Shown piece after piece: positions 1-64,000 of a DNA stretch of 64,000 nt (position 1 is the first letter of the stretch; each line of letters begins with the position of its first letter). The notes under the pieces are model-generated. The model did no database searches, had not been told where the DNA came from, and was given only the letters and a program-made list of their open reading frames with translations. This DNA comes from a virus, in the IMG/VR virus record IMGVR_UViG_3300021185_001264, positions 2,784 through 66,783 of that record; one strand, 5' to 3'. The position numbers and the translations under genes were made by a program.

Positions 1-727
1 TCGTAGATAATACATTACCGTCAAGACGTAAATTATCTACATTCCATTGACCAGTTACAGTACCAGTACCAGTTTGAGTAAAAGCACTAGTAATTGCTAA
101 TGTGGTGCCGTCAAAGGTAAAGTTTGCATCGTCTTCTAGTGAGCCTGCTGTGCCAGCAATTACAACACGATTGTTAGTAAGGTCGCTTACCGTTGCAGAT
201 GCGAGTGTTGATTCGCCTGTAACTCCTAAAGTACCTGCAATTAAAGTATTACCGGTTCCGTCTGCTACAGTAAATTTATTTGTATCTACTGCAATACCAC
301 CGTTTGCATTAAGTAAGCCAGTAAATGTAGACGCACCAGAAAAGTTAACTGGTCCATTTAAGTCAATAGTACCTGTTCCAGCAGGATCAAGTACAATGTT
401 ACCGTTAGTATCTGTTGAAGTGATTGTATTACCGTTAAGAGTAAGATTATCGACATTAAGTACATCGATCTTCGAACTCGCATCTACGATAATTGCAGAC
501 GATGCAGTAAGTGTACCGTGTGCGTGATCAGTTAGATTAGTAAAATACTTACCGCCAACTACGTCAATTGCACTCGCAACACCGCCGTTTTCGCCGCCTG
601 TACCTAAGTATAATCTATCTCCGCCGTTTGCTTGTGTGCCAGTGCCATATGCATAACCGAACTCACCTAATGCGAGTGCAGATGGTGCAGTAGTACCACT
701 GGATCTTTTGATCTTAATAATAGACAT
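1..727 (-). CDS. Tail fibre protein, N-terminal part (runs off the window; not in the ORF track)
   Basis: ATG at 727-725 directly after the stop of the 72-aa ORF. Reads MSIIKIKRSSGTTAPSALALGEFGY...GDRLYLGTG...NVDNLTLNGNTITSTDTNGNIVLDPAGTG, an N-terminus and repeat type typical of T4-like fibres. The frame is open to position 1. Confidence 0.8.
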   Translation of the reverse strand, partial: MSIIKIKRSSGTTAPSALALGEFGYAYGTGTQANGGDRLYLGTGGENGGVASAIDVVGGKYFTNLTDHAHGTLTASSAIIVDASSKIDVLNVDNLTLNGNTITSTDTNGNIVLDPAGTGTIDLNGPVNFSGASTFTGLLNANGGIAVDTNKFTVADGTGNTLIAGTLGVTGESTLASATVSDLTNNRVVIAGTAGSLEDDANFTFDGTTLAITSAFTQTGTGTVTGQWNVDNLRLDGNVLST

Positions 728-946
728 TTAGAAATTGCCTCCGTTTATAATTGTATTTATATTATCCATTTCAGTGGTCGATTGCCACTTTGCGGCAGTG
801 CTGTCATACATGATAACAGATCCGTCTTTTTGATTAGTAGCGTCAACGTCAAAGAGGTCGCCAAGCCTGATAGAGGCAGCATTAATCTGGTAATTTGTTA
901 CCATAAAGTTTTGATTTGGTGTAAGTTTTGCCTTAATGTTTGCCAT
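728..946 (-). CDS. Small virion-associated protein
   Basis: 72 aa with LGDLFDV...G.V.MYD....KW motif common in phage structural proteins; tightly packed between neighbours. Confidence 0.6.
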   Translation of the reverse strand: MANIKAKLTPNQNFMVTNYQINAASIRLGDLFDVDATNQKDGSVIMYDSTAAKWQSTTEMDNINTIINGGNF

Positions 947-948
947 CT

Positions 949-1281
949 TTATGTCCTTGTTATGCCGGCTGTTACTGTCGCTGTTCCTTGTACAACACGT
1001 GATTTAGAGCCGCCAGGTGAGGTAATTTCTATATCATATAAGTATCTACCAGGAGATAAGTTATTAGTTACGCTACTACTTAGAGTGATAGAAATTTGAC
1101 CGAGTACTCCGTTATGCGAACAGCCAATGTCCGTTGCAGTTGCCGAATTATACGTTTTTCTCATTTGAGCGGCAACAGTAAATCCAGTAAGATTGAATAC
1201 GGCATCTGTAGCTGTTTCTACATCAATCAACGCCGAGAAATCTGTACCTTGGTCTATTACAATATTTGCTTTAACTGCCAT
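949..1281 (-). CDS. Conserved T4-like virion structural protein (BppU-N-like)
   Basis: IDQGTDF...LTGFTVAAQMRK...GRYLYDIEI...RVVQG pattern; late promoter upstream. Confidence 0.65.
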   Translation of the reverse strand: MAVKANIVIDQGTDFSALIDVETATDAVFNLTGFTVAAQMRKTYNSATATDIGCSHNGVLGQISITLSSSVTNNLSPGRYLYDIEITSPGGSKSRVVQGTATVTAGITRT

Positions 1282-1307
1282 GTTTTTTCCCTAATCTATG
1301 CTACATG

Positions 1308-1319
1308 TATTTATAAATA
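1308..1319. promoter_or_regulatory. Overlapping divergent T4-type late promoters (TATAAATA on both strands)
   Basis: Palindrome TATTTATAAATA between divergent ORFs starting at 1281 (-) and 1354 (+). Confidence 0.8.
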
Positions 1320-1353
1320 ATAAGAACAGAACCTTTAACCAATTGGATTTAAA

Positions 1354-3813
1354 ATGACCTCAAAGTACATCAAATTCGGACTTAGAGCCGATAAGAACTT
1401 AGCAGACCTAACAGTCCCCACAACGGCTTTAGCTAATCTACTAGACGATATATCGCTAAAGGTAAACGATCAAAATGTTAGCACTGGTTTCTTTGTACAA
1501 GACATTGAGCCTATAAAAGGCTTAAGAAACACTGGACTATCAGACTTCACTGACGAAAACGGGCGGTCTAATGATCTCGTTAACTTAAACGGCACTATAG
1601 TAACTTTTACGAATACGTCAAATTCAGTACTACCTGTCGAACCTTTAGTCACTCTTCAAGATAACATAAGCAATTTTAAATCAATTTTGGGTAAGCCTCC
1701 TTGGATAAATGGTGGTGATGGACTCGTATGTAAATTCGTGGGAAGCGATAGAATTAAGTCAACCGCTCTCACTCCTTCCATAACTGGTAATTCTGCTAAC
1801 GTAAGTGCTATCAGCGGTCTATCTGCCAGTCAACTATGGACATCATCTACAACAGGCAATTTAACTAGACTTATTGGACCAGTTGACTTCTGGAACAACG
1901 GAGTATTTGCCTTTAGTGCAAAGCTTCATCCTGAAATGAAAGATACGTATGGTCTTGTACAATGGACTGGATATCTTTCAACTAGATTTAATCAAAACTG
2001 GGGCTCTACAGGGTTATTTATCATAGAGGAAGATACGGTTGATGACGGAACTGAAAACAATTGGACACAACTAAAATCAGTTTTTAGTGCATCCCAAACG
2101 ATAGATAACCTCAGCTTTAGTTCTCCGTCAGGTGGAATTGTCACAATGAACTTCGGTAGTGCTACATCAGGTGGTGTACCTATAAGAAATTATATATGTA
2201 CTGGAATGAAGTTTGGCAGTAGCTCCGAATATACTGTAGTTGGTGTTAATCAAGCAGGTAAAACTGCAACAGTGGAATCGTCCAGCGCCATCTCTGGTAC
2301 TACACATACATTTACTTTCGCATTAGGTCAAGATGAGGTGTCTACGCCTGTAAACTTTACTAGTCAAAAAGCAGGAAACAGGGTTAGAGTGAGATACACT
2401 CTCTGGTATCCAAAAATTAATAACGGTAGTGCTTACAGACAAAAAACGTTTAGAGAAGTCACTTCCAACTCCAATAGGGCGCCATTTTCAGATTTCTATA
2501 AAGAGTTTGATAGAAATCAAGTATTCGGCCCATACACGTACAAATACTTTAGCGATAATAAAGCAAGCGAATTAAATCAAACATCAAATTCAAAACTAAC
2601 GGTGCTTGATACAATATCTCTCTTGGTAGATCCTCCCAAAGCTTTGACTGATAAAGTATTATACAGCACAGCGACAGGAGCTACTCCTAAAACTATTACA
2701 GTCAGAGATGGATTTGGCAAAATATCCGCAAGCAACTTCACAGGAGTTAGCGTAGGAGACTGGATGGCATTCGAACGAGGAGGCAGAATGTTTGCATATC
2801 AAATACTCGATATTAGTGGAAGCGATATTGCAGGGAATCCATATGCTTACGTTAAGGAAAATTTCAACCAGGATACAGATAACAGCAATCAAAAGTTTAG
2901 CATCGGAGATACAGAATCAGTACTCTTCTTTAAGAATTTAGGTCTTATAGGACTGTTTAGACTCTCTTCAGCTGGAAACTCCACTGGATCTCTCTATCAA
3001 CTTTATCCGCAAACTTCAGATACCGTTAATCCAAATACGACAGTATTCACTGATCAAATTATAATGTCTATTAATCCTAACGGTACGCAGGGAATGCCGT
3101 CGAAAAGAGTGTTTAGTGCAACTGGCACATCACCGAGAACCGTAGTAATAAATGATTATTTAAGTAGCGGTACTAGTGCTTTTTTTGCTAGTACATCGAC
3201 CAATCACTTTGCCGCAGTTTATGCTTCTAGAGGACTAGACGATAAGGCATCATATCTTCAATGTAATGGAGTTTACGGAAGAGAAGTGAACGCTACTGCG
3301 GGAAGCGGTCAAAGCCAAATAGAGTTAACTACAACAGAAGGAGTGACTATAGGAGATTACGTACACTTTTACGGTAGCGGTAGTGCAGGAGGTACAGGAG
3401 CTGTACCTGGATCACCAGACTTCACCAACAATAAAGTTGGTACTACCACAACAGTGCAATCTATAAACAACAGTACTAAAACGATAACATTAACCGCACC
3501 TCTTACAGCCGCCATACCTAAGGCTCGCACTATAGTTTTCATAAAATCAACAAATAATCCAGGAAGTGCTAATAAAGAGTTCTGCGTCATTCCCCTAAAC
3601 ACTGCTCCTCCATTTGAAGGTACCACTATCGGACTTAAAACGCCTAGCGCAAACGCAAACTTAGTTGTAGTCGGATTGACATTTGGTACTCTAAAAATAC
3701 AAACTCCTACTTCAAAGCTTGTCGCAATATCAGGTAGTCCAGAAGAAAATAGTTCAGCGTATTTTCCTATAAAATATGGTAATAGTGCTATCTACAAAGC
3801 CCTTATAGTTTAA
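1354..3813 (+). CDS. Putative virion/tail-associated protein
   Basis: 819 aa, Ser/Thr/Gly-rich beta-type sequence; N-terminal GLRADKNLADL...ALANL motif; late promoter upstream. Confidence 0.6.
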   Translation: MTSKYIKFGLRADKNLADLTVPTTALANLLDDISLKVNDQNVSTGFFVQDIEPIKGLRNTGLSDFTDENGRSNDLVNLNGTIVTFTNTSNSVLPVEPLVTLQDNISNFKSILGKPPWINGGDGLVCKFVGSDRIKSTALTPSITGNSANVSAISGLSASQLWTSSTTGNLTRLIGPVDFWNNGVFAFSAKLHPEMKDTYGLVQWTGYLSTRFNQNWGSTGLFIIEEDTVDDGTENNWTQLKSVFSASQTIDNLSFSSPSGGIVTMNFGSATSGGVPIRNYICTGMKFGSSSEYTVVGVNQAGKTATVESSSAISGTTHTFTFALGQDEVSTPVNFTSQKAGNRVRVRYTLWYPKINNGSAYRQKTFREVTSNSNRAPFSDFYKEFDRNQVFGPYTYKYFSDNKASELNQTSNSKLTVLDTISLLVDPPKALTDKVLYSTATGATPKTITVRDGFGKISASNFTGVSVGDWMAFERGGRMFAYQILDISGSDIAGNPYAYVKENFNQDTDNSNQKFSIGDTESVLFFKNLGLIGLFRLSSAGNSTGSLYQLYPQTSDTVNPNTTVFTDQIIMSINPNGTQGMPSKRVFSATGTSPRTVVINDYLSSGTSAFFASTSTNHFAAVYASRGLDDKASYLQCNGVYGREVNATAGSGQSQIELTTTEGVTIGDYVHFYGSGSAGGTGAVPGSPDFTNNKVGTTTTVQSINNSTKTITLTAPLTAAIPKARTIVFIKSTNNPGSANKEFCVIPLNTAPPFEGTTIGLKTPSANANLVVVGLTFGTLKIQTPTSKLVAISGSPEENSSAYFPIKYGNSAIYKALIV

Positions 3814-4753
3814 CTAATAAAAAGAATTGTTCTCCGTTTATGGTAATAGGCAATTTGTGGGTATAAGAAGCTGTTGTATTTGATTGACTTACTATATTCG
3901 TTGATGTAGTAGTAAGTCTAGGCGCTAGGCTTGCATTACTAGGCTTTAAGTGTAGTACATTGGGCTGAGAATTAGCGTTTGTCGTAGATATAGAATTTGC
4001 TGTTGTTTGGTCACTCCATGGGTTAGATGCATCGCTGAATGCTCTCTGTGCGGCAGCACTAGGATTACTTGGGTCTATGATAAACAGCCCAGGAGTATTA
4101 TTTGCTGGCTGAGTACTTGATGTCGCATCTAAATCAGCAATCACAACTCCGCCTTTAAACTTTACAACTGTATCAAACGTACTGTCTTCAAACGTTAAAG
4201 GAATTCGACTTCTCTTGTAGTAAAATAGTCCTAGTTGCGAATTGATATAATTAACTTGTTCAGATGCATTATATTCATTAAACAGATCCGATGCACCATC
4301 ATCTTGACTAACTCCACTACTTGCAGATGGATTAGTTTCCAATCTCTTTTTACTTAAATTAGATAGATTCTCAGCCGTTACTCCATCATTTCTTCTTAAA
4401 ATGCCAGAAGGAGCAATTGCGGCGTTTTGAGCGTTCACAACTTTGAATTTATCTATTCCATTAGATTCAGTAATTGTATGATCGAATACTGTTGGAGAAC
4501 CCGCTACAGAAACCTTAGTGCCGTCTGAGAATGCAGTTTTACCTTGAACAGTAACGGTTACTACCTTAGTAGTGGCATTTACTGTATAATCCGTACCGTC
4601 TAGCTTAGAAATGACTCTAAAATTTCCATCAAAAAGCATAATATCTGCTTTGATGTTAGGTCCGCCTAAGTTGTTAAGTATTTTTTCATCTCTTATACCA
4701 GTATCACTTTCTACGAAGTTTAAGTCTCTTACAAATCCTTGTTGTCCTGACAT
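3803..4753 (-). CDS. Putative virion/tail-associated protein
   Basis: 316 aa; C-terminal YTHKLPITINGEQFFLL motif; last gene of the minus-strand late operon. Confidence 0.55.
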   Translation of the reverse strand: MSGQQGFVRDLNFVESDTGIRDEKILNNLGGPNIKADIMLFDGNFRVISKLDGTDYTVNATTKVVTVTVQGKTAFSDGTKVSVAGSPTVFDHTITESNGIDKFKVVNAQNAAIAPSGILRRNDGVTAENLSNLSKKRLETNPSASSGVSQDDGASDLFNEYNASEQVNYINSQLGLFYYKRSRIPLTFEDSTFDTVVKFKGGVVIADLDATSSTQPANNTPGLFIIDPSNPSAAAQRAFSDASNPWSDQTTANSISTTNANSQPNVLHLKPSNASLAPRLTTTSTNIVSQSNTTASYTHKLPITINGEQFFLLVKL

Positions 4754-4765
4754 ATTACCAAATTC

Positions 4766-7252
4766 CTATGTTAAATCTAAAAGAATGGTCCAGAATTGTT
4801 CTAGATACTTAAGTTTTGCTATCGTACTATTCTCTTCCTGACCACTTCCATCATTGATAATGGCATCTCTACTTAATCCGTTATTACCTAATAAGTTAAT
4901 GCTAACTCCCGATCTAGGATTAAGGAAATAGTTATCGTATAAATCACTGATGATATTTGTGCCAACTCCAGCGTTCAAGGCATTATTACTCATGTCGAGC
5001 GTTCGTAGAATAGTATTATACTTTAACGCCTCTGGAGTATAGCCTACTATAGAGTTATTATTTAAGTACAAGATTTGAAGTCTAGTTGCTCCAGACATAT
5101 CAGGCAAATTACCAGAAATTTGATTATTATGTAAATCTAGTATGTATAGATAAGGAGTATTCAGTGCAGGTAAAGATCCTGCAAACCCATTATTGTATAG
5201 ATAAGCATAAGTTAACCTATTACTAGTCCAACTTGGAATAGTTCCGGTCATGGAATTACTATTAAGTCTCAAATAGTATAGATTGTTATTTCCTACTAAT
5301 AGAGGAAGATTTCCGTTTATTCCAGTGTTTGCTATATACAAGCCCCGTAAATTTGCGTTGCTTGAGAAATTGGGAAGAGGTCCTGCGATATTAGAGTTAC
5401 TATACGTATATAACCATTGCAAATTTCCCATTTCGGCAAATACTTCTCCAGTGCCTCCTCCCGCTATAGATGCTGTTGTTCCAAAGAAGTCGGTGCCCGT
5501 GTGTCTAGATCCTGCAAATAAAATAGTCGATAGACTATCAGCTCCTATGAAACTACTATCCCTCAGTTCTCCTGATGCGGAGGTCCACCTAAGATCAAGG
5601 TAAGATAGTGAAGATAATCCTTTGTTTGAGAAATCTGCGCCTATGTTAGACGCAACGGTAGAAGATCCGTACATGTGTATAGTATCGAGTGATGTACAGC
5701 CATTAAATTTACCATTCAAATTTCTGCTTCTATTAGAGTCAGGGTGAGAATGCGTTTGCCGGTATATTCTGATCACAGTATTACCAGATACATCGACCAC
5801 ATTATGAGCATTACCATCAGAGACAAATGAATCCAATAATGTACTTGCAATAGTAATATCTCCTCCTCCTTGTTTTTGCGTAATGCCGCACGAAGTAAAA
5901 CTAAGTGAAGTCAAATTAGGACTAGCGCAAACACCGTTATCTAATTGACTAAAAGGTTGATGATCTAAGCTATAGCTTTTTATTCCCTTTACCCCATTTG
6001 AATCAACAAATGTCTGAGGACTAATTACGGCTCCGCTAATCATTGTTCTTCGTGCATCTCTACTGTATAACGATCCTAGTGATATATGTTCCAAATCTTG
6101 ATAATCAGTTAAGACAATTGGAGTGCTATCCCTAAATGTTCCATTCATAGTCAAATGGGTAAGTGTAGTAGGAAGAGTATTAAGTTGAGTGTTAGCGGGT
6201 ATTTGATTACCGTTGACATCTTCTGCTCTAGACATATCGTTTGAAGATATATTTATTTTTAAAAGAGCAGGAGCTAGATTGTCTCCATTTCTAGTTGAGT
6301 TTCCAAATTTAGGCAATTCGTAAAAATCGTTATTGTTAATATCTATTCTTTTTATCGCAGGCAAACTTACATTTGTCCACTCTGATAAATTAACGAAAGG
6401 AATACGCAGTTCAAGAATGTTAGCAGGATTATAAAAGAATTCTAATGTTCTGGCTCTCGATGTGTTGTCATTAAAAGAGTATGTTCCTGGCGCAGTATCA
6501 TATACTCCTAAGGCTCTATCGCCGCTTTCATACACTTGTCCTCCAGCTTTATTTGTAATTCTGTATACGGGAGGAATATTGCCTGCACTATCTTGTATAG
6601 GAGTGACTGTATGACTAAATGTATTACTTCTGAAAAACGTATTGAATACTAAAGGAATTCCTTTCATAACTAAGAATTTTTTAGTTGAGAAACTACTAGT
6701 ATTGTCCTTAATATCTATAGATAGTTCATGTGTTGCGACCTCTGCCCTATACTTCTTTTCAATTGGCGCTTTCGTAGTACCTAAAGAAGAAAAAGTAATG
6801 TCCTGTCCTGTTACTTCAACTTCTCCGCCATATGTAATTGAACTTCCTATTGAGGACCAAGATGACACTCTAGATGTAGAGATATCGGCAACACTCATAT
6901 TATGCTTACCGTTCACTAGTGGGTTAGAATAATCTAAGTAATTGTATTTTATAGCGGCGGCATTGATCTGGTTGTTTATCTGTAGATTAAAGTTTAATGG
7001 CTGACCAATATCTTTTAAGCTAGTGAGTAATCCTCCTACGGTATTTGAGGACCTAGAAAGAGATGCTAATTCTTTTTTCTGATCTTCAACAAGTCCAGAA
7101 ATAGTGTGTAATTCGTCAGAGTTTATGCCTGCGGAAGATAGACCTGAAATCAGATCCAAATCTCTTTGGTCTAATCCTAAATTGTTGAGAGCTTCTGCTG
7201 AATTATCGACATCATTCAAAGCTAACTGTACGTTGAGACCTCTAAATGCCAT
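4766..7252 (-). CDS. Leucine-rich-repeat protein, probably virion-associated
   Basis: C-terminal tandem LxxLxLxxNxxxGxLP repeats (e.g. LYYLRLNSNSMTGTIP, LYILDLHNNQISGNLP). Confidence 0.75.
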   Translation of the reverse strand: MAFRGLNVQLALNDVDNSAEALNNLGLDQRDLDLISGLSSAGINSDELHTISGLVEDQKKELASLSRSSNTVGGLLTSLKDIGQPLNFNLQINNQINAAAIKYNYLDYSNPLVNGKHNMSVADISTSRVSSWSSIGSSITYGGEVEVTGQDITFSSLGTTKAPIEKKYRAEVATHELSIDIKDNTSSFSTKKFLVMKGIPLVFNTFFRSNTFSHTVTPIQDSAGNIPPVYRITNKAGGQVYESGDRALGVYDTAPGTYSFNDNTSRARTLEFFYNPANILELRIPFVNLSEWTNVSLPAIKRIDINNNDFYELPKFGNSTRNGDNLAPALLKINISSNDMSRAEDVNGNQIPANTQLNTLPTTLTHLTMNGTFRDSTPIVLTDYQDLEHISLGSLYSRDARRTMISGAVISPQTFVDSNGVKGIKSYSLDHQPFSQLDNGVCASPNLTSLSFTSCGITQKQGGGDITIASTLLDSFVSDGNAHNVVDVSGNTVIRIYRQTHSHPDSNRSRNLNGKFNGCTSLDTIHMYGSSTVASNIGADFSNKGLSSLSYLDLRWTSASGELRDSSFIGADSLSTILFAGSRHTGTDFFGTTASIAGGGTGEVFAEMGNLQWLYTYSNSNIAGPLPNFSSNANLRGLYIANTGINGNLPLLVGNNNLYYLRLNSNSMTGTIPSWTSNRLTYAYLYNNGFAGSLPALNTPYLYILDLHNNQISGNLPDMSGATRLQILYLNNNSIVGYTPEALKYNTILRTLDMSNNALNAGVGTNIISDLYDNYFLNPRSGVSINLLGNNGLSRDAIINDGSGQEENSTIAKLKYLEQFWTILLDLT

Positions 7253-10200
7253 TATTGTTCCTTTACCGTAAGCGTCATTTCTATATTGCCGACAGATAAT
7301 CCATCTACTGCCGATGCAGTAAGATACACTGCTCTATTATTTAGTAGTCCTCTAGCTATTCCCTTTCTGTCTCTATTGAAAATATTAGACAAGTCAAATT
7401 TTTCTGGTGATCCACCTTTAACGTATAAAGAATATATCACTGTACCTGGTCGCAAAGGATTTAAACATTGATCATCAAATCTCACGCTAGACAGCCTATT
7501 ATCACTTTGAAAGGCCGCTGGCGTTAGAGCGTTACTTGATGATGGGCCTCCTGATTGACTAGAATTGACTATTGTTAGTGTAGACGCATCTTTAATAAAC
7601 ACTGGAGTATGAGTGCGAACTGTTTCTGGAGTAAATTCTTCAACTATGATATTATTTACTTTCGCATTATCTTTCAAGGCAAATACGAGATATAAAGGCT
7701 GAGAATTAAATTTAACAGCTTTAGATTTGTTAAATGAGTCACCATTTAGGTCGCTGTCAAGTTGCCAATCGTCTTTGATTGTTATGATTTTAGTGTTAAC
7801 TGAGGCAACAGTTCTGTTTCCGCCATTAGTAGGATCTCCATCTACATAAGCAAAAGTGCCTTCTCCATCTACAGTGATAGGAACAGTGTGATAATATACT
7901 CCTATACCAACTCCGCCCACTCCAACTTCTGTGCTTTGAGGCACAACAGCTCCAGAACTATCAAGAGTGAAAAGTGAAGAGTCAGGACCGTTATTATTAT
8001 CAAAATTAATTCTCCATTTACCGCTAAATTGTCCTGAAGTTATAGCCGTTACGCTACTGACTGCATTGCTTAAAATTCTTACTTCGCCTATAAGAGTAGA
8101 TATGTATCCTGAATCAGGACCTTCTGGGCTTCCTAATCTGTAATCGACCATGAACATGTCCGATAATCCTGGATCCCATTCATACTTATCTGCTTTTACT
8201 GAATAGTCTGGTGCTGTTCCTTCTGAAGAATATTCCTGATGGAGTTCATCATATAAAGAGTATGGAGCTTTTACTCCACCGGCATCTTCAAACTTTAGAA
8301 CATTGGGATTGACGGTCGTATCAATTTCTGGTACTTTAGATGTGACTGACACTGCAAAATCTGCAAAGTGTTTACTTCCGTCTCCGCTCCTAGGATTTAA
8401 AAAATGTATCTTAAAGTTGTTGCTATATATCGGAACAGTAGATGCCGCAATAGCATGATAATTAGAAAGTCTCCCGGTAAAAGTAGGTCCAGTAGAAGTG
8501 TCTAATAAAGTACCATCAGCTTTAATTCCTTTTAATTCAAACGAAATTGGAGAAGAAAGTGTTTGACTACTAGTTCGCCTTCGTATAACTGTAGAATTTG
8601 TAAGATTACTATCAAAGTTGACATACGCATTATACACTCCATCTGCTATCAAATGCGCTTTATCATCCTTCAACGTTAAATTATCTCCTCCTAAAATATT
8701 TAACTGACTGCCGAGTGGAGCTATAGCCTGAAAAGTTAAGGTTCTAGAATTTGGATGAACTCCATTATGAAGAGAGGGAGAAAAGTTATAATGAACTCCA
8801 TCGGGAGAACCTCGTATTTCTTCGATATCAACTCTAGTATCTATACTACTAGATATAGACATTGTAGTTGGATAAGCCTTTTTAAAGTTAGGTATTCCTA
8901 CTCCATCTTGGTTAAAAATCTCTTGTTTAGGAAGAATTCCCAAAATTGGAGTCCGTTCATCGCCAGAGAACGATTTAGTGTCTACTGTCGTTGTCGCAAG
9001 TCTTATTGTTCCCTCATCTCCTCCATCAACATAATAACTACTACCGTACTTATACAAAACTACCGGCTTTTCCATAGTCTTATTTTCTTCAGTGGAAATC
9101 AGATATTTGAATTTAAAATCTGGATTATTAAGAATAGGCAACCCCAAACCATTCTCGATGATAAGTCGATGCATCAATACCCAACGGGCTTCACCGTTAT
9201 TAACAGGAACATAAGCGTAAAACTTTGCTCCAATAGCTCCATACCAAGAAAACTCAATTTTATACATGGTAACATCTTCGAATGAAAGTATGTATCCAGA
9301 ATCACCGCCGCCCAAAAGCTTATCGCCGTTAAACTTGGTTCTAGGTATAACAGTCTCCCACATAGCTTCACGAACTTCTACACCTTTAGTCTCAATAGGA
9401 GATGAACCTTGATCTGATACAGCAAGTCCTTGCTTAAGTAACAAATCGTCTGGTAATTTTATAGTGCTTCTGCGTACAATGTTGAATTTCGATCCTACTA
9501 ATTGAAACATATATTCATCTGTAGAGTTTGAACATCCCCACTCGATAGTATTTGTCGGTGATGTAGGATCAGTCTCTTGTCTTACGCCAAAAGTGAATCC
9601 GCTTGCTCTGCCAGGCTGATATCTAAAAGTTTTTTTACTTTCCAATATAGCAAATTTTGGCTGAATTGATGATCCACCAGGTCGAGATTCTTCTTGCAAG
9701 AATTCTTGTATTATCTTGTATAATGCCAGCTCGGTAAAGTCTGTTACCGCTGAACCAGTTAGGATAGGAAAAGTAGCCACGCTGGCAATAATCTTGTCGT
9801 ATAATGCAGTCCATCTTTCAACCTGATCAAATGAATCTTGTAAATCTGCTCCATACTCTACATCGTGAAAATTAGTATCATTATCAAAAAATCTTGTAGT
9901 CTCATTAAATGAAATGGGTATTACTGCCTCTGATGCGTTCACAATAGTTATGTTTCTATTGATAAGGTTTCTTTCAGCAAATTGTGTGGCGGCATCTAAA
10001 TCAAGTTCTAAGAAATATTCATACAGCCATTTACCCATAGCAATAAAGTTCATGTATGCTACCATAGTGCTACTAGCACTCGATAGCTTGTCTACTATCG
10101 TGCTACCTGGAAAGGCGTATTGAGATGGAAAAGAAGAAAGAGAGAGTGCTTGTTCTTCAGATTCTTCTTGAAATTTCGGATCGAATCTTCTACCATATAC

Positions 10201-10602
10201 AGGATTCTCTTTTCTATACCACTCTCCAGGATAACTACCAGTTGGGCCAAGATACACGCTCCAATTATCAGTGTCTAATCCATATGTGGATACGTCCGAG
10301 AAAAGACTTAACTGTTCCTCTGAGCGAGGAACACCTAAAAGAGAACTACTTACTTCTGATTCAGAAGAAAATTGCTCGGCAATTGGAATAGATAGAACAG
10401 GATTATTGTCATAGTTATTAGCGTAAACAGGTGTAGAATAATCCGATTTGGAAAACGATCCTACTACTGCCTCGTCTTCAGTGTAAATCGGATTACCTGC
10501 AACGTCTACAAGTTTGTTGCCCTCGATGTCAATAAGCTGTATGAACTGCTTAGTGACTGGAGCAGGTACTTTATCCAGTCCAAGTTTTATCTGCTTTGGC
10601 AT
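7252..10602 (-). CDS. Large virion-region protein, paralogue of the 1382-aa neighbour
   Basis: Shares blocks FRYQPGR.S..TFGV, VTM.KIEFSWYGA.GA.F.AYVPV.NGEARWV, KYG.SYY.DGGD.GT.RL and a C-terminal EQ with 10606..14754. Confidence 0.65.
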   Translation of the reverse strand: MPKQIKLGLDKVPAPVTKQFIQLIDIEGNKLVDVAGNPIYTEDEAVVGSFSKSDYSTPVYANNYDNNPVLSIPIAEQFSSESEVSSSLLGVPRSEEQLSLFSDVSTYGLDTDNWSVYLGPTGSYPGEWYRKENPVYGRRFDPKFQEESEEQALSLSSFPSQYAFPGSTIVDKLSSASSTMVAYMNFIAMGKWLYEYFLELDLDAATQFAERNLINRNITIVNASEAVIPISFNETTRFFDNDTNFHDVEYGADLQDSFDQVERWTALYDKIIASVATFPILTGSAVTDFTELALYKIIQEFLQEESRPGGSSIQPKFAILESKKTFRYQPGRASGFTFGVRQETDPTSPTNTIEWGCSNSTDEYMFQLVGSKFNIVRRSTIKLPDDLLLKQGLAVSDQGSSPIETKGVEVREAMWETVIPRTKFNGDKLLGGGDSGYILSFEDVTMYKIEFSWYGAIGAKFYAYVPVNNGEARWVLMHRLIIENGLGLPILNNPDFKFKYLISTEENKTMEKPVVLYKYGSSYYVDGGDEGTIRLATTTVDTKSFSGDERTPILGILPKQEIFNQDGVGIPNFKKAYPTTMSISSSIDTRVDIEEIRGSPDGVHYNFSPSLHNGVHPNSRTLTFQAIAPLGSQLNILGGDNLTLKDDKAHLIADGVYNAYVNFDSNLTNSTVIRRRTSSQTLSSPISFELKGIKADGTLLDTSTGPTFTGRLSNYHAIAASTVPIYSNNFKIHFLNPRSGDGSKHFADFAVSVTSKVPEIDTTVNPNVLKFEDAGGVKAPYSLYDELHQEYSSEGTAPDYSVKADKYEWDPGLSDMFMVDYRLGSPEGPDSGYISTLIGEVRILSNAVSSVTAITSGQFSGKWRINFDNNNGPDSSLFTLDSSGAVVPQSTEVGVGGVGIGVYYHTVPITVDGEGTFAYVDGDPTNGGNRTVASVNTKIITIKDDWQLDSDLNGDSFNKSKAVKFNSQPLYLVFALKDNAKVNNIIVEEFTPETVRTHTPVFIKDASTLTIVNSSQSGGPSSSNALTPAAFQSDNRLSSVRFDDQCLNPLRPGTVIYSLYVKGGSPEKFDLSNIFNRDRKGIARGLLNNRAVYLTASAVDGLSVGNIEMTLTVKEQ

Positions 10603-10605
10603 GAG

Positions 10606-13600
10606 TTATTGTTCTTCCCACGTGCAACCTATGCTTACCTTGTCAGCGGTATGTCCTGCCGATGTATCAGAATCTACTGCAAAATAAAGACTATCCGCTT
10701 GATTTGTTAGCGGGAACGATAGATATTCTTTATTATAATCAAAGTATGGGCTTAGGTCAAGTTGCTCTGTTCCCTGTTGTAAGTATATAGTTGCTACGTT
10801 TACACCGCTATTAGGAACAGGCACTACTGTATTACTCGAAATTTTAATTGAACTTAAACCTTCTTTTTCTGAAGAAACTTTGGTCGCTACTGATTGAGCG
10901 GCAATTGCTCTTGCTGGATGCGTGCCAGTTGTAAAGTTTTGGGCAGAGCCTGATCCAGGATATTTTCCATCTGCCTCGAATCTAGCATCTGGCAAGAATG
11001 ATCCAGCTTTCAACTGTATTGTGCCATTATATGATTCGAGAAGTTCGAAGTAGTACTCATCAGATTCTTTATACAGTCTACCAAACACTGTGACATCATC
11101 TGATCCAACAATTGCTTGGAACCAACCAAAGAGACTTTCATTATTATCAAAATATGATCCAGCGCCAGTCGATTCAGTTACTCCGACTGTACTCAGAGGA
11201 TCGTTTAAAGCCGTGAGTGTATAAGGAGCATTTAAAGTAAACGAGCCAGAATACACAGTGTCAGTTTGGAAAATAGGAGTCTTTTTAAATCTCATACGAA
11301 TAGGATTATTTCCTAAATTCGATGTTGATAATTTAGTTGGATAAACCTGAACTCTATTTCGGACTGCATTCGAATCCTGCGTACTCAAAATTACTTTCTT
11401 AGTTTCAAGTTCATAAGTAGCATTTGCTCTATCCACAAGAAGTTGTACGCTAGTAGTACTTGAAGGAACACCGTCAAGATAAACTTTAGTTGTATCAGCC
11501 CAAATAACTTTAATATTCTGATCTGTTCTGTTACTACTTTTAAACTTAGCTCCCATAAAGAATCTAGGGTCAACTGCGGTCGAAGGATTGGTATAAGCTA
11601 CACCTCCTATAGTTTCTCCTGATAATGTAGTTGCATTAATATTAATAGCATTATTTGCAGAGTCATAGTTACTTGTGTTCTTAATCGTCCACTGTTTGCC
11701 GTAAGCGTCTTGAGTGTCTTCGTTGTTATGACTGTACAATCTAACTGTACCTCTGTCACCACCATCGATATAGTATGAAGCACCGTATTTTACGATTGAA
11801 TGTGAATCAGATCCATAGCCTCTATTGACGTAATTTATATCTTCTTGATCGCCTAGAGATTTTTGATCACCGCCACCATATGTGTTGTATGTAATGGGAA
11901 GTGTCGCATTACCTAGAGAGGCGTTCTTGTATTGATTGGAAGCACGTAAATGATGGACTCGTACCCACCTTGCTTCTCCGTTATCGACAGGAACGTATGC
12001 TAAGAACAATGCGCCAACAGCTCCATACCATGAGAATTCAATCTTAAGCATGGTAACTTTAGTAAAGTCAAAGTTGTATAGGCTTTCCGTAAACTTGGCC
12101 TCGCCTAATACTTTGTATATTTCTCCTGGGCGGGCAGTACCTGTCTCTCCAGTAGCAACATCACTATACACTCTTTGTTTAGCAGGAGGAGTTGTTAATT
12201 CAGTTCTTCCGTCTAAAGTGTCATGACTGTATCTTGATCTAGGCACACGATAATCGTATACACCCCAATACTCAGGCTTAACATTGAATCTTACCCAAGT
12301 AACAAAATGTGGATCAAAGTTTATGTAATCAATTTGTTCACATACTTCATTTAACTTAGCGCCATCAGATAAATCGTTTGCAGTGTTTATGTATCCAACA
12401 CGTTTACTTGTCGTAGCATTATCGCTCTTAAGATTGCCGTCAAGTGCGTACATGTAAGGAAATACCATTCCTTTTGGGAATACATCGTCATTTACATCAG
12501 TAATGCCCAAAGCTGTCCTATAACTAGTGGGATTGTATCCATGATATCCCTTTTCAATAGCAGGAATATATGAATTGGCGCCAGTTAAATCTTGTTTTAT
12601 CTTTTGACCCGAAGATGTCGAGTCAGGAAGAGTCGTACCGGTACTAGGGAAGATGAACGGAACAACTGTTTCTACTTTAAGGTTGTTAACACTCGTTGCG
12701 AGGAAGGTTTGAGCAGTACCGCCTTCATCTTCTAACGTAAATTCGTTGCCCTTTGGTCCAATAACACTTTTCACTTTATACACTTGACCTGCTACGAGTC
12801 CTGTTTTTCCGCCAGTATTTGCCACAGTAGTTTTAACTTTGACGTGTCCCTTAAACGGAACTACGCCTTTAGTCAGTTTAAGTTGATCGTTAGTATCAGA
12901 GACTGCCACAATTTCTTCAATTGGATTCAATAAATCTGGATCATATACAGCAGAGTGTGTTAAGATAATGCCGTCTCGCATCGCTACTAAGTTACCCGCA
13001 AACCCATTACTGCCGATTTCCATCTTCAGAGTATCTTCTCGGCTAAAATTACTAATAACTCTGCCTGCAAGAGCAGTAAGTTTAGCGTGTTCTGCGGTTG
13101 AAGAACTATAACCTAATCCACCAGAGTTGTTGTTACTTGCGTTTATAGTAGACCCGGCGATATTGGCCGTTCCGGCAAAGTCAGCAAGTATCAGAGTCCT
13201 CAAATGAGTGTGTCGTTCAATTTCTAAGGCCGCAGTCGCATTCTGTGAGTAAATTGACATTCCGTAACCAGGAGTATCACTACTGGGTCTTCCTCCTTTG
13301 AAGTACATAGACATGTTATATTTCGTTTCTGCATCACCACCGCCATCAATATCATTTCCATATCCACCTATGATATAACCTAAGTCTCTTTGACACTTGT
13401 ATTTTATTTCTTCTGGTGTAAATCCTGGAGCCGAAGACAGTGTTGCCGCTTGGCCATTGGCTTTGTAGTTAGTTACGTAATATGCCCAGTAATAAGACTT
13501 AGCCGCAAAGATCGTATCGATTTTGCTTCTTGTTCCATAATCATTATTTGATATAGTAGGAAGTGCTGGCTTGGTATTAGCTGATACGTTAAAGGCTGTT

Positions 13601-14754
13601 ATTACGATATCAGCTAGAGTAGTTATTTTAGCTGTAGCCGCTGAAGATATACCAGCAAACGCAAGCAACTTAGCTTTCAGTGCTGTATGGGTGATCTTCT
13701 CATAACGCTGTGGATTAGGTAAGATTGCGTTTGCATAGTTACTAAGGTTAAGTATAGTGTGGTTCTTACCGCCGTATTCCATATCTAGTAGATAAAAATC
13801 TATCCAGTAGTCTAGATCACGCTTACACTTCTCTTCCACTATCGCCTTGTTCGCCGCTGAGCCTTGCCCACTGCCGTAGATTGATACTGCTAGATCAGCA
13901 TAGTAATCCGCACTACTACCTGTGCCACTTATACCCTGATATAGTCCAGTGCCGGCGGCATAGTCCCCTACGACTTGAGTCAAAGCACTATTAATAATCG
14001 TAAATCTATTTCTGAGAATAAGTTCACGATCTTTGACTAGAAGCACACTAGGCTCAATACCTTCGCTTGCACCTTGACCTATAATACGAAAATCGTCAAA
14101 TTGTGTTGTGCCCAAGTTTTGATTACCGGGTGCTCCGCCTTTAAGTTTTTGTGTTGCGATTCCTGTTGGAGAATTTGGACATTTTGTCAACGACTGTGAG
14201 CGCCTAACTACAGCGAAGTTATCGCCTTCCGAGTTATTTCTAGTTTCCCAAAAGTATCCGTCAAAATTATCAAAGATTCCGAATTTGCGAACAGATGGAT
14301 TCTGTGAAAAGTCTGCAATACCTGTAGTACTTTTAACTCCAAACGTTGCGGCTGATACACGACCAGGCTGATATCTAAAGAAACGCTTAGATGTGAGAAC
14401 TGCTGTTTTGTTTCTAGGTGCTTCCACCAGTGCGCCAGCTTCTGTCGGTATGTGTTGAATACCGTGCCCAGTAATATGATACTGAGGCGAAGATGACCAC
14501 TCTGTAGGGTTAACATCATATGTGTTAACGTCTGCGAAGATGCCTAAAGCAACTTCGGCACGTGGAATACCTAAGAGAGAAAGCGCAACTTCCGACTGTA
14601 CCTTGTTTTGCTCCTCAACCGGAATAGCAGCCTGATCTGTAGCCATTACGACTGGGATCGATTTAGAAGCAGGCTGTGCACCAGGAGAAACAGGCGTGGT
14701 ACGTCCGACGTTGACTACGCTTGCGTTATTATTTACATTTGTTATACTTGACAT
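10606..14754 (-). CDS. Large virion-region protein with inserted phycobiliprotein-like (C-x-R-D) helical modules
   Basis: 1382 aa; same scaffold as the downstream paralogue plus a long insert containing KCKRDLDYW and KCQRDLGYI. Confidence 0.65.
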   Translation of the reverse strand: MSSITNVNNNASVVNVGRTTPVSPGAQPASKSIPVVMATDQAAIPVEEQNKVQSEVALSLLGIPRAEVALGIFADVNTYDVNPTEWSSSPQYHITGHGIQHIPTEAGALVEAPRNKTAVLTSKRFFRYQPGRVSAATFGVKSTTGIADFSQNPSVRKFGIFDNFDGYFWETRNNSEGDNFAVVRRSQSLTKCPNSPTGIATQKLKGGAPGNQNLGTTQFDDFRIIGQGASEGIEPSVLLVKDRELILRNRFTIINSALTQVVGDYAAGTGLYQGISGTGSSADYYADLAVSIYGSGQGSAANKAIVEEKCKRDLDYWIDFYLLDMEYGGKNHTILNLSNYANAILPNPQRYEKITHTALKAKLLAFAGISSAATAKITTLADIVITAFNVSANTKPALPTISNNDYGTRSKIDTIFAAKSYYWAYYVTNYKANGQAATLSSAPGFTPEEIKYKCQRDLGYIIGGYGNDIDGGGDAETKYNMSMYFKGGRPSSDTPGYGMSIYSQNATAALEIERHTHLRTLILADFAGTANIAGSTINASNNNSGGLGYSSSTAEHAKLTALAGRVISNFSREDTLKMEIGSNGFAGNLVAMRDGIILTHSAVYDPDLLNPIEEIVAVSDTNDQLKLTKGVVPFKGHVKVKTTVANTGGKTGLVAGQVYKVKSVIGPKGNEFTLEDEGGTAQTFLATSVNNLKVETVVPFIFPSTGTTLPDSTSSGQKIKQDLTGANSYIPAIEKGYHGYNPTSYRTALGITDVNDDVFPKGMVFPYMYALDGNLKSDNATTSKRVGYINTANDLSDGAKLNEVCEQIDYINFDPHFVTWVRFNVKPEYWGVYDYRVPRSRYSHDTLDGRTELTTPPAKQRVYSDVATGETGTARPGEIYKVLGEAKFTESLYNFDFTKVTMLKIEFSWYGAVGALFLAYVPVDNGEARWVRVHHLRASNQYKNASLGNATLPITYNTYGGGDQKSLGDQEDINYVNRGYGSDSHSIVKYGASYYIDGGDRGTVRLYSHNNEDTQDAYGKQWTIKNTSNYDSANNAININATTLSGETIGGVAYTNPSTAVDPRFFMGAKFKSSNRTDQNIKVIWADTTKVYLDGVPSSTTSVQLLVDRANATYELETKKVILSTQDSNAVRNRVQVYPTKLSTSNLGNNPIRMRFKKTPIFQTDTVYSGSFTLNAPYTLTALNDPLSTVGVTESTGAGSYFDNNESLFGWFQAIVGSDDVTVFGRLYKESDEYYFELLESYNGTIQLKAGSFLPDARFEADGKYPGSGSAQNFTTGTHPARAIAAQSVATKVSSEKEGLSSIKISSNTVVPVPNSGVNVATIYLQQGTEQLDLSPYFDYNKEYLSFPLTNQADSLYFAVDSDTSAGHTADKVSIGCTWEEQ

Positions 14755-14755
14755 A

Positions 14756-17700
14756 TTAGATTATCCTTCCTTGCGCCATCACAAAGCTATCGATTATATT
14801 TAGCGTACCACCTGAACCTGCGGACAGCCCCTGTTTATTATTATTATCGTTGCCTCCTCCGGCGCCAAAAAACTGAATTGTTATAGTTTTCTCTCCTGTT
14901 TCTGGACCAGTAATCTCATCGACAATGCCGTCAATGACATTTCCATTATTTCCCCAACCGCTGTGTCCAAAGAACCTAACTCTTTGTCCACTAAACAGAT
15001 ATTTGGGATTCGTTATTTGTACTTTATATTTAGGATTACCCGATGATGCTGAAGAACTAGCACTCGCATCTGCTACCCACGGATCACTCGTAACAGTTAC
15101 AGTACCAGCAGAAACTTCATGTCTATATGATGAAGACCATCCTATTCCTACATGTAAAGGATTTTTAGATTTTAGTTCTGAATAACTGTGTATGCCTCCA
15201 TTCTCTAGAGCGGCACCATCTCCGGATGTGCCGACTGCGGCTGCAACAAAACTCATACCAGCAACATATGTAACGTTAGACGTACCAGCAGCCGTATTCC
15301 AATGAGCCTGAGTCGTTGTAGTACCCACACTTGTTATTCTATATCTTCTTCCTACTATAAAACTACCTATAGATTTTACGGTGCCCGCATCTTTAATTTG
15401 AGTGACAGTGGGAGCATCTATAGTGAACTGGAATTCTCCCTCACTTCTAGTCTGATTTTGATTAACGAGAACAATGGTATCAACACCTCCCGTTGTTGCT
15501 GTTCCAGGTGTTCCTGAACTTGTAGCTCCAGCTGTTATTGCATTAAAAGTATCTCCTACACGATACACTTTATTAGTTGTCCCAGCAAGCGTATTCCACT
15601 CACCCTGAGTCGTACCACCTAATGTGAGAATAGTATATCTTAATTTAGCACCATTTTGTGTAACAACGAAGTTTCCTACATCTGTAGTTGTTCCGTATAC
15701 CTCTTCAACTCCTGATGAAGTCTTTTGAATGTAGAATGCTCTGTGAGTGATATCTGATATAACTCCGTCTGTTTTCGTTAGATCAAAAACAGCTCCGTCT
15801 TCTTGGTATACCAATCCCGCAGTTGATGCAAACGATGCACCAGAATTTCTAGCCTCAGTTAAATCATAGTTTATGAGATCATATTCAGAGTTTAAAATAT
15901 CTGGCGTTGGCAAAAACTCTCCAGCTGGGCCCATGAGAACATTAGGAGATGATACAAAGAAAACTGATCCATATACGAAAAGACCACTGCCACAGTTATT
16001 AATAACGTTGTTTGCCACGATGCCCTTATTTGTTACTGATACGTCAACATTATCTGAATAGTTCTGAAATCTATTTCCCACAATCATTGTGTCAGTGCCG
16101 CCGTCGGCAACCAATGCTTTGTATGGATATCTATCAGTCACACCGCTATTAACAATCTCACTAGTGCTTATCTTTAACTCAACGGGACTAGTTGCCCAAA
16201 TACCGCCTGCAGGAGCATTCGTAATTCTTGCCCTGTCTATCAAAAGAGAGTTACAATTTGACCCAAAATCTAAAAGATAATTTGTCTGTGGTATACTTTC
16301 ATCTGGCCAAAGAAATTGGTTCGCCGCTTCTCCGTCTAGATCGACTCCGACAATTGATATCGATGATGCTCCAGTGGTTGACTGAGATACAATGAACTTA
16401 CTGTTATTTTCTCCTATTGCACCGCCTGACCATGGCAACTTTCTAATCTTTGTAATATATGCTGTTCCTACTAGGCCAAAGGTATCTGGCAATTGTAGCT
16501 GAGATGTAACATAAGTTTTTGCATTTAAAGTAATGTTCTTTTTGCCTGCTAGAGCATTATTGGTTATAGCAGTTTGTATTAAAGATGTGTCATTATGGCA
16601 AATTTGAGCAGTGACATCACTGTTAACGAACACAGTGTTATCTAATGTCAAATCAAAATTATTCGTATTGTTTGTTATTCCAGAAATAGTTTTATCTGTC
16701 CATCCACGTCTCGCAACAGATGGTGCTGTAAGAGGAAAGTGAATAATACTTGAGAATGTGTTATCTACGATATTTTTACCAGACCAAGAAGTGTAATCAA
16801 ATGTGCCGTAGTCAATCCAATTACCTGAAGCTACATCTTTTCTGCCTAATACAGCAGTGAGTTTATAGTCACCAGAAGTGCCAATACGCCTGTAGACTAC
16901 AATTCCTTTATCAGCAGGAGTTCCGTTGAAGCCAAGTCTAACAAAGTGAGCTACGTTAAACTGAGTTGCTATGCTATTTCCTCCTCCGGTTGCAGGAACA
17001 TAAATAATTTTGGTAATTGCAGAACTAGCAGGAGAAATCTCTCCAGTCTCTAGATCAAACTCTGCAATCTTATATGAGTATGTTCCTTTATAAGCTCCAG
17101 TGCCGTTACCTTTTACTCCAGAAGGAACAGTATTACCTGAGCCTTCTATAAAGCCTGAAGTAACAACAGAAAGTGTCGTAGCTGATGCAAGGCTTACAAA
17201 TTGATCCTGCGCTCCATAAATTCGGATAGTTTGTCCAACTGCAAATTGCTGCCGAACAGCAGAAGTCGGTAAAGAGTTTATTCGTAATTTTTGAGACTGA
17301 GTTTGTTGTCCGGCCACTTGAGGATCCTGAAACGTAGCACTCATTCCATACACGCTGTCTCTTACGTCACCTTCATCAAAGGTAGTGTTGTATATATTAA
17401 ACTGTTCTGCAAAATTTGCTTCTAAGCTTGCCTTGGCTCTTGCTTCAGTATAGTAAAGATTGTTCGCACCCTCTGATAGGTAATTAGTCGTAATAGGAAA
17501 TGATTGGTCGTTGTCACGTAACCATTCAATTGAGCCATTATTATTTGCGTTATATCTTAAAAATCCAGTCGTGTTGTTTAGATTATCTAAGTCTGTGGGT
17601 ATTGTAGGCTTACCAGAAAGATTGGCATACGTTAAAAAGTATGAACCTTCTTGATAGTCAGTTTCGCCATTTGAGCCTGAACCAGGAGCATATAGTCGAG

Positions 17701-17917
17701 TTGCATAAAGACCATTCTTTCCATCATTAGATGGATTGTGTGCATTTAATTGAGATACAAGAACGCCATAATCAAAATCAGCCTCATCTAGAATAGAATT
17801 CTTTAAGTCCTGGAATGTTATTCTCTTTGATTCTGCCGCAGAAGAATCCGAAACCGCAAAAAGATCGCCAGATGCGGGCGTTGTGATCGGTTCTAGTGTG
17901 CTAAATTTTTTAGTCAT
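14756..17917 (-). CDS. Tail fibre/spike-like protein with probable beta-helix region
   Basis: LSEGANNLYYTEARA fibre motif; pectin-lyase-like Asn ladder (IVGNRFQN, IVANNVINNCG); late promoter upstream. Confidence 0.65.
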   Translation of the reverse strand: MTKKFSTLEPITTPASGDLFAVSDSSAAESKRITFQDLKNSILDEADFDYGVLVSQLNAHNPSNDGKNGLYATRLYAPGSGSNGETDYQEGSYFLTYANLSGKPTIPTDLDNLNNTTGFLRYNANNNGSIEWLRDNDQSFPITTNYLSEGANNLYYTEARAKASLEANFAEQFNIYNTTFDEGDVRDSVYGMSATFQDPQVAGQQTQSQKLRINSLPTSAVRQQFAVGQTIRIYGAQDQFVSLASATTLSVVTSGFIEGSGNTVPSGVKGNGTGAYKGTYSYKIAEFDLETGEISPASSAITKIIYVPATGGGNSIATQFNVAHFVRLGFNGTPADKGIVVYRRIGTSGDYKLTAVLGRKDVASGNWIDYGTFDYTSWSGKNIVDNTFSSIIHFPLTAPSVARRGWTDKTISGITNNTNNFDLTLDNTVFVNSDVTAQICHNDTSLIQTAITNNALAGKKNITLNAKTYVTSQLQLPDTFGLVGTAYITKIRKLPWSGGAIGENNSKFIVSQSTTGASSISIVGVDLDGEAANQFLWPDESIPQTNYLLDFGSNCNSLLIDRARITNAPAGGIWATSPVELKISTSEIVNSGVTDRYPYKALVADGGTDTMIVGNRFQNYSDNVDVSVTNKGIVANNVINNCGSGLFVYGSVFFVSSPNVLMGPAGEFLPTPDILNSEYDLINYDLTEARNSGASFASTAGLVYQEDGAVFDLTKTDGVISDITHRAFYIQKTSSGVEEVYGTTTDVGNFVVTQNGAKLRYTILTLGGTTQGEWNTLAGTTNKVYRVGDTFNAITAGATSSGTPGTATTGGVDTIVLVNQNQTRSEGEFQFTIDAPTVTQIKDAGTVKSIGSFIVGRRYRITSVGTTTTQAHWNTAAGTSNVTYVAGMSFVAAAVGTSGDGAALENGGIHSYSELKSKNPLHVGIGWSSSYRHEVSAGTVTVTSDPWVADASASSSASSGNPKYKVQITNPKYLFSGQRVRFFGHSGWGNNGNVIDGIVDEITGPETGEKTITIQFFGAGGGNDNNNKQGLSAGSGGTLNIIDSFVMAQGRII

Positions 17918-17957
17918 CTTTTGCTGCCTTTAAAAAATATGTAATGTTATCTGTCTT

Positions 17958-17965
17958 TATTTATA
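17958..17965 (-). promoter_or_regulatory. T4-type late promoter
   Basis: tatttata on + is TATAAATA on -, about 40 nt upstream of the ATG at 17917. Confidence 0.75.
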
Positions 17966-17979
17966 TCATCAATCAGTAG

Positions 17980-19662
17980 CTATGCTGTTTCCCACGATAC
18001 ATTAACTGGATCAATACTAAGCTTAAAGTCTGGGTCATTAGAGCCGGTATATACTTGATTATGAGCATAGTCGAATGCCAGATATACAATAAATCTTCCA
18101 GTATCATTTGTCGCTGACGAAGTATATGAACTTCCTGAAGTTTCCGAACCATCTTCGTTCAGATATCTACTAAACGTTTTCATGTTGCCATTATTACCTT
18201 GTGCAGAAAAAAGAAAAGAACCGTTTCCGTTCGGTCCGCCTGTATAAAATAGAGCCGCCCTTCCCGATGGATGATGATCTATTCTAATTCCGATATTTTT
18301 GACCTTAATGTAGCCATTACTTCCGTCATCATCGATCTTACCATCATATTTAATATCACGTTGCGCTATAGAAGAAGCCTTTAGTGTAAATTTAATACCA
18401 GAAGGAAATGTTGCTGGATCTACGTAGAGTGTGCCTAAGGGTACACTCATAGTTGTAAAGTTGGTACCGTTTGTTAAGTCTCTATAAGCAAGAGCGCCAG
18501 GTAAAATTCCACTTCTAATTTCTGTCCCATCTGTAGTTATGTTAGCAGGATAAAGACTACTGTTCCATATATATCCTTCATCTGCCGGGCTATGACCTGG
18601 AATATCTACGTTAGCTTCCTGTATGTTTGCAGATCCATATAACTGAGAAAATGAAATTGGTCCACTTAGCGGCACTAAATTATTTATGGGAACTGTTTGA
18701 TTATTAATAGCATCAGCAGTGGTTCTTCTTTTAATGTAATATCTATCATACCAAGTATTATAGATTGGTTGATTCTCATACCTAAATTGGAATTGTTTAT
18801 TTCCATAAGGAGTATTAGGAGGATAGAATCCCATTACTTCGCCTGTTTCTTCTTTTAAAACACTCACTCCACTCGCATCACCTCCAGTCGTGTATGTGTA
18901 TCCGTCATGTTCGTACTCTTCGCCTATGATTCCATTTGGAATTTTAAAAGTGTATCCGTGCTTTTCAACACCATTTGTTGGATATTGCCAAGCAAAAAGT
19001 AAATCGCCTACTTGGGCTGGCTCACTTGTAGACATAGAATAATCTCTCTGATAGATGCTACCTGTATTTGGAGATTCTTCAATGCGAGCCAGACTGCCTT
19101 TAGTATAAGTTATACCATTAACTGTCAGTTCAGTAATGGCATCAATAGTCTGTGTTTGCCCTAAAGTACCAGTAAAATATACTCTGACGGCATTGTCAAA
19201 AATACTTATGTATGCTCCAGCACCTTGACTCTGATTGTAGTTTACTCTCCATTGATTTACGCCTTTTTCAAATTCCACTGGAATATTAACAGCTGGTACG
19301 GGTGCTTGTGTGGTTTTAACTTTTCTTACATAAAACAAATTATCTGGAGGAGAGTTATTTATCTCCGATGGGAAGCCGCTACGTCCTGCATCGAACGTCC
19401 ACCTAGATTCGATAAGTTGAATATCTCCATACGCACTTTGATTTTGACCTTCTACTAATGCCGAAGATGGTACAACACCTCCACCCCCATAATATTCGCT
19501 TAAAGATGCTCCGGGTCTAGGTTGACCATCTGGTCCGGTATCAGTCTCATGAGGAAACTCTTTACGCAAGCTTTGGTTCCCAGAGTCATTGGGTGTACCA
19601 AACTTTAATGAAGGTCTGGGTGTAGCAGGATTGTTGTCTGGATCTGCGGACGTGATAGCCAT
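17980..19662 (-). CDS. Putative tail-fibre tip/adhesin protein
   Basis: Directly follows the S74-chaperoned fibre; contains SLSEYYGGG and VPLSGPISFSQLYG motifs. Confidence 0.5.
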   Translation of the reverse strand: MAITSADPDNNPATPRPSLKFGTPNDSGNQSLRKEFPHETDTGPDGQPRPGASLSEYYGGGGVVPSSALVEGQNQSAYGDIQLIESRWTFDAGRSGFPSEINNSPPDNLFYVRKVKTTQAPVPAVNIPVEFEKGVNQWRVNYNQSQGAGAYISIFDNAVRVYFTGTLGQTQTIDAITELTVNGITYTKGSLARIEESPNTGSIYQRDYSMSTSEPAQVGDLLFAWQYPTNGVEKHGYTFKIPNGIIGEEYEHDGYTYTTGGDASGVSVLKEETGEVMGFYPPNTPYGNKQFQFRYENQPIYNTWYDRYYIKRRTTADAINNQTVPINNLVPLSGPISFSQLYGSANIQEANVDIPGHSPADEGYIWNSSLYPANITTDGTEIRSGILPGALAYRDLTNGTNFTTMSVPLGTLYVDPATFPSGIKFTLKASSIAQRDIKYDGKIDDDGSNGYIKVKNIGIRIDHHPSGRAALFYTGGPNGNGSFLFSAQGNNGNMKTFSRYLNEDGSETSGSSYTSSATNDTGRFIVYLAFDYAHNQVYTGSNDPDFKLSIDPVNVSWETA

Positions 19663-20946
19663 CTATTTGTCCTTCTTAAGTTCTTCTATCTCTGCCTTTA
19701 ATTCTTTAATAGATTCGATCAGCAGACCTACGATATTACCATGACGAACTGCTTTGCTTTGTATACCATCTGGTGATTCTGTTTCGTAAACAACTTCTGG
19801 TAAAACTTCTTCTAACTCTTGTGCGATAACACCAGTCATAGGAGTATCATCACCGATATAATTAAATGTGTATCCAGAGATTTGTGATACTTTGTCTAGA
19901 GCATTCTCAATCTTAACGATATTCTCTTTACGGTTTCGATCAGATACAGTACCGAATGCTGTGATGTCGCCTTTTGCTACAAAATTTCCATTTGCACTTG
20001 CGAATGAAAATTTTCCAGTAGCTCCACTGTTGATGATAAGGTTTTTGTCAGCTAGATCAATTTTTATTCCTGCAGTTTGTGTACTGCCAGTACCGGTACC
20101 ATCAACCATAGCAATAGCCAACTCACGACTAGAATTATATTGAATCGATGCGTGTGCGACAGCGGCGCTTGCTGTTTTTCCAAAATATAATTGTTTCTCC
20201 GCATTGATTGTAACAGCTTCAGTGAATACTGCGGCGTCTGCTTGAATATAACGTGAGTCTGATTCTGTTTCGGTAAAATACCGGCCATCATGGGTATGAC
20301 TATCATTTGCTACAACTAGCTTTACATTAGCAACGTCTCCCGAGCCATCTATATCAAAGCTACCAGTTACATCACCACTATTATCTGTGTCTCGGATAAA
20401 AGTTACTGTGCGAGCGGTTGCCCATTTCGTTGCTGTTCCGGCATTACCTGTAGTAGCTAGACCAATCGTTCCTGTTGCTGGAAGTAAATCTAAGTCAAGC
20501 TTAATGTTTGCACCAGTAATCTCCCCGGCAGTATTCCCACTGGGACTGGTCACTCTCAGGTACTTTGTGCCTTTCTTAATATCAATACTGGAATGATTAG
20601 CCGAAGTTTCGATCTTCCAAGTATCAGTGTTATTTTCTCGAAACACGATCTTGCCTGCTACACCAGTCGCTTGATCTAAAAATACATTTCCATCGCCATC
20701 GCCGGTGACAACTAATTTTGAGTTTACAGTAATAGTATTAGCACTATTACCTGTAACCTTTTCTATAGTGTTAGTGTTTATCTTTCCAGTTGCAGTGATG
20801 TCTCCAGTAATTTTAACGTTTCCCGAATTAGTTTCACTGTTCCCTATAGTGACAACATCACCAAGAACGCCGATGATATCATTCGTTCTGGTTTTCCATA
20901 CACCGAAAGTATTTTGATTAGTTATCTGTGTTAGTGTTCTACTCAT
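19663..20946 (-). CDS. Tail fibre with C-terminal intramolecular chaperone (peptidase S74)
   Basis: GDITAF..SDRNRKENI...AL.KV..I.GYTF...GVIAQELEEVLPEVV...LLIESIKELKAEI signature; N-terminal NTFGVWKTRTN fibre anchor. Confidence 0.85.
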   Translation of the reverse strand: MSRTLTQITNQNTFGVWKTRTNDIIGVLGDVVTIGNSETNSGNVKITGDITATGKINTNTIEKVTGNSANTITVNSKLVVTGDGDGNVFLDQATGVAGKIVFRENNTDTWKIETSANHSSIDIKKGTKYLRVTSPSGNTAGEITGANIKLDLDLLPATGTIGLATTGNAGTATKWATARTVTFIRDTDNSGDVTGSFDIDGSGDVANVKLVVANDSHTHDGRYFTETESDSRYIQADAAVFTEAVTINAEKQLYFGKTASAAVAHASIQYNSSRELAIAMVDGTGTGSTQTAGIKIDLADKNLIINSGATGKFSFASANGNFVAKGDITAFGTVSDRNRKENIVKIENALDKVSQISGYTFNYIGDDTPMTGVIAQELEEVLPEVVYETESPDGIQSKAVRHGNIVGLLIESIKELKAEIEELKKDK

Positions 20947-21124
20947 TGGTTATCTCTTTGCATGTTTTTTGTAGTGTTAGTACTACTAATTCTAGATTAT
21001 TTAGTCGAGCTTCCAGAGACTTAATCGTTTTAGTCTGCTCAATTCTTGCCTTAGCTGATCTAAAGGCTGATAAATCCTTGCTGACAACTCCAGCTTCTCT
21101 TCTGATGTATACTTCGTCTATCAT
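20939..21124 (-). CDS. Small coiled-coil hypothetical protein
   Basis: 61 aa, overlapping the start/stop of both neighbours (translational coupling). Confidence 0.55.
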   Translation of the reverse strand: MIDEVYIRREAGVVSKDLSAFRSAKARIEQTKTIKSLEARLNNLELVVLTLQKTCKEITNE

Positions 21125-24100
21125 GTCAGTGCAATCGCTCTATAGTCGTAAATGTGTGCAAAAATGTTTTCTGCTGTTGAAAGAGGCAATGCTGAATTTA
21201 ATGGATCTTTTAAATCGAGAGTATTGATTTCACTAGTAGTCGCATGTCTAATCTCAAACTTTAATTGAAAACTGCTATAGTCCTTACTCGCATTGCTTAA
21301 CTCTGTAAGATCATATTGGAACTCTCTATAGTCTGAAGTGTTTGATTGATTAGAGTACATATCTTCGTTAGAGTTTACCAACTTAATCCAATCACTTTGA
21401 ACCTCAGCATCAGTGAGATACACAAGTCTAGCATACACATCTACAAATGTACCAGCCGGTCTGTATGCACTTAAGTATACCCTAAGTCCCCTAGCGTCTA
21501 TCTCTTCTTGCAGAATAACTTCTTTAGTTACCCAACTCGAAGTTGATGCACTAGAATCTGAAATTTTATATTTATAGACGTTTAGTATAGACAGATCAGG
21601 ATCAACAATAGGAGTTGCTGCCTGATATCCACTATTACTCATATTGACTCTAATCTTGAAGTCATCTGTAGGAGCACTATCGGTAACAACAATATTCGAT
21701 GTGCTATTAATAACACGTAACTTATTCGTATTGTATACATTACCGTTGTATGGTATTTTTTTATCTATTCCCTGATCATCGTATAGAACTAACTCTGTTG
21801 AAGTTCTAGCAGTATTACTCACTAGAATTTGAGGCTGAAAGTATGATACGGGCTCATTATCTACTGAAGCAATGGTTGTCACTGTACCTGTTCTATATCC
21901 AGTTAGTATTTCTCCCGCCGCAAATATATTACCTCTTTTAGCAGAACTCTTCCGCAAGAACACTCTATCGTTTCTTCTTTTGTTAAAGTATGATATTCTA
22001 CCAGCAACTGCAAGTGTCGCTGTAGTACCTGTATTGCTATTTGTAGAGTTGTATGCCGTGCGAATAGTAATCTCATTTCCTGAATTATTAACCGATTCAA
22101 CTTCAGATAAGAATACGTTATTACCACTCTCAAGTAATATATAATCGCCTATAGCAAATACGCTTGATCCTTGAATCGTAACAGTACGATTATTAACTCC
22201 ACAATCGTATGAAATATTCTTTTTAACATATGCTAGTTCATCGATTCTAAAGCCTCCAGTTGTGTTGTTAACTGTAAGAAATTCTACGTCATTAGGAGAT
22301 AAGTCAACCCAACCTGGACCTGCTTGATGTTGATATCTCTTCAGTGTAAACTTAATGTCTTCATCTTGATAAGATTTCCAAGCACTATCGTTTGTAGATG
22401 TAAACAGAACTCCATCACCCCAATCGTTAGTTATTGATGCGCCTGTTGTTAAATCATTGCCGCCAACCTTAGATGTAAATACTAAGAAATCTGGCGAGTT
22501 AGCATCCGGAATAATAACAAAACAATATTCTTTGTTAGTATTAAGTTTCACTGGATTTTTAAATTCGAATGAAGTAACTACTGAGCCGTTATCAGACGTA
22601 TTAATTTGACTAGGGCGTAAATGCTTTGTTCCGAAAGGAAGAGTAGCCGAAGATGGATACCCATTCACAACTTCCCTCAATTCAAGTGTTACGCCTACGC
22701 TTGTAGATTTGGATTTAAAATAAACATCTACACTACTAATCATAGACATATTTGCACCTAAAGCTTGTGCGGGTCTAACTATGAAAGTTTGTGCAAGAGG
22801 ATCTCCTCCTTCTTGCCATCGTCTAGTAAACGATCTAGTTGTAACATTTCTTTCTATATCGAAAGTAGGTGTACGAGTAGTTTGAGTTAGATCAGATTTA
22901 TTTACTTCAAAGTTATACGCCCTATAGATTGCTTTAGTGTATGAAGTCTTACCACTATCGATGCTTGAATACTGATCAACGTCAACTATTTCGATTGATC
23001 GTTCACCGACAAAGAATGTAGCTTCAGGTATCACAAATAATGCCGCAAGAGTTCCTTCTGCGTCTGTACGAACAGCTCCTCCAAGAATACCTAAACCTCC
23101 ACCTTGTACGTCCACTTCACTAACATTGTACTCTAATTTAGACCCAATGACAGTAGGATTAACTTCACCAGGATAAACGTGATCATTAATTGCAGTGCCA
23201 TCTAAGAAGAAGTAATGTCTTGTGTTTGGTCTCAGACCAGTTACGAGTATTTTAACTTCTCTTGATTGAATATAAGGAGACATAGTAACATCCGTCACAA
23301 AGTTTCCTACGGCGCTAGTAGTAGTTTGGCTATCACCCGCAACTAAGCTGGTAGAAGTTGTCGTAGTTGTCGTAGTCTGAGCGAATGAATTTCCATTCTG
23401 CACAATAGCACCAGTAATAGAATTTACTTGCTCTCTAGTTAAAGGAAGAACTTCTTGAAGATTGTCAACTAAATCTAAAAGAGGAGTTGCAATATCGATC
23501 TCTAAATTGATAGCTGGATTCTGAATAACATCATAACCAGCATCAAACGGAGGATCGATTGCCGCTTTGCCTCTGAAGTTATAGAAGTTAGATACACAGT
23601 TTCTAAAGTTTGTCGCAAAAGGCTGATTAATTACAGTAATACGACTTCCCTCATCGCCCAATGTAACTACGTCTTGGTATACATTTGCTCCCTGTGAAGC
23701 ATTTACCTTAAGATCAATTGGGAACTGTGTGACTGCAGGAGTTGCAACAGTTCTAGACTTATCGACAGCGGCGCCAAATTCAGGATCTGCTACATCGCCT
23801 ACAGCAAGACTCTTAAAGCTGTCTACAAGAATACCATTCTTAAATCTATTAAGTCCGTCTCCATCTGGAATAAACAGACTATTCGTTTCGGCTTCTAATA
23901 AGCTGAGTGTAACTAAATCAGTAAGTCTGTCGATCTTCTGCTCTATGCCACCAATATCTTTCATCGTGTAGTTTTTGTTAGTTACATCTACAACACGGAT
24001 TGGATTGTTACCTGTAATCTTAGTGACATTACCAGGAACATAGATATTACTTAATGCGTATAGTCCAGGTATGTCCGGAATACTTGGATTCTCAGATTCG

Positions 24101-26403
24101 CCACCTTTGTATATAATTGTATCTCCGAACTCATCTAGCACAACACTGTCAATACGTGACATGTAGTAAGACTGATTCGATATAATCAGAGACTCGTAAG
24201 AAGGAGAAACTCCAGCTGTTATGGAATACGTCAACGAATTGACAGTCGAAGCGCCAGCGGCACTGAGCGCATAAGAAGCCGAAGGCTGTTTATAAGGTCT
24301 GAAGTCAAAAGAGTTTACTAGATTATATACTTTTCCATCTTTACTTTCAAAATTCTTGACTAAATTTTTATTAGTAAGTGAACTGTAACTATTCGCAGTT
24401 AAGTATCCACTACCTTGAGTTGATTGTCTACGTAAAACTTTTACTTTTACTTTGAGTGTGTTATTAGCTAACGTTTCACCTGCTTTAAGTGTGATGAACG
24501 AGTGGTCGTATAGATGCTCTTTCTGATTGTTAACTAATTTAAATTTGCTAGTAACGTCTACAGAAGGTGTACGTCCGTCCATAACTTCAAGAAGCTGTAT
24601 GGCATTAGGTAGACCAAGTGACGCCATATTAGGAACGCCAAAGGCTCCCGTTCCATCTAAGTCGTAAGATGTGTTGACGTAGACATCGAGTTCTTGAAAT
24701 ACGTCTGCTTGTGTTGATGATACTAGTGCATCGAAATATACAAACTCTACATTTGCACCTCCGATCTTAGTAAATGAGATCGTTAAGTCACCTGTACCCT
24801 CATTCGCATTTGCAAAAGAGCGAGAACATGCTACTATCTTATTATTCGAATCAACTGCATATATAGACGAATTGGAAAGAGGTCTGAAGTCTGAAGTGTT
24901 TCCGACAATAATACTAGTACCAGTGCCTATTCCACCTAGCCTTACTCTTTTCGTAAAGGTAACATTTGATATGGAATTAATGCTTCCTTTTCCAGCATCA
25001 AATATTTTTGGTCCACCACTAGTTTCATGTAATTTTCCACTGCTTTGCAGATCAACGAATGCGGATCCAGTTCCTAGTCTTGTAGGAGAGGCATTCTTCT
25101 GCGAAGCTTCTTTCTTTATATTATAAACGAATATTTTACCTAAAGTGCCAGTAGTTGCTGGAACTATGTTAGAAATAGAGCATGACCCTATAAGAGTTGA
25201 GCCATTATAGAGTGGGTATACCGTACCATCTATAGCAAAATCATTAAGTACTTGACCTACCGTTGAAGTGTAATGAAAGTATTGTCCGTATCGTGAGGTA
25301 GTGTACTGCACATTTTTAGTTTGTGTGGCAGTAACAGGATCGATTAATAGTTTTCTAGCGGATACGTTAGTAGTCTCACGTCCAAATACATAAGCTTTAC
25401 CTGGAGACACGACTGCATAAGAATTGCTTCCCTCTTGATCAAGCGTCACTTTAAGTCCATGTGTTACATAGTTACCAGACTCATCGTAAGTTCTACGTGC
25501 AAGTTCATCTCCCAATACGTTGAATTCGGTTCTATCACGAATTCGTACTGCTTCACCTCCAACATATCTAACTAGAGCAAAGAACTCTTCCGGCTCTGTA
25601 GCAGTTGGATAAGTTACAAGTTGAGGCACTAACTGAAGTCTGTCTGCGCCTGGTGCGTTTTCATTATTAAAGCCAGCGGCATTGTCTAACAGAGTAGTAT
25701 CTTGATTAGAGTTGATTAAATTTTCAGCGACAGTAAAGCCAACTGAAGATGCTCCAGGAATATTAGAGTACTTTGATACGATGATGAATTGATTATCAAC
25801 AAAGATAAAGTGTCCTTTCTGATAGACAACACCCTCTTCACATGAAACCCCAAACGATCTACCAGCGTGGGCTGACACGGTAGCTACAGTCACAACTAAT
25901 TGCTGTGCTCCTGAGGAATCTTTAATGATTAAAGGCTCACCTTGCGAAAATTGCTTGACATCAGAAGAGCTGGAGTTTGGCACTGCCACATCATCAAAGC
26001 CAATATAGTTGATATAAAAAGTTTTGAGATCGGGATCTTGAGTTTGAAAGCCATTCTCGCCTAGAATAATTTCAGCTACAAGTCCAGTTGCAGTACCAGT
26101 TACGGTGTATATTTCTGAATCGGTTTGGTTATATAGTGCTGGATTTTCAAACCCAGCAACATCATTAAGCTTCACATAAAAAATATCTGGACGTGAAGTG
26201 ATGTTGATACCACTAATAACTGTACCTTCTTTATATACGTTTGATCCAAAGCGTTCAACCTGCTTCTGAAGAATAGTTTGTAGTTGTGTCAATTCACGTG
26301 CTTGTACGGCCTTTGCTGGCTTAAACAGAATACGGTTAAACTGTTTAGCTTCACTAAAATCGTCATAGTACGGATCAACATTTAAGTCTGTATTAATGCC
26401 CAT
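21121..26403 (-). CDS. Large T4-like virion structural protein (DUF4815/VrlC-like)
   Basis: N-terminus NTDLNVDPYYDDF...RILFKP...QARELTQLQTILQ; NRFKNGILVDSF and DPLAQTF motifs; position next to gp8. Confidence 0.8.
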   Translation of the reverse strand: MGINTDLNVDPYYDDFSEAKQFNRILFKPAKAVQARELTQLQTILQKQVERFGSNVYKEGTVISGINITSRPDIFYVKLNDVAGFENPALYNQTDSEIYTVTGTATGLVAEIILGENGFQTQDPDLKTFYINYIGFDDVAVPNSSSSDVKQFSQGEPLIIKDSSGAQQLVVTVATVSAHAGRSFGVSCEEGVVYQKGHFIFVDNQFIIVSKYSNIPGASSVGFTVAENLINSNQDTTLLDNAAGFNNENAPGADRLQLVPQLVTYPTATEPEEFFALVRYVGGEAVRIRDRTEFNVLGDELARRTYDESGNYVTHGLKVTLDQEGSNSYAVVSPGKAYVFGRETTNVSARKLLIDPVTATQTKNVQYTTSRYGQYFHYTSTVGQVLNDFAIDGTVYPLYNGSTLIGSCSISNIVPATTGTLGKIFVYNIKKEASQKNASPTRLGTGSAFVDLQSSGKLHETSGGPKIFDAGKGSINSISNVTFTKRVRLGGIGTGTSIIVGNTSDFRPLSNSSIYAVDSNNKIVACSRSFANANEGTGDLTISFTKIGGANVEFVYFDALVSSTQADVFQELDVYVNTSYDLDGTGAFGVPNMASLGLPNAIQLLEVMDGRTPSVDVTSKFKLVNNQKEHLYDHSFITLKAGETLANNTLKVKVKVLRRQSTQGSGYLTANSYSSLTNKNLVKNFESKDGKVYNLVNSFDFRPYKQPSASYALSAAGASTVNSLTYSITAGVSPSYESLIISNQSYYMSRIDSVVLDEFGDTIIYKGGESENPSIPDIPGLYALSNIYVPGNVTKITGNNPIRVVDVTNKNYTMKDIGGIEQKIDRLTDLVTLSLLEAETNSLFIPDGDGLNRFKNGILVDSFKSLAVGDVADPEFGAAVDKSRTVATPAVTQFPIDLKVNASQGANVYQDVVTLGDEGSRITVINQPFATNFRNCVSNFYNFRGKAAIDPPFDAGYDVIQNPAINLEIDIATPLLDLVDNLQEVLPLTREQVNSITGAIVQNGNSFAQTTTTTTTSTSLVAGDSQTTTSAVGNFVTDVTMSPYIQSREVKILVTGLRPNTRHYFFLDGTAINDHVYPGEVNPTVIGSKLEYNVSEVDVQGGGLGILGGAVRTDAEGTLAALFVIPEATFFVGERSIEIVDVDQYSSIDSGKTSYTKAIYRAYNFEVNKSDLTQTTRTPTFDIERNVTTRSFTRRWQEGGDPLAQTFIVRPAQALGANMSMISSVDVYFKSKSTSVGVTLELREVVNGYPSSATLPFGTKHLRPSQINTSDNGSVVTSFEFKNPVKLNTNKEYCFVIIPDANSPDFLVFTSKVGGNDLTTGASITNDWGDGVLFTSTNDSAWKSYQDEDIKFTLKRYQHQAGPGWVDLSPNDVEFLTVNNTTGGFRIDELAYVKKNISYDCGVNNRTVTIQGSSVFAIGDYILLESGNNVFLSEVESVNNSGNEITIRTAYNSTNSNTGTTATLAVAGRISYFNKRRNDRVFLRKSSAKRGNIFAAGEILTGYRTGTVTTIASVDNEPVSYFQPQILVSNTARTSTELVLYDDQGIDKKIPYNGNVYNTNKLRVINSTSNIVVTDSAPTDDFKIRVNMSNSGYQAATPIVDPDLSILNVYKYKISDSSASTSSWVTKEVILQEEIDARGLRVYLSAYRPAGTFVDVYARLVYLTDAEVQSDWIKLVNSNEDMYSNQSNTSDYREFQYDLTELSNASKDYSSFQLKFEIRHATTSEINTLDLKDPLNSALPLSTAENIFAHIYDYRAIALT

Positions 26404-26417
26404 GTGTTACTCTTTTC

Positions 26418-28253
26418 CTAGAAGTCGAAAATAAATTTAATTTTTTCTTTACGTGCGGCTTGTCTCTGAATGGGATCGAAGTCTACAAAATGTAAGACTT
26501 TTCCGCTATATGGAGAATAGTTACCGTACGTAACGTCTGTACTAGCATTATTTATATTAAGCGTAGTACTACTTGTATCACTCAAACTGTCTTTTACTTT
26601 AATGCTACCAGTTTGAAATTTGTTCTTAAAGTTTCCTGTGTAGTCCACAAGATAGATTTTTGTTTTGGTGGTGGTTGTAGAATAAACACTCTCATGAATT
26701 CTCGCTACTATTGTTTCGCTATTAGATGAATCTAATGCAACTGTTTGCGTGACATACTTTCCAGCAACGGCACCTGATCTCTGATCGCCTGCAATAGTAA
26801 TAACTGCTCTGTTATCAAATCCTGTGGGTAATGTGTTGTCAATGAAAGAAGGATTTTTGACAAGTCCTACTTTTGTATATGTGTTAGCATTTGGAATTGC
26901 TATATCATCACCCGAGAAGTTTGTTATTACAGACAATCTACTCATCGATAGTTCAGATATCATATCTGATCCGTGACCACCAGGAGGAGAAATTACGCAT
27001 CTAAGAGTTGCGGCTGTATCAGGAGTGTATAGATTCGAAAGACCGCTAGGCAAAGCCAGAGTAGCAGTAGCGTACTTATATTCATCGCCTCTACTCTTGA
27101 AAGATATTCTCTTTAGTGTACCGAACTGATCTATAATGCCATATGCAATACTAGGAGTGCCAGTAGAAGTGCTTTGTGTTACATCGATTTTGGGTACAAG
27201 TTGAAAAGTGAAAGCATCGAAAGCATCGAAAGAACTTATAGTTGAGTTAATTAAAACTTTAATTGTTTTATTGTCTGCTGTCGTACTACTCAAAACATCA
27301 TATACGGTAACTCCATTAAATGTGTTTACACTGTCCCCTTTGCTGGTTTGCACTAGATACATATTTGTATATGAATCAGTTCCACTGTCGAGTGTAAGTC
27401 CAGATTTAGGAATAATTTCTAAAGTTAATTCTTTAACATTAGAAGTTGATGTTCCAGTAAAGCCTTTGAGTTTAACAGTGCTTGTGTCATTAGCTATTTC
27501 TGGATCACCAAATCTGTAACCAGAAAATAAGTTAGTAACAGTATCCTCGATAATAATCTGCGAAATGCTTTCTTTAGCAGCCGCAATTACTTTAGGGTCT
27601 CCATATGAAGGATAAGGCAATGGTAAACTATCATCAGTGCCAAAAACTCTATCGTCTGCTCTTCGTACAGTAAAAAGATATTTCCAGACATATCCATCCG
27701 CTGAATATATTTGCTCGTAAGAAGTAGCATCTATGCCATTAAAAGTAGGAGATGATGTTGAAGGAGAACCATTATTATTTTCAATGCATTTGAACACTTC
27801 ATAATCAAGTTCAGCATTCGATACAGTTACGATACTATTTAAAGTTGAAGTATCTTGAGTGTCATCAAAGTCATCGTATACTGTACCAGTAGTCCAAGCA
27901 TTTTTATAAAACATATATCGAATGTTTTCATCTGTAACTTTGTTGCCAAAGATAACTCTTCTCTTAAAATCTCTTTGTTCTGATATAGTGTTTTTAATTG
28001 AACTTGCCTTATCGATACTCGATCCCATGATATAATAAGACGATACTGGAATATTCTCGTTAAGCTGTACTTCTACAATATCTTGTATTTGACCTTTCTG
28101 TGAGGTGCTTAAGGTTACGCCATTGTTATTAGCAACGTAAGAATCCAGACCCGCCAGAAAGTTTGTCGCAATCGTTTCGTTCTGACTCGTAAAGCTAGAG
28201 AATATTTCTTTTGCAGTCTCTACTCTAAAATTTTCTGTGATAATCTTTGCCAT
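26418..28253 (-). CDS. gp8: Baseplate wedge subunit gp8
   Basis: MAKIIT..FR start; VFKCI.NN.G..ST..P, DGYVWKYLF, ISPPGGHG and KEKIKFIFDF motifs. Confidence 0.85.
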   Translation of the reverse strand: MAKIITENFRVETAKEIFSSFTSQNETIATNFLAGLDSYVANNNGVTLSTSQKGQIQDIVEVQLNENIPVSSYYIMGSSIDKASSIKNTISEQRDFKRRVIFGNKVTDENIRYMFYKNAWTTGTVYDDFDDTQDTSTLNSIVTVSNAELDYEVFKCIENNNGSPSTSSPTFNGIDATSYEQIYSADGYVWKYLFTVRRADDRVFGTDDSLPLPYPSYGDPKVIAAAKESISQIIIEDTVTNLFSGYRFGDPEIANDTSTVKLKGFTGTSTSNVKELTLEIIPKSGLTLDSGTDSYTNMYLVQTSKGDSVNTFNGVTVYDVLSSTTADNKTIKVLINSTISSFDAFDAFTFQLVPKIDVTQSTSTGTPSIAYGIIDQFGTLKRISFKSRGDEYKYATATLALPSGLSNLYTPDTAATLRCVISPPGGHGSDMISELSMSRLSVITNFSGDDIAIPNANTYTKVGLVKNPSFIDNTLPTGFDNRAVITIAGDQRSGAVAGKYVTQTVALDSSNSETIVARIHESVYSTTTTKTKIYLVDYTGNFKNKFQTGSIKVKDSLSDTSSTTLNINNASTDVTYGNYSPYSGKVLHFVDFDPIQRQAARKEKIKFIFDF

Positions 28254-28262
28254 TATGTTACC

Positions 28263-31079
28263 TTAAGTTCCTATCGATGTCTCGATACTATCTGTTAATG
28301 ATGTATCGAGTTGAATTATTTGTGCTACAAGTTCGTCAGAACCAGTATATCCTGGTCGTACTGTAGTGACTGGAGGGTTATTGGTATCAGCATTAAACTC
28401 AGTCTTCATGTTCACAGATCCAGATCCTTCTGTCATTAAGTTCTCGTTACTTAGATTCCAAACTTGAAACTCTACATCAAGCGTACTGTTTAAATCATTA
28501 ACACTATTTATGAGAGGGGAACTGAAGACTTTTGTGCCCGCAACTCCAACAGTATCTTTAATTAGTGTGTTGTATAAATCAGGATCAATGATAGTTGATA
28601 TGTCGTAAGAGTATTCCTGATAATAGTCATTGTCATGTAAGTATTTAGAGTCATCGCTAAGAAAAGAAGTGCTTGATTTCCATTTACCTTCTGTCTTACC
28701 AATACCTAAAGTCCTTACTGTTGCCTTTGCTACTTCACTACCAGCTGAGTTTGTAATAGATACATCTTCTCCATCACTATATCTATAGCCCGTATTGTCT
28801 ATATTAATACTATCGATCTGTCCTTTTTCATAGCTTGCTTGACCAGATATGTTAGCATTTTTGCCCATTGGTAAAGAGTTGATATCTGGTCTAATTCCAG
28901 AGAGTGCATAAGCCTTACCCTTGATTGTTATAGTATACGCTTCATCGAAATCATAGAACGATAGTTGTCGGAAGTAAAAGTCGTTACCTTCTCTCTTTAG
29001 AAATCTTCCCTTTGCAGTATAGTAAACAATCTGATCATTTGTATTAGGAACAAAATCAGCATTTGGATTTTTTCCGAATTCTGGATCTTCTATCTGAACA
29101 ACTTGAGTTACTATATCTCCAGCTTCTAAGATAAAGTCTGGATTTGTGAATGTGATAATAGCGTCTCGCTTATCAAATCTTGATACGTCAATATATTCGA
29201 TCTCATTGAACACATCGTTAACGTAATTGAAACCAGTGTTTGTAGGATTAATCGCAGATATAGATCCAATAACAATTGCCTTTGATTTGAATGCATCTTC
29301 TAGTTTAGTGTTAAGAGTCTCTCCGTTAAAGTTCTGATACTCTTTATCACCACTCATGCCATAGTTAGTTGCGACAACATCAGTCACAGTACCATTACCT
29401 GTAGCAGTAGTACTATTTTTAATAAACCTTGTGCCTATATTAGCATTATCAGCACCAATAGCTGTAAAGTTTGTAGCAGTACCACCAACAGTTTCAATTT
29501 CGTAGATACCGCTTTCTACCATAGCACTAGCATTAATGATAACAGCAAGAGGCTTACTTGTAAAGTCTCCTATGAAATCTGTGATTACGTTCACGGGCTC
29601 TATGTCAGATATACTCGATATGTCAAATGTTCCGCTATCATTATACGCAGAGATAGTTGTAACTGGCACAGAATTATTATCTTCGACTTTGACGTTTACT
29701 GTCTCATCTGCGGCAAGTAAGTTGAACTTATATCCAAAACCACCAGCATAGATAGCAGGTAACAATCGATCTTCAATCCAGTTAGTCTGTGCAGAAGTCA
29801 AACTCTGACTCGTTCTATATTTTTCAAATAGATCAAGGTCAGCACTCGTAATGTAACTGTCAGATATAAAATCGTATCCGCTATTGCTTATGTCACCTAG
29901 TCTATAGTTAGTAGATAAATCTTCTGTCTCACGATTAAATATCGAAATCATCTTAGAGTTTACTGTCGAGCTACCACCAACAGCAAGACTCAATTGATCT
30001 TTTACGAACTGAAGAAACTGAGCCTTTGTTCTATCTTCTGTCTTGAAGTATAAGAGAGGATGATTATATGCTACAACTCTTCCTCCTCCACTAATCACAG
30101 TATTCTTTGATCCAGATGCGGCTTCCGCCAAAATGTAATTGCCTACTTTAATTGAAGCAATTGCTGTAGCGCCGCTTACAATCATAACCTGATTTGATGT
30201 CATCTTATCATTCAACGCTAACTTCTCAGCCTTCGTTGTATCATCTGCACTTGTCGAAGCAGTAGAGTATCCAAAGCCGCCATCTAAGAGGTCGAAGTCT
30301 ATCTTACCTGTTGTATTCGTTGATATAGTTCTTACTGTACCTGTAGCACTCGTACCTTGTTGAGGAGATATAAGTTTTATTTTATCACCAACACTCTGAC
30401 CAGATGTTCTTTGCGAAGGCTTGATATTCACTTCGCTGATAGAACCCGATAGAATTTTACCATAGTTATTTGTAACGCCTAGTCGAGTCACGAAAAAGCT
30501 GTCATCAGTAATAAACGTACCTGAAAGATTAGAGAGATACGTAATAGGAGTCAATGCACCCGAGAAGTTTACAAAGATAATATCGTCTACGAATCCAGAA
30601 GCATCTGAGATACTTCCTCGTAGCTTATCACCACGCTGAATAGGATAGTTTTCAACAGAGTTAACAGTCTTGAGTTCGAGATAAACAGCCCCACCCCATA
30701 TAGAGTCAGAAGGCTTGAGTATAGCGGTAGAGGGATAAAAGACTTCAATGTCTTCATCAAAGAACATACGGAACAATAGCCGTAAACTTTCTTCAGAACC
30801 TTTTCGCTTGTATAAGTCTTGAATATGTTTTATAATGAATCGTGTATCAACTACAGTATCAATAGGTAAAGACTGAAGATATTTCTTCTTAAAGAATACA
30901 AGAAAAGACGCAAGAGTAGTATCAATGTCACGGAGCTTAGGTACATTCCTATCCATGATAGATTCGTTATGCTCATAATAAGCTTTAACAAACTCTACGA
31001 GAAAGTCGCCTTCTTCCCTATATAGTGCTGGAAACTGATCAGCAATCGTGGGTGATATATGGTCTCTTACACTAAGCAT
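28263..31079 (-). CDS. gp7: Baseplate wedge initiator, gp7-like
   Basis: QFP..YRE....VEFVKAYYE, LY..KGSEES..LLFR, LHDNDYYQEYSY motifs; lies between gp6 and gp8. Confidence 0.7.
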   Translation of the reverse strand: MLSVRDHISPTIADQFPALYREEGDFLVEFVKAYYEHNESIMDRNVPKLRDIDTTLASFLVFFKKKYLQSLPIDTVVDTRFIIKHIQDLYKRKGSEESLRLLFRMFFDEDIEVFYPSTAILKPSDSIWGGAVYLELKTVNSVENYPIQRGDKLRGSISDASGFVDDIIFVNFSGALTPITYLSNLSGTFITDDSFFVTRLGVTNNYGKILSGSISEVNIKPSQRTSGQSVGDKIKLISPQQGTSATGTVRTISTNTTGKIDFDLLDGGFGYSTASTSADDTTKAEKLALNDKMTSNQVMIVSGATAIASIKVGNYILAEAASGSKNTVISGGGRVVAYNHPLLYFKTEDRTKAQFLQFVKDQLSLAVGGSSTVNSKMISIFNRETEDLSTNYRLGDISNSGYDFISDSYITSADLDLFEKYRTSQSLTSAQTNWIEDRLLPAIYAGGFGYKFNLLAADETVNVKVEDNNSVPVTTISAYNDSGTFDISSISDIEPVNVITDFIGDFTSKPLAVIINASAMVESGIYEIETVGGTATNFTAIGADNANIGTRFIKNSTTATGNGTVTDVVATNYGMSGDKEYQNFNGETLNTKLEDAFKSKAIVIGSISAINPTNTGFNYVNDVFNEIEYIDVSRFDKRDAIITFTNPDFILEAGDIVTQVVQIEDPEFGKNPNADFVPNTNDQIVYYTAKGRFLKREGNDFYFRQLSFYDFDEAYTITIKGKAYALSGIRPDINSLPMGKNANISGQASYEKGQIDSINIDNTGYRYSDGEDVSITNSAGSEVAKATVRTLGIGKTEGKWKSSTSFLSDDSKYLHDNDYYQEYSYDISTIIDPDLYNTLIKDTVGVAGTKVFSSPLINSVNDLNSTLDVEFQVWNLSNENLMTEGSGSVNMKTEFNADTNNPPVTTVRPGYTGSDELVAQIIQLDTSLTDSIETSIGT

Positions 31080-31082
31080 TCT

Positions 31083-32876
31083 TTATTCCGTCAATGTAGT
31101 TACGTTAACTGTGATGTCATCACCACGAATTGTAATAATACGATCTTTAGGTGCCTTGATATCTTTCGCTACTGAGTTAGCAATGAATTTAATTGCACCA
31201 CCTTCGTAACTATCTACAATTAGATTTGACAACTTAATCGCACCTGTGCTATAATCAATCGTACCAACACTACGCTTAAACACTGATACATCAGCAGTCG
31301 AAGCAGTCACAGCCATCATCTTACCAGCACCATCGTCTTGGAGTGTCACAAGCGTACCTTCGATAGTCATCTTACTAGTACGTACAGCTGGTGTAAATCC
31401 TGTCAAGCCTGTTGTAGCGTCATACGCATATGGCTGAACAAGTGCAGTCTCGTATGAGAAAGCAGGGTTCTGGACAGTACTCAATACAGGTACGTATTGA
31501 ATAATTGGTGAAGCAAAGATACTTGAAGAGATAATCGAATTGTCTACAGCATCCAATGCCGCTGCCAAACGAGACTGACGTAGTGTCTTATTAAAGTCAG
31601 AAAGAGAATCAGTAGAGTATGCTGATATGGCATTTGTCACTTCGCTTCGTATCTGTGATGCACTCTTTGTTGTGATATTAGGATCGAATACTACGTCTAC
31701 TATAGTATCAACAAACAAGAATTTCGCAGGTACAAACACTGGCTCGATAGTCAATGGTGTCTTGTCTTTGAGGTAATCAGCGAATGATGCAATCTCAAAG
31801 TCAGCAGCCCCTTCGCCGCCAGTCACATCAACAGAGATAATTACCTTACCAAACTGAGGAGGTTCTACTTCGTCTCCACCATATACTGATATCGCTTCGA
31901 TATTAGGAAAACGATTACGTAGTAGTATCTCGTAGTCACGTGTCGTAACAGCACGTTCTTGTACTTGTAGAGCCTTAGGAGCAAATGTTCGAATAGACGC
32001 AACACTCTCTGCTGAGAGCCCGCCATTCGAAATCGTTGATACTGTAATCGTAACATTCGAGGCACCAGTTAAACCATTGCTCGTCATAGACCTAACGCCA
32101 TTCGCATCTTCTGCTGAACTGATACGATACTTTGCTGTAATGATATCACCTTGCGTAGGCTGTTTACCGAACTTGTCTTGTCCAAACTGTAGAGAGTATT
32201 TCTCATCTTCTTCTGGCTGAAGATAGAATACTTTGTCAATAGCAGTAATGCCAAATATGTCTGTCTTATATACGTACTCTTCACCATTCACTTCTACGTA
32301 GAGTGAGCGAGTATCTATCATACTATTAGACAACACTGTGTCTGAAATGTCAAGTGTTTCTGTAATTAATCTACCTTGAAATGCTTCTACAGCCGCTACA
32401 GTGAATGTTCTAGGTAAGTATACACCAGGTGTATTAGGGCTAGCAAGAGTAGCAACTTGTGATGTGACTGCTGTATATGCTTTCTCAGTAAGGAATGTGA
32501 ACGTCTTATTGCCACACTTACCATTAATCTTTGTATCTTTCGGAATAATAAAGAAATTTCCTGCTTGACTTGCAGTGATATTAAATGTTACAATAGCTTT
32601 AGCTGATCTACGTGAACGTGGTAGATAGTTTAATTCTTTTGCGTGTGATATCATACTGTTACGCTCTTGAGCAGAGTCAAGGAACATCTCACTAATCATC
32701 ATGTTATAATAGTAGTTGTTATAGAACGTATTGTATGCGAGTAAGTCAAGCAATACATTCATGTTAGAGCCTTCGAAGTCGTAGTCAGCAAACCTATCTT
32801 GATTGCTTAGATATGTCTTAAGTGCCGACTTCGTTTCAAAGAAGTCTAAATTTTGTACTGGTGAAATGTTTGCCAT
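31083..32876 (-). CDS. gp6: Baseplate wedge subunit gp6
   Basis: LDF...K..L..YL..Q..F.DYDFEGS.M..LLDLLAYNT; QERAVT..DY motif. Confidence 0.92.
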   Translation of the reverse strand: MANISPVQNLDFFETKSALKTYLSNQDRFADYDFEGSNMNVLLDLLAYNTFYNNYYYNMMISEMFLDSAQERNSMISHAKELNYLPRSRRSAKAIVTFNITASQAGNFFIIPKDTKINGKCGNKTFTFLTEKAYTAVTSQVATLASPNTPGVYLPRTFTVAAVEAFQGRLITETLDISDTVLSNSMIDTRSLYVEVNGEEYVYKTDIFGITAIDKVFYLQPEEDEKYSLQFGQDKFGKQPTQGDIITAKYRISSAEDANGVRSMTSNGLTGASNVTITVSTISNGGLSAESVASIRTFAPKALQVQERAVTTRDYEILLRNRFPNIEAISVYGGDEVEPPQFGKVIISVDVTGGEGAADFEIASFADYLKDKTPLTIEPVFVPAKFLFVDTIVDVVFDPNITTKSASQIRSEVTNAISAYSTDSLSDFNKTLRQSRLAAALDAVDNSIISSSIFASPIIQYVPVLSTVQNPAFSYETALVQPYAYDATTGLTGFTPAVRTSKMTIEGTLVTLQDDGAGKMMAVTASTADVSVFKRSVGTIDYSTGAIKLSNLIVDSYEGGAIKFIANSVAKDIKAPKDRIITIRGDDITVNVTTLTE

Positions 32877-33286
32877 TATCTTACCCTATCGATATCGATT
32901 GAAAGTGTTTGAGGTGTCTCATTATTTATGACATAGAATACAACGTTTATTCTTACGCTATTTGAATCAACGTCTCCAATGACTTCTACGTCTACGATGC
33001 TACAGCGTGGTTCATATGAATTCAATGCAGATTCGATTCTGTCTTTAATGAGTATTGCTGTTACTGGTGTGGCATTCTCGAACAACATACTATTAATATC
33101 GCTACCCACAAGAGGCTGAAAGAGACGTTCGCCCTTATTCGTGAGTAGTATATTCTTAATTGCCTCTTTGACAGAGTTCTCGTTTACTCTTCGTGCAAGA
33201 TCATTACGACCAGGCAATAGAGCCAAGTCCTTATGAAAATCACTGTGAAGTTCACGGCGTCTGGTAAGAGGTGTTATAGTAGCCAT
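32876..33286 (-). CDS. gp25: Baseplate wedge subunit gp25
   Basis: VKEAIKNILLTNKGERLFQP..GS.I..MLFE...YEPR signature. Confidence 0.92.
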   Translation of the reverse strand: MATITPLTRRRELHSDFHKDLALLPGRNDLARRVNENSVKEAIKNILLTNKGERLFQPLVGSDINSMLFENATPVTAILIKDRIESALNSYEPRCSIVDVEVIGDVDSNSVRINVVFYVINNETPQTLSIDIDRVR

Positions 33287-33313
33287 TTAATTTGCCTTTT
33301 ACTTTTATTTATG

Positions 33314-34972
33314 TTATACTGAGCGAAGTTTGTCTCGATCATGTCTCGAAACAAGCTCTACCCATCTAGCTGTCTGTGTTTTTGGTACTGGATAATCAGA
33401 TGGTGTAGTAGGCTCTCCAGCTACCCATGCTCTACGTCCAGCGATGTCAAGATGTATAAACGAACTATAGACACCGATACCAGTAAAGCCAGCACGTGAG
33501 GCAGCAACAACAAACTCTGCTCTCTTCGTATAGTCACCCGTGACTCGTACATCGATTGCTTGTCCTGTCATATGCTTAGACTTAGATACGCCTCTACCTT
33601 TATTGTAATTAGGTGATCTATATGCAGAATTTATCTTGACTTCTGTTCCCGTTTGGTCTAATGTACGTAGTAGTTTAAACCATACTTCTTTCTGTACTTT
33701 CTTATAACCAGCGCCCTTGAGATACTTACCTTCGAAGTCGTTCTGATTTACAACTTGTGATTCGAATGTGAACTTGCCTGGTATACCATTCTCGTCTAAG
33801 GCAGCTATTTGTTTCATCTCATCCCCAGATGGACAGGTAGGACATTCGTAATTACCTGATGCTCCCTCTGATACCTCAGCAAGACTTGGTGCTTCTTTGT
33901 TGACTTTCTCGTTAGTTTCTGTTATAGTCTTTGCTCGTTCATCAGCAGATATTCTCAATGCACCTGCTTCTACTGCTTTCTTTGTCTCTACAAGACCCGC
34001 ACTCTTAAGGGCAGCTTGCTCGATTGTCAATGCTGTAGCAAGTTTCTTAATACCATCAACTGGTGCAGTGAGTAGTTCTTGGATGACTTCACTTAACTGG
34101 CAGAAACGAAACATCATAAGTGCTACGTTCTCGGCTGTTAATCTTTCGAATTGTGCTACTAGCTTAGACATGAACTTCTCGATAGACTTCTTCAAGCCAT
34201 CTTTATTGACTTCATCGAAGAATTCTTTGATCTGATCTGCGGCACCTTGTATATGAGCGAATGCAGACTTAGCGGCACACTTAAGATCGTCTGCCATGCC
34301 TACGACACTATCTACCACCCCCTGTACCTGCTTCATTAACTGTGCGATTACTTTGTCTACAATCTCTAGTATCGTATCTTTAATCTTCTTTAATACAGCA
34401 GTGAGAGTCAACGACTTCGCAAGCTTAATAGGATCTTTCTCTGCTAAGTTCTTGATATCAGCTATTAATTCTTGGGCTGTACTAATGAGTGTAAAGATAC
34501 CACCGAGTGTGGCAAAGATATTCGCAAACGCACCACATAGTCCACTTGATATAGACTTGCCTAGATTCACGTTTAAGTAATAGTCTAGATCGGCTAGATA
34601 GGAATCAATAGGAGTAGAGAGACCTCCACTCATTACGGCAGGCGAATATGCGCTTACTGCTGAGAAGATACCATCAATGTCTTGATTGTTTGACACAATA
34701 AAGTCAGCAATCTCAACAAACGTTAACGGTGCCTGTAAATGTCTATCACTAAGTGTATTATAACTGGAAGAATCGATGTTGTCAAGTAAATTATTCGTAG
34801 CATTTGTTAAATCTACAACTGTCTGCCTATTCAATCTCTCAATAGGATTGGCATTAAAGTCTACGAGGCGTGTAAAATCATCGATCTCATTGAACACATC
34901 AGAGCCAGCTGTGAGCAACGAAGCGTCAAAGCGAGAGGCTAGAGGTGTTGTTGATTCACATAAAGCTGTCAT
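33314..34972 (-). CDS. Protein with C-terminal peptidase M15A (Zn D-Ala-D-Ala peptidase-like) domain
   Basis: INSAYRSP..N...SKHMTGQAIDV...GIGVYSSFIHLD motif; long helical N-terminal region. Confidence 0.8.
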   Translation of the reverse strand: MTALCESTTPLASRFDASLLTAGSDVFNEIDDFTRLVDFNANPIERLNRQTVVDLTNATNNLLDNIDSSSYNTLSDRHLQAPLTFVEIADFIVSNNQDIDGIFSAVSAYSPAVMSGGLSTPIDSYLADLDYYLNVNLGKSISSGLCGAFANIFATLGGIFTLISTAQELIADIKNLAEKDPIKLAKSLTLTAVLKKIKDTILEIVDKVIAQLMKQVQGVVDSVVGMADDLKCAAKSAFAHIQGAADQIKEFFDEVNKDGLKKSIEKFMSKLVAQFERLTAENVALMMFRFCQLSEVIQELLTAPVDGIKKLATALTIEQAALKSAGLVETKKAVEAGALRISADERAKTITETNEKVNKEAPSLAEVSEGASGNYECPTCPSGDEMKQIAALDENGIPGKFTFESQVVNQNDFEGKYLKGAGYKKVQKEVWFKLLRTLDQTGTEVKINSAYRSPNYNKGRGVSKSKHMTGQAIDVRVTGDYTKRAEFVVAASRAGFTGIGVYSSFIHLDIAGRRAWVAGEPTTPSDYPVPKTQTARWVELVSRHDRDKLRSV

Positions 34973-35008
34973 AGTTCTGTCCTAATTGTTGTAATTTTAT
35001 TTATCACT

Positions 35009-36571
35009 TTATTCCCCATCCGCAGTATCATCAGGCATACTACTATTCGATGGTGGTGGTTTTCTTGTTCTTAAATTACCTTTAGTTGTATAACCTGTAG
35101 GAACACGACTAGGAGGAATATCTCCGGGGTTGACAACTGTAGCAATCTCTGTTATACTTAAAGGAGGTATTGTAGCCGTACCAGATTGAAGTAGCTGTGG
35201 TGCTAATGATGCAGACACAGTACCAGTGGCTAATCCACTTGTTGCTCCGACTGTACCATTACCAATATTTACAAGACTACCGTCGATATTCACAATCAAA
35301 CCTGCTCCTATGCCTAGTTGTGCACCCGCTGATAAGTCCATAGTACCAACAGACTTGACTCCTAGGGCAGCTCCTGCGTTAATACCAAGCGCACCAACAG
35401 CATTAATATTCATTGTAGCAAGAGAGTTCATACGCAAAGATGTCGTACTATTGATGTCAATACCTAAATGACCAGCATCAGGAAAAGGTAAAGTTTGTGT
35501 TGACACAGCGGGTATACCTGTGCTATGTATCTTCGTATATGCACTACTATACAGATTCATCTTATAACTGTCAAGATGTACATCACCAAACAATGCTTGT
35601 CCATATATGCCACCAAAGTTTAATGGAGTACCAGCTTTCATCTTGATGTTCGCATTAGCGGCTAAGTTAATATCGTCTGAAGTCGCAAAGAGTCCTACTT
35701 TACCACCAGATATATTCGTACCAGCGGCGGCATCAATGTTAGCAGAACCTCTTGCTGTAACATTAAAGTTCTCACACTCGATGTCTAGATTACCATTAAT
35801 CCATATCTTACCAGAGCCTCTTTCGACTCTTAATGACCAGTCATCCCCTACATTCGTATGAGAGTCTAACTCGGTACGGTTCATTGTAAAGCCTTCGGTA
35901 CTATTATAAGTGTCACCAAAAGACTTGACAAGTATCGTTCCATGTGAGTCTATCTGTATGGCAGAGCCAGAGGCATGTGATATAAGAATGTATGTACCAT
36001 CTCCCTCTCTACTATCACTCAACACCACATAGTTATTATCATTCTTACTGGTATATACAGTGTTGTCAAGATTCTTTTCTGGTGTTATAATAGGTGGTTC
36101 ATTCCAATCTTCGCCTTCAATAGCACTCTTAATACCACCCTTAACGGCAGCGGCTTGTAATGGTCCCTGTCCTATCTCTGCATCTTCACCACCTAGATGT
36201 CTATGTAAAGGAGGCTTACCATACTTAGGCATAGACTCTATAGGGACATAGTTCGCATCACTAGGCGCACCAGCTTCAGGAGGTAATTGTAGATTGACAC
36301 CAGGTACTCTTCCCATTACCATAGGGTGTTGTGCATCGTCTCCATCCATAAAGAATCCAAAGCACCAGTCGCCCACTTCAGGTATCTTCTGTACACCACC
36401 ATATGAGCCATCGAGTACAATCGCCCAGGGTAAATCAGCAGTAGGCATTGCTTGCTTGTCTTCTGTATGAATGCCAAATGCTCTCACTTTCACACGTCCA
36501 TCATTAGTGGCATCTTGACGGTCTTCTACGACTCCCACGAACCACAGTAGATTTCTAAATCCACCACTCAT
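35009..36571 (-). CDS. gp5: Baseplate hub/spike gp5 (no recognisable lysozyme domain)
   Basis: WFVGVVEDRQD...GRVKVRAFGIHT...LPWA...GFFMDG..AQHP OB-fold signature followed by beta-repeat region. Confidence 0.88.
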   Translation of the reverse strand: MSGGFRNLLWFVGVVEDRQDATNDGRVKVRAFGIHTEDKQAMPTADLPWAIVLDGSYGGVQKIPEVGDWCFGFFMDGDDAQHPMVMGRVPGVNLQLPPEAGAPSDANYVPIESMPKYGKPPLHRHLGGEDAEIGQGPLQAAAVKGGIKSAIEGEDWNEPPIITPEKNLDNTVYTSKNDNNYVVLSDSREGDGTYILISHASGSAIQIDSHGTILVKSFGDTYNSTEGFTMNRTELDSHTNVGDDWSLRVERGSGKIWINGNLDIECENFNVTARGSANIDAAAGTNISGGKVGLFATSDDINLAANANIKMKAGTPLNFGGIYGQALFGDVHLDSYKMNLYSSAYTKIHSTGIPAVSTQTLPFPDAGHLGIDINSTTSLRMNSLATMNINAVGALGINAGAALGVKSVGTMDLSAGAQLGIGAGLIVNIDGSLVNIGNGTVGATSGLATGTVSASLAPQLLQSGTATIPPLSITEIATVVNPGDIPPSRVPTGYTTKGNLRTRKPPPSNSSMPDDTADGE

Positions 36572-37905
36572 TATCTCTTCTCCTTAAATAGGCTTCGGTC
36601 ATTCGTATCAGATAGGCCGCCCTTTGTCAAGCTTATGATCTGCGTAAAGTCGTCCTCAAAGAAGAGGTTCGTTACGTCTGTCACCATATACAGCCCATCT
36701 CTCTGTACATCTGGACCCTTCGTTTCACCAACTTCAACAACAGACACCATTAAAAAAATAACCATTCCTGGAATCAACGGATTACGCCCCTTGATAGAGC
36801 AATTAATAGCGTTTTTAGTCATTGAGTTCATAAATAATTTCTTTGAATTAATTACCTCTCGATAAAAAGGATAATGTCTATTGACTCCCCTGTCTTGACC
36901 TGGTACATTATAGTCTTTTAATGCATATACTTCGTCTATCACAGGCATCCTATCAGATAAAAACTCACTGCTATGAGGTATCTTCAACTCATCTATAGGC
37001 ATATTGTCTAATATATCCTCGAGATTAGTAATTGTCCTAGACGTTGTGCGATTTAATAGGTCTATCTCTAGCATTGATGTCTTATACTGACCTTCATTGA
37101 TCTCATTTAATGTATTAGATGGATCACCATAGCTTATGCCTGCGACTGTCTGTTGATTTCTTAGCTGACCATTAGGTGAATTATCGTCAGCGATCTTTGC
37201 TGTGTAGAATAAAAGATTATTATCCTCTAAATTCTTTTCGCTTTCTACTTTATCTTTGTATTTGTTGTATAGATATTCGGGTGTACAGAAATAAAAGTTT
37301 TCTTTTGTCTCGAAGAACATATAATTGTTTGTAGAACTCTCACCACCGTAGGCTTTTCTGGCGAGGAAACTCATCGTGGCGGCGGGCGTTAGGCTCGGAA
37401 TTGCATAGGTCTGATTTCCCACAGTGGGTTCGATCTCAATTGTCTTTGATGAGGTGTCAAAGTAAGTATCGAATACTGATTGTACCATATCTGATATGAG
37501 TTGATTCGCAAATGATTGTCGAACTTCACCTTGATGGGCAGTTAAATGTTCGATTGATGTGAAATTAATTCGATACGATAGCATATCATCTTTATTATCA
37601 TGTGGTCCTAGATCATTGGCACCATAGCAAAAGAATTGTTTCTTCGCAACATCACCATAGAAATCTTTCCATTCGATTGTAGCTATCTCTTCACCAATAA
37701 TAGGTAGGGTACGCATGATACCTTCTGCGTCTAATACATTTGCAGAGCCATTAATATTGGTACGGAACATACTCTCGCTGATCTGCCACTGCGTAATGAT
37801 TTGTTTTAATTCAACACCAGTATCAGCCGACGCACTGATCGGTCTTATTTTAAATGAAATAAGTTCGTAGTGTCCCGCTTGAGTAGCAGGTTGATTACTT
37901 GCCAT
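36571..37905 (-). CDS. Baseplate hub subunit, gp27-like
   Basis: LPIIGEE, YMFFE....YF, G.Y.VT.V motifs; lies between gp53 and gp5. Confidence 0.7.
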   Translation of the reverse strand: MASNQPATQAGHYELISFKIRPISASADTGVELKQIITQWQISESMFRTNINGSANVLDAEGIMRTLPIIGEEIATIEWKDFYGDVAKKQFFCYGANDLGPHDNKDDMLSYRINFTSIEHLTAHQGEVRQSFANQLISDMVQSVFDTYFDTSSKTIEIEPTVGNQTYAIPSLTPAATMSFLARKAYGGESSTNNYMFFETKENFYFCTPEYLYNKYKDKVESEKNLEDNNLLFYTAKIADDNSPNGQLRNQQTVAGISYGDPSNTLNEINEGQYKTSMLEIDLLNRTTSRTITNLEDILDNMPIDELKIPHSSEFLSDRMPVIDEVYALKDYNVPGQDRGVNRHYPFYREVINSKKLFMNSMTKNAINCSIKGRNPLIPGMVIFLMVSVVEVGETKGPDVQRDGLYMVTDVTNLFFEDDFTQIISLTKGGLSDTNDRSLFKEKR

Positions 37906-38467
37906 TTAATCTTCGCTCTAATAAATTTGATATCTCACCCATATAGGCAACATTAAATAATTCGATCTGGCGCCTTTGCTCGTTTAATCTAAATTCATAG
38001 TCATAAATACGAATAGGATTCCACTCGGTTGCTTCAAATGACGGATCTGGTTGAGGTGATGCAGAGAATGTCCTATGATTAATTTGTACATCTGAATTAT
38101 ACTTACTCTCATACCATTTAATATTAGTGGTAATTGATGTATTTCGAGTCCAATCGATGACTGCTTGACCAGTGACACCTGATTGTGTCTCGTATTGTTT
38201 CTTGATATATTCATCAAATGTCGATTGTGTCTTTGGCCAATGCGTATAGGGATCAATAATATCATTGACTGATAGTACTAACCATGCTAATTCTGGATCA
38301 CCATAATAATAAAAGGCAACATCTTCTGGCTTCTCGCCTTCTTTTACTGTATATGGTAGATATGCTGTACCACTGTTCGATACTTTTAATTTACCCTTGC
38401 GAGTAATGTCTACAACAGAGTTGCCATCTTTTCTTTTTGTCAGAGGGAATTTACTAAAATAACTCAT
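37895..38467 (-). CDS. gp53: Baseplate wedge subunit gp53
   Basis: MSYFSKFP; Y.VKEGEKPE.VA..YYGDP.L.WLVL..N.I.DP...WP LysM-like signature. Confidence 0.9.
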   Translation of the reverse strand: MSYFSKFPLTKRKDGNSVVDITRKGKLKVSNSGTAYLPYTVKEGEKPEDVAFYYYGDPELAWLVLSVNDIIDPYTHWPKTQSTFDEYIKKQYETQSGVTGQAVIDWTRNTSITTNIKWYESKYNSDVQINHRTFSASPQPDPSFEATEWNPIRIYDYEFRLNEQRRQIELFNVAYMGEISNLLERRLNGK

Positions 38468-39528
38468 TATTGGGCTCCGGGTACTGGTTTCGGATCTTGT
38501 TTATCACCTAATTCATTGATTCGATTTTCAAGAATTTCAAGATCAGATTCAGCGGCGGCTTTTTCAGTTGGAGTGGTCTCACCTTGAGGTTGCTCTGGTA
38601 ACGCTTCAACTGATATCATATCGTCTGGTTGATAGTCTGCCTTAGTATGAATAGCGGCTTCTGTCATGATCATATTAATTCGTACTGCACTAGGCTTACC
38701 ACCTTTATTTAATGCAATACCGTTTGGAGTATAGTCAACATTAAATTGTGATACCATACATGTCTTTAATCTGTAAAAAAAGTTCTGATTAATACCATGA
38801 AAGAAACAGTCAACCATTGCTGGATACTTTAATAGTCCACGACCAAGCGTACCCTTACTCACACTCTCACCTATTACCCCATCCATCTCTGGAGTTACGT
38901 GACGTTGAATTGTTCGAATAATCTTTCTTAATGTCTCGGCTTCTTGTGGTGTGTCAGGTGATAATAGCCACTCAAATGTGTGTACTTTTAGATCAACACC
39001 GCTAAATACAAGAGTTGCATATGGGTTAATTGCAGTGCCTTGTCCTGCACCCATACCTTTTGCGATGTCGGGAGCAATACCACCTAAACCTGCTCTTGCT
39101 AGAAATAGTCCTGATTCAATACCCTTATTTAATACTTCACCTAAGCTATCGATTGCGGATAGACTTCCCGCTTCTTCTTTTCCTTGTCCAAACATTCTTT
39201 TTAATTTAGAGTTTATTGTACTGGTGTCACTCGCTAATTCTGTACCACCTTGAGTTGCACCAGCTGCCAGTGATCCCATAATACCTAATTCGTCTGCGCC
39301 CACTTTAATATTTAAATTATCTTGTAGGTTTTTAGGTAGAGGCAGAATAATGCTGTCATTACTGACCTCTTGCATGTGAGTACTACCGCCATATCTATAA
39401 TTCTTAAAATTAAGTATCATGGCATGATGACCAATGTCGTGAGGAAAGTATAAACCTAAATTATTATTTAAGTTCTGCTTTCTTTGTTCGGCAACAGCGG
39501 CTGCTGGCTTGATTGTCTTGTCACTCAT
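38467..39528 (-). CDS. gp48: Baseplate tail-tube cap gp48
   Basis: LY.P, I.LPLP, INPY..L.F.GV....H.F.W...P...EA, VDYTPNG motifs. Confidence 0.8.
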   Translation of the reverse strand: MSDKTIKPAAAVAEQRKQNLNNNLGLYFPHDIGHHAMILNFKNYRYGGSTHMQEVSNDSIILPLPKNLQDNLNIKVGADELGIMGSLAAGATQGGTELASDTSTINSKLKRMFGQGKEEAGSLSAIDSLGEVLNKGIESGLFLARAGLGGIAPDIAKGMGAGQGTAINPYATLVFSGVDLKVHTFEWLLSPDTPQEAETLRKIIRTIQRHVTPEMDGVIGESVSKGTLGRGLLKYPAMVDCFFHGINQNFFYRLKTCMVSQFNVDYTPNGIALNKGGKPSAVRINMIMTEAAIHTKADYQPDDMISVEALPEQPQGETTPTEKAAAESDLEILENRINELGDKQDPKPVPGAQ

Positions 39529-39545
39529 CTGATTTAATTACCTTG

Positions 39546-39582
39546 TATAAATACTATGTTAGACTAATTACAACTATTTATA
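39546..39582. promoter_or_regulatory. Pair of opposing late promoters
   Basis: TATAAATA on + at 39546-39553 (for gp4) and on - at 39575-39582 (for gp48). Confidence 0.8.
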
Positions 39583-39591
39583 TGAGTTCAC

Positions 39592-40038
39592 ATGGCTTAT
39601 CAGGGAAAATTTCGACCAAGAAACCCTTCAAAATATCTGGGTGATCCTTTAAATATCATTTATCGGAGTCATTGGGAATTGAAGCTTATGTCTTATTTAG
39701 ACAGACACCCGCATGTCATGAAGTGGTCAAGCGAAGAGGTTGTTATACCGTATAAGAGTCCGATTGATGGGAGATTACACAGATACTTTCCAGACTTCTA
39801 TGTGGAACAGATAAATAAAGATAAGAAGAAAGATAAAATATTAATTGAGGTAAAGCCTAAGTATCAGACTGTACCTCCTATGATAAAAAAGAATGGGACT
39901 AAGCCAACTAAGAGATATATCAACGAAGTAAAGACATGGGGAATAAATCAAGCAAAGTGGGATGCTGCCCGTGAATTCTGTTTAGATAGAGGCTGGAAGT
40001 TTCAAATAATGCACGAAGATCATTTAGGGATAAAGTAA
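39592..40038 (+). CDS. gp4: Head completion nuclease gp4
   Basis: YQGKFRP.NP.KY.GD...IIYRS.WE, W.SEE..IPY, RYFPDF, IEVKP, NQAKW signature. Confidence 0.92.
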   Translation: MAYQGKFRPRNPSKYLGDPLNIIYRSHWELKLMSYLDRHPHVMKWSSEEVVIPYKSPIDGRLHRYFPDFYVEQINKDKKKDKILIEVKPKYQTVPPMIKKNGTKPTKRYINEVKTWGINQAKWDAAREFCLDRGWKFQIMHEDHLGIK

Positions 40039-40039
40039 C

Positions 40040-40486
40040 ATGTATGAATATAAATGTAAAGTATTAAGAGTAGTCGATGGTGACACAGTAGATGTTGATA
40101 TCGATTTAGGATTTGGAGTTTGGCTTCACCGTGAGCGAGTACGAGTCATGGGTATTGACACCCCCGAATCAAGAACAAGAGATAAAGTAGAGAAGAAGTT
40201 TGGTCTTGCCGCTAAGTCACATGTAAAAGATATGCTACCAATTGGATCTATTCAGATACTTAAGACTGAAGTAGACAAGAGTGGCGAAGACGCTAAGGGT
40301 AAGTTTGGTCGTATCTTAGGCGACTTCTTACTAGATCAAGACGATGGTAGTATCAAGCGTTTAACTGAAATTATGATCGAAGACGGTCATGCTGTACCAT
40401 ATTTTGGTGGTAGTAAAGAAGAAGTTGATGCGGCACATATGAGAAATCGTGAACGTCTAATCGAAGAAGGTGTAGTAGTACTCTAA
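40040..40486 (+). CDS. Thermonuclease (SNase)-like protein
   Basis: RVVDGDTVDV.IDLGF...R..GIDTPESR...GKFGRILG. Confidence 0.85.
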   Translation: MYEYKCKVLRVVDGDTVDVDIDLGFGVWLHRERVRVMGIDTPESRTRDKVEKKFGLAAKSHVKDMLPIGSIQILKTEVDKSGEDAKGKFGRILGDFLLDQDDGSIKRLTEIMIEDGHAVPYFGGSKEEVDAAHMRNRERLIEEGVVVL

Positions 40487-41076
40487 TGGCAACTCTCTTT
40501 GACGAAATTCTAACTAAAGGTGTTCGAACAGGACAAGTACCTGCACGTACTGCTAAAGCACGTGAATGGTATCGTAGCACTGCTAAAGAATATCGAAGAG
40601 TGAACGACAGTAAACTCATGAAGGGTGATGCTGAAAGATTAACTGCACGACCTATGGTTGGTCAGATGTATATGTATTACTATGATGCGAAGCATAAAGA
40701 AACTCTACCATATTTCGATAGATTTCCACTTGTATTTCCATTTAAGAAAGTCGCCGGTGGGTTCTACGGACTGAACATGCACTATTTACCTCTACCTTTA
40801 CGTGCTAAACTCATGGACGCACTATACGATACAGCGACCAATTCTAGATTTGATGAGTCTACTCGACTTAAACTTAGTTATAAACTACTAGACAATGCGG
40901 CTAAATATAAGGGCTTCAAACCTTGTGTTAAAAGATATCTAACATCACAACTCAGAAGTCGATTTATGTACATATACCCTTCTGAATGGGACGTTGCTCT
41001 ATTCTTACCATTAGAGAGATTCCAGGGAGCATCTAAAACTCAAGTCTGGGCAGACACCAGAAGAAACATAGGATAA
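40486..41076 (+). CDS. gp2: DNA end protector gp2
   Basis: YDAKHK.TLPY.D.FPL....GLN.HYLP...R; K.YL....S; W.VA..LP..F. Confidence 0.9.
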   Translation: MATLFDEILTKGVRTGQVPARTAKAREWYRSTAKEYRRVNDSKLMKGDAERLTARPMVGQMYMYYYDAKHKETLPYFDRFPLVFPFKKVAGGFYGLNMHYLPLPLRAKLMDALYDTATNSRFDESTRLKLSYKLLDNAAKYKGFKPCVKRYLTSQLRSRFMYIYPSEWDVALFLPLERFQGASKTQVWADTRRNIG

Positions 41077-41080
41077 CAAC

Positions 41081-41860
41081 ATGGCATTCAACATTAATGA
41101 TTTCTCAGCACAAGTCAATAAGCACGGATTAGCACAGACTAACCTGTTTCTTGTGCGTATTGTTCCACCACCTGGATTTACAGGTATCGCTGACGGAAAC
41201 ACTGACGAAGATAACGCAGTAGAACTCAATCTGGCAAGGGAACTAGAATTCTTTTGTAGAAGCGTAACTTTACCAGAATTAGACGCTCAGACAGTTGATG
41301 TACAGAAGCAAGCATTTGGCGCCATCACTAGACGACCTCAGTCTATACAGTTTCCTATTTTGCCCACAGTGTTTATGGTTGACAGTAACTTTGCTATTCT
41401 AAAATTCTTTCACAGATGGATGCAGAAGATTGTTAACTATGATACATCTTCTGGTCCTATATCTGAAGTAGACGGAATGTTACCTCACGAAATGGGGTAT
41501 AAAATAGACTATGCGACTACTATAGAGATTATAGTGTACTCTTTTCAATCAGAAAGCATTACATACACGTACAAAATGTCAGGAGCATATCCAATTCAAG
41601 TGGGTAACATCACTGAAGCTTGGGAATCACAAGGCGAGATTATGACATTGCCCGTAGGATTTACATACGATGAACTACAAGTAACTGGCGCTAAGTCAGG
41701 TAATGTAGTAGGAGGATTGAGTGGTGGAAATGGACTACTCTCTTATCTATCATCTATAAATACATTTACACAAGCGATTCGAGGATTGAGACGACCTAGA
41801 GGCATTCAAGACGCAATTAACCAAGTCACGAATGTATCTACTATTTTAAAATCTTTTTAA
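41081..41860 (+). CDS. gp54: Baseplate tail-tube initiator gp54 (tube-like fold)
   Basis: GLA..N.F.V, C.SV.LP, FF..WM..I, AYP..V, F.Y motifs; follows gp2 and precedes gp26. Confidence 0.7.
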   Translation: MAFNINDFSAQVNKHGLAQTNLFLVRIVPPPGFTGIADGNTDEDNAVELNLARELEFFCRSVTLPELDAQTVDVQKQAFGAITRRPQSIQFPILPTVFMVDSNFAILKFFHRWMQKIVNYDTSSGPISEVDGMLPHEMGYKIDYATTIEIIVYSFQSESITYTYKMSGAYPIQVGNITEAWESQGEIMTLPVGFTYDELQVTGAKSGNVVGGLSGGNGLLSYLSSINTFTQAIRGLRRPRGIQDAINQVTNVSTILKSF

Positions 41861-41886
41861 TTATTACTATACAATAGGAGTATAAC

Positions 41887-42594
41887 ATGGCATTACCAAA
41901 AATTGATCAACCACTATTTGAACTTGAGATCCCGTCAACGGGCAAAAAGGCGAAATACAGACCCTTTACTGTTAAAGAGGAAAAAATTCTTCTGATTGCA
42001 CAAGAATCAAAAGACATGGATCAGATCATCTTATCAATCAAACAAGTAATCAACAACTGCATGCCAGAGATTGGCGTGGATACATTATCAGTGTTTGATT
42101 TAGAATATATCATCTTAAACATTAGAGCAAAGTCTGTTAATAACGAGATTGCATTTGGATTCGAAGATGAAGATACAGGAGAAAAAATCGATACAGTAAT
42201 CGATATAAATGAAGTCAAAGTTCAGTTTAACGATGAACACACTAAAAAGATCAATATTAACGATCAGTACTACATGATGATGCGATACCCTAGCTTAGAA
42301 GAAGTTAGGCAGATGCAGAATACAGAAGAAGGTTCTACAGAGCAAATGTTCACTACAATGATTTCGTGTATCGATACTCTAGTAGATGAATCATCTGATG
42401 AAGTGTTTAAGTTATCAGACTTTTCCGATGAAGAGGTTTCAGATTTTGTGGATGGATTCACTAGTTCAGTAGTAGAAGATATTCAAAAGTTCTACGTAAC
42501 TATGCCTAAACTAAAACACACGATTGACTATAAAGACAATAAAGGCAAGAAGAAACAATTTGTAGTGGAGGGTATGGACTCTTTTTTTACATAA
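41887..42594 (+). CDS. gp26: Baseplate hub assembly protein gp26
   Basis: MALPKI..P...L.IPSTG....YRPF.VKEEK.LL.A, FDLEYI.L.IRAKSV, MPKL, EG..SFF. Confidence 0.88.
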   Translation: MALPKIDQPLFELEIPSTGKKAKYRPFTVKEEKILLIAQESKDMDQIILSIKQVINNCMPEIGVDTLSVFDLEYIILNIRAKSVNNEIAFGFEDEDTGEKIDTVIDINEVKVQFNDEHTKKININDQYYMMMRYPSLEEVRQMQNTEEGSTEQMFTTMISCIDTLVDESSDEVFKLSDFSDEEVSDFVDGFTSSVVEDIQKFYVTMPKLKHTIDYKDNKGKKKQFVVEGMDSFFT

Positions 42595-42752
42595 TGTTGA
42601 GCCATAATAATCTTATGGCATACTACAAAAATGTGTTTTCATTGGCTCAACATCATAAATATAGCATAAGGGATATAGAAAACTTAATGCCTTATGAACG
42701 TGACTTGTATATGGATATGTTAATTGAATTTATAGAATCAACTAAACAATAA
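42594..42752 (+). CDS. gp51: Baseplate hub assembly catalyst gp51-like (52 aa; not in the ORF track)
   Basis: MLSHNNLMAYYKNVFSLAQHHKYSIRDIENLMPYERDLYMDMLIEFIESTKQ; ATG overlaps the gp26 stop (TAATG). Confidence 0.82.
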   Translation: MLSHNNLMAYYKNVFSLAQHHKYSIRDIENLMPYERDLYMDMLIEFIESTKQ

Positions 42753-42770
42753 ACATAGCTAGGAGCTAAC

Positions 42771-43088
42771 ATGGCAAAGAAATTACAAACCGGTTCTAAA
42801 TTAGAATCAGCAGACATGGACGGAGATGGCATCATCACTGATGCTGAATTAGATATGCAAGAACGTATGATTATGCTTGAGAATGAAGATAAGAAGCAGG
42901 ATGCACAACGAAACATGGCATGGTTTGCATTGTTCGGTATGCTGTTATACCCCTTTGCTGTGGTAATTGCATCACTAGTAGGACTTGATAATGCTGGTAA
43001 AATTTTAGGCGACATTGCACCCACATACTTTGTATCAGTTGCGGCTATCGTAGCGGCATTCTATGCAAAAGAAGCTATTGGTAAATAA
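42771..43088 (+). CDS. Small membrane protein with EF-hand-like loop (possible holin)
   Basis: GGAG RBS; DMDGDGIITDAE loop followed by two hydrophobic helices. Confidence 0.6.
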   Translation: MAKKLQTGSKLESADMDGDGIITDAELDMQERMIMLENEDKKQDAQRNMAWFALFGMLLYPFAVVIASLVGLDNAGKILGDIAPTYFVSVAAIVAAFYAKEAIGK

Positions 43089-43099
43089 GGTAAAGTAAG

Positions 43100-45517
43100 A
43101 TGGCTAGGAAACCACAAGTAGTAAATCTATCTAAAGAGACGCTGGATCAAATTACTCCAGCGTTACATTCTATGCGTGATTCCCTTAGAAATCAAACTAG
43201 ACTATTAACAGATACCTTTAACTTACAGACTAATGAACTCAGAGCGGCAGAGAGAAGAAGAAATCTAGCGCAATCCCAAGCAGACGAACAAGCGTCAGCC
43301 CTAGCGGCTGCGGCAAACACTTCTGCTAGTCCAGCAGTCGCTGGTGGTAGTGGAGGCGGTGGTGGTCTTGGAAAACTAGGTTTAGCTGGTATGGCAGGAT
43401 TAGGCGGTCTTGCTATGACAGCCATGAAGGGTGTTGGAGGTCTTGCATTACTTGGAGTAGCAATACCTACATTCTTTGGTGGTTTACTAGCTGGATCTGA
43501 AACATTAAGTTGGATGCAAGAAACGAAGGGAATGGATTTTGAGGGTCTGAAGACTGCGGCATTAGGATTCAGTGAAGTCATTCAAGTTATGGATCCTAAA
43601 GCGTTTGTGGCATTAGGTGCAATCACTGCAATAGGAGCAGTCGGAGGCACTAGTGGTGCTATCGGGTTAGGCACAATGGGCTTTGCTATTAGTGCTTTTC
43701 TTGGCGGTCTATTAGCAGGCGATCTTATATTCGCAGGAGTCACAGCATTAGGTGGATCATTAGACTTTGGAGCCATAGGTAAAGCAGTTACCGGTGTCGG
43801 GACTATCTTTAACGGTCTAGATACGAAAGGACTAGTTGTATTAGGTACACTCTTAGGAGGTGCAACATTAGCGTCTGCGTTTGGCGGAGGTAAATCAGCG
43901 GCTAAAGGACTCGCATTTATGGGTCTTGGCATTAGCGGTTTCTTAGCAGGTCTATTAGCAGGCGATCTTCTATTTGCAGGTGCAAGTGCCCTTGGAGCAA
44001 GTTTAGATTTTAATAACGTAAAGACTATGCTCACTGGTTTCTCTTCAGCTATAGGAGCATTGACTCTTCCTGCTGTAGCCGCACTAGGAGCCCTGATGAC
44101 AGGTGGTGCGATTGTTGGATATTCTCCACTGAAAGCAAAATCATTAGCTAAGGGTCTATTTGCGATTAGTGCAGGAATGGTAGCATTAATGGCAGGCTTT
44201 GCCGCTACTGATGTCGTTGGAGCAGGTGCTTTAGCACTAGGCGCAAGTGCCGACTTCAGCAACGTACAGAAATTGATGACAGGATTCTCTGCGGCTGTTG
44301 GATCACTAGACACTAAATCTGTTGCTACACTAGGCGGTCTGTTAGTCGCAGGTGGAGCATTGGGCGCAATAACAACTGAAAAAATGAAAGCTAAGTTTGT
44401 TTTAGGAGCTGGAGCTTTAGCCGCATCGATTGTAGCGTTCATGGGTGCATTTGCTGTAGGAGATGCAGGTGTTGCCGCATTAGGAGCAGATGGTTCATCA
44501 ATTGCTACACTCGTTAGTAATTTTGGATTAGCGATTGACTCTCTCAGTGATAAATCAATTAAAACTCTAGGCGCACTAGTCGGTGTAGGTGGAGTTTTAG
44601 GAGCAGTAACAGCCGCAACAGGCGGAGTAGGCGCCGCTGTGTTTGCAGGTATACCAGCATTAGGTGCATCGATTGCCGCATTCTTCTTAGCGTTTGAAGG
44701 AATAGCCGCTGTTGGCGACATAATAGGACTGGACGGATCAAAAACAAAAGCTCTATTAATGAATTTTGGCGAAGGAATTGGGGCACTTACTGGCTTAGAT
44801 ATGGCTAATGCTGAAAAGGTTGGAGCAGGGTTAACATCTCTAGCCGCAGGCATGACAGCATTCTTTGCCGCTAAAGCAATAGGCGGAGTAGTCGATTTCT
44901 TTGGAGGAGTCAAAGCCGCATTCAAAAATTCTTGGAACTGGTTATGGGGTACCGACTCTGAAACAAAGAGTCCATTTCAAGGAATGCTTGACGCTCTAGA
45001 GCCACTTAAGAGTTTAGATGATGCTATTATAACTAAGATGGATAAATTTGGCGTTGCAATTGATAACTTCGTCGGTAGTTTTGAAGGATTAAAGAACATT
45101 GATGCTTCTGCTGGCTCTGCGGCTTTAGGAAGAATCATTGCAGATGTCGGAGCTGTTCTGGCGATGATGGACACTCTCATGAAGGGTGGCACATATGATA
45201 CCGGTACTGGTCCAGCATTCAGACTGTTTGGCAATAAAAGAGGACTTATAGACTTTGGTCCAGGCTTAGATAGCTTGGATGAGCCAACTCTAGCTAGATT
45301 AACTACAGGTGTAGATAACTTACGTGGCGCACTCGGTAGAAGCCAAGCAACAGATCAGGCTGCTGTCGATTCCGCATCAAGAGAGGCTGCCGCAGTTGCC
45401 GCACAAGTAAATGTAGGACCAACTACTGTAATAAATCAAGGCGGTAGTCAAAGAACAACACTAGTAACAGCTAATCCAAAAGTATCTGCTCAAATGTCAT
45501 TCGCAGGTGGATTCTAG
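43100..45517 (+). CDS. Tape-measure-like / hub protein
   Basis: 805 aa, Ala/Gly/Leu-rich with internal repeats of about 81 aa; downstream of gp26/gp51. Confidence 0.6.
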   Translation: MARKPQVVNLSKETLDQITPALHSMRDSLRNQTRLLTDTFNLQTNELRAAERRRNLAQSQADEQASALAAAANTSASPAVAGGSGGGGGLGKLGLAGMAGLGGLAMTAMKGVGGLALLGVAIPTFFGGLLAGSETLSWMQETKGMDFEGLKTAALGFSEVIQVMDPKAFVALGAITAIGAVGGTSGAIGLGTMGFAISAFLGGLLAGDLIFAGVTALGGSLDFGAIGKAVTGVGTIFNGLDTKGLVVLGTLLGGATLASAFGGGKSAAKGLAFMGLGISGFLAGLLAGDLLFAGASALGASLDFNNVKTMLTGFSSAIGALTLPAVAALGALMTGGAIVGYSPLKAKSLAKGLFAISAGMVALMAGFAATDVVGAGALALGASADFSNVQKLMTGFSAAVGSLDTKSVATLGGLLVAGGALGAITTEKMKAKFVLGAGALAASIVAFMGAFAVGDAGVAALGADGSSIATLVSNFGLAIDSLSDKSIKTLGALVGVGGVLGAVTAATGGVGAAVFAGIPALGASIAAFFLAFEGIAAVGDIIGLDGSKTKALLMNFGEGIGALTGLDMANAEKVGAGLTSLAAGMTAFFAAKAIGGVVDFFGGVKAAFKNSWNWLWGTDSETKSPFQGMLDALEPLKSLDDAIITKMDKFGVAIDNFVGSFEGLKNIDASAGSAALGRIIADVGAVLAMMDTLMKGGTYDTGTGPAFRLFGNKRGLIDFGPGLDSLDEPTLARLTTGVDNLRGALGRSQATDQAAVDSASREAAAVAAQVNVGPTTVINQGGSQRTTLVTANPKVSAQMSFAGGF

Positions 45518-45522
45518 ACAAT

Positions 45523-45556
45523 AAAAAAGGCGACTCACATTTCTGCAAGTCGCCTT
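45523..45556 (-). terminator. Intrinsic terminator after gp32 (possibly bidirectional)
   Basis: Inverted repeat AAGGCGACT/AGTCGCCTT with an A-run on + (U-tract on -), between convergent genes. Confidence 0.75.
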
Positions 45557-45579
45557 AGTCGCTTCAACTATTAATCAGA

Positions 45580-46515
45580 TTAATTGTCTTCAGCTAGGCT
45601 CTTGAAGAAATCCAGTGATTCATCATCACCGTTATCACTAGCAAGAGTTGGAGATGGAGATGCTTCCTGTTCTGGAGCAGAACGCTCCTTGAAATTAGGA
45701 GAGAATCCCATCCCCGCATTGTCGTCCTCAGCGGTTACTTTGGGTGCGTGTGCACCGCCATCAAGTCCTAGAACCTTATACAGTTTTGCTTTCAGTTCAT
45801 CATAAGATTTGAAGTTTTTAGGATCAACAATATCGGAAAGGGAATGTTGCTTGCCCCAAGTTTCTTCAAGTGCTTCATCAGTGAGTTCTGAACCATCTGC
45901 ACCAGATAGAACACTTACACTGTCGAATTCAGACTTATCATAGTTACGATAGCCTTCTACTTGACGAATTTTTAACTTGAAGTCAGCACCTTCCCAAAAG
46001 TCAAATGGATTGATAGGCGATTCATCATCATATTGAGGATTCATCGCATCGTTTAGTTTGTCAAAGATTTTCTTACCAAACTTATAAAGATACACTTGAC
46101 CTTCCGTTGAAGGGTTTGCACTATCTTTAACAACATAGATGTTTGCAATGTAGTTCAGCCTACGCTTCTGCTTACGTGCAACTTCTTTGTCCTCATCGTG
46201 ACCAGAATTCCACAGCTTAGAGTTATACTCTGAAACTGGATCGTCCTGACTAAGAGTGGTGAGAGAGTTTTCTATGTACCAACCACCTGGTCCTTGAAAT
46301 CCATGATCCCACATTCTTACGAATGGCATGTCTTCACCTGAAGGTGCTGGAAGAAAACGAATAACAGCGTAGCCGTTACCTGCTTTATCTACTGTTGGTT
46401 TCCAAAAGCGATCATCGCCTTTGTTACCTGTAGAATTCATCTTCTGGAGTTGAGAATTCAACTTATCGAAAGATGATGTACGTGCCTTTTTAAGGGCTGA
46501 AAAAGATTGTGTCAT
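45580..46515 (-). CDS. gp32: Single-stranded DNA-binding protein gp32
   Basis: DDRFWKP..DKAGNGYAVIRFLP, HGFQGPGGWYIENSLTT, PFDFWEGA.FKLKI, NYDKSEF; acidic tail. Confidence 0.96.
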   Translation of the reverse strand: MTQSFSALKKARTSSFDKLNSQLQKMNSTGNKGDDRFWKPTVDKAGNGYAVIRFLPAPSGEDMPFVRMWDHGFQGPGGWYIENSLTTLSQDDPVSEYNSKLWNSGHDEDKEVARKQKRRLNYIANIYVVKDSANPSTEGQVYLYKFGKKIFDKLNDAMNPQYDDESPINPFDFWEGADFKLKIRQVEGYRNYDKSEFDSVSVLSGADGSELTDEALEETWGKQHSLSDIVDPKNFKSYDELKAKLYKVLGLDGGAHAPKVTAEDDNAGMGFSPNFKERSAPEQEASPSPTLASDNGDDESLDFFKSLAEDN

Positions 46516-46570
46516 ATGCTTACTCCTGTGTATAGCGGTTTATATTACGATTTTATCGTTTTGTTTGTCT

Positions 46571-46599
46571 AGTATACTAGACTGCGTTGTATTTGTCAA
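46571..46599 (-). promoter_or_regulatory. Sigma70-type promoter for gp32
   Basis: TTGACA-N17-TATACT on the - strand. Confidence 0.7.
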
Positions 46600-47179
46600 G
46601 ACATATTTCACGCATTTTCACTTTATCATAATTTAAAAATGGTCCATATTTCTTAACAATCTTATTTATACTAGGGTAAACTATCGTATCATTGATGGAT
46701 TTATCCCAGTACTTGAAGCATCCTGTCAAGTCACTTAATATGACTAGAGTTTCGATGCTTATGCGCTTCATGTTAAAGAGTGACAATACACGAGGATACT
46801 GTCCATCTTCAACAATGAAGTTAGCATTAAAGTCTTCGTTCAATTCGTCTAGTTCATTACTAAACACATATCCCAAAGACTGTTGACGTTTCGACCATTC
46901 CATGAAAGTTTCATTTGCGGTGTCACTGTCAACTAAGTCTCCAATCCAAACGTCTGGATTGTTGACCATGTTAGCTAACAAAAATTCTTTATAGTCCTTT
47001 CGCTTTGCCAACTTAAAGAAGAAAAACTTATCTTTACGATTTTCAAATGCATCGATTCTGGCGTTAACCTTGCCGTTGTATTTGAAGTAATCATAGTTCG
47101 AACCAAAGTGCCGCTTCAAGGCTAGATAGCATATGTAAACGTCAAATGCGTCTTTAGTGCTATACAAGCTTTTCGTCAT
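46577..47179 (-). CDS. gp59: Helicase loader gp59
   Basis: Y..YLALK.HF...YDYFKY.GK......F..RKD..FF.KL; ISIETLVIL; KY.PFL. Confidence 0.88.
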   Translation of the reverse strand: MTKSLYSTKDAFDVYICYLALKRHFGSNYDYFKYNGKVNARIDAFENRKDKFFFFKLAKRKDYKEFLLANMVNNPDVWIGDLVDSDTANETFMEWSKRQQSLGYVFSNELDELNEDFNANFIVEDGQYPRVLSLFNMKRISIETLVILSDLTGCFKYWDKSINDTIVYPSINKIVKKYGPFLNYDKVKMREICLDKYNAV

Positions 47180-47370
47180 ACTGGCAACCTTGTAAGTTTC
47201 TCTACCATATTTAGTTCTTCGGCTTCTCTGTAAATCTTAGCTTTCAGAACTGGTGATCGTCTAATAATCTCGCCGACCACTTCTACTTCTAGTCCATACT
47301 TCTCTGCGTAATATATCACTGCATCGATGTAAGGCACTCCTTTAGAAATATTCTCTGCAATCTCTTTCAT
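47176..47370 (-). CDS. gp33: Late transcription coactivator gp33
   Basis: YIDAVI.Y.E...LE.E.V..II...LK.KI..EAE.LN; standard position upstream of gp59. Start uncertain. Confidence 0.8.
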   Translation of the reverse strand: MKEIAENISKGVPYIDAVIYYAEKYGLEVEVVGEIIRRSPVLKAKIYREAEELNMVEKLTRLPV

Positions 47371-47393
47371 GATTGTTTCAGAGTTTAATTCTT

Positions 47394-47582
47394 TTATAAG
47401 CCCAATGTTTTTGTTATCTGCGATTTTTTATGCTCCCTGCCCATCAAATAGGCTAATTGAAATATGTAAGCTTCACGCTTACTATCATTAATATAAGATT
47501 CTCCACCAAGAGAAACGTTTCCATTATCACTATCTATTACGACATTATACAAATCATCTTCAACATAAGAAATTTTAGCCAT
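47394..47582 (-). CDS. Hypothetical protein
   Basis: 62-aa ORF coupled to its neighbours. Confidence 0.55.
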   Translation of the reverse strand: MAKISYVEDDLYNVVIDSDNGNVSLGGESYINDSKREAYIFQLAYLMGREHKKSQITKTLGL

Positions 47583-47787
47583 TGAGTACCTTAATACCTA
47601 AAGCCCAGTTCTCAGCGGCATCTTCTACATAAGAAACATGCTTGTCTTCAAACATTTCTGTCTTGAATGGATTAGTATCTCCAATGCCCATAAAGTATCG
47701 AATACCATATGTGCCATCTTTAACTTCAAAGACTTCTGCTCTAGGACCTTCTGATCCTTCTTTGAAGTGAGTTGTAATGTGTTTCAT
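47575..47787 (-). CDS. Hypothetical protein
   Basis: 70 aa ending YVEDAAENWALG; consensus promoter upstream. Confidence 0.65.
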   Translation of the reverse strand: MKHITTHFKEGSEGPRAEVFEVKDGTYGIRYFMGIGDTNPFKTEMFEDKHVSYVEDAAENWALGIKVLNG

Positions 47788-47819
47788 CGTTAGTGATCCT
47801 TTGTTCTTTGTATGCGTCT

Positions 47820-47848
47820 ATTATAACATGCAATAGACGGTCTGTCAA
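47820..47848 (-). promoter_or_regulatory. Consensus sigma70 promoter
   Basis: Perfect TTGACA-N17-TATAAT on the - strand. Confidence 0.85.
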
Positions 47849-47851
47849 GTA

Positions 47852-48109
47852 TTATTTGACAGATTCTAAAAGGGCTTCGATCTCTTCTATCTCAGATACG
47901 ATTTCACTCATGTTCTGTTTGTGATAGATACGAGCCATCTTGCCTAAATATTTTTTGGGAATACCAACTTCATCTTCGAGTGAGATGATAGCTTCTTTTA
48001 CGAACTCACGTTCAGCTTCTTGTCGAAGATAGGAGTTACTAATCTCTTCCATACAGTCTTTGATCCGCTTGCGATCAGCTTCACTTGATGGGATTATAAT
48101 TGATGTCAT
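47852..48109 (-). CDS. T4 DsbA-like double-stranded DNA-binding protein
   Basis: E.S....R.EAE....KE......E.GIP.K...KMAR.YHKQ. Start re-assigned to the ATG at 48109 (GAGG RBS; promoter TTGACA-N17-TATTAT at 48141-48169). Confidence 0.7.
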   Translation of the reverse strand: MTSIIIPSSEADRKRIKDCMEEISNSYLRQEAEREFVKEAIISLEDEVGIPKKYLGKMARIYHKQNMSEIVSEIEEIEALLESVK

Positions 48110-48180
48110 ACTATACCTCATATTGATTAAATGAGTGATCATAATAACAGATGTTGATGTCTCTGTCAATACATTTTGTC

Positions 48181-48206
48181 AAAAGAGGCGAAATTAATCG
48201 CCTCTC
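48181..48206 (-). terminator. Intrinsic terminator
   Basis: AGAGGCGA/TCGCCTCT inverted repeat with T-tract on -, downstream of the 122-aa ORF. Confidence 0.7.
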
Positions 48207-48232
48207 TTTATTTCGTAATCCTTGTGGGATTA

Positions 48233-48601
48233 TTAGAAGCTAAATGTAGCACCGATGTGAATCTCTTCACGTGCTGTTGCTTCTAGGTTGTACTTTGTCT
48301 TTGCATAGTACTCTACAGAATCCATTGAGCCCATAGTATAGTTTAATTCGAACTCAAGCGTAGGCATAACTTCGATAGTGTTATCTGCTACCAATTCGTT
48401 ATCCCATATTGCCAACTCTGTGCTTGTTACAAAGTTCAAGCCTTCAGTTGGCGTAAATGTCAACGCCGGTTCGATGTCAACTGTCATGCGAGCCGCATCT
48501 ACAGCATAGTTAGCGTCTATTTCACCACCAAATGACCACATAGAGTCTGCATATGCAGTAGTTGCTGTTAATGCCGCAACTGTTGCGATTACGAGTTTCA
48601 T
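48233..48601 (-). CDS. Small secreted outer-membrane beta-strand (porin-like) protein
   Basis: Signal peptide ending AYA, alternating amphipathic strands, C-terminal HIGATFSF (terminal Phe). Confidence 0.65.
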   Translation of the reverse strand: MKLVIATVAALTATTAYADSMWSFGGEIDANYAVDAARMTVDIEPALTFTPTEGLNFVTSTELAIWDNELVADNTIEVMPTLEFELNYTMGSMDSVEYYAKTKYNLEATAREEIHIGATFSF

Positions 48602-48629
48602 TAGATTTCCTTTCTTATAATTGAAACTT

Positions 48630-48950
48630 GGTCCGGCATTTTCTGTTCCAAGGCAAGCCGGTCAGCCCGTCAAATTTACGCCGCTAGTGCGTAGTCTGAA
48701 GATACAAAGTTATCGTTTGCATTTAGTTTGGTTTCTTGCGTTAACGGAGCTTGCGCCCGGATTCTCCACTTCTCTGCCCTGTCAGTCGATTCCTACTTCA
48801 GCCCCATCAAAAATACATTGTCTTGGACCCTTGCGAGGTCTGCGTCTCTGCAAAGACACCTTATTGCAGTAAGGCGCAATGTACTTTTGGTGGAGCTGTC
48901 GGGAGTCGCACCCGAGTCCTGTCCAGTATTAATCCGCTTCAACGAATCAT
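48630..48950 (-). ncRNA. ssrA: Circularly permuted (two-piece) tmRNA
   Basis: On -: T-arm and acceptor 3' strand TCGGG-TGCGACT-CCCGA-CAGCTCC-A-CCA (ends 48888) comes first, then an 82-nt spacer, then GGGGCTG (starts 48805), which pairs with CAGCTCC including G3:U70. Tag ORF 48720-48676 encodes ANDNFVSSDYALAA*. Outer ends approximate. Confidence 0.93.
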
Positions 48951-48953
48951 TAG

Positions 48954-48991
48954 TATTTATACACTATACGCTATTTTTGAATGGATGTCAA
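48954..48991 (-). promoter_or_regulatory. Tandem sigma70 and late promoters for the tmRNA
   Basis: TTGACA-N17-TATAGT (48991-48963) followed by TATAAATA (48961-48954). Confidence 0.75.
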
Positions 48992-48994
48992 GAA

Positions 48995-49117
48995 CTAAAT
49001 TAAGAAATAGTAACCTAAAAACAACAATAATAGCCATATTAGTCCTTTGATAAGAAAGAAGGCAAAAACACCCCATGCAAGAACCTTAGGAGTAATTAAT
49101 GCCTTCAATCTTTTCAT
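48995..49117 (-). CDS. 40-aa single-pass membrane peptide (not in the ORF track)
   Basis: MKRLKALITPKVLAWGVFAFFLIKGLIWLLLLFLGYYFLI; starts 1 nt after the transporter stop. Confidence 0.6.
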   Translation of the reverse strand: MKRLKALITPKVLAWGVFAFFLIKGLIWLLLLFLGYYFLI

Positions 49118-49118
49118 A

Positions 49119-50078
49119 TTATAATCCGTTTGGTATTAGTACGTAATGTATAGTCAGAACTATGGCAACTGAAGCACCTAGTCCAATCATCATCTTCTGA
49201 AAGTCTCTTGCCACTAACGGGAATACAGATTTCATTTTCATCTTACCTGTAAAAGTTGCGATAGCGAGTTCACGACCAGCAAGCATACCTACGAAGACCC
49301 ACGTAGTTGACATAGGAATGTCGTTGAGTTCTTTGAAGAAATACAGGCATAACCAATAGAACAGGTCGATTAAAGTCGCACTACGGACATATCTTGTGTT
49401 ATGCTTCTCTAGTACAATCTGTTGTATCTTGCCACCACGCTCTCTGAACATGAAGAAAAGACCCACAACAAACACACATGATATTAGCATCATTAGATCA
49501 ACTGGTACGACACGTGGTAGAAACACAGCAATATTAGCCATGTCATGCGACAGCCAAGTCCACCAGAGTCCACCTGTTGCGAACCACTGCGCTATTCGCC
49601 AATAGTTTTTGTTCTTCTCTTGCACTGGTTCTGCTTCATCAAGTGTACGTGATACAACGTACCACACACCGTATGCGAACAGAGCGGCAATACCATAACC
49701 CATGATGCTCTTCATCAACATCTTTTCTAGCACAAAAGTACTCGCAAAAGCACTCAACACTAAAAAGGATGTTGATACTGGTACACCAAGTCTGGTAAGT
49801 AGTACGAGTATTCCTGGTGCGGCGGCATGATACCACTGAACTTCTTGCCAGGGAATCTTATTCAATCGACCATAGCTGATGTCTCCACCGTTTACAGTCC
49901 AACCATACCATAGTGTCGCTAGTAATACAGCACTTGCGGCTGCCCACATAGTCTTGTAATTGAATCGCTCATTGTTTGATGCCATCCAAGTGCCGAGCGT
50001 CTGCACTGAATCATTTGCAATCACCGCATAAGCGGCAAAAAGGAACCCAATAAGGCTCCAGGTAGTTAGTAGTTCCAT
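49119..50078 (-). CDS. Multi-pass membrane protein, PiT (phosphate/anion transporter)-like
   Basis: Duplicated motifs IANDSVQT / SHDMANIA and PVSTS / PMSTT resemble the PiT GANDVAN and PVSTT signatures; AAGGAG RBS. Confidence 0.65.
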   Translation of the reverse strand: MELLTTWSLIGFLFAAYAVIANDSVQTLGTWMASNNERFNYKTMWAAASAVLLATLWYGWTVNGGDISYGRLNKIPWQEVQWYHAAAPGILVLLTRLGVPVSTSFLVLSAFASTFVLEKMLMKSIMGYGIAALFAYGVWYVVSRTLDEAEPVQEKNKNYWRIAQWFATGGLWWTWLSHDMANIAVFLPRVVPVDLMMLISCVFVVGLFFMFRERGGKIQQIVLEKHNTRYVRSATLIDLFYWLCLYFFKELNDIPMSTTWVFVGMLAGRELAIATFTGKMKMKSVFPLVARDFQKMMIGLGASVAIVLTIHYVLIPNGL

Positions 50079-50148
50079 TCACTTTCTCCTTGCTTGCAGT
50101 ATTTACCACTGCGCTCACAAAGTACAAGCGGAATTGCTCGCACATAAT

Positions 50149-50835
50149 TTATTTAATTTCTGGAAATAACGATTCTGATATGAATGCATCGACATCATCC
50201 GAATCAAGACCCAAACTTTTCATCACATTTGGGGTATGTGGATTCATCTTCTGATGCTCTGCATAATAGTTTTGCGATGCTTTGCCTAAATCACTGTCAG
50301 CGTATCCGTTATACTTACCAATGTTTTTCTTGTAGTAACACAGACCTTCTTTGGCAACCTTACATATCTGATCGATCTCTGCTGGTTCTTTGACCATACC
50401 AGCGGCAATCATGCTATCACTGAAGATTGCTTTTGCCCATGGCGGCAGTTCTCGTTCTCTTTTCCATTGTAATGGTTTGGCAATTGTTGCGAAGTGTTCC
50501 ATCATAGGATGTTCTGAATTAGACGTAGAAGAGAAATCATAAAATGCACCTGTCATCTTATTGGCACCTGCAATCACATCAAACCCGTATATTGGTCCGT
50601 CATTATGTGTATGAGGAAAGACACATACATGCATCATCCACAGCTTCTTCTCTTCACGCATATCGACCACATCAATGTGTGCCCTACGATAATTGTTATT
50701 TGACCATACTCTGTTTACCCAACCAGGCTGATTGAATCTATCCATACCAGGCTCACGTATTTCAGTAGCATCTGATGATAGCTGTTCGATTAGATTGTTT
50801 TGAAGATCAATCAAACTATTCCATATAATAGACAT
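50149..50835 (-). CDS. pcyX: Ferredoxin-dependent bilin reductase, PcyX-like
   Basis: W.NRVW....YRRAHIDVVD....LWMMHVC.FP......PI.GFDVIAG..K.TGAF.DFS, RELPPWA..IFS, Q..Y...QK.NPHT..VM.SLG; adjacent to a heme oxygenase. Confidence 0.85.
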   Translation of the reverse strand: MSIIWNSLIDLQNNLIEQLSSDATEIREPGMDRFNQPGWVNRVWSNNNYRRAHIDVVDMREEKKLWMMHVCVFPHTHNDGPIYGFDVIAGANKMTGAFYDFSSTSNSEHPMMEHFATIAKPLQWKRERELPPWAKAIFSDSMIAAGMVKEPAEIDQICKVAKEGLCYYKKNIGKYNGYADSDLGKASQNYYAEHQKMNPHTPNVMKSLGLDSDDVDAFISESLFPEIK

Positions 50836-50981
50836 TACAGCACCGTTGCTCCGACTACTGTCGTAACTATTATTAAGACGTATAAACCATACATCATTAT
50901 ACTTAATTTTTCAAGTCTTTTCTGTCTCTCTCCAAAAGCAACCATCAATCTTTCGAATGATTCATCCAATTCGCTCTTCAT
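50835..50981 (-). CDS. 48-aa membrane peptide between hemO and pcyX
   Basis: MKSELDESFERL...YGLYVLIIVTTVVGATVL; GAGGAG upstream of the ATG at 50981; stop overlaps the pcyX start. Confidence 0.55.
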   Translation of the reverse strand: MKSELDESFERLMVAFGERQKRLEKLSIMMYGLYVLIIVTTVVGATVL

Positions 50982-51519
50982 GCAATAACTCCTCAAATAG
51001 TCTAATCGCAAATGCAAAGCATTTATTTGCTTCATCTGCCATATTATCATTCAACAACAGTCGAACATTCTGCTTCATCTCTTCTTTGTTTTCAAACTGA
51101 TACATGGTACCACTACCAGGAACACGTTTTGCAATGATAGCACCACCGTACATATCTCCAAAGTGTCTTACATATAAGTGCGAGATGATTCCGTCTACGT
51201 CTTCGTTCATTAAAAGGTTTTCAATGTGTCCGACATATTCTTGGGTTGACTTGCATATGAGTTCGCTATAGGTAAATCCGTAGATTTCCTCAAGTTCATG
51301 CATGTCATCTATGATCTTTTTTGCCCTAAAAATTGACCTGAACTCTTCTGGAAATGCGAGTTCACGCAACGCTGATTCGAGAACAACGTAGTTCTGGGAC
51401 TGATTGATTAAGTATCTGTAATATAGAAAGGGATCAATATTACCACTGAGTAATATCTTGGCAAAATCTTTACGTTCTGCTGATCTATGGTTTTCTGCCG
51501 TTAGCTGTTTTAAATTCAA
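50962..51519 (-). CDS. hemO: Heme oxygenase (biliverdin-forming)
   Basis: LKQLTAENHRSAE (proximal His) and HLYVRHFGDMYGG motifs; TTG start with GGAG RBS. Confidence 0.9.
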   Translation of the reverse strand: MNLKQLTAENHRSAERKDFAKILLSGNIDPFLYYRYLINQSQNYVVLESALRELAFPEEFRSIFRAKKIIDDMHELEEIYGFTYSELICKSTQEYVGHIENLLMNEDVDGIISHLYVRHFGDMYGGAIIAKRVPGSGTMYQFENKEEMKQNVRLLLNDNMADEANKCFAFAIRLFEELLHEERIG

Positions 51520-51576
51520 TTTTCATCTCCAATTCAAAATATGTACATTGTTCTGTACATATCATATATCTCATAT

Positions 51577-52275
51577 TTATCTAGTCTTTTTAGCCTTCTC
51601 AGATTTAATCCATCTCTTGGCTACAGCATTATCTGGTTCTGCATTCACAAACTTGGTGATCTCTCTATAGGCACGGGTAGTTTCTTTTTGATAGTCTTTG
51701 CCTTCAGAGTTATCTACAACAGTAAACTTTTGCTTTCCGAACATAGTCTGAAAAGAACCAATATTCTTTTGAACTGTAGTCCAGTACTTTTCTACTTCAT
51801 CAGCAGGCAGTGTTCTTGCTCTCGCTTTGTTACGTGCTTGTGCTGTGGCTAAGTCAGTGTTAACGAAAATCATTGCAACATCGTAACCTAGCTTTTTGAG
51901 TTCTTTTGCTTGGTTTGTCAGCTTTGCTGTGTCTTTACCTGTACCATCGATACATAGACCTAAACGACCTTTTATGTACATCGCTTGCTTAGTCGCTGTC
52001 AGCTTCTTGGCTTTGCCTCGTAACTCTTGACCTTTAACGGAGAAGATGTTATCCGGATCCATTTCCATACCAGCTTTCTTCATAGCTGATTCAAATGCAT
52101 CGTCTGAGTTCACAACCTTAAATCCAAGTGCTGGAAGTCCAGTTTTGCCTACAATGAATGATTTGCCAGAGCCAGGTCCACCGGCTAAGAATACTGCTTT
52201 GAAGATTGCAGGATCATTAACGCCTTCTTCGATTTGTTTTAGTTCTTCTTTAAGATAGTTTTCAAACGATAACAC
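51577..52275 (-). CDS. P-loop kinase (zeta-toxin/AAA_33-like)
   Basis: AVFLAGGPGSGKS Walker A, NSDD, IDGTG, RN..R.R; TATAAATA late promoter at 52309-52316. Confidence 0.8.
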   Translation of the reverse strand: MLSFENYLKEELKQIEEGVNDPAIFKAVFLAGGPGSGKSFIVGKTGLPALGFKVVNSDDAFESAMKKAGMEMDPDNIFSVKGQELRGKAKKLTATKQAMYIKGRLGLCIDGTGKDTAKLTNQAKELKKLGYDVAMIFVNTDLATAQARNKARARTLPADEVEKYWTTVQKNIGSFQTMFGKQKFTVVDNSEGKDYQKETTRAYREITKFVNAEPDNAVAKRWIKSEKAKKTR

Positions 52276-52307
52276 TTTACGGTTCCTTATGAATATGTCT
52301 AATAATC

Positions 52308-52865
52308 TTATTTATAAAAAATGTGAGACTCAATTCTGCTAGTTTTACTATATGCTTTAGACCAATAAGGATTAACATATGATGCATGATACATCGTGGC
52401 GCCGTCCGTAATGTCTCGTTCAATGCCATAGTTTTTCATTACCCACTCAGCGTTATACATCGCTTCTTTAAATTTTACTTTATCGTGAGGAGTATCGTTC
52501 TTACCGTCACAGTACCAAGAGAATTGGCACTTATTACGAATAGGATTACCTCTGCTGTTTAAGTGAGACTGATACACTACATCACATATCGTATCTGGAT
52601 ACTTTTCGCTGTAGACACGATTCATTGTAACCATGCCTACTGCTTCTTGTCCTAGAGTAGAATCACTTCTTGCTTCATGGTAGATATTAAGAGCCATACA
52701 TTGTAACTGCTCCTGATACTGTAGGTCTGCAATCTCTGCTTCTATTACTGCATTACGTTCAATGGCAGCCTGTTCTTGTGCTTTAAGTTCTTCGACAGTT
52801 AATATCGTAACAGCCACTATGGTTATTAAGGATAACGATCCTGTAAGAATACTCGATAGTTTCAT
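52308..52865 (-). CDS. Cell wall hydrolase, SleB/Hydrolase_2 family
   Basis: CMALNIYHEAR....GQ.AV..V..NRV....P.TIC.VV.Q...CQFSWYCDG...DITDGA..YHA.YV.P.W...HIFY; N-terminal TM anchor. Confidence 0.9.
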   Translation of the reverse strand: MKLSSILTGSLSLITIVAVTILTVEELKAQEQAAIERNAVIEAEIADLQYQEQLQCMALNIYHEARSDSTLGQEAVGMVTMNRVYSEKYPDTICDVVYQSHLNSRGNPIRNKCQFSWYCDGKNDTPHDKVKFKEAMYNAEWVMKNYGIERDITDGATMYHASYVNPYWSKAYSKTSRIESHIFYK

Positions 52866-52910
52866 AAACTTGCCTCATACTTCTAAGTGTTTTATCAATC
52901 TTATAAAGTC

Positions 52911-52938
52911 ATTATACACCATTAAAAGTATATGTCAA
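52911..52938 (-). promoter_or_regulatory. Sigma70-type promoter
   Basis: TTGACA-N16-TATAAT on -, upstream of the SleB-like gene. Confidence 0.65.
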
Positions 52939-52961
52939 GTCTTTTCTCACTCAATTCTGCT

Positions 52962-55013
52962 TTATTTAGTCGTTGGGCGATACACTCCATCCCAATCTTT
53001 AGGCAGTTCTCTAGTCTTCATCTCTTTGCATCGATCAATCCATACGTCATAATATCCGTCCATAGTGCCTAAAAAGCACCCCTTTAAGTCATCACAGAAC
53101 TTGATTGCCATGTCAAATTTCTGCATTCGATATAAATCTAGCATCTTTATGTGCTGTTTAGTTTCAAATACATATGCAGAGTTTTCATTCCACCAAGAGT
53201 GTTCTCCTAGAACAGTGAAAATTCGTACACCTTCGTTCTTGCCCTTTACAGCAATACAGTCTAGTTCAAGTGTGGCAAATACATCATCGATCTCTTTTGC
53301 CGTCTCTTCTCCAATAATAGTTTTCACGCCATATCCTTTCGTTTGTCCTTCGAGTCTGGCTGCCAAATTCACTGCATCTCCTAACACAGAGTAGTCGAAC
53401 CTTTGCTCAGACCCCATATTACCAACAACGACTGCGCCGCTATTGATTCCTACGCCTATATTTATTGGTAACAAACCGTCACTCTCTAACTCAGCATTTA
53501 GGACTTCTAATGCTTCGTACATTTGTACGGACGTCAAACACGCTTTTCTTTCTTGCTCTTCTACATCAAGAGGAGCATTCCAGAAAGCCATAATACAATC
53601 GCCCATATACTTGTCAATAGTACCCTCATTCTCCATAATGATATTAGTCATAGGAGTTAAGAATCTATTCACAAGTTCTGTCAGACCCTGTGGATCCGTC
53701 TTATATTGCTCTGAGATGGGTGTAAATCCACGTATATCACAGAACAAAAATGTCATATGTTTAGTCTCTCCACCGAGTTGCAGTAACTCAGGATTCTTTT
53801 GTAGTTTTTCTACCATAGGTGCTGATAGATATGTGCCAAACTGTTTCTTAATTCGCATCTTGGCGAAGTACTCTTGCCCGTATTTGACTCCATACACGTG
53901 AGCAAACACTAGTATAGCCATCGCACCTTGCATCATTATGATATATAATTCTGCATAATTGTTGAACCAGTATATAGGAAAGTATATCGATGATCCGATC
54001 AGCAATAGCGGTGGTACCCAACCAAATCTCACATAACTCAATCCAACTATTAGTATACCTAATCCTAGAATAGTTGCAAGTTTAGCAAAATCAGCAAGAG
54101 GTGGAGTTACGATGTTGTATTGGTTTTTGACTGAGGTAAATGCTCTTGCAGTTACATCATGTCCATATGCGGCACCTGATGCTGTCGGCACTGGGTTAGA
54201 TATTCCGTCTGCTGTTACACCCACGAATACTGTTGCACCTTTTAAATCGTCAAACTCTGTAGTTAGATCGTATCGTTTAAAGTCATAGTTTGGATTTATC
54301 CATATACGGCTTATTGGATCTGTATTGATTGTAGGAAATCCTTTGACACGAACTGCCTGTACTCCAAACTCATTGCTCTTAACCTGAAACGTATTTGACC
54401 CAGTGTATGCCTTGAATATCTCTAAGATGATTGATGGGTAGAGTTTATCTTGTACGCCAGCAATCATAGGTAATCTTCGAACTACTCCGTCAATCTCAGG
54501 CAATGTGTTTGCAATGCCTATGCCAGTAGCGGCATTTTCATACTTCTCTAAGTTTGCGGCTATGCCAGGATAATTGTAAATATAATCCAAAGCATCACCA
54601 CCAACCTGTACAATAGCTGTACTGTATGCGGATCTATTCTGAGCCTTATTGCTAGGGAAGTGAGAAAGAATGACTCCGTTCGGAAGCATGAGCGTGAAGC
54701 CTTCGTCTTCACCTGTTCGATCTTCTTCTGGAAATGATAGATTAAATACGATAACACCTGCATTCGCTTGACGCAATCTGAGGATTAAATCCCCATAAAT
54801 GTTTCTTGGTAGTGGGTATTGTCCATGTACTTCTAAAGTCTTCTCCGAGATGTCTACGAGAACGACATCCTCAATGAATTGCTTTTCCTTTACGATCAAC
54901 TGGTCACTGATTCTCAGATCAATGCTCTGAAGCAGTGTAGGATTTAATATTGTTAGCCACGTTAGAGTTAACGTAGTGATGATAGCGAATAATGGCGAAA
55001 GCAGTATTTTCAT
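52962..55013 (-). CDS. CHASE2-domain membrane adenylate/guanylate cyclase (class III)
   Basis: CHASE2 motifs (VVLVDISE..L...GQYPLPR, DGVVRRLP, VFVG.TA.G), three TM helices, then FCDIRGFT, DKYMGDCIMAFW, GDAVNLAARLE. Confidence 0.92.
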   Translation of the reverse strand: MKILLSPLFAIITTLTLTWLTILNPTLLQSIDLRISDQLIVKEKQFIEDVVLVDISEKTLEVHGQYPLPRNIYGDLILRLRQANAGVIVFNLSFPEEDRTGEDEGFTLMLPNGVILSHFPSNKAQNRSAYSTAIVQVGGDALDYIYNYPGIAANLEKYENAATGIGIANTLPEIDGVVRRLPMIAGVQDKLYPSIILEIFKAYTGSNTFQVKSNEFGVQAVRVKGFPTINTDPISRIWINPNYDFKRYDLTTEFDDLKGATVFVGVTADGISNPVPTASGAAYGHDVTARAFTSVKNQYNIVTPPLADFAKLATILGLGILIVGLSYVRFGWVPPLLLIGSSIYFPIYWFNNYAELYIIMMQGAMAILVFAHVYGVKYGQEYFAKMRIKKQFGTYLSAPMVEKLQKNPELLQLGGETKHMTFLFCDIRGFTPISEQYKTDPQGLTELVNRFLTPMTNIIMENEGTIDKYMGDCIMAFWNAPLDVEEQERKACLTSVQMYEALEVLNAELESDGLLPINIGVGINSGAVVVGNMGSEQRFDYSVLGDAVNLAARLEGQTKGYGVKTIIGEETAKEIDDVFATLELDCIAVKGKNEGVRIFTVLGEHSWWNENSAYVFETKQHIKMLDLYRMQKFDMAIKFCDDLKGCFLGTMDGYYDVWIDRCKEMKTRELPKDWDGVYRPTTK

Positions 55014-55038
55014 CTTGAACCTCTCAAGTCGTTACATA

Positions 55039-55203
55039 CTATTTATCAATCTTTACACGAGGTCTCCAGTGTGGATTTTCGACATATTCTAGCTTTTTCG
55101 TTGGTCTGTACATGAACTCTCCATTGTCCATTTTTAGCTTCTCGACCTTTCCAGTGTTTACCCACTTTGATGTCCAACAGACTACAGGAGATTTCTTAGT
55201 CAT
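55039..55203 (-). CDS. 54-aa hypothetical protein (not in the ORF track)
   Basis: MTKKSPVVCWTSKWVNTGKVEKLKMDNGEFMYRPTKKLEYVENPHWRPRVKIDK; fills the gap and overlaps the upstream stop. Confidence 0.5.
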   Translation of the reverse strand: MTKKSPVVCWTSKWVNTGKVEKLKMDNGEFMYRPTKKLEYVENPHWRPRVKIDK

Positions 55204-56488
55204 TTTGATATATCGTTAAGTTGCAACCACCGGTGGCATTACATGTACCATTCACGCCAGAACCGTCTGTCATGGTATGTGGTAAAGTGTATGTTTTATT
55301 AGATGCTCCTGCTTGATTTAGTTCGAAGTTCCAAGGCTCTGATCCATCTAGTGCAATTGTGGCTTCGTGGTCTCCACTTCCAGACTGAACCACATCAACC
55401 TCATGACTGTCTCCCTCGACATCTAAGTCTAAGTAATGACTGCCTGAACCAGTCTGACTGACTAGTACATCGTTTAAATCTCCATCAATACGTACAAACG
55501 CTCCTTTGTCTCCACTGCCTTTTTGTATAAGATCAAATTCATTGCTGTCACCTAGAATAGCGATTTCGGTATACCCATGAGCGCCTAGATCCATGTCTTG
55601 ATCAATGTCGATAGCGTTGGTATTCCCTAGTATCGATAGTAATACGTAACTGGGACCACCTGCTTGCTCTATGAATATGTCATTACTAGAACCGTCAATG
55701 TCCATTTCAATAGTGTTTCCTTGTCCGTTGTCTGCCAGTACTTGAGCGGCGGCCACTCTCGTTGCTTGTGCTGTTGTTAGTCCTGAAGATCCATATACTG
55801 GAGTAGGAGCAGAAGTTGTAGTAGATGATGCTAAGAAATTTCCCATGTTATCTGCGTAAGTGTGTGTTGACGTTAACTGTCCGTATCCAAACGTCACAAT
55901 TACCATTCCATCTCCATAATCCCATACGTACCAACTATACCAAGTTGACGTTGAACTATTTGCGGCCATTCCTTCACCACCGCTTGCTGTGAATAGGTAA
56001 TCTGGACCTGGCAGAACGTTTTCACTTGAGGTGCTTGACGCATAATCTCCAATTGCCACTGAGCCGTAGCAATTATTACATCCGTTTGATAGAGATATGC
56101 TTCCCACGCTCATCACGTTTTCTATAAGAGATTCGATATTACCGATTCTATTCGTTGCACCATTAGGTGCCGCAATGATTAGTGTTCCACCACCGTCAAC
56201 ATAGCTGTCGTATACGTTTCTACAGTTACTACCACAGTTTGACGTACCTGCTATATCAATAACCATGTCCATATTACTCACATCGTTTGAACTCACCGAT
56301 GTCGTATTACTGCCTGATACAGTCCAGCCTGCATCCTCTAATATACTTTTTAGGTTAGCGTAATGTGCGCTGGTAGCATTGGTATAATATATAAACACAC
56401 TATCTGCATAAGCATTTGTTGGAATGAATAGTAGTAATATGAGTGCTAAACTACTGAGACTGCGTAATATTGATGATAACATCGCCAC
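55196..56488 (-). CDS. Secreted protein with C-terminal curlin-like repeats
   Basis: Signal peptide (AYA), globular N-domain, Ser/Thr/Pro linker, then repeats such as GDSNEFDLIQKGSG, GDLNDVLVSQTGSG, GDSHEVDVVQSGSG. Start uncertain. Confidence 0.75.
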   Translation of the reverse strand: MAMLSSILRSLSSLALILLLFIPTNAYADSVFIYYTNATSAHYANLKSILEDAGWTVSGSNTTSVSSNDVSNMDMVIDIAGTSNCGSNCRNVYDSYVDGGGTLIIAAPNGATNRIGNIESLIENVMSVGSISLSNGCNNCYGSVAIGDYASSTSSENVLPGPDYLFTASGGEGMAANSSTSTWYSWYVWDYGDGMVIVTFGYGQLTSTHTYADNMGNFLASSTTTSAPTPVYGSSGLTTAQATRVAAAQVLADNGQGNTIEMDIDGSSNDIFIEQAGGPSYVLLSILGNTNAIDIDQDMDLGAHGYTEIAILGDSNEFDLIQKGSGDKGAFVRIDGDLNDVLVSQTGSGSHYLDLDVEGDSHEVDVVQSGSGDHEATIALDGSEPWNFELNQAGASNKTYTLPHTMTDGSGVNGTCNATGGCNLTIYQND

Positions 56489-57557
56489 CTCCGTTTAGTG
56501 TGATCAGTGCTGGCACCGCATCTTTGTACATATTTACTTCTCCGTCGGTATCTCTAGTAGTCGTGACACTTGTGATGTGTGTCGAACTTTCACTAAAAAC
56601 ACCAATTGTTTCTTCATCATAGTATGCCTGTACGATATCTCTATACTGATTATATGTAGGCAACACTGGATCTATTTCTAACTGTTCACCTCGCAACATT
56701 GCGGTGGCATCTAAAATGTTTACAAGAAAATCGATGTCTAGTCGGTTGATGTCGAGTTCTAGAAATTCTAATTTATCTTCTTCCAAATTATCGTCATTAA
56801 GTTCTGAGTATTCTAGTAGGTCACTGTCCAAATATTCTGAAGCTTCAGCTTGTGCGATATATCCTACACCCTTCAACTCATCAGGTGGTGCAATGATTAG
56901 CATATTGTCAATACCTCGACCGTCAAGATCAATAATCATGGGCTTCGATGGTAATGACATTCCATCAGACACTAGTGTTGCTTGAAAAGCTTGATTGAGT
57001 ATTACCATACCAATATCAGTCGCTACCTCGATTTCTCCTGTCCAACATGGATCACCATTTGAGGGACAAGTAGGAAGAAGTATTACTAGACTCCTGCCTA
57101 ATTCGTCTACCGTCATAGTAAAATCTGTTCCTCTTACCGATATAGTAGCAGTGGGTGTTCTAAGTTTGACATTTTCTCTAGAATTTGCGGCAATGGCACC
57201 AGAAGAATATCTCACTGTTCCCAGTGCAACATTCATAGCAAGTTTGCCTGTTCCCGCATTGGGATCGTAAATGAAGTCATCAATCACTAGCGTACTTTGC
57301 TCAGATATGCTTACCTTAGTATCATCTTCAAAAGTAAGACCCATTTTGGTCTTAGCTGTAGATATCTCATCATTCATTGAGATGCCAACACCTTTACGAG
57401 ATTCGATTATCTCGCTTTCACCTCTTTTTATCTGTGCGGCATTACCAGTTTGCTCAGTAACGCTTCCTACTTCATCCACACTAGCACTAGCAAATGTGTT
57501 TAGTGTAATCAATAAAAGTGATAGTAAAACACTAGTTCTGTTTAATGTCAATGACAT
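56451..57557 (-). CDS. FecR-domain periplasmic protein
   Basis: Signal/anchor, then D.I.T.....LTFEDDT.V.I.E.S.L.I..F and LRTPTATISVRGT.F motifs. Confidence 0.8.
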   Translation of the reverse strand: MSLTLNRTSVLLSLLLITLNTFASASVDEVGSVTEQTGNAAQIKRGESEIIESRKGVGISMNDEISTAKTKMGLTFEDDTKVSISEQSTLVIDDFIYDPNAGTGKLAMNVALGTVRYSSGAIAANSRENVKLRTPTATISVRGTDFTMTVDELGRSLVILLPTCPSNGDPCWTGEIEVATDIGMVILNQAFQATLVSDGMSLPSKPMIIDLDGRGIDNMLIIAPPDELKGVGYIAQAEASEYLDSDLLEYSELNDDNLEEDKLEFLELDINRLDIDFLVNILDATAMLRGEQLEIDPVLPTYNQYRDIVQAYYDEETIGVFSESSTHITSVTTTRDTDGEVNMYKDAVPALITLNGGGDVIINITQSQ

Positions 57558-58221
57558 TACTGTTGCCGTCTACTGTCATAGTAATTTTAGGCGAATCGTT
57601 ACCGTCTTGCAATATATCAATACTATTGAAACTACTTGAAGCTGTGCCACCTACCGTAATAGTGTTAACAGCATCAGCGGCATCCAACTCCATATTAATT
57701 GAGTTGTAGTCACCATTTGCAACGATAGTAGTTTTGGTATCCACTACAGCAACTTCAGTTGTACAGCCAGCAATAGTTCCAGATTGTGTTACTGAACTAC
57801 CACTACCACTTACAGTACCAGTAGTAGCCTTTCCGCTGCCGTCGTTAGTTCCACAGACAGTTACTAAGTTACTATCACCAGTTATTGTTGAAGTGATTTC
57901 AGTGCCAGTAGAGGCAATACCTATTACCGTTTCGTTACTGTCACCAGTATTGACGATTGCAATATCTGTGTCATTGGATCCAGCGGCAGTAGATATGTCT
58001 GTCTTGTTGCTGTTACCTGTTTGAGTGATATCAATATCTTGGCTGTTACCTGTTAATGTTGTTGCCGTAGTTGAATTACCAACTAAGTTGCCATTTCCTG
58101 TTTGGACAATGTCAATAGTAGATGAACTACCAGCCTGATCTATATACACATCACTAGCAAACGCTGGCGCTGTGATTGCACTTAATAGTGCTAAAATTAA
58201 AAGTTTCTTATTAAAACTCAT
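57532..58221 (-). CDS. Curlin-like (CsgA/CsgB-type) secreted repeat protein
   Basis: Signal peptide (AFA) and repeats YIDQAGSSS, IVQTGNGN, ITQTGNSN, ILQDGND; directly after csgG. Confidence 0.75.
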   Translation of the reverse strand: MSFNKKLLILALLSAITAPAFASDVYIDQAGSSSTIDIVQTGNGNLVGNSTTATTLTGNSQDIDITQTGNSNKTDISTAAGSNDTDIAIVNTGDSNETVIGIASTGTEITSTITGDSNLVTVCGTNDGSGKATTGTVSGSGSSVTQSGTIAGCTTEVAVVDTKTTIVANGDYNSINMELDAADAVNTITVGGTASSSFNSIDILQDGNDSPKITMTVDGNSNVIDIKQN

Positions 58222-58303
58222 ATTACTTTCCCTTAAATGTCCACCTGGACTTATTTGTTATGTTAAATTATTCTCCTCTTTTTTCCATATCAAAACAAAA
58301 ATG

Positions 58304-59092
58304 CTATTTAACGAAGTCCCAGTATCCTTTTCTGGCACCTTCTTTAATTAACTCTACAACCGATTGCTCGATTGCTACTCTGACTGCGTAGTTTACAGGT
58401 TCATTGATAGTGTGTCCCATCTCTGCCTCTAAACTATTAGTTCCCATATCAAAAAATCTAAAAAATGTCATGGAGGTACCTGTGCTTATAATCGTCTTTG
58501 TTGTTGAGACACTTATTAACACTTCTCCTGACTGTACACTCACCATTCTCATAGTAATAGTTACGATGTCTTGACGATACTGAGTACTAGGACCAACTCC
58601 TAAATACCTTGCTCCTGCTCCTCCAGTCAAAACATTCGAATCATAACCTATGATGCCGCCTTCTACTAATACTCCAGCGAACAACATAGGTCTTAATGCT
58701 CTTTCATCTCCGACAGATGCTCTACTTTGTCTGATTATCTGCCGTTCTTTTGTTAAATTCTCTAGCCCTACTCTTTCTACTACCTGAAACCATTCACCAT
58801 TACCTACTTCTTGTAAAGCCTTAATCAGCCAAACTTCAGCACCTTGAGTTACCGCAGTACTTATATTTGCCATTCTTTCACTCGGCTTTCGTTGACCTGT
58901 TTTGTCTTCAAAGCCATACACTGCAACTACTGCTTTGCCTGTTGATGGCCCCTTTATAGTCAAAAACTCAGTATTCTCGTTTTTGATTACTTTAGCAGGT
59001 TCCGGCTCAGGCATAAATCCAAAGTCTTCAGTAAGTGTAGCACATCCGCTAGTCAGTAGCAAAAGTGCTGATATCATAAAAAAGTGTTTCAT
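58304..59092 (-). CDS. csgG: Curli secretion channel CsgG (lipoprotein)
   Basis: Lipobox LTSGC; AVY.F.DKTGQ.KP, STAVTQGA, WF.VVER.GL.NL..ERQIIR, EGGIIGYDSN..TGG.GARY.G, NEP...V. Confidence 0.93.
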   Translation of the reverse strand: MKHFFMISALLLLTSGCATLTEDFGFMPEPEPAKVIKNENTEFLTIKGPSTGKAVVAVYGFEDKTGQRKPSERMANISTAVTQGAEVWLIKALQEVGNGEWFQVVERVGLENLTKERQIIRQSRASVGDERALRPMLFAGVLVEGGIIGYDSNVLTGGAGARYLGVGPSTQYRQDIVTITMRMVSVQSGEVLISVSTTKTIISTGTSMTFFRFFDMGTNSLEAEMGHTINEPVNYAVRVAIEQSVVELIKEGARKGYWDFVK

Positions 59093-59571
59093 TAGAATGC
59101 AAAATCTCCAACTGGTACATCGAACTCAGAAATTATATCACCGTTTGAGTCCTTTATAGTTACATATATTCTTCCGTCTAGTCTCATCCATGATATCTCA
59201 TCGCCAAAAGGTGACTCTGCAATATACCATTCTCCGTCAACTGTTCCTTCACCTGTCTCACCAAAAAGTTGGTCCGCAATATTCTTAGATAGAGTAGCAT
59301 AAATTCTTGATTCCAGATTGTTCTGGAATTTGTATGCGTTAGTACTTTTACGTTCTCTCTCTAATCTGTCTTCCTCTGCTTTCGCCTCGTCCTTTAATTC
59401 CTTTTTTCTGTTTGCTTGTATTTGCTCAATGGTCAAAATGTGCGAACTGTATCCTTGACCGTTAAAGGCTGGGGACAAAAAGTCATGCGTCAACTCACTT
59501 GCGTTTACCAGATTTGGTATTAACATTACTGACAGTGTTAGTGTTAGTCCTTTCAATAGTCTCTTTTTCAT
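59092..59571 (-). CDS. csgF: Curli assembly component CsgF
   Basis: Signal peptide then ELT..F.SPAF.G.G......I.Q.Q and F..NL.SRI...LS; immediately upstream of csgG. Confidence 0.8.
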   Translation of the reverse strand: MKKRLLKGLTLTLSVMLIPNLVNASELTHDFLSPAFNGQGYSSHILTIEQIQANRKKELKDEAKAEEDRLERERKSTNAYKFQNNLESRIYATLSKNIADQLFGETGEGTVDGEWYIAESPFGDEISWMRLDGRIYVTIKDSNGDIISEFDVPVGDFAF

Positions 59572-59821
59572 TTTTCTCTTTTTCCTGTTTTTCTAGGACA
59601 AGGTCTAACTTCGTTTTAAGTCTAATCAGATCGTTGTCCAGCATACGCACTCTATCGATTAAAGCGATAAGCGTCATATGCGATTCATCTATAACGGGAT
59701 TAACTTCCTCAGTTACCCATTTCCAAATATAATATATAAAATACCCTAAACCGCCAGCGGCAATTATTGGGAACCCATACTGACTTACAGCCTGGGCTAA
59801 ATCTAGCTCTACTACATCCAT
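59495..59821 (-). CDS. Small membrane protein (GFPI motif, coiled-coil tail)
   Basis: QYGFPIIAAGGLGYFIYYIW...LIDRVRMLDNDLIRL; paralogue of 60036..60314. Confidence 0.65.
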   Translation of the reverse strand: MDVVELDLAQAVSQYGFPIIAAGGLGYFIYYIWKWVTEEVNPVIDESHMTLIALIDRVRMLDNDLIRLKTKLDLVLEKQEKEKNEKETIERTNTNTVSNVNTKSGKRK

Positions 59822-60033
59822 TACTTATTTTGATCCGTATCTGTTGTAGTTCTTATATCGTCTGGGTGTTTAACAAACGTGACTTGCTCATATACTTGAC
59901 CGTCTCGTTCAATTTTTGATATCGATGCCATAAACTTATCGCCATGCTTGATCTTTACCAACTCAGGCTTTAGTTCTCTGTCCATCATGATATGCTCACC
60001 TACCAAATCAAAGGTGTAATCTACAAATAGCAT
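59821..60033 (-). CDS. Hypothetical protein
   Basis: 70 aa, coupled to both neighbours. Confidence 0.6.
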   Translation of the reverse strand: MLFVDYTFDLVGEHIMMDRELKPELVKIKHGDKFMASISKIERDGQVYEQVTFVKHPDDIRTTTDTDQNK

Positions 60034-60035
60034 TG

Positions 60036-60314
60036 TTAATCCTTCCTTGCATCCTGTTGTCCATCCGCTCTTGAAATGCGGTTTAAGTCAGGTGAAATTC
60101 CAAACGCATGGCATACTGAAACATCAATTCTAACTACTTCATTGTTCATCGTTTTAATTCTATTGTCTAGTGCCTGAGCGAAACCTCTTTGAGTTTTAAT
60201 ATCTCCGAGTACTCCATCCAGAATAAACTTAAGTGTGAGAAACACAAAGAAACCTCCAGCTAAGGCAGAGGCTATTGGAAAGCCCACATCAGCTACAAAC
60301 TGCAACATTTCCAT
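60036..60314 (-). CDS. Small membrane protein (GFPI motif, coiled-coil tail)
   Basis: DVGFPIASALAGGFFVF...LDNRIKTMNNEVVRI; first gene after a late promoter. Confidence 0.65.
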   Translation of the reverse strand: MEMLQFVADVGFPIASALAGGFFVFLTLKFILDGVLGDIKTQRGFAQALDNRIKTMNNEVVRIDVSVCHAFGISPDLNRISRADGQQDARKD

Positions 60315-60350
60315 ATTGTATTCCTATGAGTTGTTTTCATTATATACGAT

Positions 60351-60358
60351 TATTTATA
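60351..60358 (-). promoter_or_regulatory. Late promoter heading the curli cluster
   Basis: TATAAATA on -, just downstream of a terminator and about 36 nt before the ATG at 60314. Confidence 0.78.
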
Positions 60359-60360
60359 CG

Positions 60361-60381
60361 AAAAGGGCGCCTGAGCGCCCT
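60361..60381 (-). terminator. Intrinsic terminator
   Basis: AGGGCGC-N4-GCGCCCT followed by a T-run on -. Confidence 0.75.
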
Positions 60382-60429
60382 AACTTTACAAAATGTGACA
60401 ATATGAACTAATATTGCTTTTACAATGCA

Positions 60430-60798
60430 TCATTCATCTGGAGGATCTTTTGATTCTCCTAACTCGATGTATCCTAATAGCAGTAATGTAGAGAAAATGT
60501 CGCCTATAATGCCTATCACAAAGAATGGTAGTATGTAGTAAAAGACCTCTATGTATCCTTGCATGTACATTATTAACATTGCCATACCCATGATAAATCG
60601 AAACTGCCACATCTCAGATAGTCCACTCTCCCAGTCAAAAGATATTTGCTTAATGGTCATCATGACGGCTGTAACGTAATAGTAGAATATTGTGGCATAC
60701 GTTACCATAATACTGACTAGAAATAACTCAGTTTCCTCAGCAGGATAAAAGGCGAAGGCTGCTATGCTTAAAAGTAGTAGGTATTGTAATCTTGACAT
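60430..60798 (-). CDS. Hypothetical membrane protein
   Basis: 122 aa with about four hydrophobic segments; AAGGG upstream. Confidence 0.6.
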   Translation of the reverse strand: MSRLQYLLLLSIAAFAFYPAEETELFLVSIMVTYATIFYYYVTAVMMTIKQISFDWESGLSEMWQFRFIMGMAMLIMYMQGYIEVFYYILPFFVIGIIGDIFSTLLLLGYIELGESKDPPDE

Positions 60799-60816
60799 AT
60801 TTTATCCCTTGAATTG

Positions 60817-60835
60817 AAACAGGAGCCGAAGCTCC
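60817..60835 (-). terminator. UUCG hairpin / terminator
   Basis: GGAGC-TTCG-GCTCC-TGTTT on -, after the AAA+ gene. Confidence 0.65.
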
Positions 60836-60859
60836 CGTCAATGGATTATCTAATACTAT

Positions 60860-62056
60860 TTAGAACGAGGTAGAATCCATATTATCAATGAAGTCTTCAT
60901 CAGTAGGAGTAGGAACATCATCGGTCTGGTATGCACCAGTATCGATCTTGGTGTAAAGGTCGATGAACGCCCCACGTGTATCAGTATCGAAACGATTGAC
61001 ACATAACTCAATTGCCTTCATTCGATCACCGAAGATAGAGAAGGTCTGAACAATGTGGCAGAGACGGCGAGTAGAGATGATCTCATCAACCCCACCATCT
61101 TCGAAGGTCTTACGGATTGCTTGACCCCACTGTACCAACTTTTCAGCAAACTCAGTATCGTTTGCACCGAACTTGGTCATGTGGTTGTTAACGATTCGCT
61201 TCTCAACGGCTGCCGTTGCGTAAGGTTGCTCAAGTGTAATCGTGAAACGCTCAAGGAATGCCTCATCGATTATCGTAGCCGCAATGAAGCGACCCTGTTC
61301 ATCACCTTGACCTTTAGTGTTAGCAGTAGCAATGACATTGAACCCTGGCTTAGGCGTAATCACTTCACCAGTTTTCTTGATCAAGAAGGGCTTACCTTCT
61401 AGAATGCCTTGCAGACACATCAGCTTGTTAGAGCCACGGTCAATTTCATCGATCAACAGGATCGCTCCAGCTTCCATCGCCTTGATGACTGGACCTTTTG
61501 CAAAGACAGTCTCACCATTTAGCAGGCGGAATCCACCAATCAAATCATCTTCATCAGTCTCAGGAGTGATTTGCACACGGACGTATTCACGCTTTAGGTT
61601 AGCGCAAACTTGCTCAATCATCATTGTCTTACCGTTACCAGATAGACCAGCAACATACATCGGATAGAACAATTGGCTTTGAACAATCTTCTTAACGTCA
61701 TTGAAGTAGCCCCACTTTACGAAAGTGGAATCAGCACTAGGCACGTAAACTTCTTCAGAAGAAGTAGACTGTACTTTGCCGACAGCGGCGACAGGTGCGG
61801 CTGGTGCCGCTTGTTGAGGTATTGCTTGAGGCGATACCTGCGGAGTCATAGGAACGACATTGCCTGAGCCGATCATCTGGTAAACACCACGACCTACTCG
61901 AGGCAGTTGTTTCATCAGAGTGTAAGCGGCAGAGCCAGTGTAGCCATTCTCTTCAGCAAATTTGAACATCTCTTGGCGTTCAAAAGAAGCCTGACCTTCG
62001 TGGGACGTTACAAACGCATCAAGAAGATTGGCTTGGGTTTCGGATAAATTCATCAT
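60860..62056 (-). CDS. MoxR/CbbQ/CobS-like AAA+ ATPase
   Basis: GLSGNGKT Walker A, ETDEDDLIGG, LLIDEID Walker B, ATANTKG.G, EAFLERF, ISTRRL. Start likely the ATG at 62056 (GGAG upstream). Confidence 0.9.
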   Translation of the reverse strand: MMNLSETQANLLDAFVTSHEGQASFERQEMFKFAEENGYTGSAAYTLMKQLPRVGRGVYQMIGSGNVVPMTPQVSPQAIPQQAAPAAPVAAVGKVQSTSSEEVYVPSADSTFVKWGYFNDVKKIVQSQLFYPMYVAGLSGNGKTMMIEQVCANLKREYVRVQITPETDEDDLIGGFRLLNGETVFAKGPVIKAMEAGAILLIDEIDRGSNKLMCLQGILEGKPFLIKKTGEVITPKPGFNVIATANTKGQGDEQGRFIAATIIDEAFLERFTITLEQPYATAAVEKRIVNNHMTKFGANDTEFAEKLVQWGQAIRKTFEDGGVDEIISTRRLCHIVQTFSIFGDRMKAIELCVNRFDTDTRGAFIDLYTKIDTGAYQTDDVPTPTDEDFIDNMDSTSF

Positions 62057-62082
62057 AATATAGTCTCCAGTCATTCGGTTTA

Positions 62083-62129
62083 TCTCAATCTATACAAGTA
62101 GTATAGCAGGTCTAGCCACAATGTCAACC
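62083..62129 (-). promoter_or_regulatory. Phage early promoter, copy 1 of a 47-nt repeat
   Basis: GGTTGACATTGTGG...TATACT...TACTTGTATA.ATTGAGA; 39/47 identical to copy 2 (hand count). Confidence 0.75.
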
Positions 62130-62360
62130 ATTAAATGCACTATTTTCAAAAAAATTATCAACTACTTTGTCCATTTCTCCGAATGGACCAGAAGCGTTTT
62201 CCTCTTCTTGGGCATCTTGGATATCCATTAGATCGACTTTCAGTTCAGCTAACAGTACCTTAGTCTCATGAGGTATCGCACCTGGTCGAATACTTTCTAT
62301 AGTAGCAAAGGCATTCTGAGCGGCACTGATCGCTTGCATTTTTTCTTGAACATTTTTCAT
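62124..62360 (-). CDS. Hypothetical early protein (78 aa)
   Basis: Start re-assigned to MKNVQEK because the longer TTG start lies inside the promoter. Confidence 0.6.
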   Translation of the reverse strand: MKNVQEKMQAISAAQNAFATIESIRPGAIPHETKVLLAELKVDLMDIQDAQEEENASGPFGEMDKVVDNFFENSAFNG

Positions 62361-62375
62361 AATATAACTCACTTT

Positions 62376-62422
62376 TCTCAATTTATACAAGTATTTTAAC
62401 AGGATTGACCACAATGTCAACC
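62376..62422 (-). promoter_or_regulatory. Phage early promoter, copy 2 of a 47-nt repeat
   Basis: GGTTGACATTGTGG...TAAAAT...TACTTGTATA.ATTGAGA. Confidence 0.75.
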
Positions 62423-62435
62423 CTTATTTTCACTT

Positions 62436-64000
62436 TTATGCAACTAATTCCGCAAACTTTTTGGTAACCACTCGGTTGCCTTTCTTAGATCCGCTATGCT
62501 TTTTGAAAGCACGGGCGATCTGGGCTGGGGTAGCAGTTGACTCGATTTCGAAATCATCAGTCTCGCCTGACATGCTGGAAGACTTGTCGACCATAATGAA
62601 TCGGCGATCATATCCACTTTCTTTCTCGACTACCCAGACACCGTTTTTGGTCATCTCTTTACGGGCTACCTGTTGAGCAGAATGCTTGTAAGGCAGGATC
62701 GTGTATAACTCATTTTTGAAATCACGACGGTCGCAGATAAAGAAGTTGGCTGTGGTCACGTTAGGACCAGTAACAGCATTCAATATCTTGGCAGTGTTTT
62801 TGCGAGAATCTCCCCAACCCATGTGAAGATCAACTTTCTTGCCGTTGATATTCATCACATAGTCACGGCTTGCAAAAGAGTTGTCAACGCCAGACTTCAA
62901 ATATACTCGGTCACTTTCACCATCAGTTAGAGTGACTAGGTTCAGCTTATGCACTGGATTAGACTTCATGAAGTCTTGGATCAGGTACTGAGTAGCGAGT
63001 AATGCGGCATTCAGAGGAGTACTTCCAAAGTCTTCCAGTGAAGGCAAGTAACGTAGCTTATACATTTGATCATAGAAGGTACGCATACCTAGATTGAAAT
63101 CCGATTTAGACATTTTGTTACTGAACAACTGGTTCAATTGCAATTCATCATACTCAAAACGAGTTAGGTTACTCGAAGCGGCTTTCAGCTTTTCAGTAAA
63201 CTCTACAGTGTTAGCACGGCGAGTAGTAAACCCATAAACTTCGAACGGGATGTTTACTCGCTTGCAGAACATCACTAGAGCAATAGTCTGGCGCATTACA
63301 GCAGGCATACGCTGGTACATTGACCCTGAGTAATCGACTAGCATAATCATGCCGTGATTTTTACCGTCGGCAAGAGTAGTCACCTGTTTGAATAACTGGT
63401 CATCATACTTGTATGAATGAAGCTTGTTAACATCAAGTGAACCCTTAGTCGAGGTACGGGCACGGGCTGAACGAAAGGCTGCCTTACGCATCTCGAATTC
63501 TTTAGCCATCAAGTTTACAACTTGCTTGGTCTCAGCCATGAAAGTGTCATAGCTAACTTCTGGCTCCATAAACTCGTAACCCAGACCATCAAGTTTGATA
63601 TCATGGGCTATACGGCTCTGAAGCACAGTCTTATAATCAGCAGTTAGTAGTTCAAACGCTTGGCGAGTCATGCCTTGTAGAAAAGTAGAACCAGTTTCAA
63701 CCAGATCAGACATGTTTTCTCTTTGAGCCTTATCAGTCTCTACTTCAGGAAGATCACTTGGAGGATTGTCAGCCCCTTTACCAGCGATAGACTTTTCACC
63801 GTCTTCATCCTCTAACTCATCTTCAGTCTCAGTGGCTTTGGCATCAGAAGAACTTTCTTCTCCCTCTTCATCACCCTCTTCTGAGTTGCTGGATGAGTCG
63901 TTAGATTCCTCACCGTTCTCATCTTCATCAGACTGACCTTCATCACTTTGAGGTGGTGTCTGGTCTTCATCTTTAAGTTGATCGATAAGATCCTGAAGTT
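62436..64000 (-). CDS. VWA (MIDAS)-domain protein, CobT-like partner of the AAA+ ATPase; 5'-truncated by the window
   Basis: LVDYSGSM, STPL and LTDGES MIDAS motifs. The frame stays open beyond 63713 to the window edge through a very acidic linker. Confidence 0.85.
   Translation of the reverse strand, partial: LQDLIDQLKDEDQTPPQSDEGQSDEDENGEESNDSSSNSEEGDEEGEESSSDAKATETEDELEDEDGEKSIAGKGADNPPSDLPEVETDKAQRENMSDLVETGSTFLQGMTRQAFELLTADYKTVLQSRIAHDIKLDGLGYEFMEPEVSYDTFMAETKQVVNLMAKEFEMRKAAFRSARARTSTKGSLDVNKLHSYKYDDQLFKQVTTLADGKNHGMIMLVDYSGSMYQRMPAVMRQTIALVMFCKRVNIPFEVYGFTTRRANTVEFTEKLKAASSNLTRFEYDELQLNQLFSNKMSKSDFNLGMRTFYDQMYKLRYLPSLEDFGSTPLNAALLATQYLIQDFMKSNPVHKLNLVTLTDGESDRVYLKSGVDNSFASRDYVMNINGKKVDLHMGWGDSRKNTAKILNAVTGPNVTTANFFICDRRDFKNELYTILPYKHSAQQVARKEMTKNGVWVVEKESGYDRRFIMVDKSSSMSGETDDFEIESTATPAQIARAFKKHSGSKKGNRVVTKKFAELVA

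What the first reader, a model, noticed from the sequence alone, without database searches (positions are those of the whole stretch)
13200..14040. Phycobiliprotein-like bilin-attachment motifs in a virion-region protein of a phage that makes its own bilin
Seen: KCKRDLDYWIDFYLLDMEYGG (Cys codon 13825-13827) and KCQRDLGYIIGGYGNDIDGGG (Cys codon 13393-13395), in a helical Ala/Leu-rich insert preceded by LILRNRFTIINSALTQV. Established: the conserved chromophore Cys84/82 of phycobiliproteins sits in C-x-R-D-[IL]-[GD]-Y (alpha-phycocyanin KCARDIGYY, allophycocyanin CIRDLDYY), with Arg/Asp contacting the bilin and Gly about 18-19 residues later. Both copies here have GG at +18/+19, and the upstream N-x3-I-x3-A helix also fits. 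The same genome encodes heme oxygenase plus a PcyX-like reductase (50149-51519), while the host looks non-cyanobacterial. Inference: the phage may synthesise a bilin and attach it to its own globin-fold virion domains, giving pigmented, photoprotected or light-responsive particles. This would supply a missing acceptor for phage bilins. No bilin lyase is visible in this window.
Basis: partly seen in the sequence, partly recalled or inferred. Interest (0 to 1): 0.92.

Follow-up and report, generated by a model that had tools for sequence, protein, structure and literature searches.

The report
Phycobiliprotein-like globin modules in phage virion protein
A structural protein of an uncultured T4-like phage carries two inserted domains that look like the pigment-carrying antenna proteins of cyanobacteria and keep their pigment-attachment residues, so the virus particle may carry a bile pigment made by the phage's own enzymes; this is untested at the bench.

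Summary
Both C-x-R-D-L-[GD]-Y motifs sit at the stated codons in one 1382-aa virion protein (10606-14754, minus strand), against 0.0011 expected by chance.

- **Family:** the module is one unit of a large unnamed family, tandemly repeated up to 36 times in giant phage fibre proteins. Cys, Arg and Asp are 95-100% conserved over 1042 units. Some units pass Pfam's Phycobilisome threshold; the two here do not.
- **Distribution:** among 50,697 phage records, a pure-module query hit 66, all cyanophages. All 3 complete uncultured genomes selected by module alone carry heme oxygenase plus bilin reductase, as does this contig, and none has psbA.
- **Counter-examples:** pelagiphage Mosig and P-SSM2 have the enzymes but no modules, and several partial module-bearing genomes lack the cassette.

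Bilin binding is therefore plausible (about 0.55) but not shown. Modules are present in 3 of 3 cyanophages that need light to adsorb and absent in 2 of 2 that do not, which is anecdotal.

This scan noted the same domain family earlier on four other genomes. My searches found no paper describing it.

The parts
10606..14754 (-). Gene for the 1382-aa virion structural protein (P0001) that carries both modules
   Evidence: ORF and translation. phrog_1645 'virion structural protein', E 9.3e-27. The closest isolate proteins are annotated virion structural proteins of cyanophages S-TIM5, S-TIM66 and S-CBS4.
14155..14754 (-). N-terminal half of the conserved scaffold (aa 1-200)
   Evidence: 58% identical to S-TIM5 gp120 over aa 11-201 and 32% identical to S-CBS4 gp044 over aa 4-188. 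The phrog_1645 match covers aa 31-188.
13549..14088 (-). Globin module 1 (aa 223-402), with Cys310, Arg312 and Asp313
13825..13827 (-). Cys310 codon (TGT) of the first CxRD motif
   Evidence: At least 90% conserved in the ortholog alignment.
13009..13590 (-). Globin module 2 (aa 389-582), with Cys454, Arg456 and Asp457
13393..13395 (-). Cys454 codon (TGT) of the second CxRD motif
   Evidence: At least 90% conserved in the ortholog alignment; Asp468 (+14) is invariant.
12298..13008 (-). Remainder of the lineage-specific insert (aa 583-819); fold not examined
   Evidence: It has no counterpart in the S-TIM5 or S-CBS4 proteins apart from a weak 31-aa stretch. It was not modelled here.
10606..12297 (-). 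C-terminal half of the conserved scaffold (aa 820-1382, plus stop)
   Evidence: 34% identical to S-TIM5 gp120 over aa 820-1382. The highly conserved FSWYGAVGALFLAYVPV block appears in the ortholog alignment.
7252..10602 (-). Adjacent paralog (1116 aa) of the same scaffold family, without modules
   Evidence: phrog_1645 E 1.4e-33. 26% identical in alignment A3. The module HMM does not hit it.
50962..51519 (-). Heme oxygenase gene
   Evidence: PF01126, E 9.6e-16, 58.6 bits, cut-off 23. Also found by the six-frame search.
50149..50835 (-). Ferredoxin-dependent bilin reductase gene (PcyA/PcyX-like)
   Evidence: PF05996, 48.9 bits, cut-off 31. phrog_7278. 50.7% identical to the reductase of Pelagibacter phage Mosig.

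Best explanation
The 1382-aa protein is a baseplate- or fibre-region virion protein of the phrog_1645 scaffold family. This phage lineage has inserted two tandem globin-fold modules into it. The modules are distant relatives of phycobiliproteins and bilin-binding globins (BBAGs).

Shown here (in silico):
- The fold.
- Homology to a huge family of 'CxRD' modules in phage fibre proteins.
- Near-invariance of the Cys-x-Arg-Asp triad.
- Presence of HO and FDBR on the same contig.

Inferred:
- During infection, HO and the reductase turn host heme into a reduced bilin.
- Each module binds one bilin in the pocket lined by the CxRD helix. Arg and Asp hold the pyrroles and propionates, and the Cys forms a thioether.
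- Attachment is probably autocatalytic, as in BBAGs and ApcE, because no lyase is found.
- The assembled particle then carries a few pigmented domains near the baseplate.

What the pigment does is open. It could sense light, protect against light, or have another role.
For: 1. **Motif and conservation.** Both motifs are at the stated codons and are far above chance. Both are conserved in orthologs at 43-60% identity. The two-module ORF is present in 8 of 9 related contigs of at least 17 kb.
2. **Fold.**
   - The AF2 model of aa 225-600 has pLDDT 83.9 and pTM 0.83.
   - Foldseek's top rows are almost all phycobiliproteins for both models.
3. **Sequence bridge.**
   - phmmer with the insert finds 113 proteins, many of 2000-6400 aa with up to 22 matched stretches.
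   - My module HMM was built without P0001. It gives 1174 hits in 119 of 122 proteins, and hits P0001 twice (E 4.6e-13 and 2.7e-9).
   - Pfam PF00502 hits 4 of 9 giants tested, 3 of them above the cut-off, best 50.1 bits. The Cys falls at profile positions 67-78.
   - A single module in G080 scores 30.6 bits against a cut-off of 22.2.
   - 9 of 37 single modules hit PF00502; every other family is hit by only 1 module.
   - The module profile against PDB sequences gives 41 hits, of which 39 are phycobiliproteins. The best is E 3.1e-4, and the Cys aligns with the phycocyanin-alpha chromophore Cys.
4. **Functional residues.** Over 1042 units, Cys is 99% conserved, Arg 95%, Asp 100%, Asp(+14) 99% and Tyr(+30) 98%. 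Both modules here keep all five.
5. **Bilin supply.**
   - HO and FDBR are on this contig.
   - Of the module-selected IMG/VR records, all 3 that are at least 90% complete (G001, G006, G084) have the HO+FDBR cassette and no psbA.
   - Of 50 FDBR-selected contigs, 7 have modules, including the only complete one, which has 44 module matches.
   - A 13-module query hits 66 of 50,697 phage records, all of them cyanophages, whose hosts make bilins.
6. **Precedent.** BBAGs carry CXRD and bind bilins without lyases (passages of PMC10151467).
Against: - No experiment exists, and no pocket could be inspected.
- The two modules here do not match PF00502 even at E 10.
- Foldseek E-values are weak (0.04-0.9).
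- Module 2 ties with heme-type sensor globins.
- The alignments behind the models are shallow (23 and 37 rows).
- Pelagibacter phage Mosig has HO and FDBR but no module. A sensitive six-frame scan gave a best E of 0.24 and no C.RD motif.
- P-SSM2 has FDBR and HO but no module.
- Among module-selected records at 60-89% completeness, only 1 of 4 has the cassette (G083 yes; G011, G025 and G082 no). At 40-59% completeness, 0 of 2 have it. By my arithmetic from the completeness estimates, it is unlikely that all of these merely miss it.
- The complete genomes G001, G006 and G084 have similar sizes and may form one clade, and no phylogenetic correction was made.
- Cyanomyoviruses are one family, so '66 of 66 cyanophages' may reflect descent.
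- Some units lack the Cys (9 of 1042; 3 of 37).
- I know of no report of coloured cyanophage particles (recalled, not searched).
Confidence: 0.55

Rival explanations
1. The modules are pigment-free structural or spacer domains. An ancient phycobiliprotein-like globin was recruited as a rigid helical building block for fibres and baseplate decorations. The C-x-R-D helix is then kept for folding or inter-module packing, not for a ligand.
For: Arrays of up to 36 units in one ORF look like fibre building blocks. The modules lie in genes annotated as tail fibre, short tail fibre or gp7. Some units have lost the Cys. Mosig and P-SSM2 make bilins without modules. Several partial module-bearing genomes show no cassette.
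Against: A single unpaired Cys is conserved at 99%, with Arg at +2 and Asp at +3 at 95-100%, across units that are otherwise about 15-30% identical. That is hard to explain by packing alone, and it is exactly the ligand triad of phycobiliproteins and BBAGs. All complete non-psbA genomes with modules carry HO and FDBR.
Confidence: 0.27
2. The modules bind something other than a bilin. Candidates are another tetrapyrrole or cofactor, or a host surface structure, making them a receptor-binding or sensor domain. The resemblance to the bilin site would then be inherited but repurposed.
Against: No His is among the positions conserved at 30% or more, so proximal-His heme binding is unlikely. The co-occurrence with HO and FDBR, and the restriction to cyanophages, both point to bilins.
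Confidence: 0.12
3. The two motifs are a chance resemblance in a helical low-complexity insert.
For: The modules here fail Pfam PF00502.
Against: Expected 0.0011 occurrences, observed 2. The motifs are conserved in orthologs. Thousands of homologous units exist. The predicted fold is that of a globin.
Confidence: 0.01

Closest known systems
Light-harvesting phycobiliproteins and the ApcE bilin-binding domain (Pfam PF00502)
   Different: - These are domains inside virion proteins, in tandem arrays, not free 160-170-aa subunits.
- The structural alignments start at chain residues 18-50, so the N-terminal hairpin used for alpha-beta pairing is not matched.
- The family has its own invariant Asp(+14), Asn(+20) and Tyr(+30).
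- The two modules here fall below Pfam's threshold.
- Pigment binding is untested.
BBAGs, the bilin biosynthesis-associated globins of heterotrophic bacteria (Rockwell, Martin and Lagarias 2023, PMC10151467; passages read)
   Same: Phycobiliprotein paralogs outside photosynthesis. Some carry CXRD. They occur in genomes with HO and an FDBR, and they bind bilins without lyases. That is the mechanism proposed here, given that no CpeT or CpeS homolog was found.
   Different: BBAGs are stand-alone cellular proteins encoded beside pre-PcyA clusters. Here the globin is fused into a phage structural protein, about 35 kb from the HO-FDBR cassette. Phylogenetic placement relative to BBAGs was not tested, because no BBAG sequences were available to me.
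Giant tail-fibre, short-tail-fibre and gp7 proteins of T4-like cyanophages (S-PM2 p091 and the 3780-aa 'short tail fiber protein'; P-HM1/P-HM2 gp7), and giant ORFs of 360-400-kb uncultured phages
   Same: They carry the same CxRD module family: 9 modules in S-PM2, 4 each in P-HM1 and P-HM2, and 44 matches in G080.
   Different: Those proteins carry long arrays within fibre-type giants. This protein has only two modules, inserted into a different scaffold (phrog_1645) whose cyanophage orthologs (S-TIM5 gp120, S-CBS4 gp044) have no modules.
Photoglobins / photocobilins and sensor globins (RsbR, globin-coupled sensors)
   Different: They rank lower than phycobiliproteins for module 1. According to PMC10151467, photoglobins have CXQD rather than CXRD.

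Membership tests
Phycobiliproteins (Pfam PF00502 Phycobilisome) | Sequence match to PF00502 at or above the gathering score (22.2 bits) | tested here: not met
   The whole protein, the insert and each module give no PF00502 hit even at E 10 or E 1. Sister modules elsewhere do pass: P0022 at 50.1 bits, P0066 at 44.8, P0041 at 34.0, and a single module in G080 at 30.6.
Phycobiliproteins (Pfam PF00502 Phycobilisome) | Phycobiliprotein-type globin fold | tested here: met
Phycobiliproteins (Pfam PF00502 Phycobilisome) | Chromophore Cys followed by Arg and Asp on the equivalent helix | tested here: met
   The module-family profile aligns its C-x-R-D with the K-C-A-R-D of phycocyanin alpha chains. 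Both modules here keep Cys, Arg and Asp.
Phycobiliproteins (Pfam PF00502 Phycobilisome) | Covalently bound bilin | not testable with these tools
   This needs expression with HO and FDBR plus spectroscopy, or mass spectrometry of virions.
Phycobiliproteins (Pfam PF00502 Phycobilisome) | N-terminal helical hairpin and alpha-beta / ring assembly | tested here: inconclusive
   The structural alignments begin at chain residues 18-50. Oligomeric state was not modelled.
BBAG (bilin biosynthesis-associated globins) | Globin with the CXRD motif in a genome that encodes HO and an FDBR | tested here: met
   Motifs, HO and FDBR on the contig. The family definition comes from passages of PMC10151467.
BBAG (bilin biosynthesis-associated globins) | Stand-alone globin gene clustered with the FDBR/HO genes | tested here: not met
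   Here the globins are domains inside a 1382-aa virion protein whose gene lies about 35 kb from the cassette.
BBAG (bilin biosynthesis-associated globins) | Lyase-independent bilin binding; phylogenetic placement within the BBAG clades | not tested
   No BBAG sequences were on hand, and binding needs a bench test. The absence of CpeT and CpeS homologs is compatible with this feature but is not a test of it.
Phage CxRD-module family (unnamed; giant fibre proteins) | Significant match to a profile of the roughly 110-165-aa unit, with invariant Cys, Arg, Asp, Asp(+14) and Tyr(+30) | tested here: met
   The HMM, built without P0001, hits it at E 4.6e-13 and 2.7e-9. phmmer with the insert reaches giants at E down to 3.5e-36. 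All five residues are present in both modules.
phrog_1645 virion structural protein scaffold | Match to the PHROG profile and to virion proteins of isolates | tested here: met
   E 9.3e-27. S-TIM5 gp120 aligns at aa 11-201 (58% identity) and aa 820-1382 (34% identity). No virion proteomics was consulted.

The most novel reading that the evidence does not exclude
CxRD globin modules are bilin-carrying photoreceptor domains displayed on phage baseplates and fibres. Through them the particle itself senses light and gates adsorption.

This would explain three things:
- The unexplained light-dependent adsorption of cyanomyoviruses, which does not depend on host photosynthesis.
- Why phages of non-photosynthetic hosts carry heme oxygenase and PcyX-type reductases.
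- Why cyanophages carry CpeT-type lyases.

Supporting hints:
- Modules are present in S-PM2, P-HM1 and P-HM2, which need light to adsorb. They are absent in P-SSM2 and P-SSP7, which adsorb in the dark. That is 5 of 5, with P-HM1 and P-HM2 near-identical.
- A CpeT homolog is present in exactly the same 3 of these 5 genomes.
- In S-PM2, CpeT lies about 1.4 kb upstream of a module-bearing fibre gene.
Probability: 0.2. Interest if true: 0.97.

Novelty: new variant of a known kind. Interest (0 to 1): 0.88.

Why it matters
**Open question 1: the role of phage bilin genes.** Heme oxygenase and PcyX-type reductases in phages of non-photosynthetic hosts have no known acceptor. The 2024 Nature Communications paper leaves this open and mentions host phytochromes or BBAGs only as possibilities (passages). 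A phage-encoded protein with a phycobiliprotein-type attachment site is a concrete candidate that can be tested in E. coli.

**Open question 2: light-dependent adsorption.** Adsorption of some cyanophages needs light, independently of host photosynthesis. [quoted passage not shown] The same modules occur in the fibre and baseplate giants of exactly the light-dependent isolates I could check.

**Wider consequences.**
- If pigment binding is confirmed, virus particles would join the organisms that use bilin chromophores.
- The evolutionary reservoir of phycobiliprotein relatives would extend to an estimated 3100 or so viral stretches.
- If the modules prove pigment-free, they still form a large, undescribed domain family of phage fibres derived from the antenna-protein fold.

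Tried and rejected
- **Direct family and structure look-ups of P0001.** Pfam gave nothing. PDB sequences gave nothing. The full-length ortholog profile against PDB gave only 8 weak phycocyanin hits on module 1, and nothing for the scaffold.
- **ESM Atlas.** A search with the two modules gave no usable hit.
- **Near-identical DNA in isolates.** None was found.
- **Chance explanation.** Rejected.
- **Other module-bearing genes in the window.** There are none.
- **'Every HO+FDBR phage has modules'.** Rejected by Mosig.
- **'Every bilin-making cyanophage has modules'.** Rejected by P-SSM2.
- **Non-cyanophage hits to the whole giant P0023.** In one search these were Methylophilales 4, Pelagibacter 1 and Marine 11. 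They disappeared with a pure-module query, so I attribute them to the non-repeat ends of P0023.
- **Control set from baseplate gp6 relatives.** It was too fragmentary for a 2x2 table. It showed only that the two-module ORF is stable in this lineage.
- **Jia et al. 2010.** The primary paper on S-PM2 light-dependent adsorption is not held. Its content is quoted only through PMC6628666.
- **E/F-type (HEAT-repeat) lyases.** Not searched.
- **Supplements of PMC10151467** (BBAG alignment and tree). Not read.


Full report
**1. Observation**

The region lies in a single ORF, 10606-14754 on the minus strand, encoding 1382 aa (P0001). KCKRDLDYW... has Cys310 at codon 13825-13827, and KCQRDLGYI... has Cys454 at codon 13393-13395. 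Gly-Gly follows at +18/+19 in both.

In all six-frame open pieces of the window (34,071 aa), C.RD occurs only at these two places. The 7-residue pattern is expected 0.0011 times from composition. Across 16 aligned rows (P0001, 14 orthologs at 43-60% identity, and the paralog), K309, C310, R312, D313, D324, C454, R456 and D457 are at least 90% conserved, and D468 is invariant.

**2. The carrier protein and the genome**

- P0001 matches phrog_1645, 'virion structural protein' (E 9.3e-27). Pfam and PDB sequences give nothing.
- The gene next door (7252-10602) is a paralog without modules.
- The nearest isolate proteins are virion structural proteins of cyanophages S-TIM5/S-TIM66 and S-CBS4. They align only with aa 11-201 and aa 820-1382. 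So aa 200-820 is a lineage-specific insert in a scaffold that can be as short as 516 aa.
- The window is the baseplate and replication region of a T4-like myovirus. It encodes gp5, gp6, gp25, gp53, gp48-like, gp32 and gp59 homologs. It also encodes heme oxygenase (50962-51519) and a ferredoxin-dependent bilin reductase (50149-50835), both above Pfam cut-offs.
- The record is an IMG/VR contig of 66,783 bp, estimated to be 39% complete.
- By baseplate gp6, the nearest isolates are Sinorhizobium phages (38.8%), then Stenotrophomonas, Rhizobium and Caulobacter phages, ahead of cyanophages at 31%. The contig has no psbA. A non-cyanobacterial host is therefore likely but not shown.

**3. The motifs belong to a large repeat family**

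- phmmer with aa 225-600 against 1.84 billion representative proteins found 113 proteins. Many are 2000-6400 aa long, with up to 22 matched stretches.
- In these proteins, C.RD recurs with periods of about 108-115 or 135-165 aa, up to 31 times.
- An HMM of the unit, built from 150 units with none from P0001, gives 1174 hits in 119 of 122 proteins. It hits P0001 twice: aa 223-402 (E 4.6e-13) and aa 389-582 (E 2.7e-9).
- Over 1042 near-full units, conservation is Cys 99%, Arg(+2) 95%, Asp(+3) 100%, Asp(+14) 99%, Tyr(+30) 98%, Asn(+20) 87% and Thr(+46) 82%. The rest of each unit is only about 15-30% identical. Both modules of P0001 keep Cys, Arg, Asp, Asp(+14) and Tyr(+30).
- A caveat: the seed units were picked by the C.RD spacing, which favours these columns somewhat.
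- The giants are phage proteins. Relatives of one of them lie on 31 IMG/VR contigs, some of 370-380 kb. One ORF holds 36 consecutive units. A degenerate pattern from the motif is estimated to occur in about 3100 viral stretches.

**4. Relation to phycobiliproteins: sequence**

- Pfam's Phycobilisome model (PF00502, cut-off 22.2 bits) hits 4 of 9 giants tested, 3 of them above the cut-off (50.1, 44.8 and 34.0 bits). The Cys falls at profile positions 67-78 each time.
- In a six-frame search, a single module of a 4122-aa ORF scores 30.6 bits.
- Of 37 single modules, 9 hit PF00502 at E up to 1. All 17 other families listed are hit by one module each.
- A profile of the 37 modules, searched against all PDB sequences, returns 41 chains at E up to 10, of which 39 are phycobiliproteins. 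The best is R-phycocyanin alpha at E 3.1e-4. The alignment runs from the helix before the loop through C-x-R-D to the Gly-Gly, and places the module Cys on the chromophore Cys.
- The two modules of this window do not reach PF00502 by themselves. Their link is transitive, through the family.

**5. Relation to phycobiliproteins: fold**

- AlphaFold2 on aa 225-600, with 23 aligned sequences, gives an all-helical two-domain model (pLDDT 83.9, pTM 0.83).
- Foldseek against the PDB gives no E below 0.04. Even so, almost every top row is a phycobiliprotein, ApcE or the allophycocyanin-derived smURFP, with target TM 0.5-0.67.
- An exhaustive aligner run over 48,161 representative chains puts eight phycobiliprotein or ApcE chains first:

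**6. Is the distribution linked to bilin supply?**

*Forward test (records selected by modules).*
- Of 31 module-bearing records, 2 have FDBR and HO. These are the only two that are complete, G001 and G006.
- In a second module-selected set of 23 records of at least 50 kb, 3 have both genes: G084 (100% complete), G083 (77%) and G092 (21%).
- So 3 of 3 records at least 90% complete have the cassette, 1 of 4 at 60-89% completeness, and 0 of 2 at 40-59%.
- None of the 4 complete module-bearing genomes has psbA, or a CpeT or CpeS homolog.

*Reverse test (records selected by the reductase).*
- There are 321 viral stretches that encode relatives of this reductase.
- Of 50 such contigs of at least 22 kb, 7 have modules. 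They include the only complete one (G080, 399,796 bp, 44 module matches) and 3 of the 5 that are at least 50% complete.

*Isolates.*
- A pure 13-module query hits 66 of 50,697 phage records, all of them Synechococcus or Prochlorococcus phages. The hits lie in genes annotated as tail fibre, short tail fibre or gp7.
- The scaffold orthologs without modules (S-TIM5, S-CBS4) come from genomes without modules or FDBR.
- Within this phage's own lineage, 8 of 9 contigs of at least 17 kb carry the two-module ORF.

*Against the link.*
- Pelagibacter phage Mosig, the only isolate with a close relative of this reductase (50.7% identity, with HO next to it), has no module. A sensitive six-frame scan gave a best E of 0.24 and no C.RD motif.
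- P-SSM2 has FDBR and HO but no module.
- The partial genomes without the cassette are unlikely all to be sampling misses (my arithmetic from the completeness estimates).
- No correction for shared descent was made. The three complete genomes may be one clade, and cyanomyoviruses are one family.

**7. Mechanism**

The best-supported reading is that each module is a bilin-binding globin. In phycobiliproteins and in BBAGs, the CXRD motif supplies the thioether Cys and two hydrogen-bonding residues. BBAGs attach bilins without lyases (passages of PMC10151467). A lone Cys with Arg and Asp, conserved at 95-100% across more than a thousand otherwise divergent units, fits a ligand site better than a packing motif.

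In this phage, HO and the reductase would provide the bilin in a host that may make none. In cyanophages, the host or phage PebS/PcyA would provide it. I put this reading at about 0.55. The rivals are a pigment-free structural module (about 0.27) and another ligand or a receptor-binding role (about 0.12).

**8. A bolder lead**

Passages of PMC6628666 state three things. P-HM1, P-HM2 and S-PM2 adsorb only in the light. P-SSM2 and P-SSP7 adsorb in the dark. [quoted passage not shown]

| Phage | Modules | Source |
|---|---|---|
| S-PM2 | 9 | |
| P-HM2 | 4 | |
| P-HM1 | 4 | |
| P-SSM2 | 0 | |
| P-SSP7 | 0 | |

- A CpeT homolog is present in the same three genomes and absent in the other two.
- In S-PM2, CpeT lies about 1.4 kb upstream of the 3780-aa module-bearing 'short tail fiber protein'.
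- This is five genomes, two of them near-identical, so it is a lead and not evidence of function.

**9. Novelty**

- A search for 'phycobiliprotein-like' plus phage found 0 papers.
- A search for cyanophage plus 'tail fiber' plus globin found 1 paper, which is unrelated.
- The BBAG and PcyX literature I saw (listings; passages) does not mention phage globins.
- The 2024 paper leaves the role of phage HO/PcyA/PcyX open and names BBAGs or phytochromes only as possibilities.
- This scan's own earlier notes describe the same domain family in giant fibres of four other genomes. They agree with what I found independently on this window, but they are not independent evidence.
- New here: the module sits in a different scaffold (phrog_1645), as a two-copy insert. 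Also new are the two-way co-occurrence counts with their counter-examples, the restriction to cyanophages among isolates, and the match with light-dependent adsorption and CpeT.

Noticed in passing
window 55196-59571 (minus strand): A phage-borne curli-type secretion set: CsgG (58304-59092, PF03783, E 3.5e-54), CsgF (59092-59571), two proteins with curlin repeats (55196-56488 and 57532-58221), and a FecR-domain protein (56451-57557). Several have PHROG families of unknown function.
   Followed up: no
window 52962-55013 (minus strand): A 683-aa CHASE2 sensor fused to an adenylate/guanylate cyclase domain (phrog_35576, E 3.3e-182). It lies two genes from the HO-FDBR cassette.
   Followed up: no
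window 51577-52275 (minus strand): A zeta-toxin-like / AAA_33 P-loop kinase lies directly beside heme oxygenase. The 319-aa ORF on the other side of the reductase (49119-50078) has no family match.
   Followed up: no
window 60860-63713 (minus strand): A CobS-like AAA ATPase (phrog_249 'porphyrin biosynthesis', E 2.9e-111) lies next to a phrog_459 protein. This is a second tetrapyrrole-related pair on the contig.
   Followed up: no
window 4766-7252 and 21121-26403 (minus strand): An 828-aa protein with C-terminal leucine-rich repeats, and a 1760-aa DUF4815 / phrog_358 protein, lie among the fibre and baseplate genes.
   Followed up: no
L212 (S-PM2 NC_006820.1, 160500-178000): CpeT (163952-164479) lies about 1.4 kb upstream of the 3780-aa module-bearing 'short tail fiber protein' (165928-177267). 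The record also annotates 16 tRNA genes inside that open frame, which looks like stale coordinates.
   Followed up: partly
alignment A2; loci L022:9961-10497, L033:19649-20209, L033:18932-19423: Three of 37 aligned modules have lost the Cys but keep Arg-Asp and Asp(+14). This resembles biliproteins that bind the pigment non-covalently.
   Followed up: no
G080 (IMG/VR record behind L112), 104-123 kb and 361-364 kb: A complete 399,796-bp phage genome has 44 module matches spread over ORFs of 6682, 4122 and 2381 aa. It also carries the reductase.
   Followed up: partly
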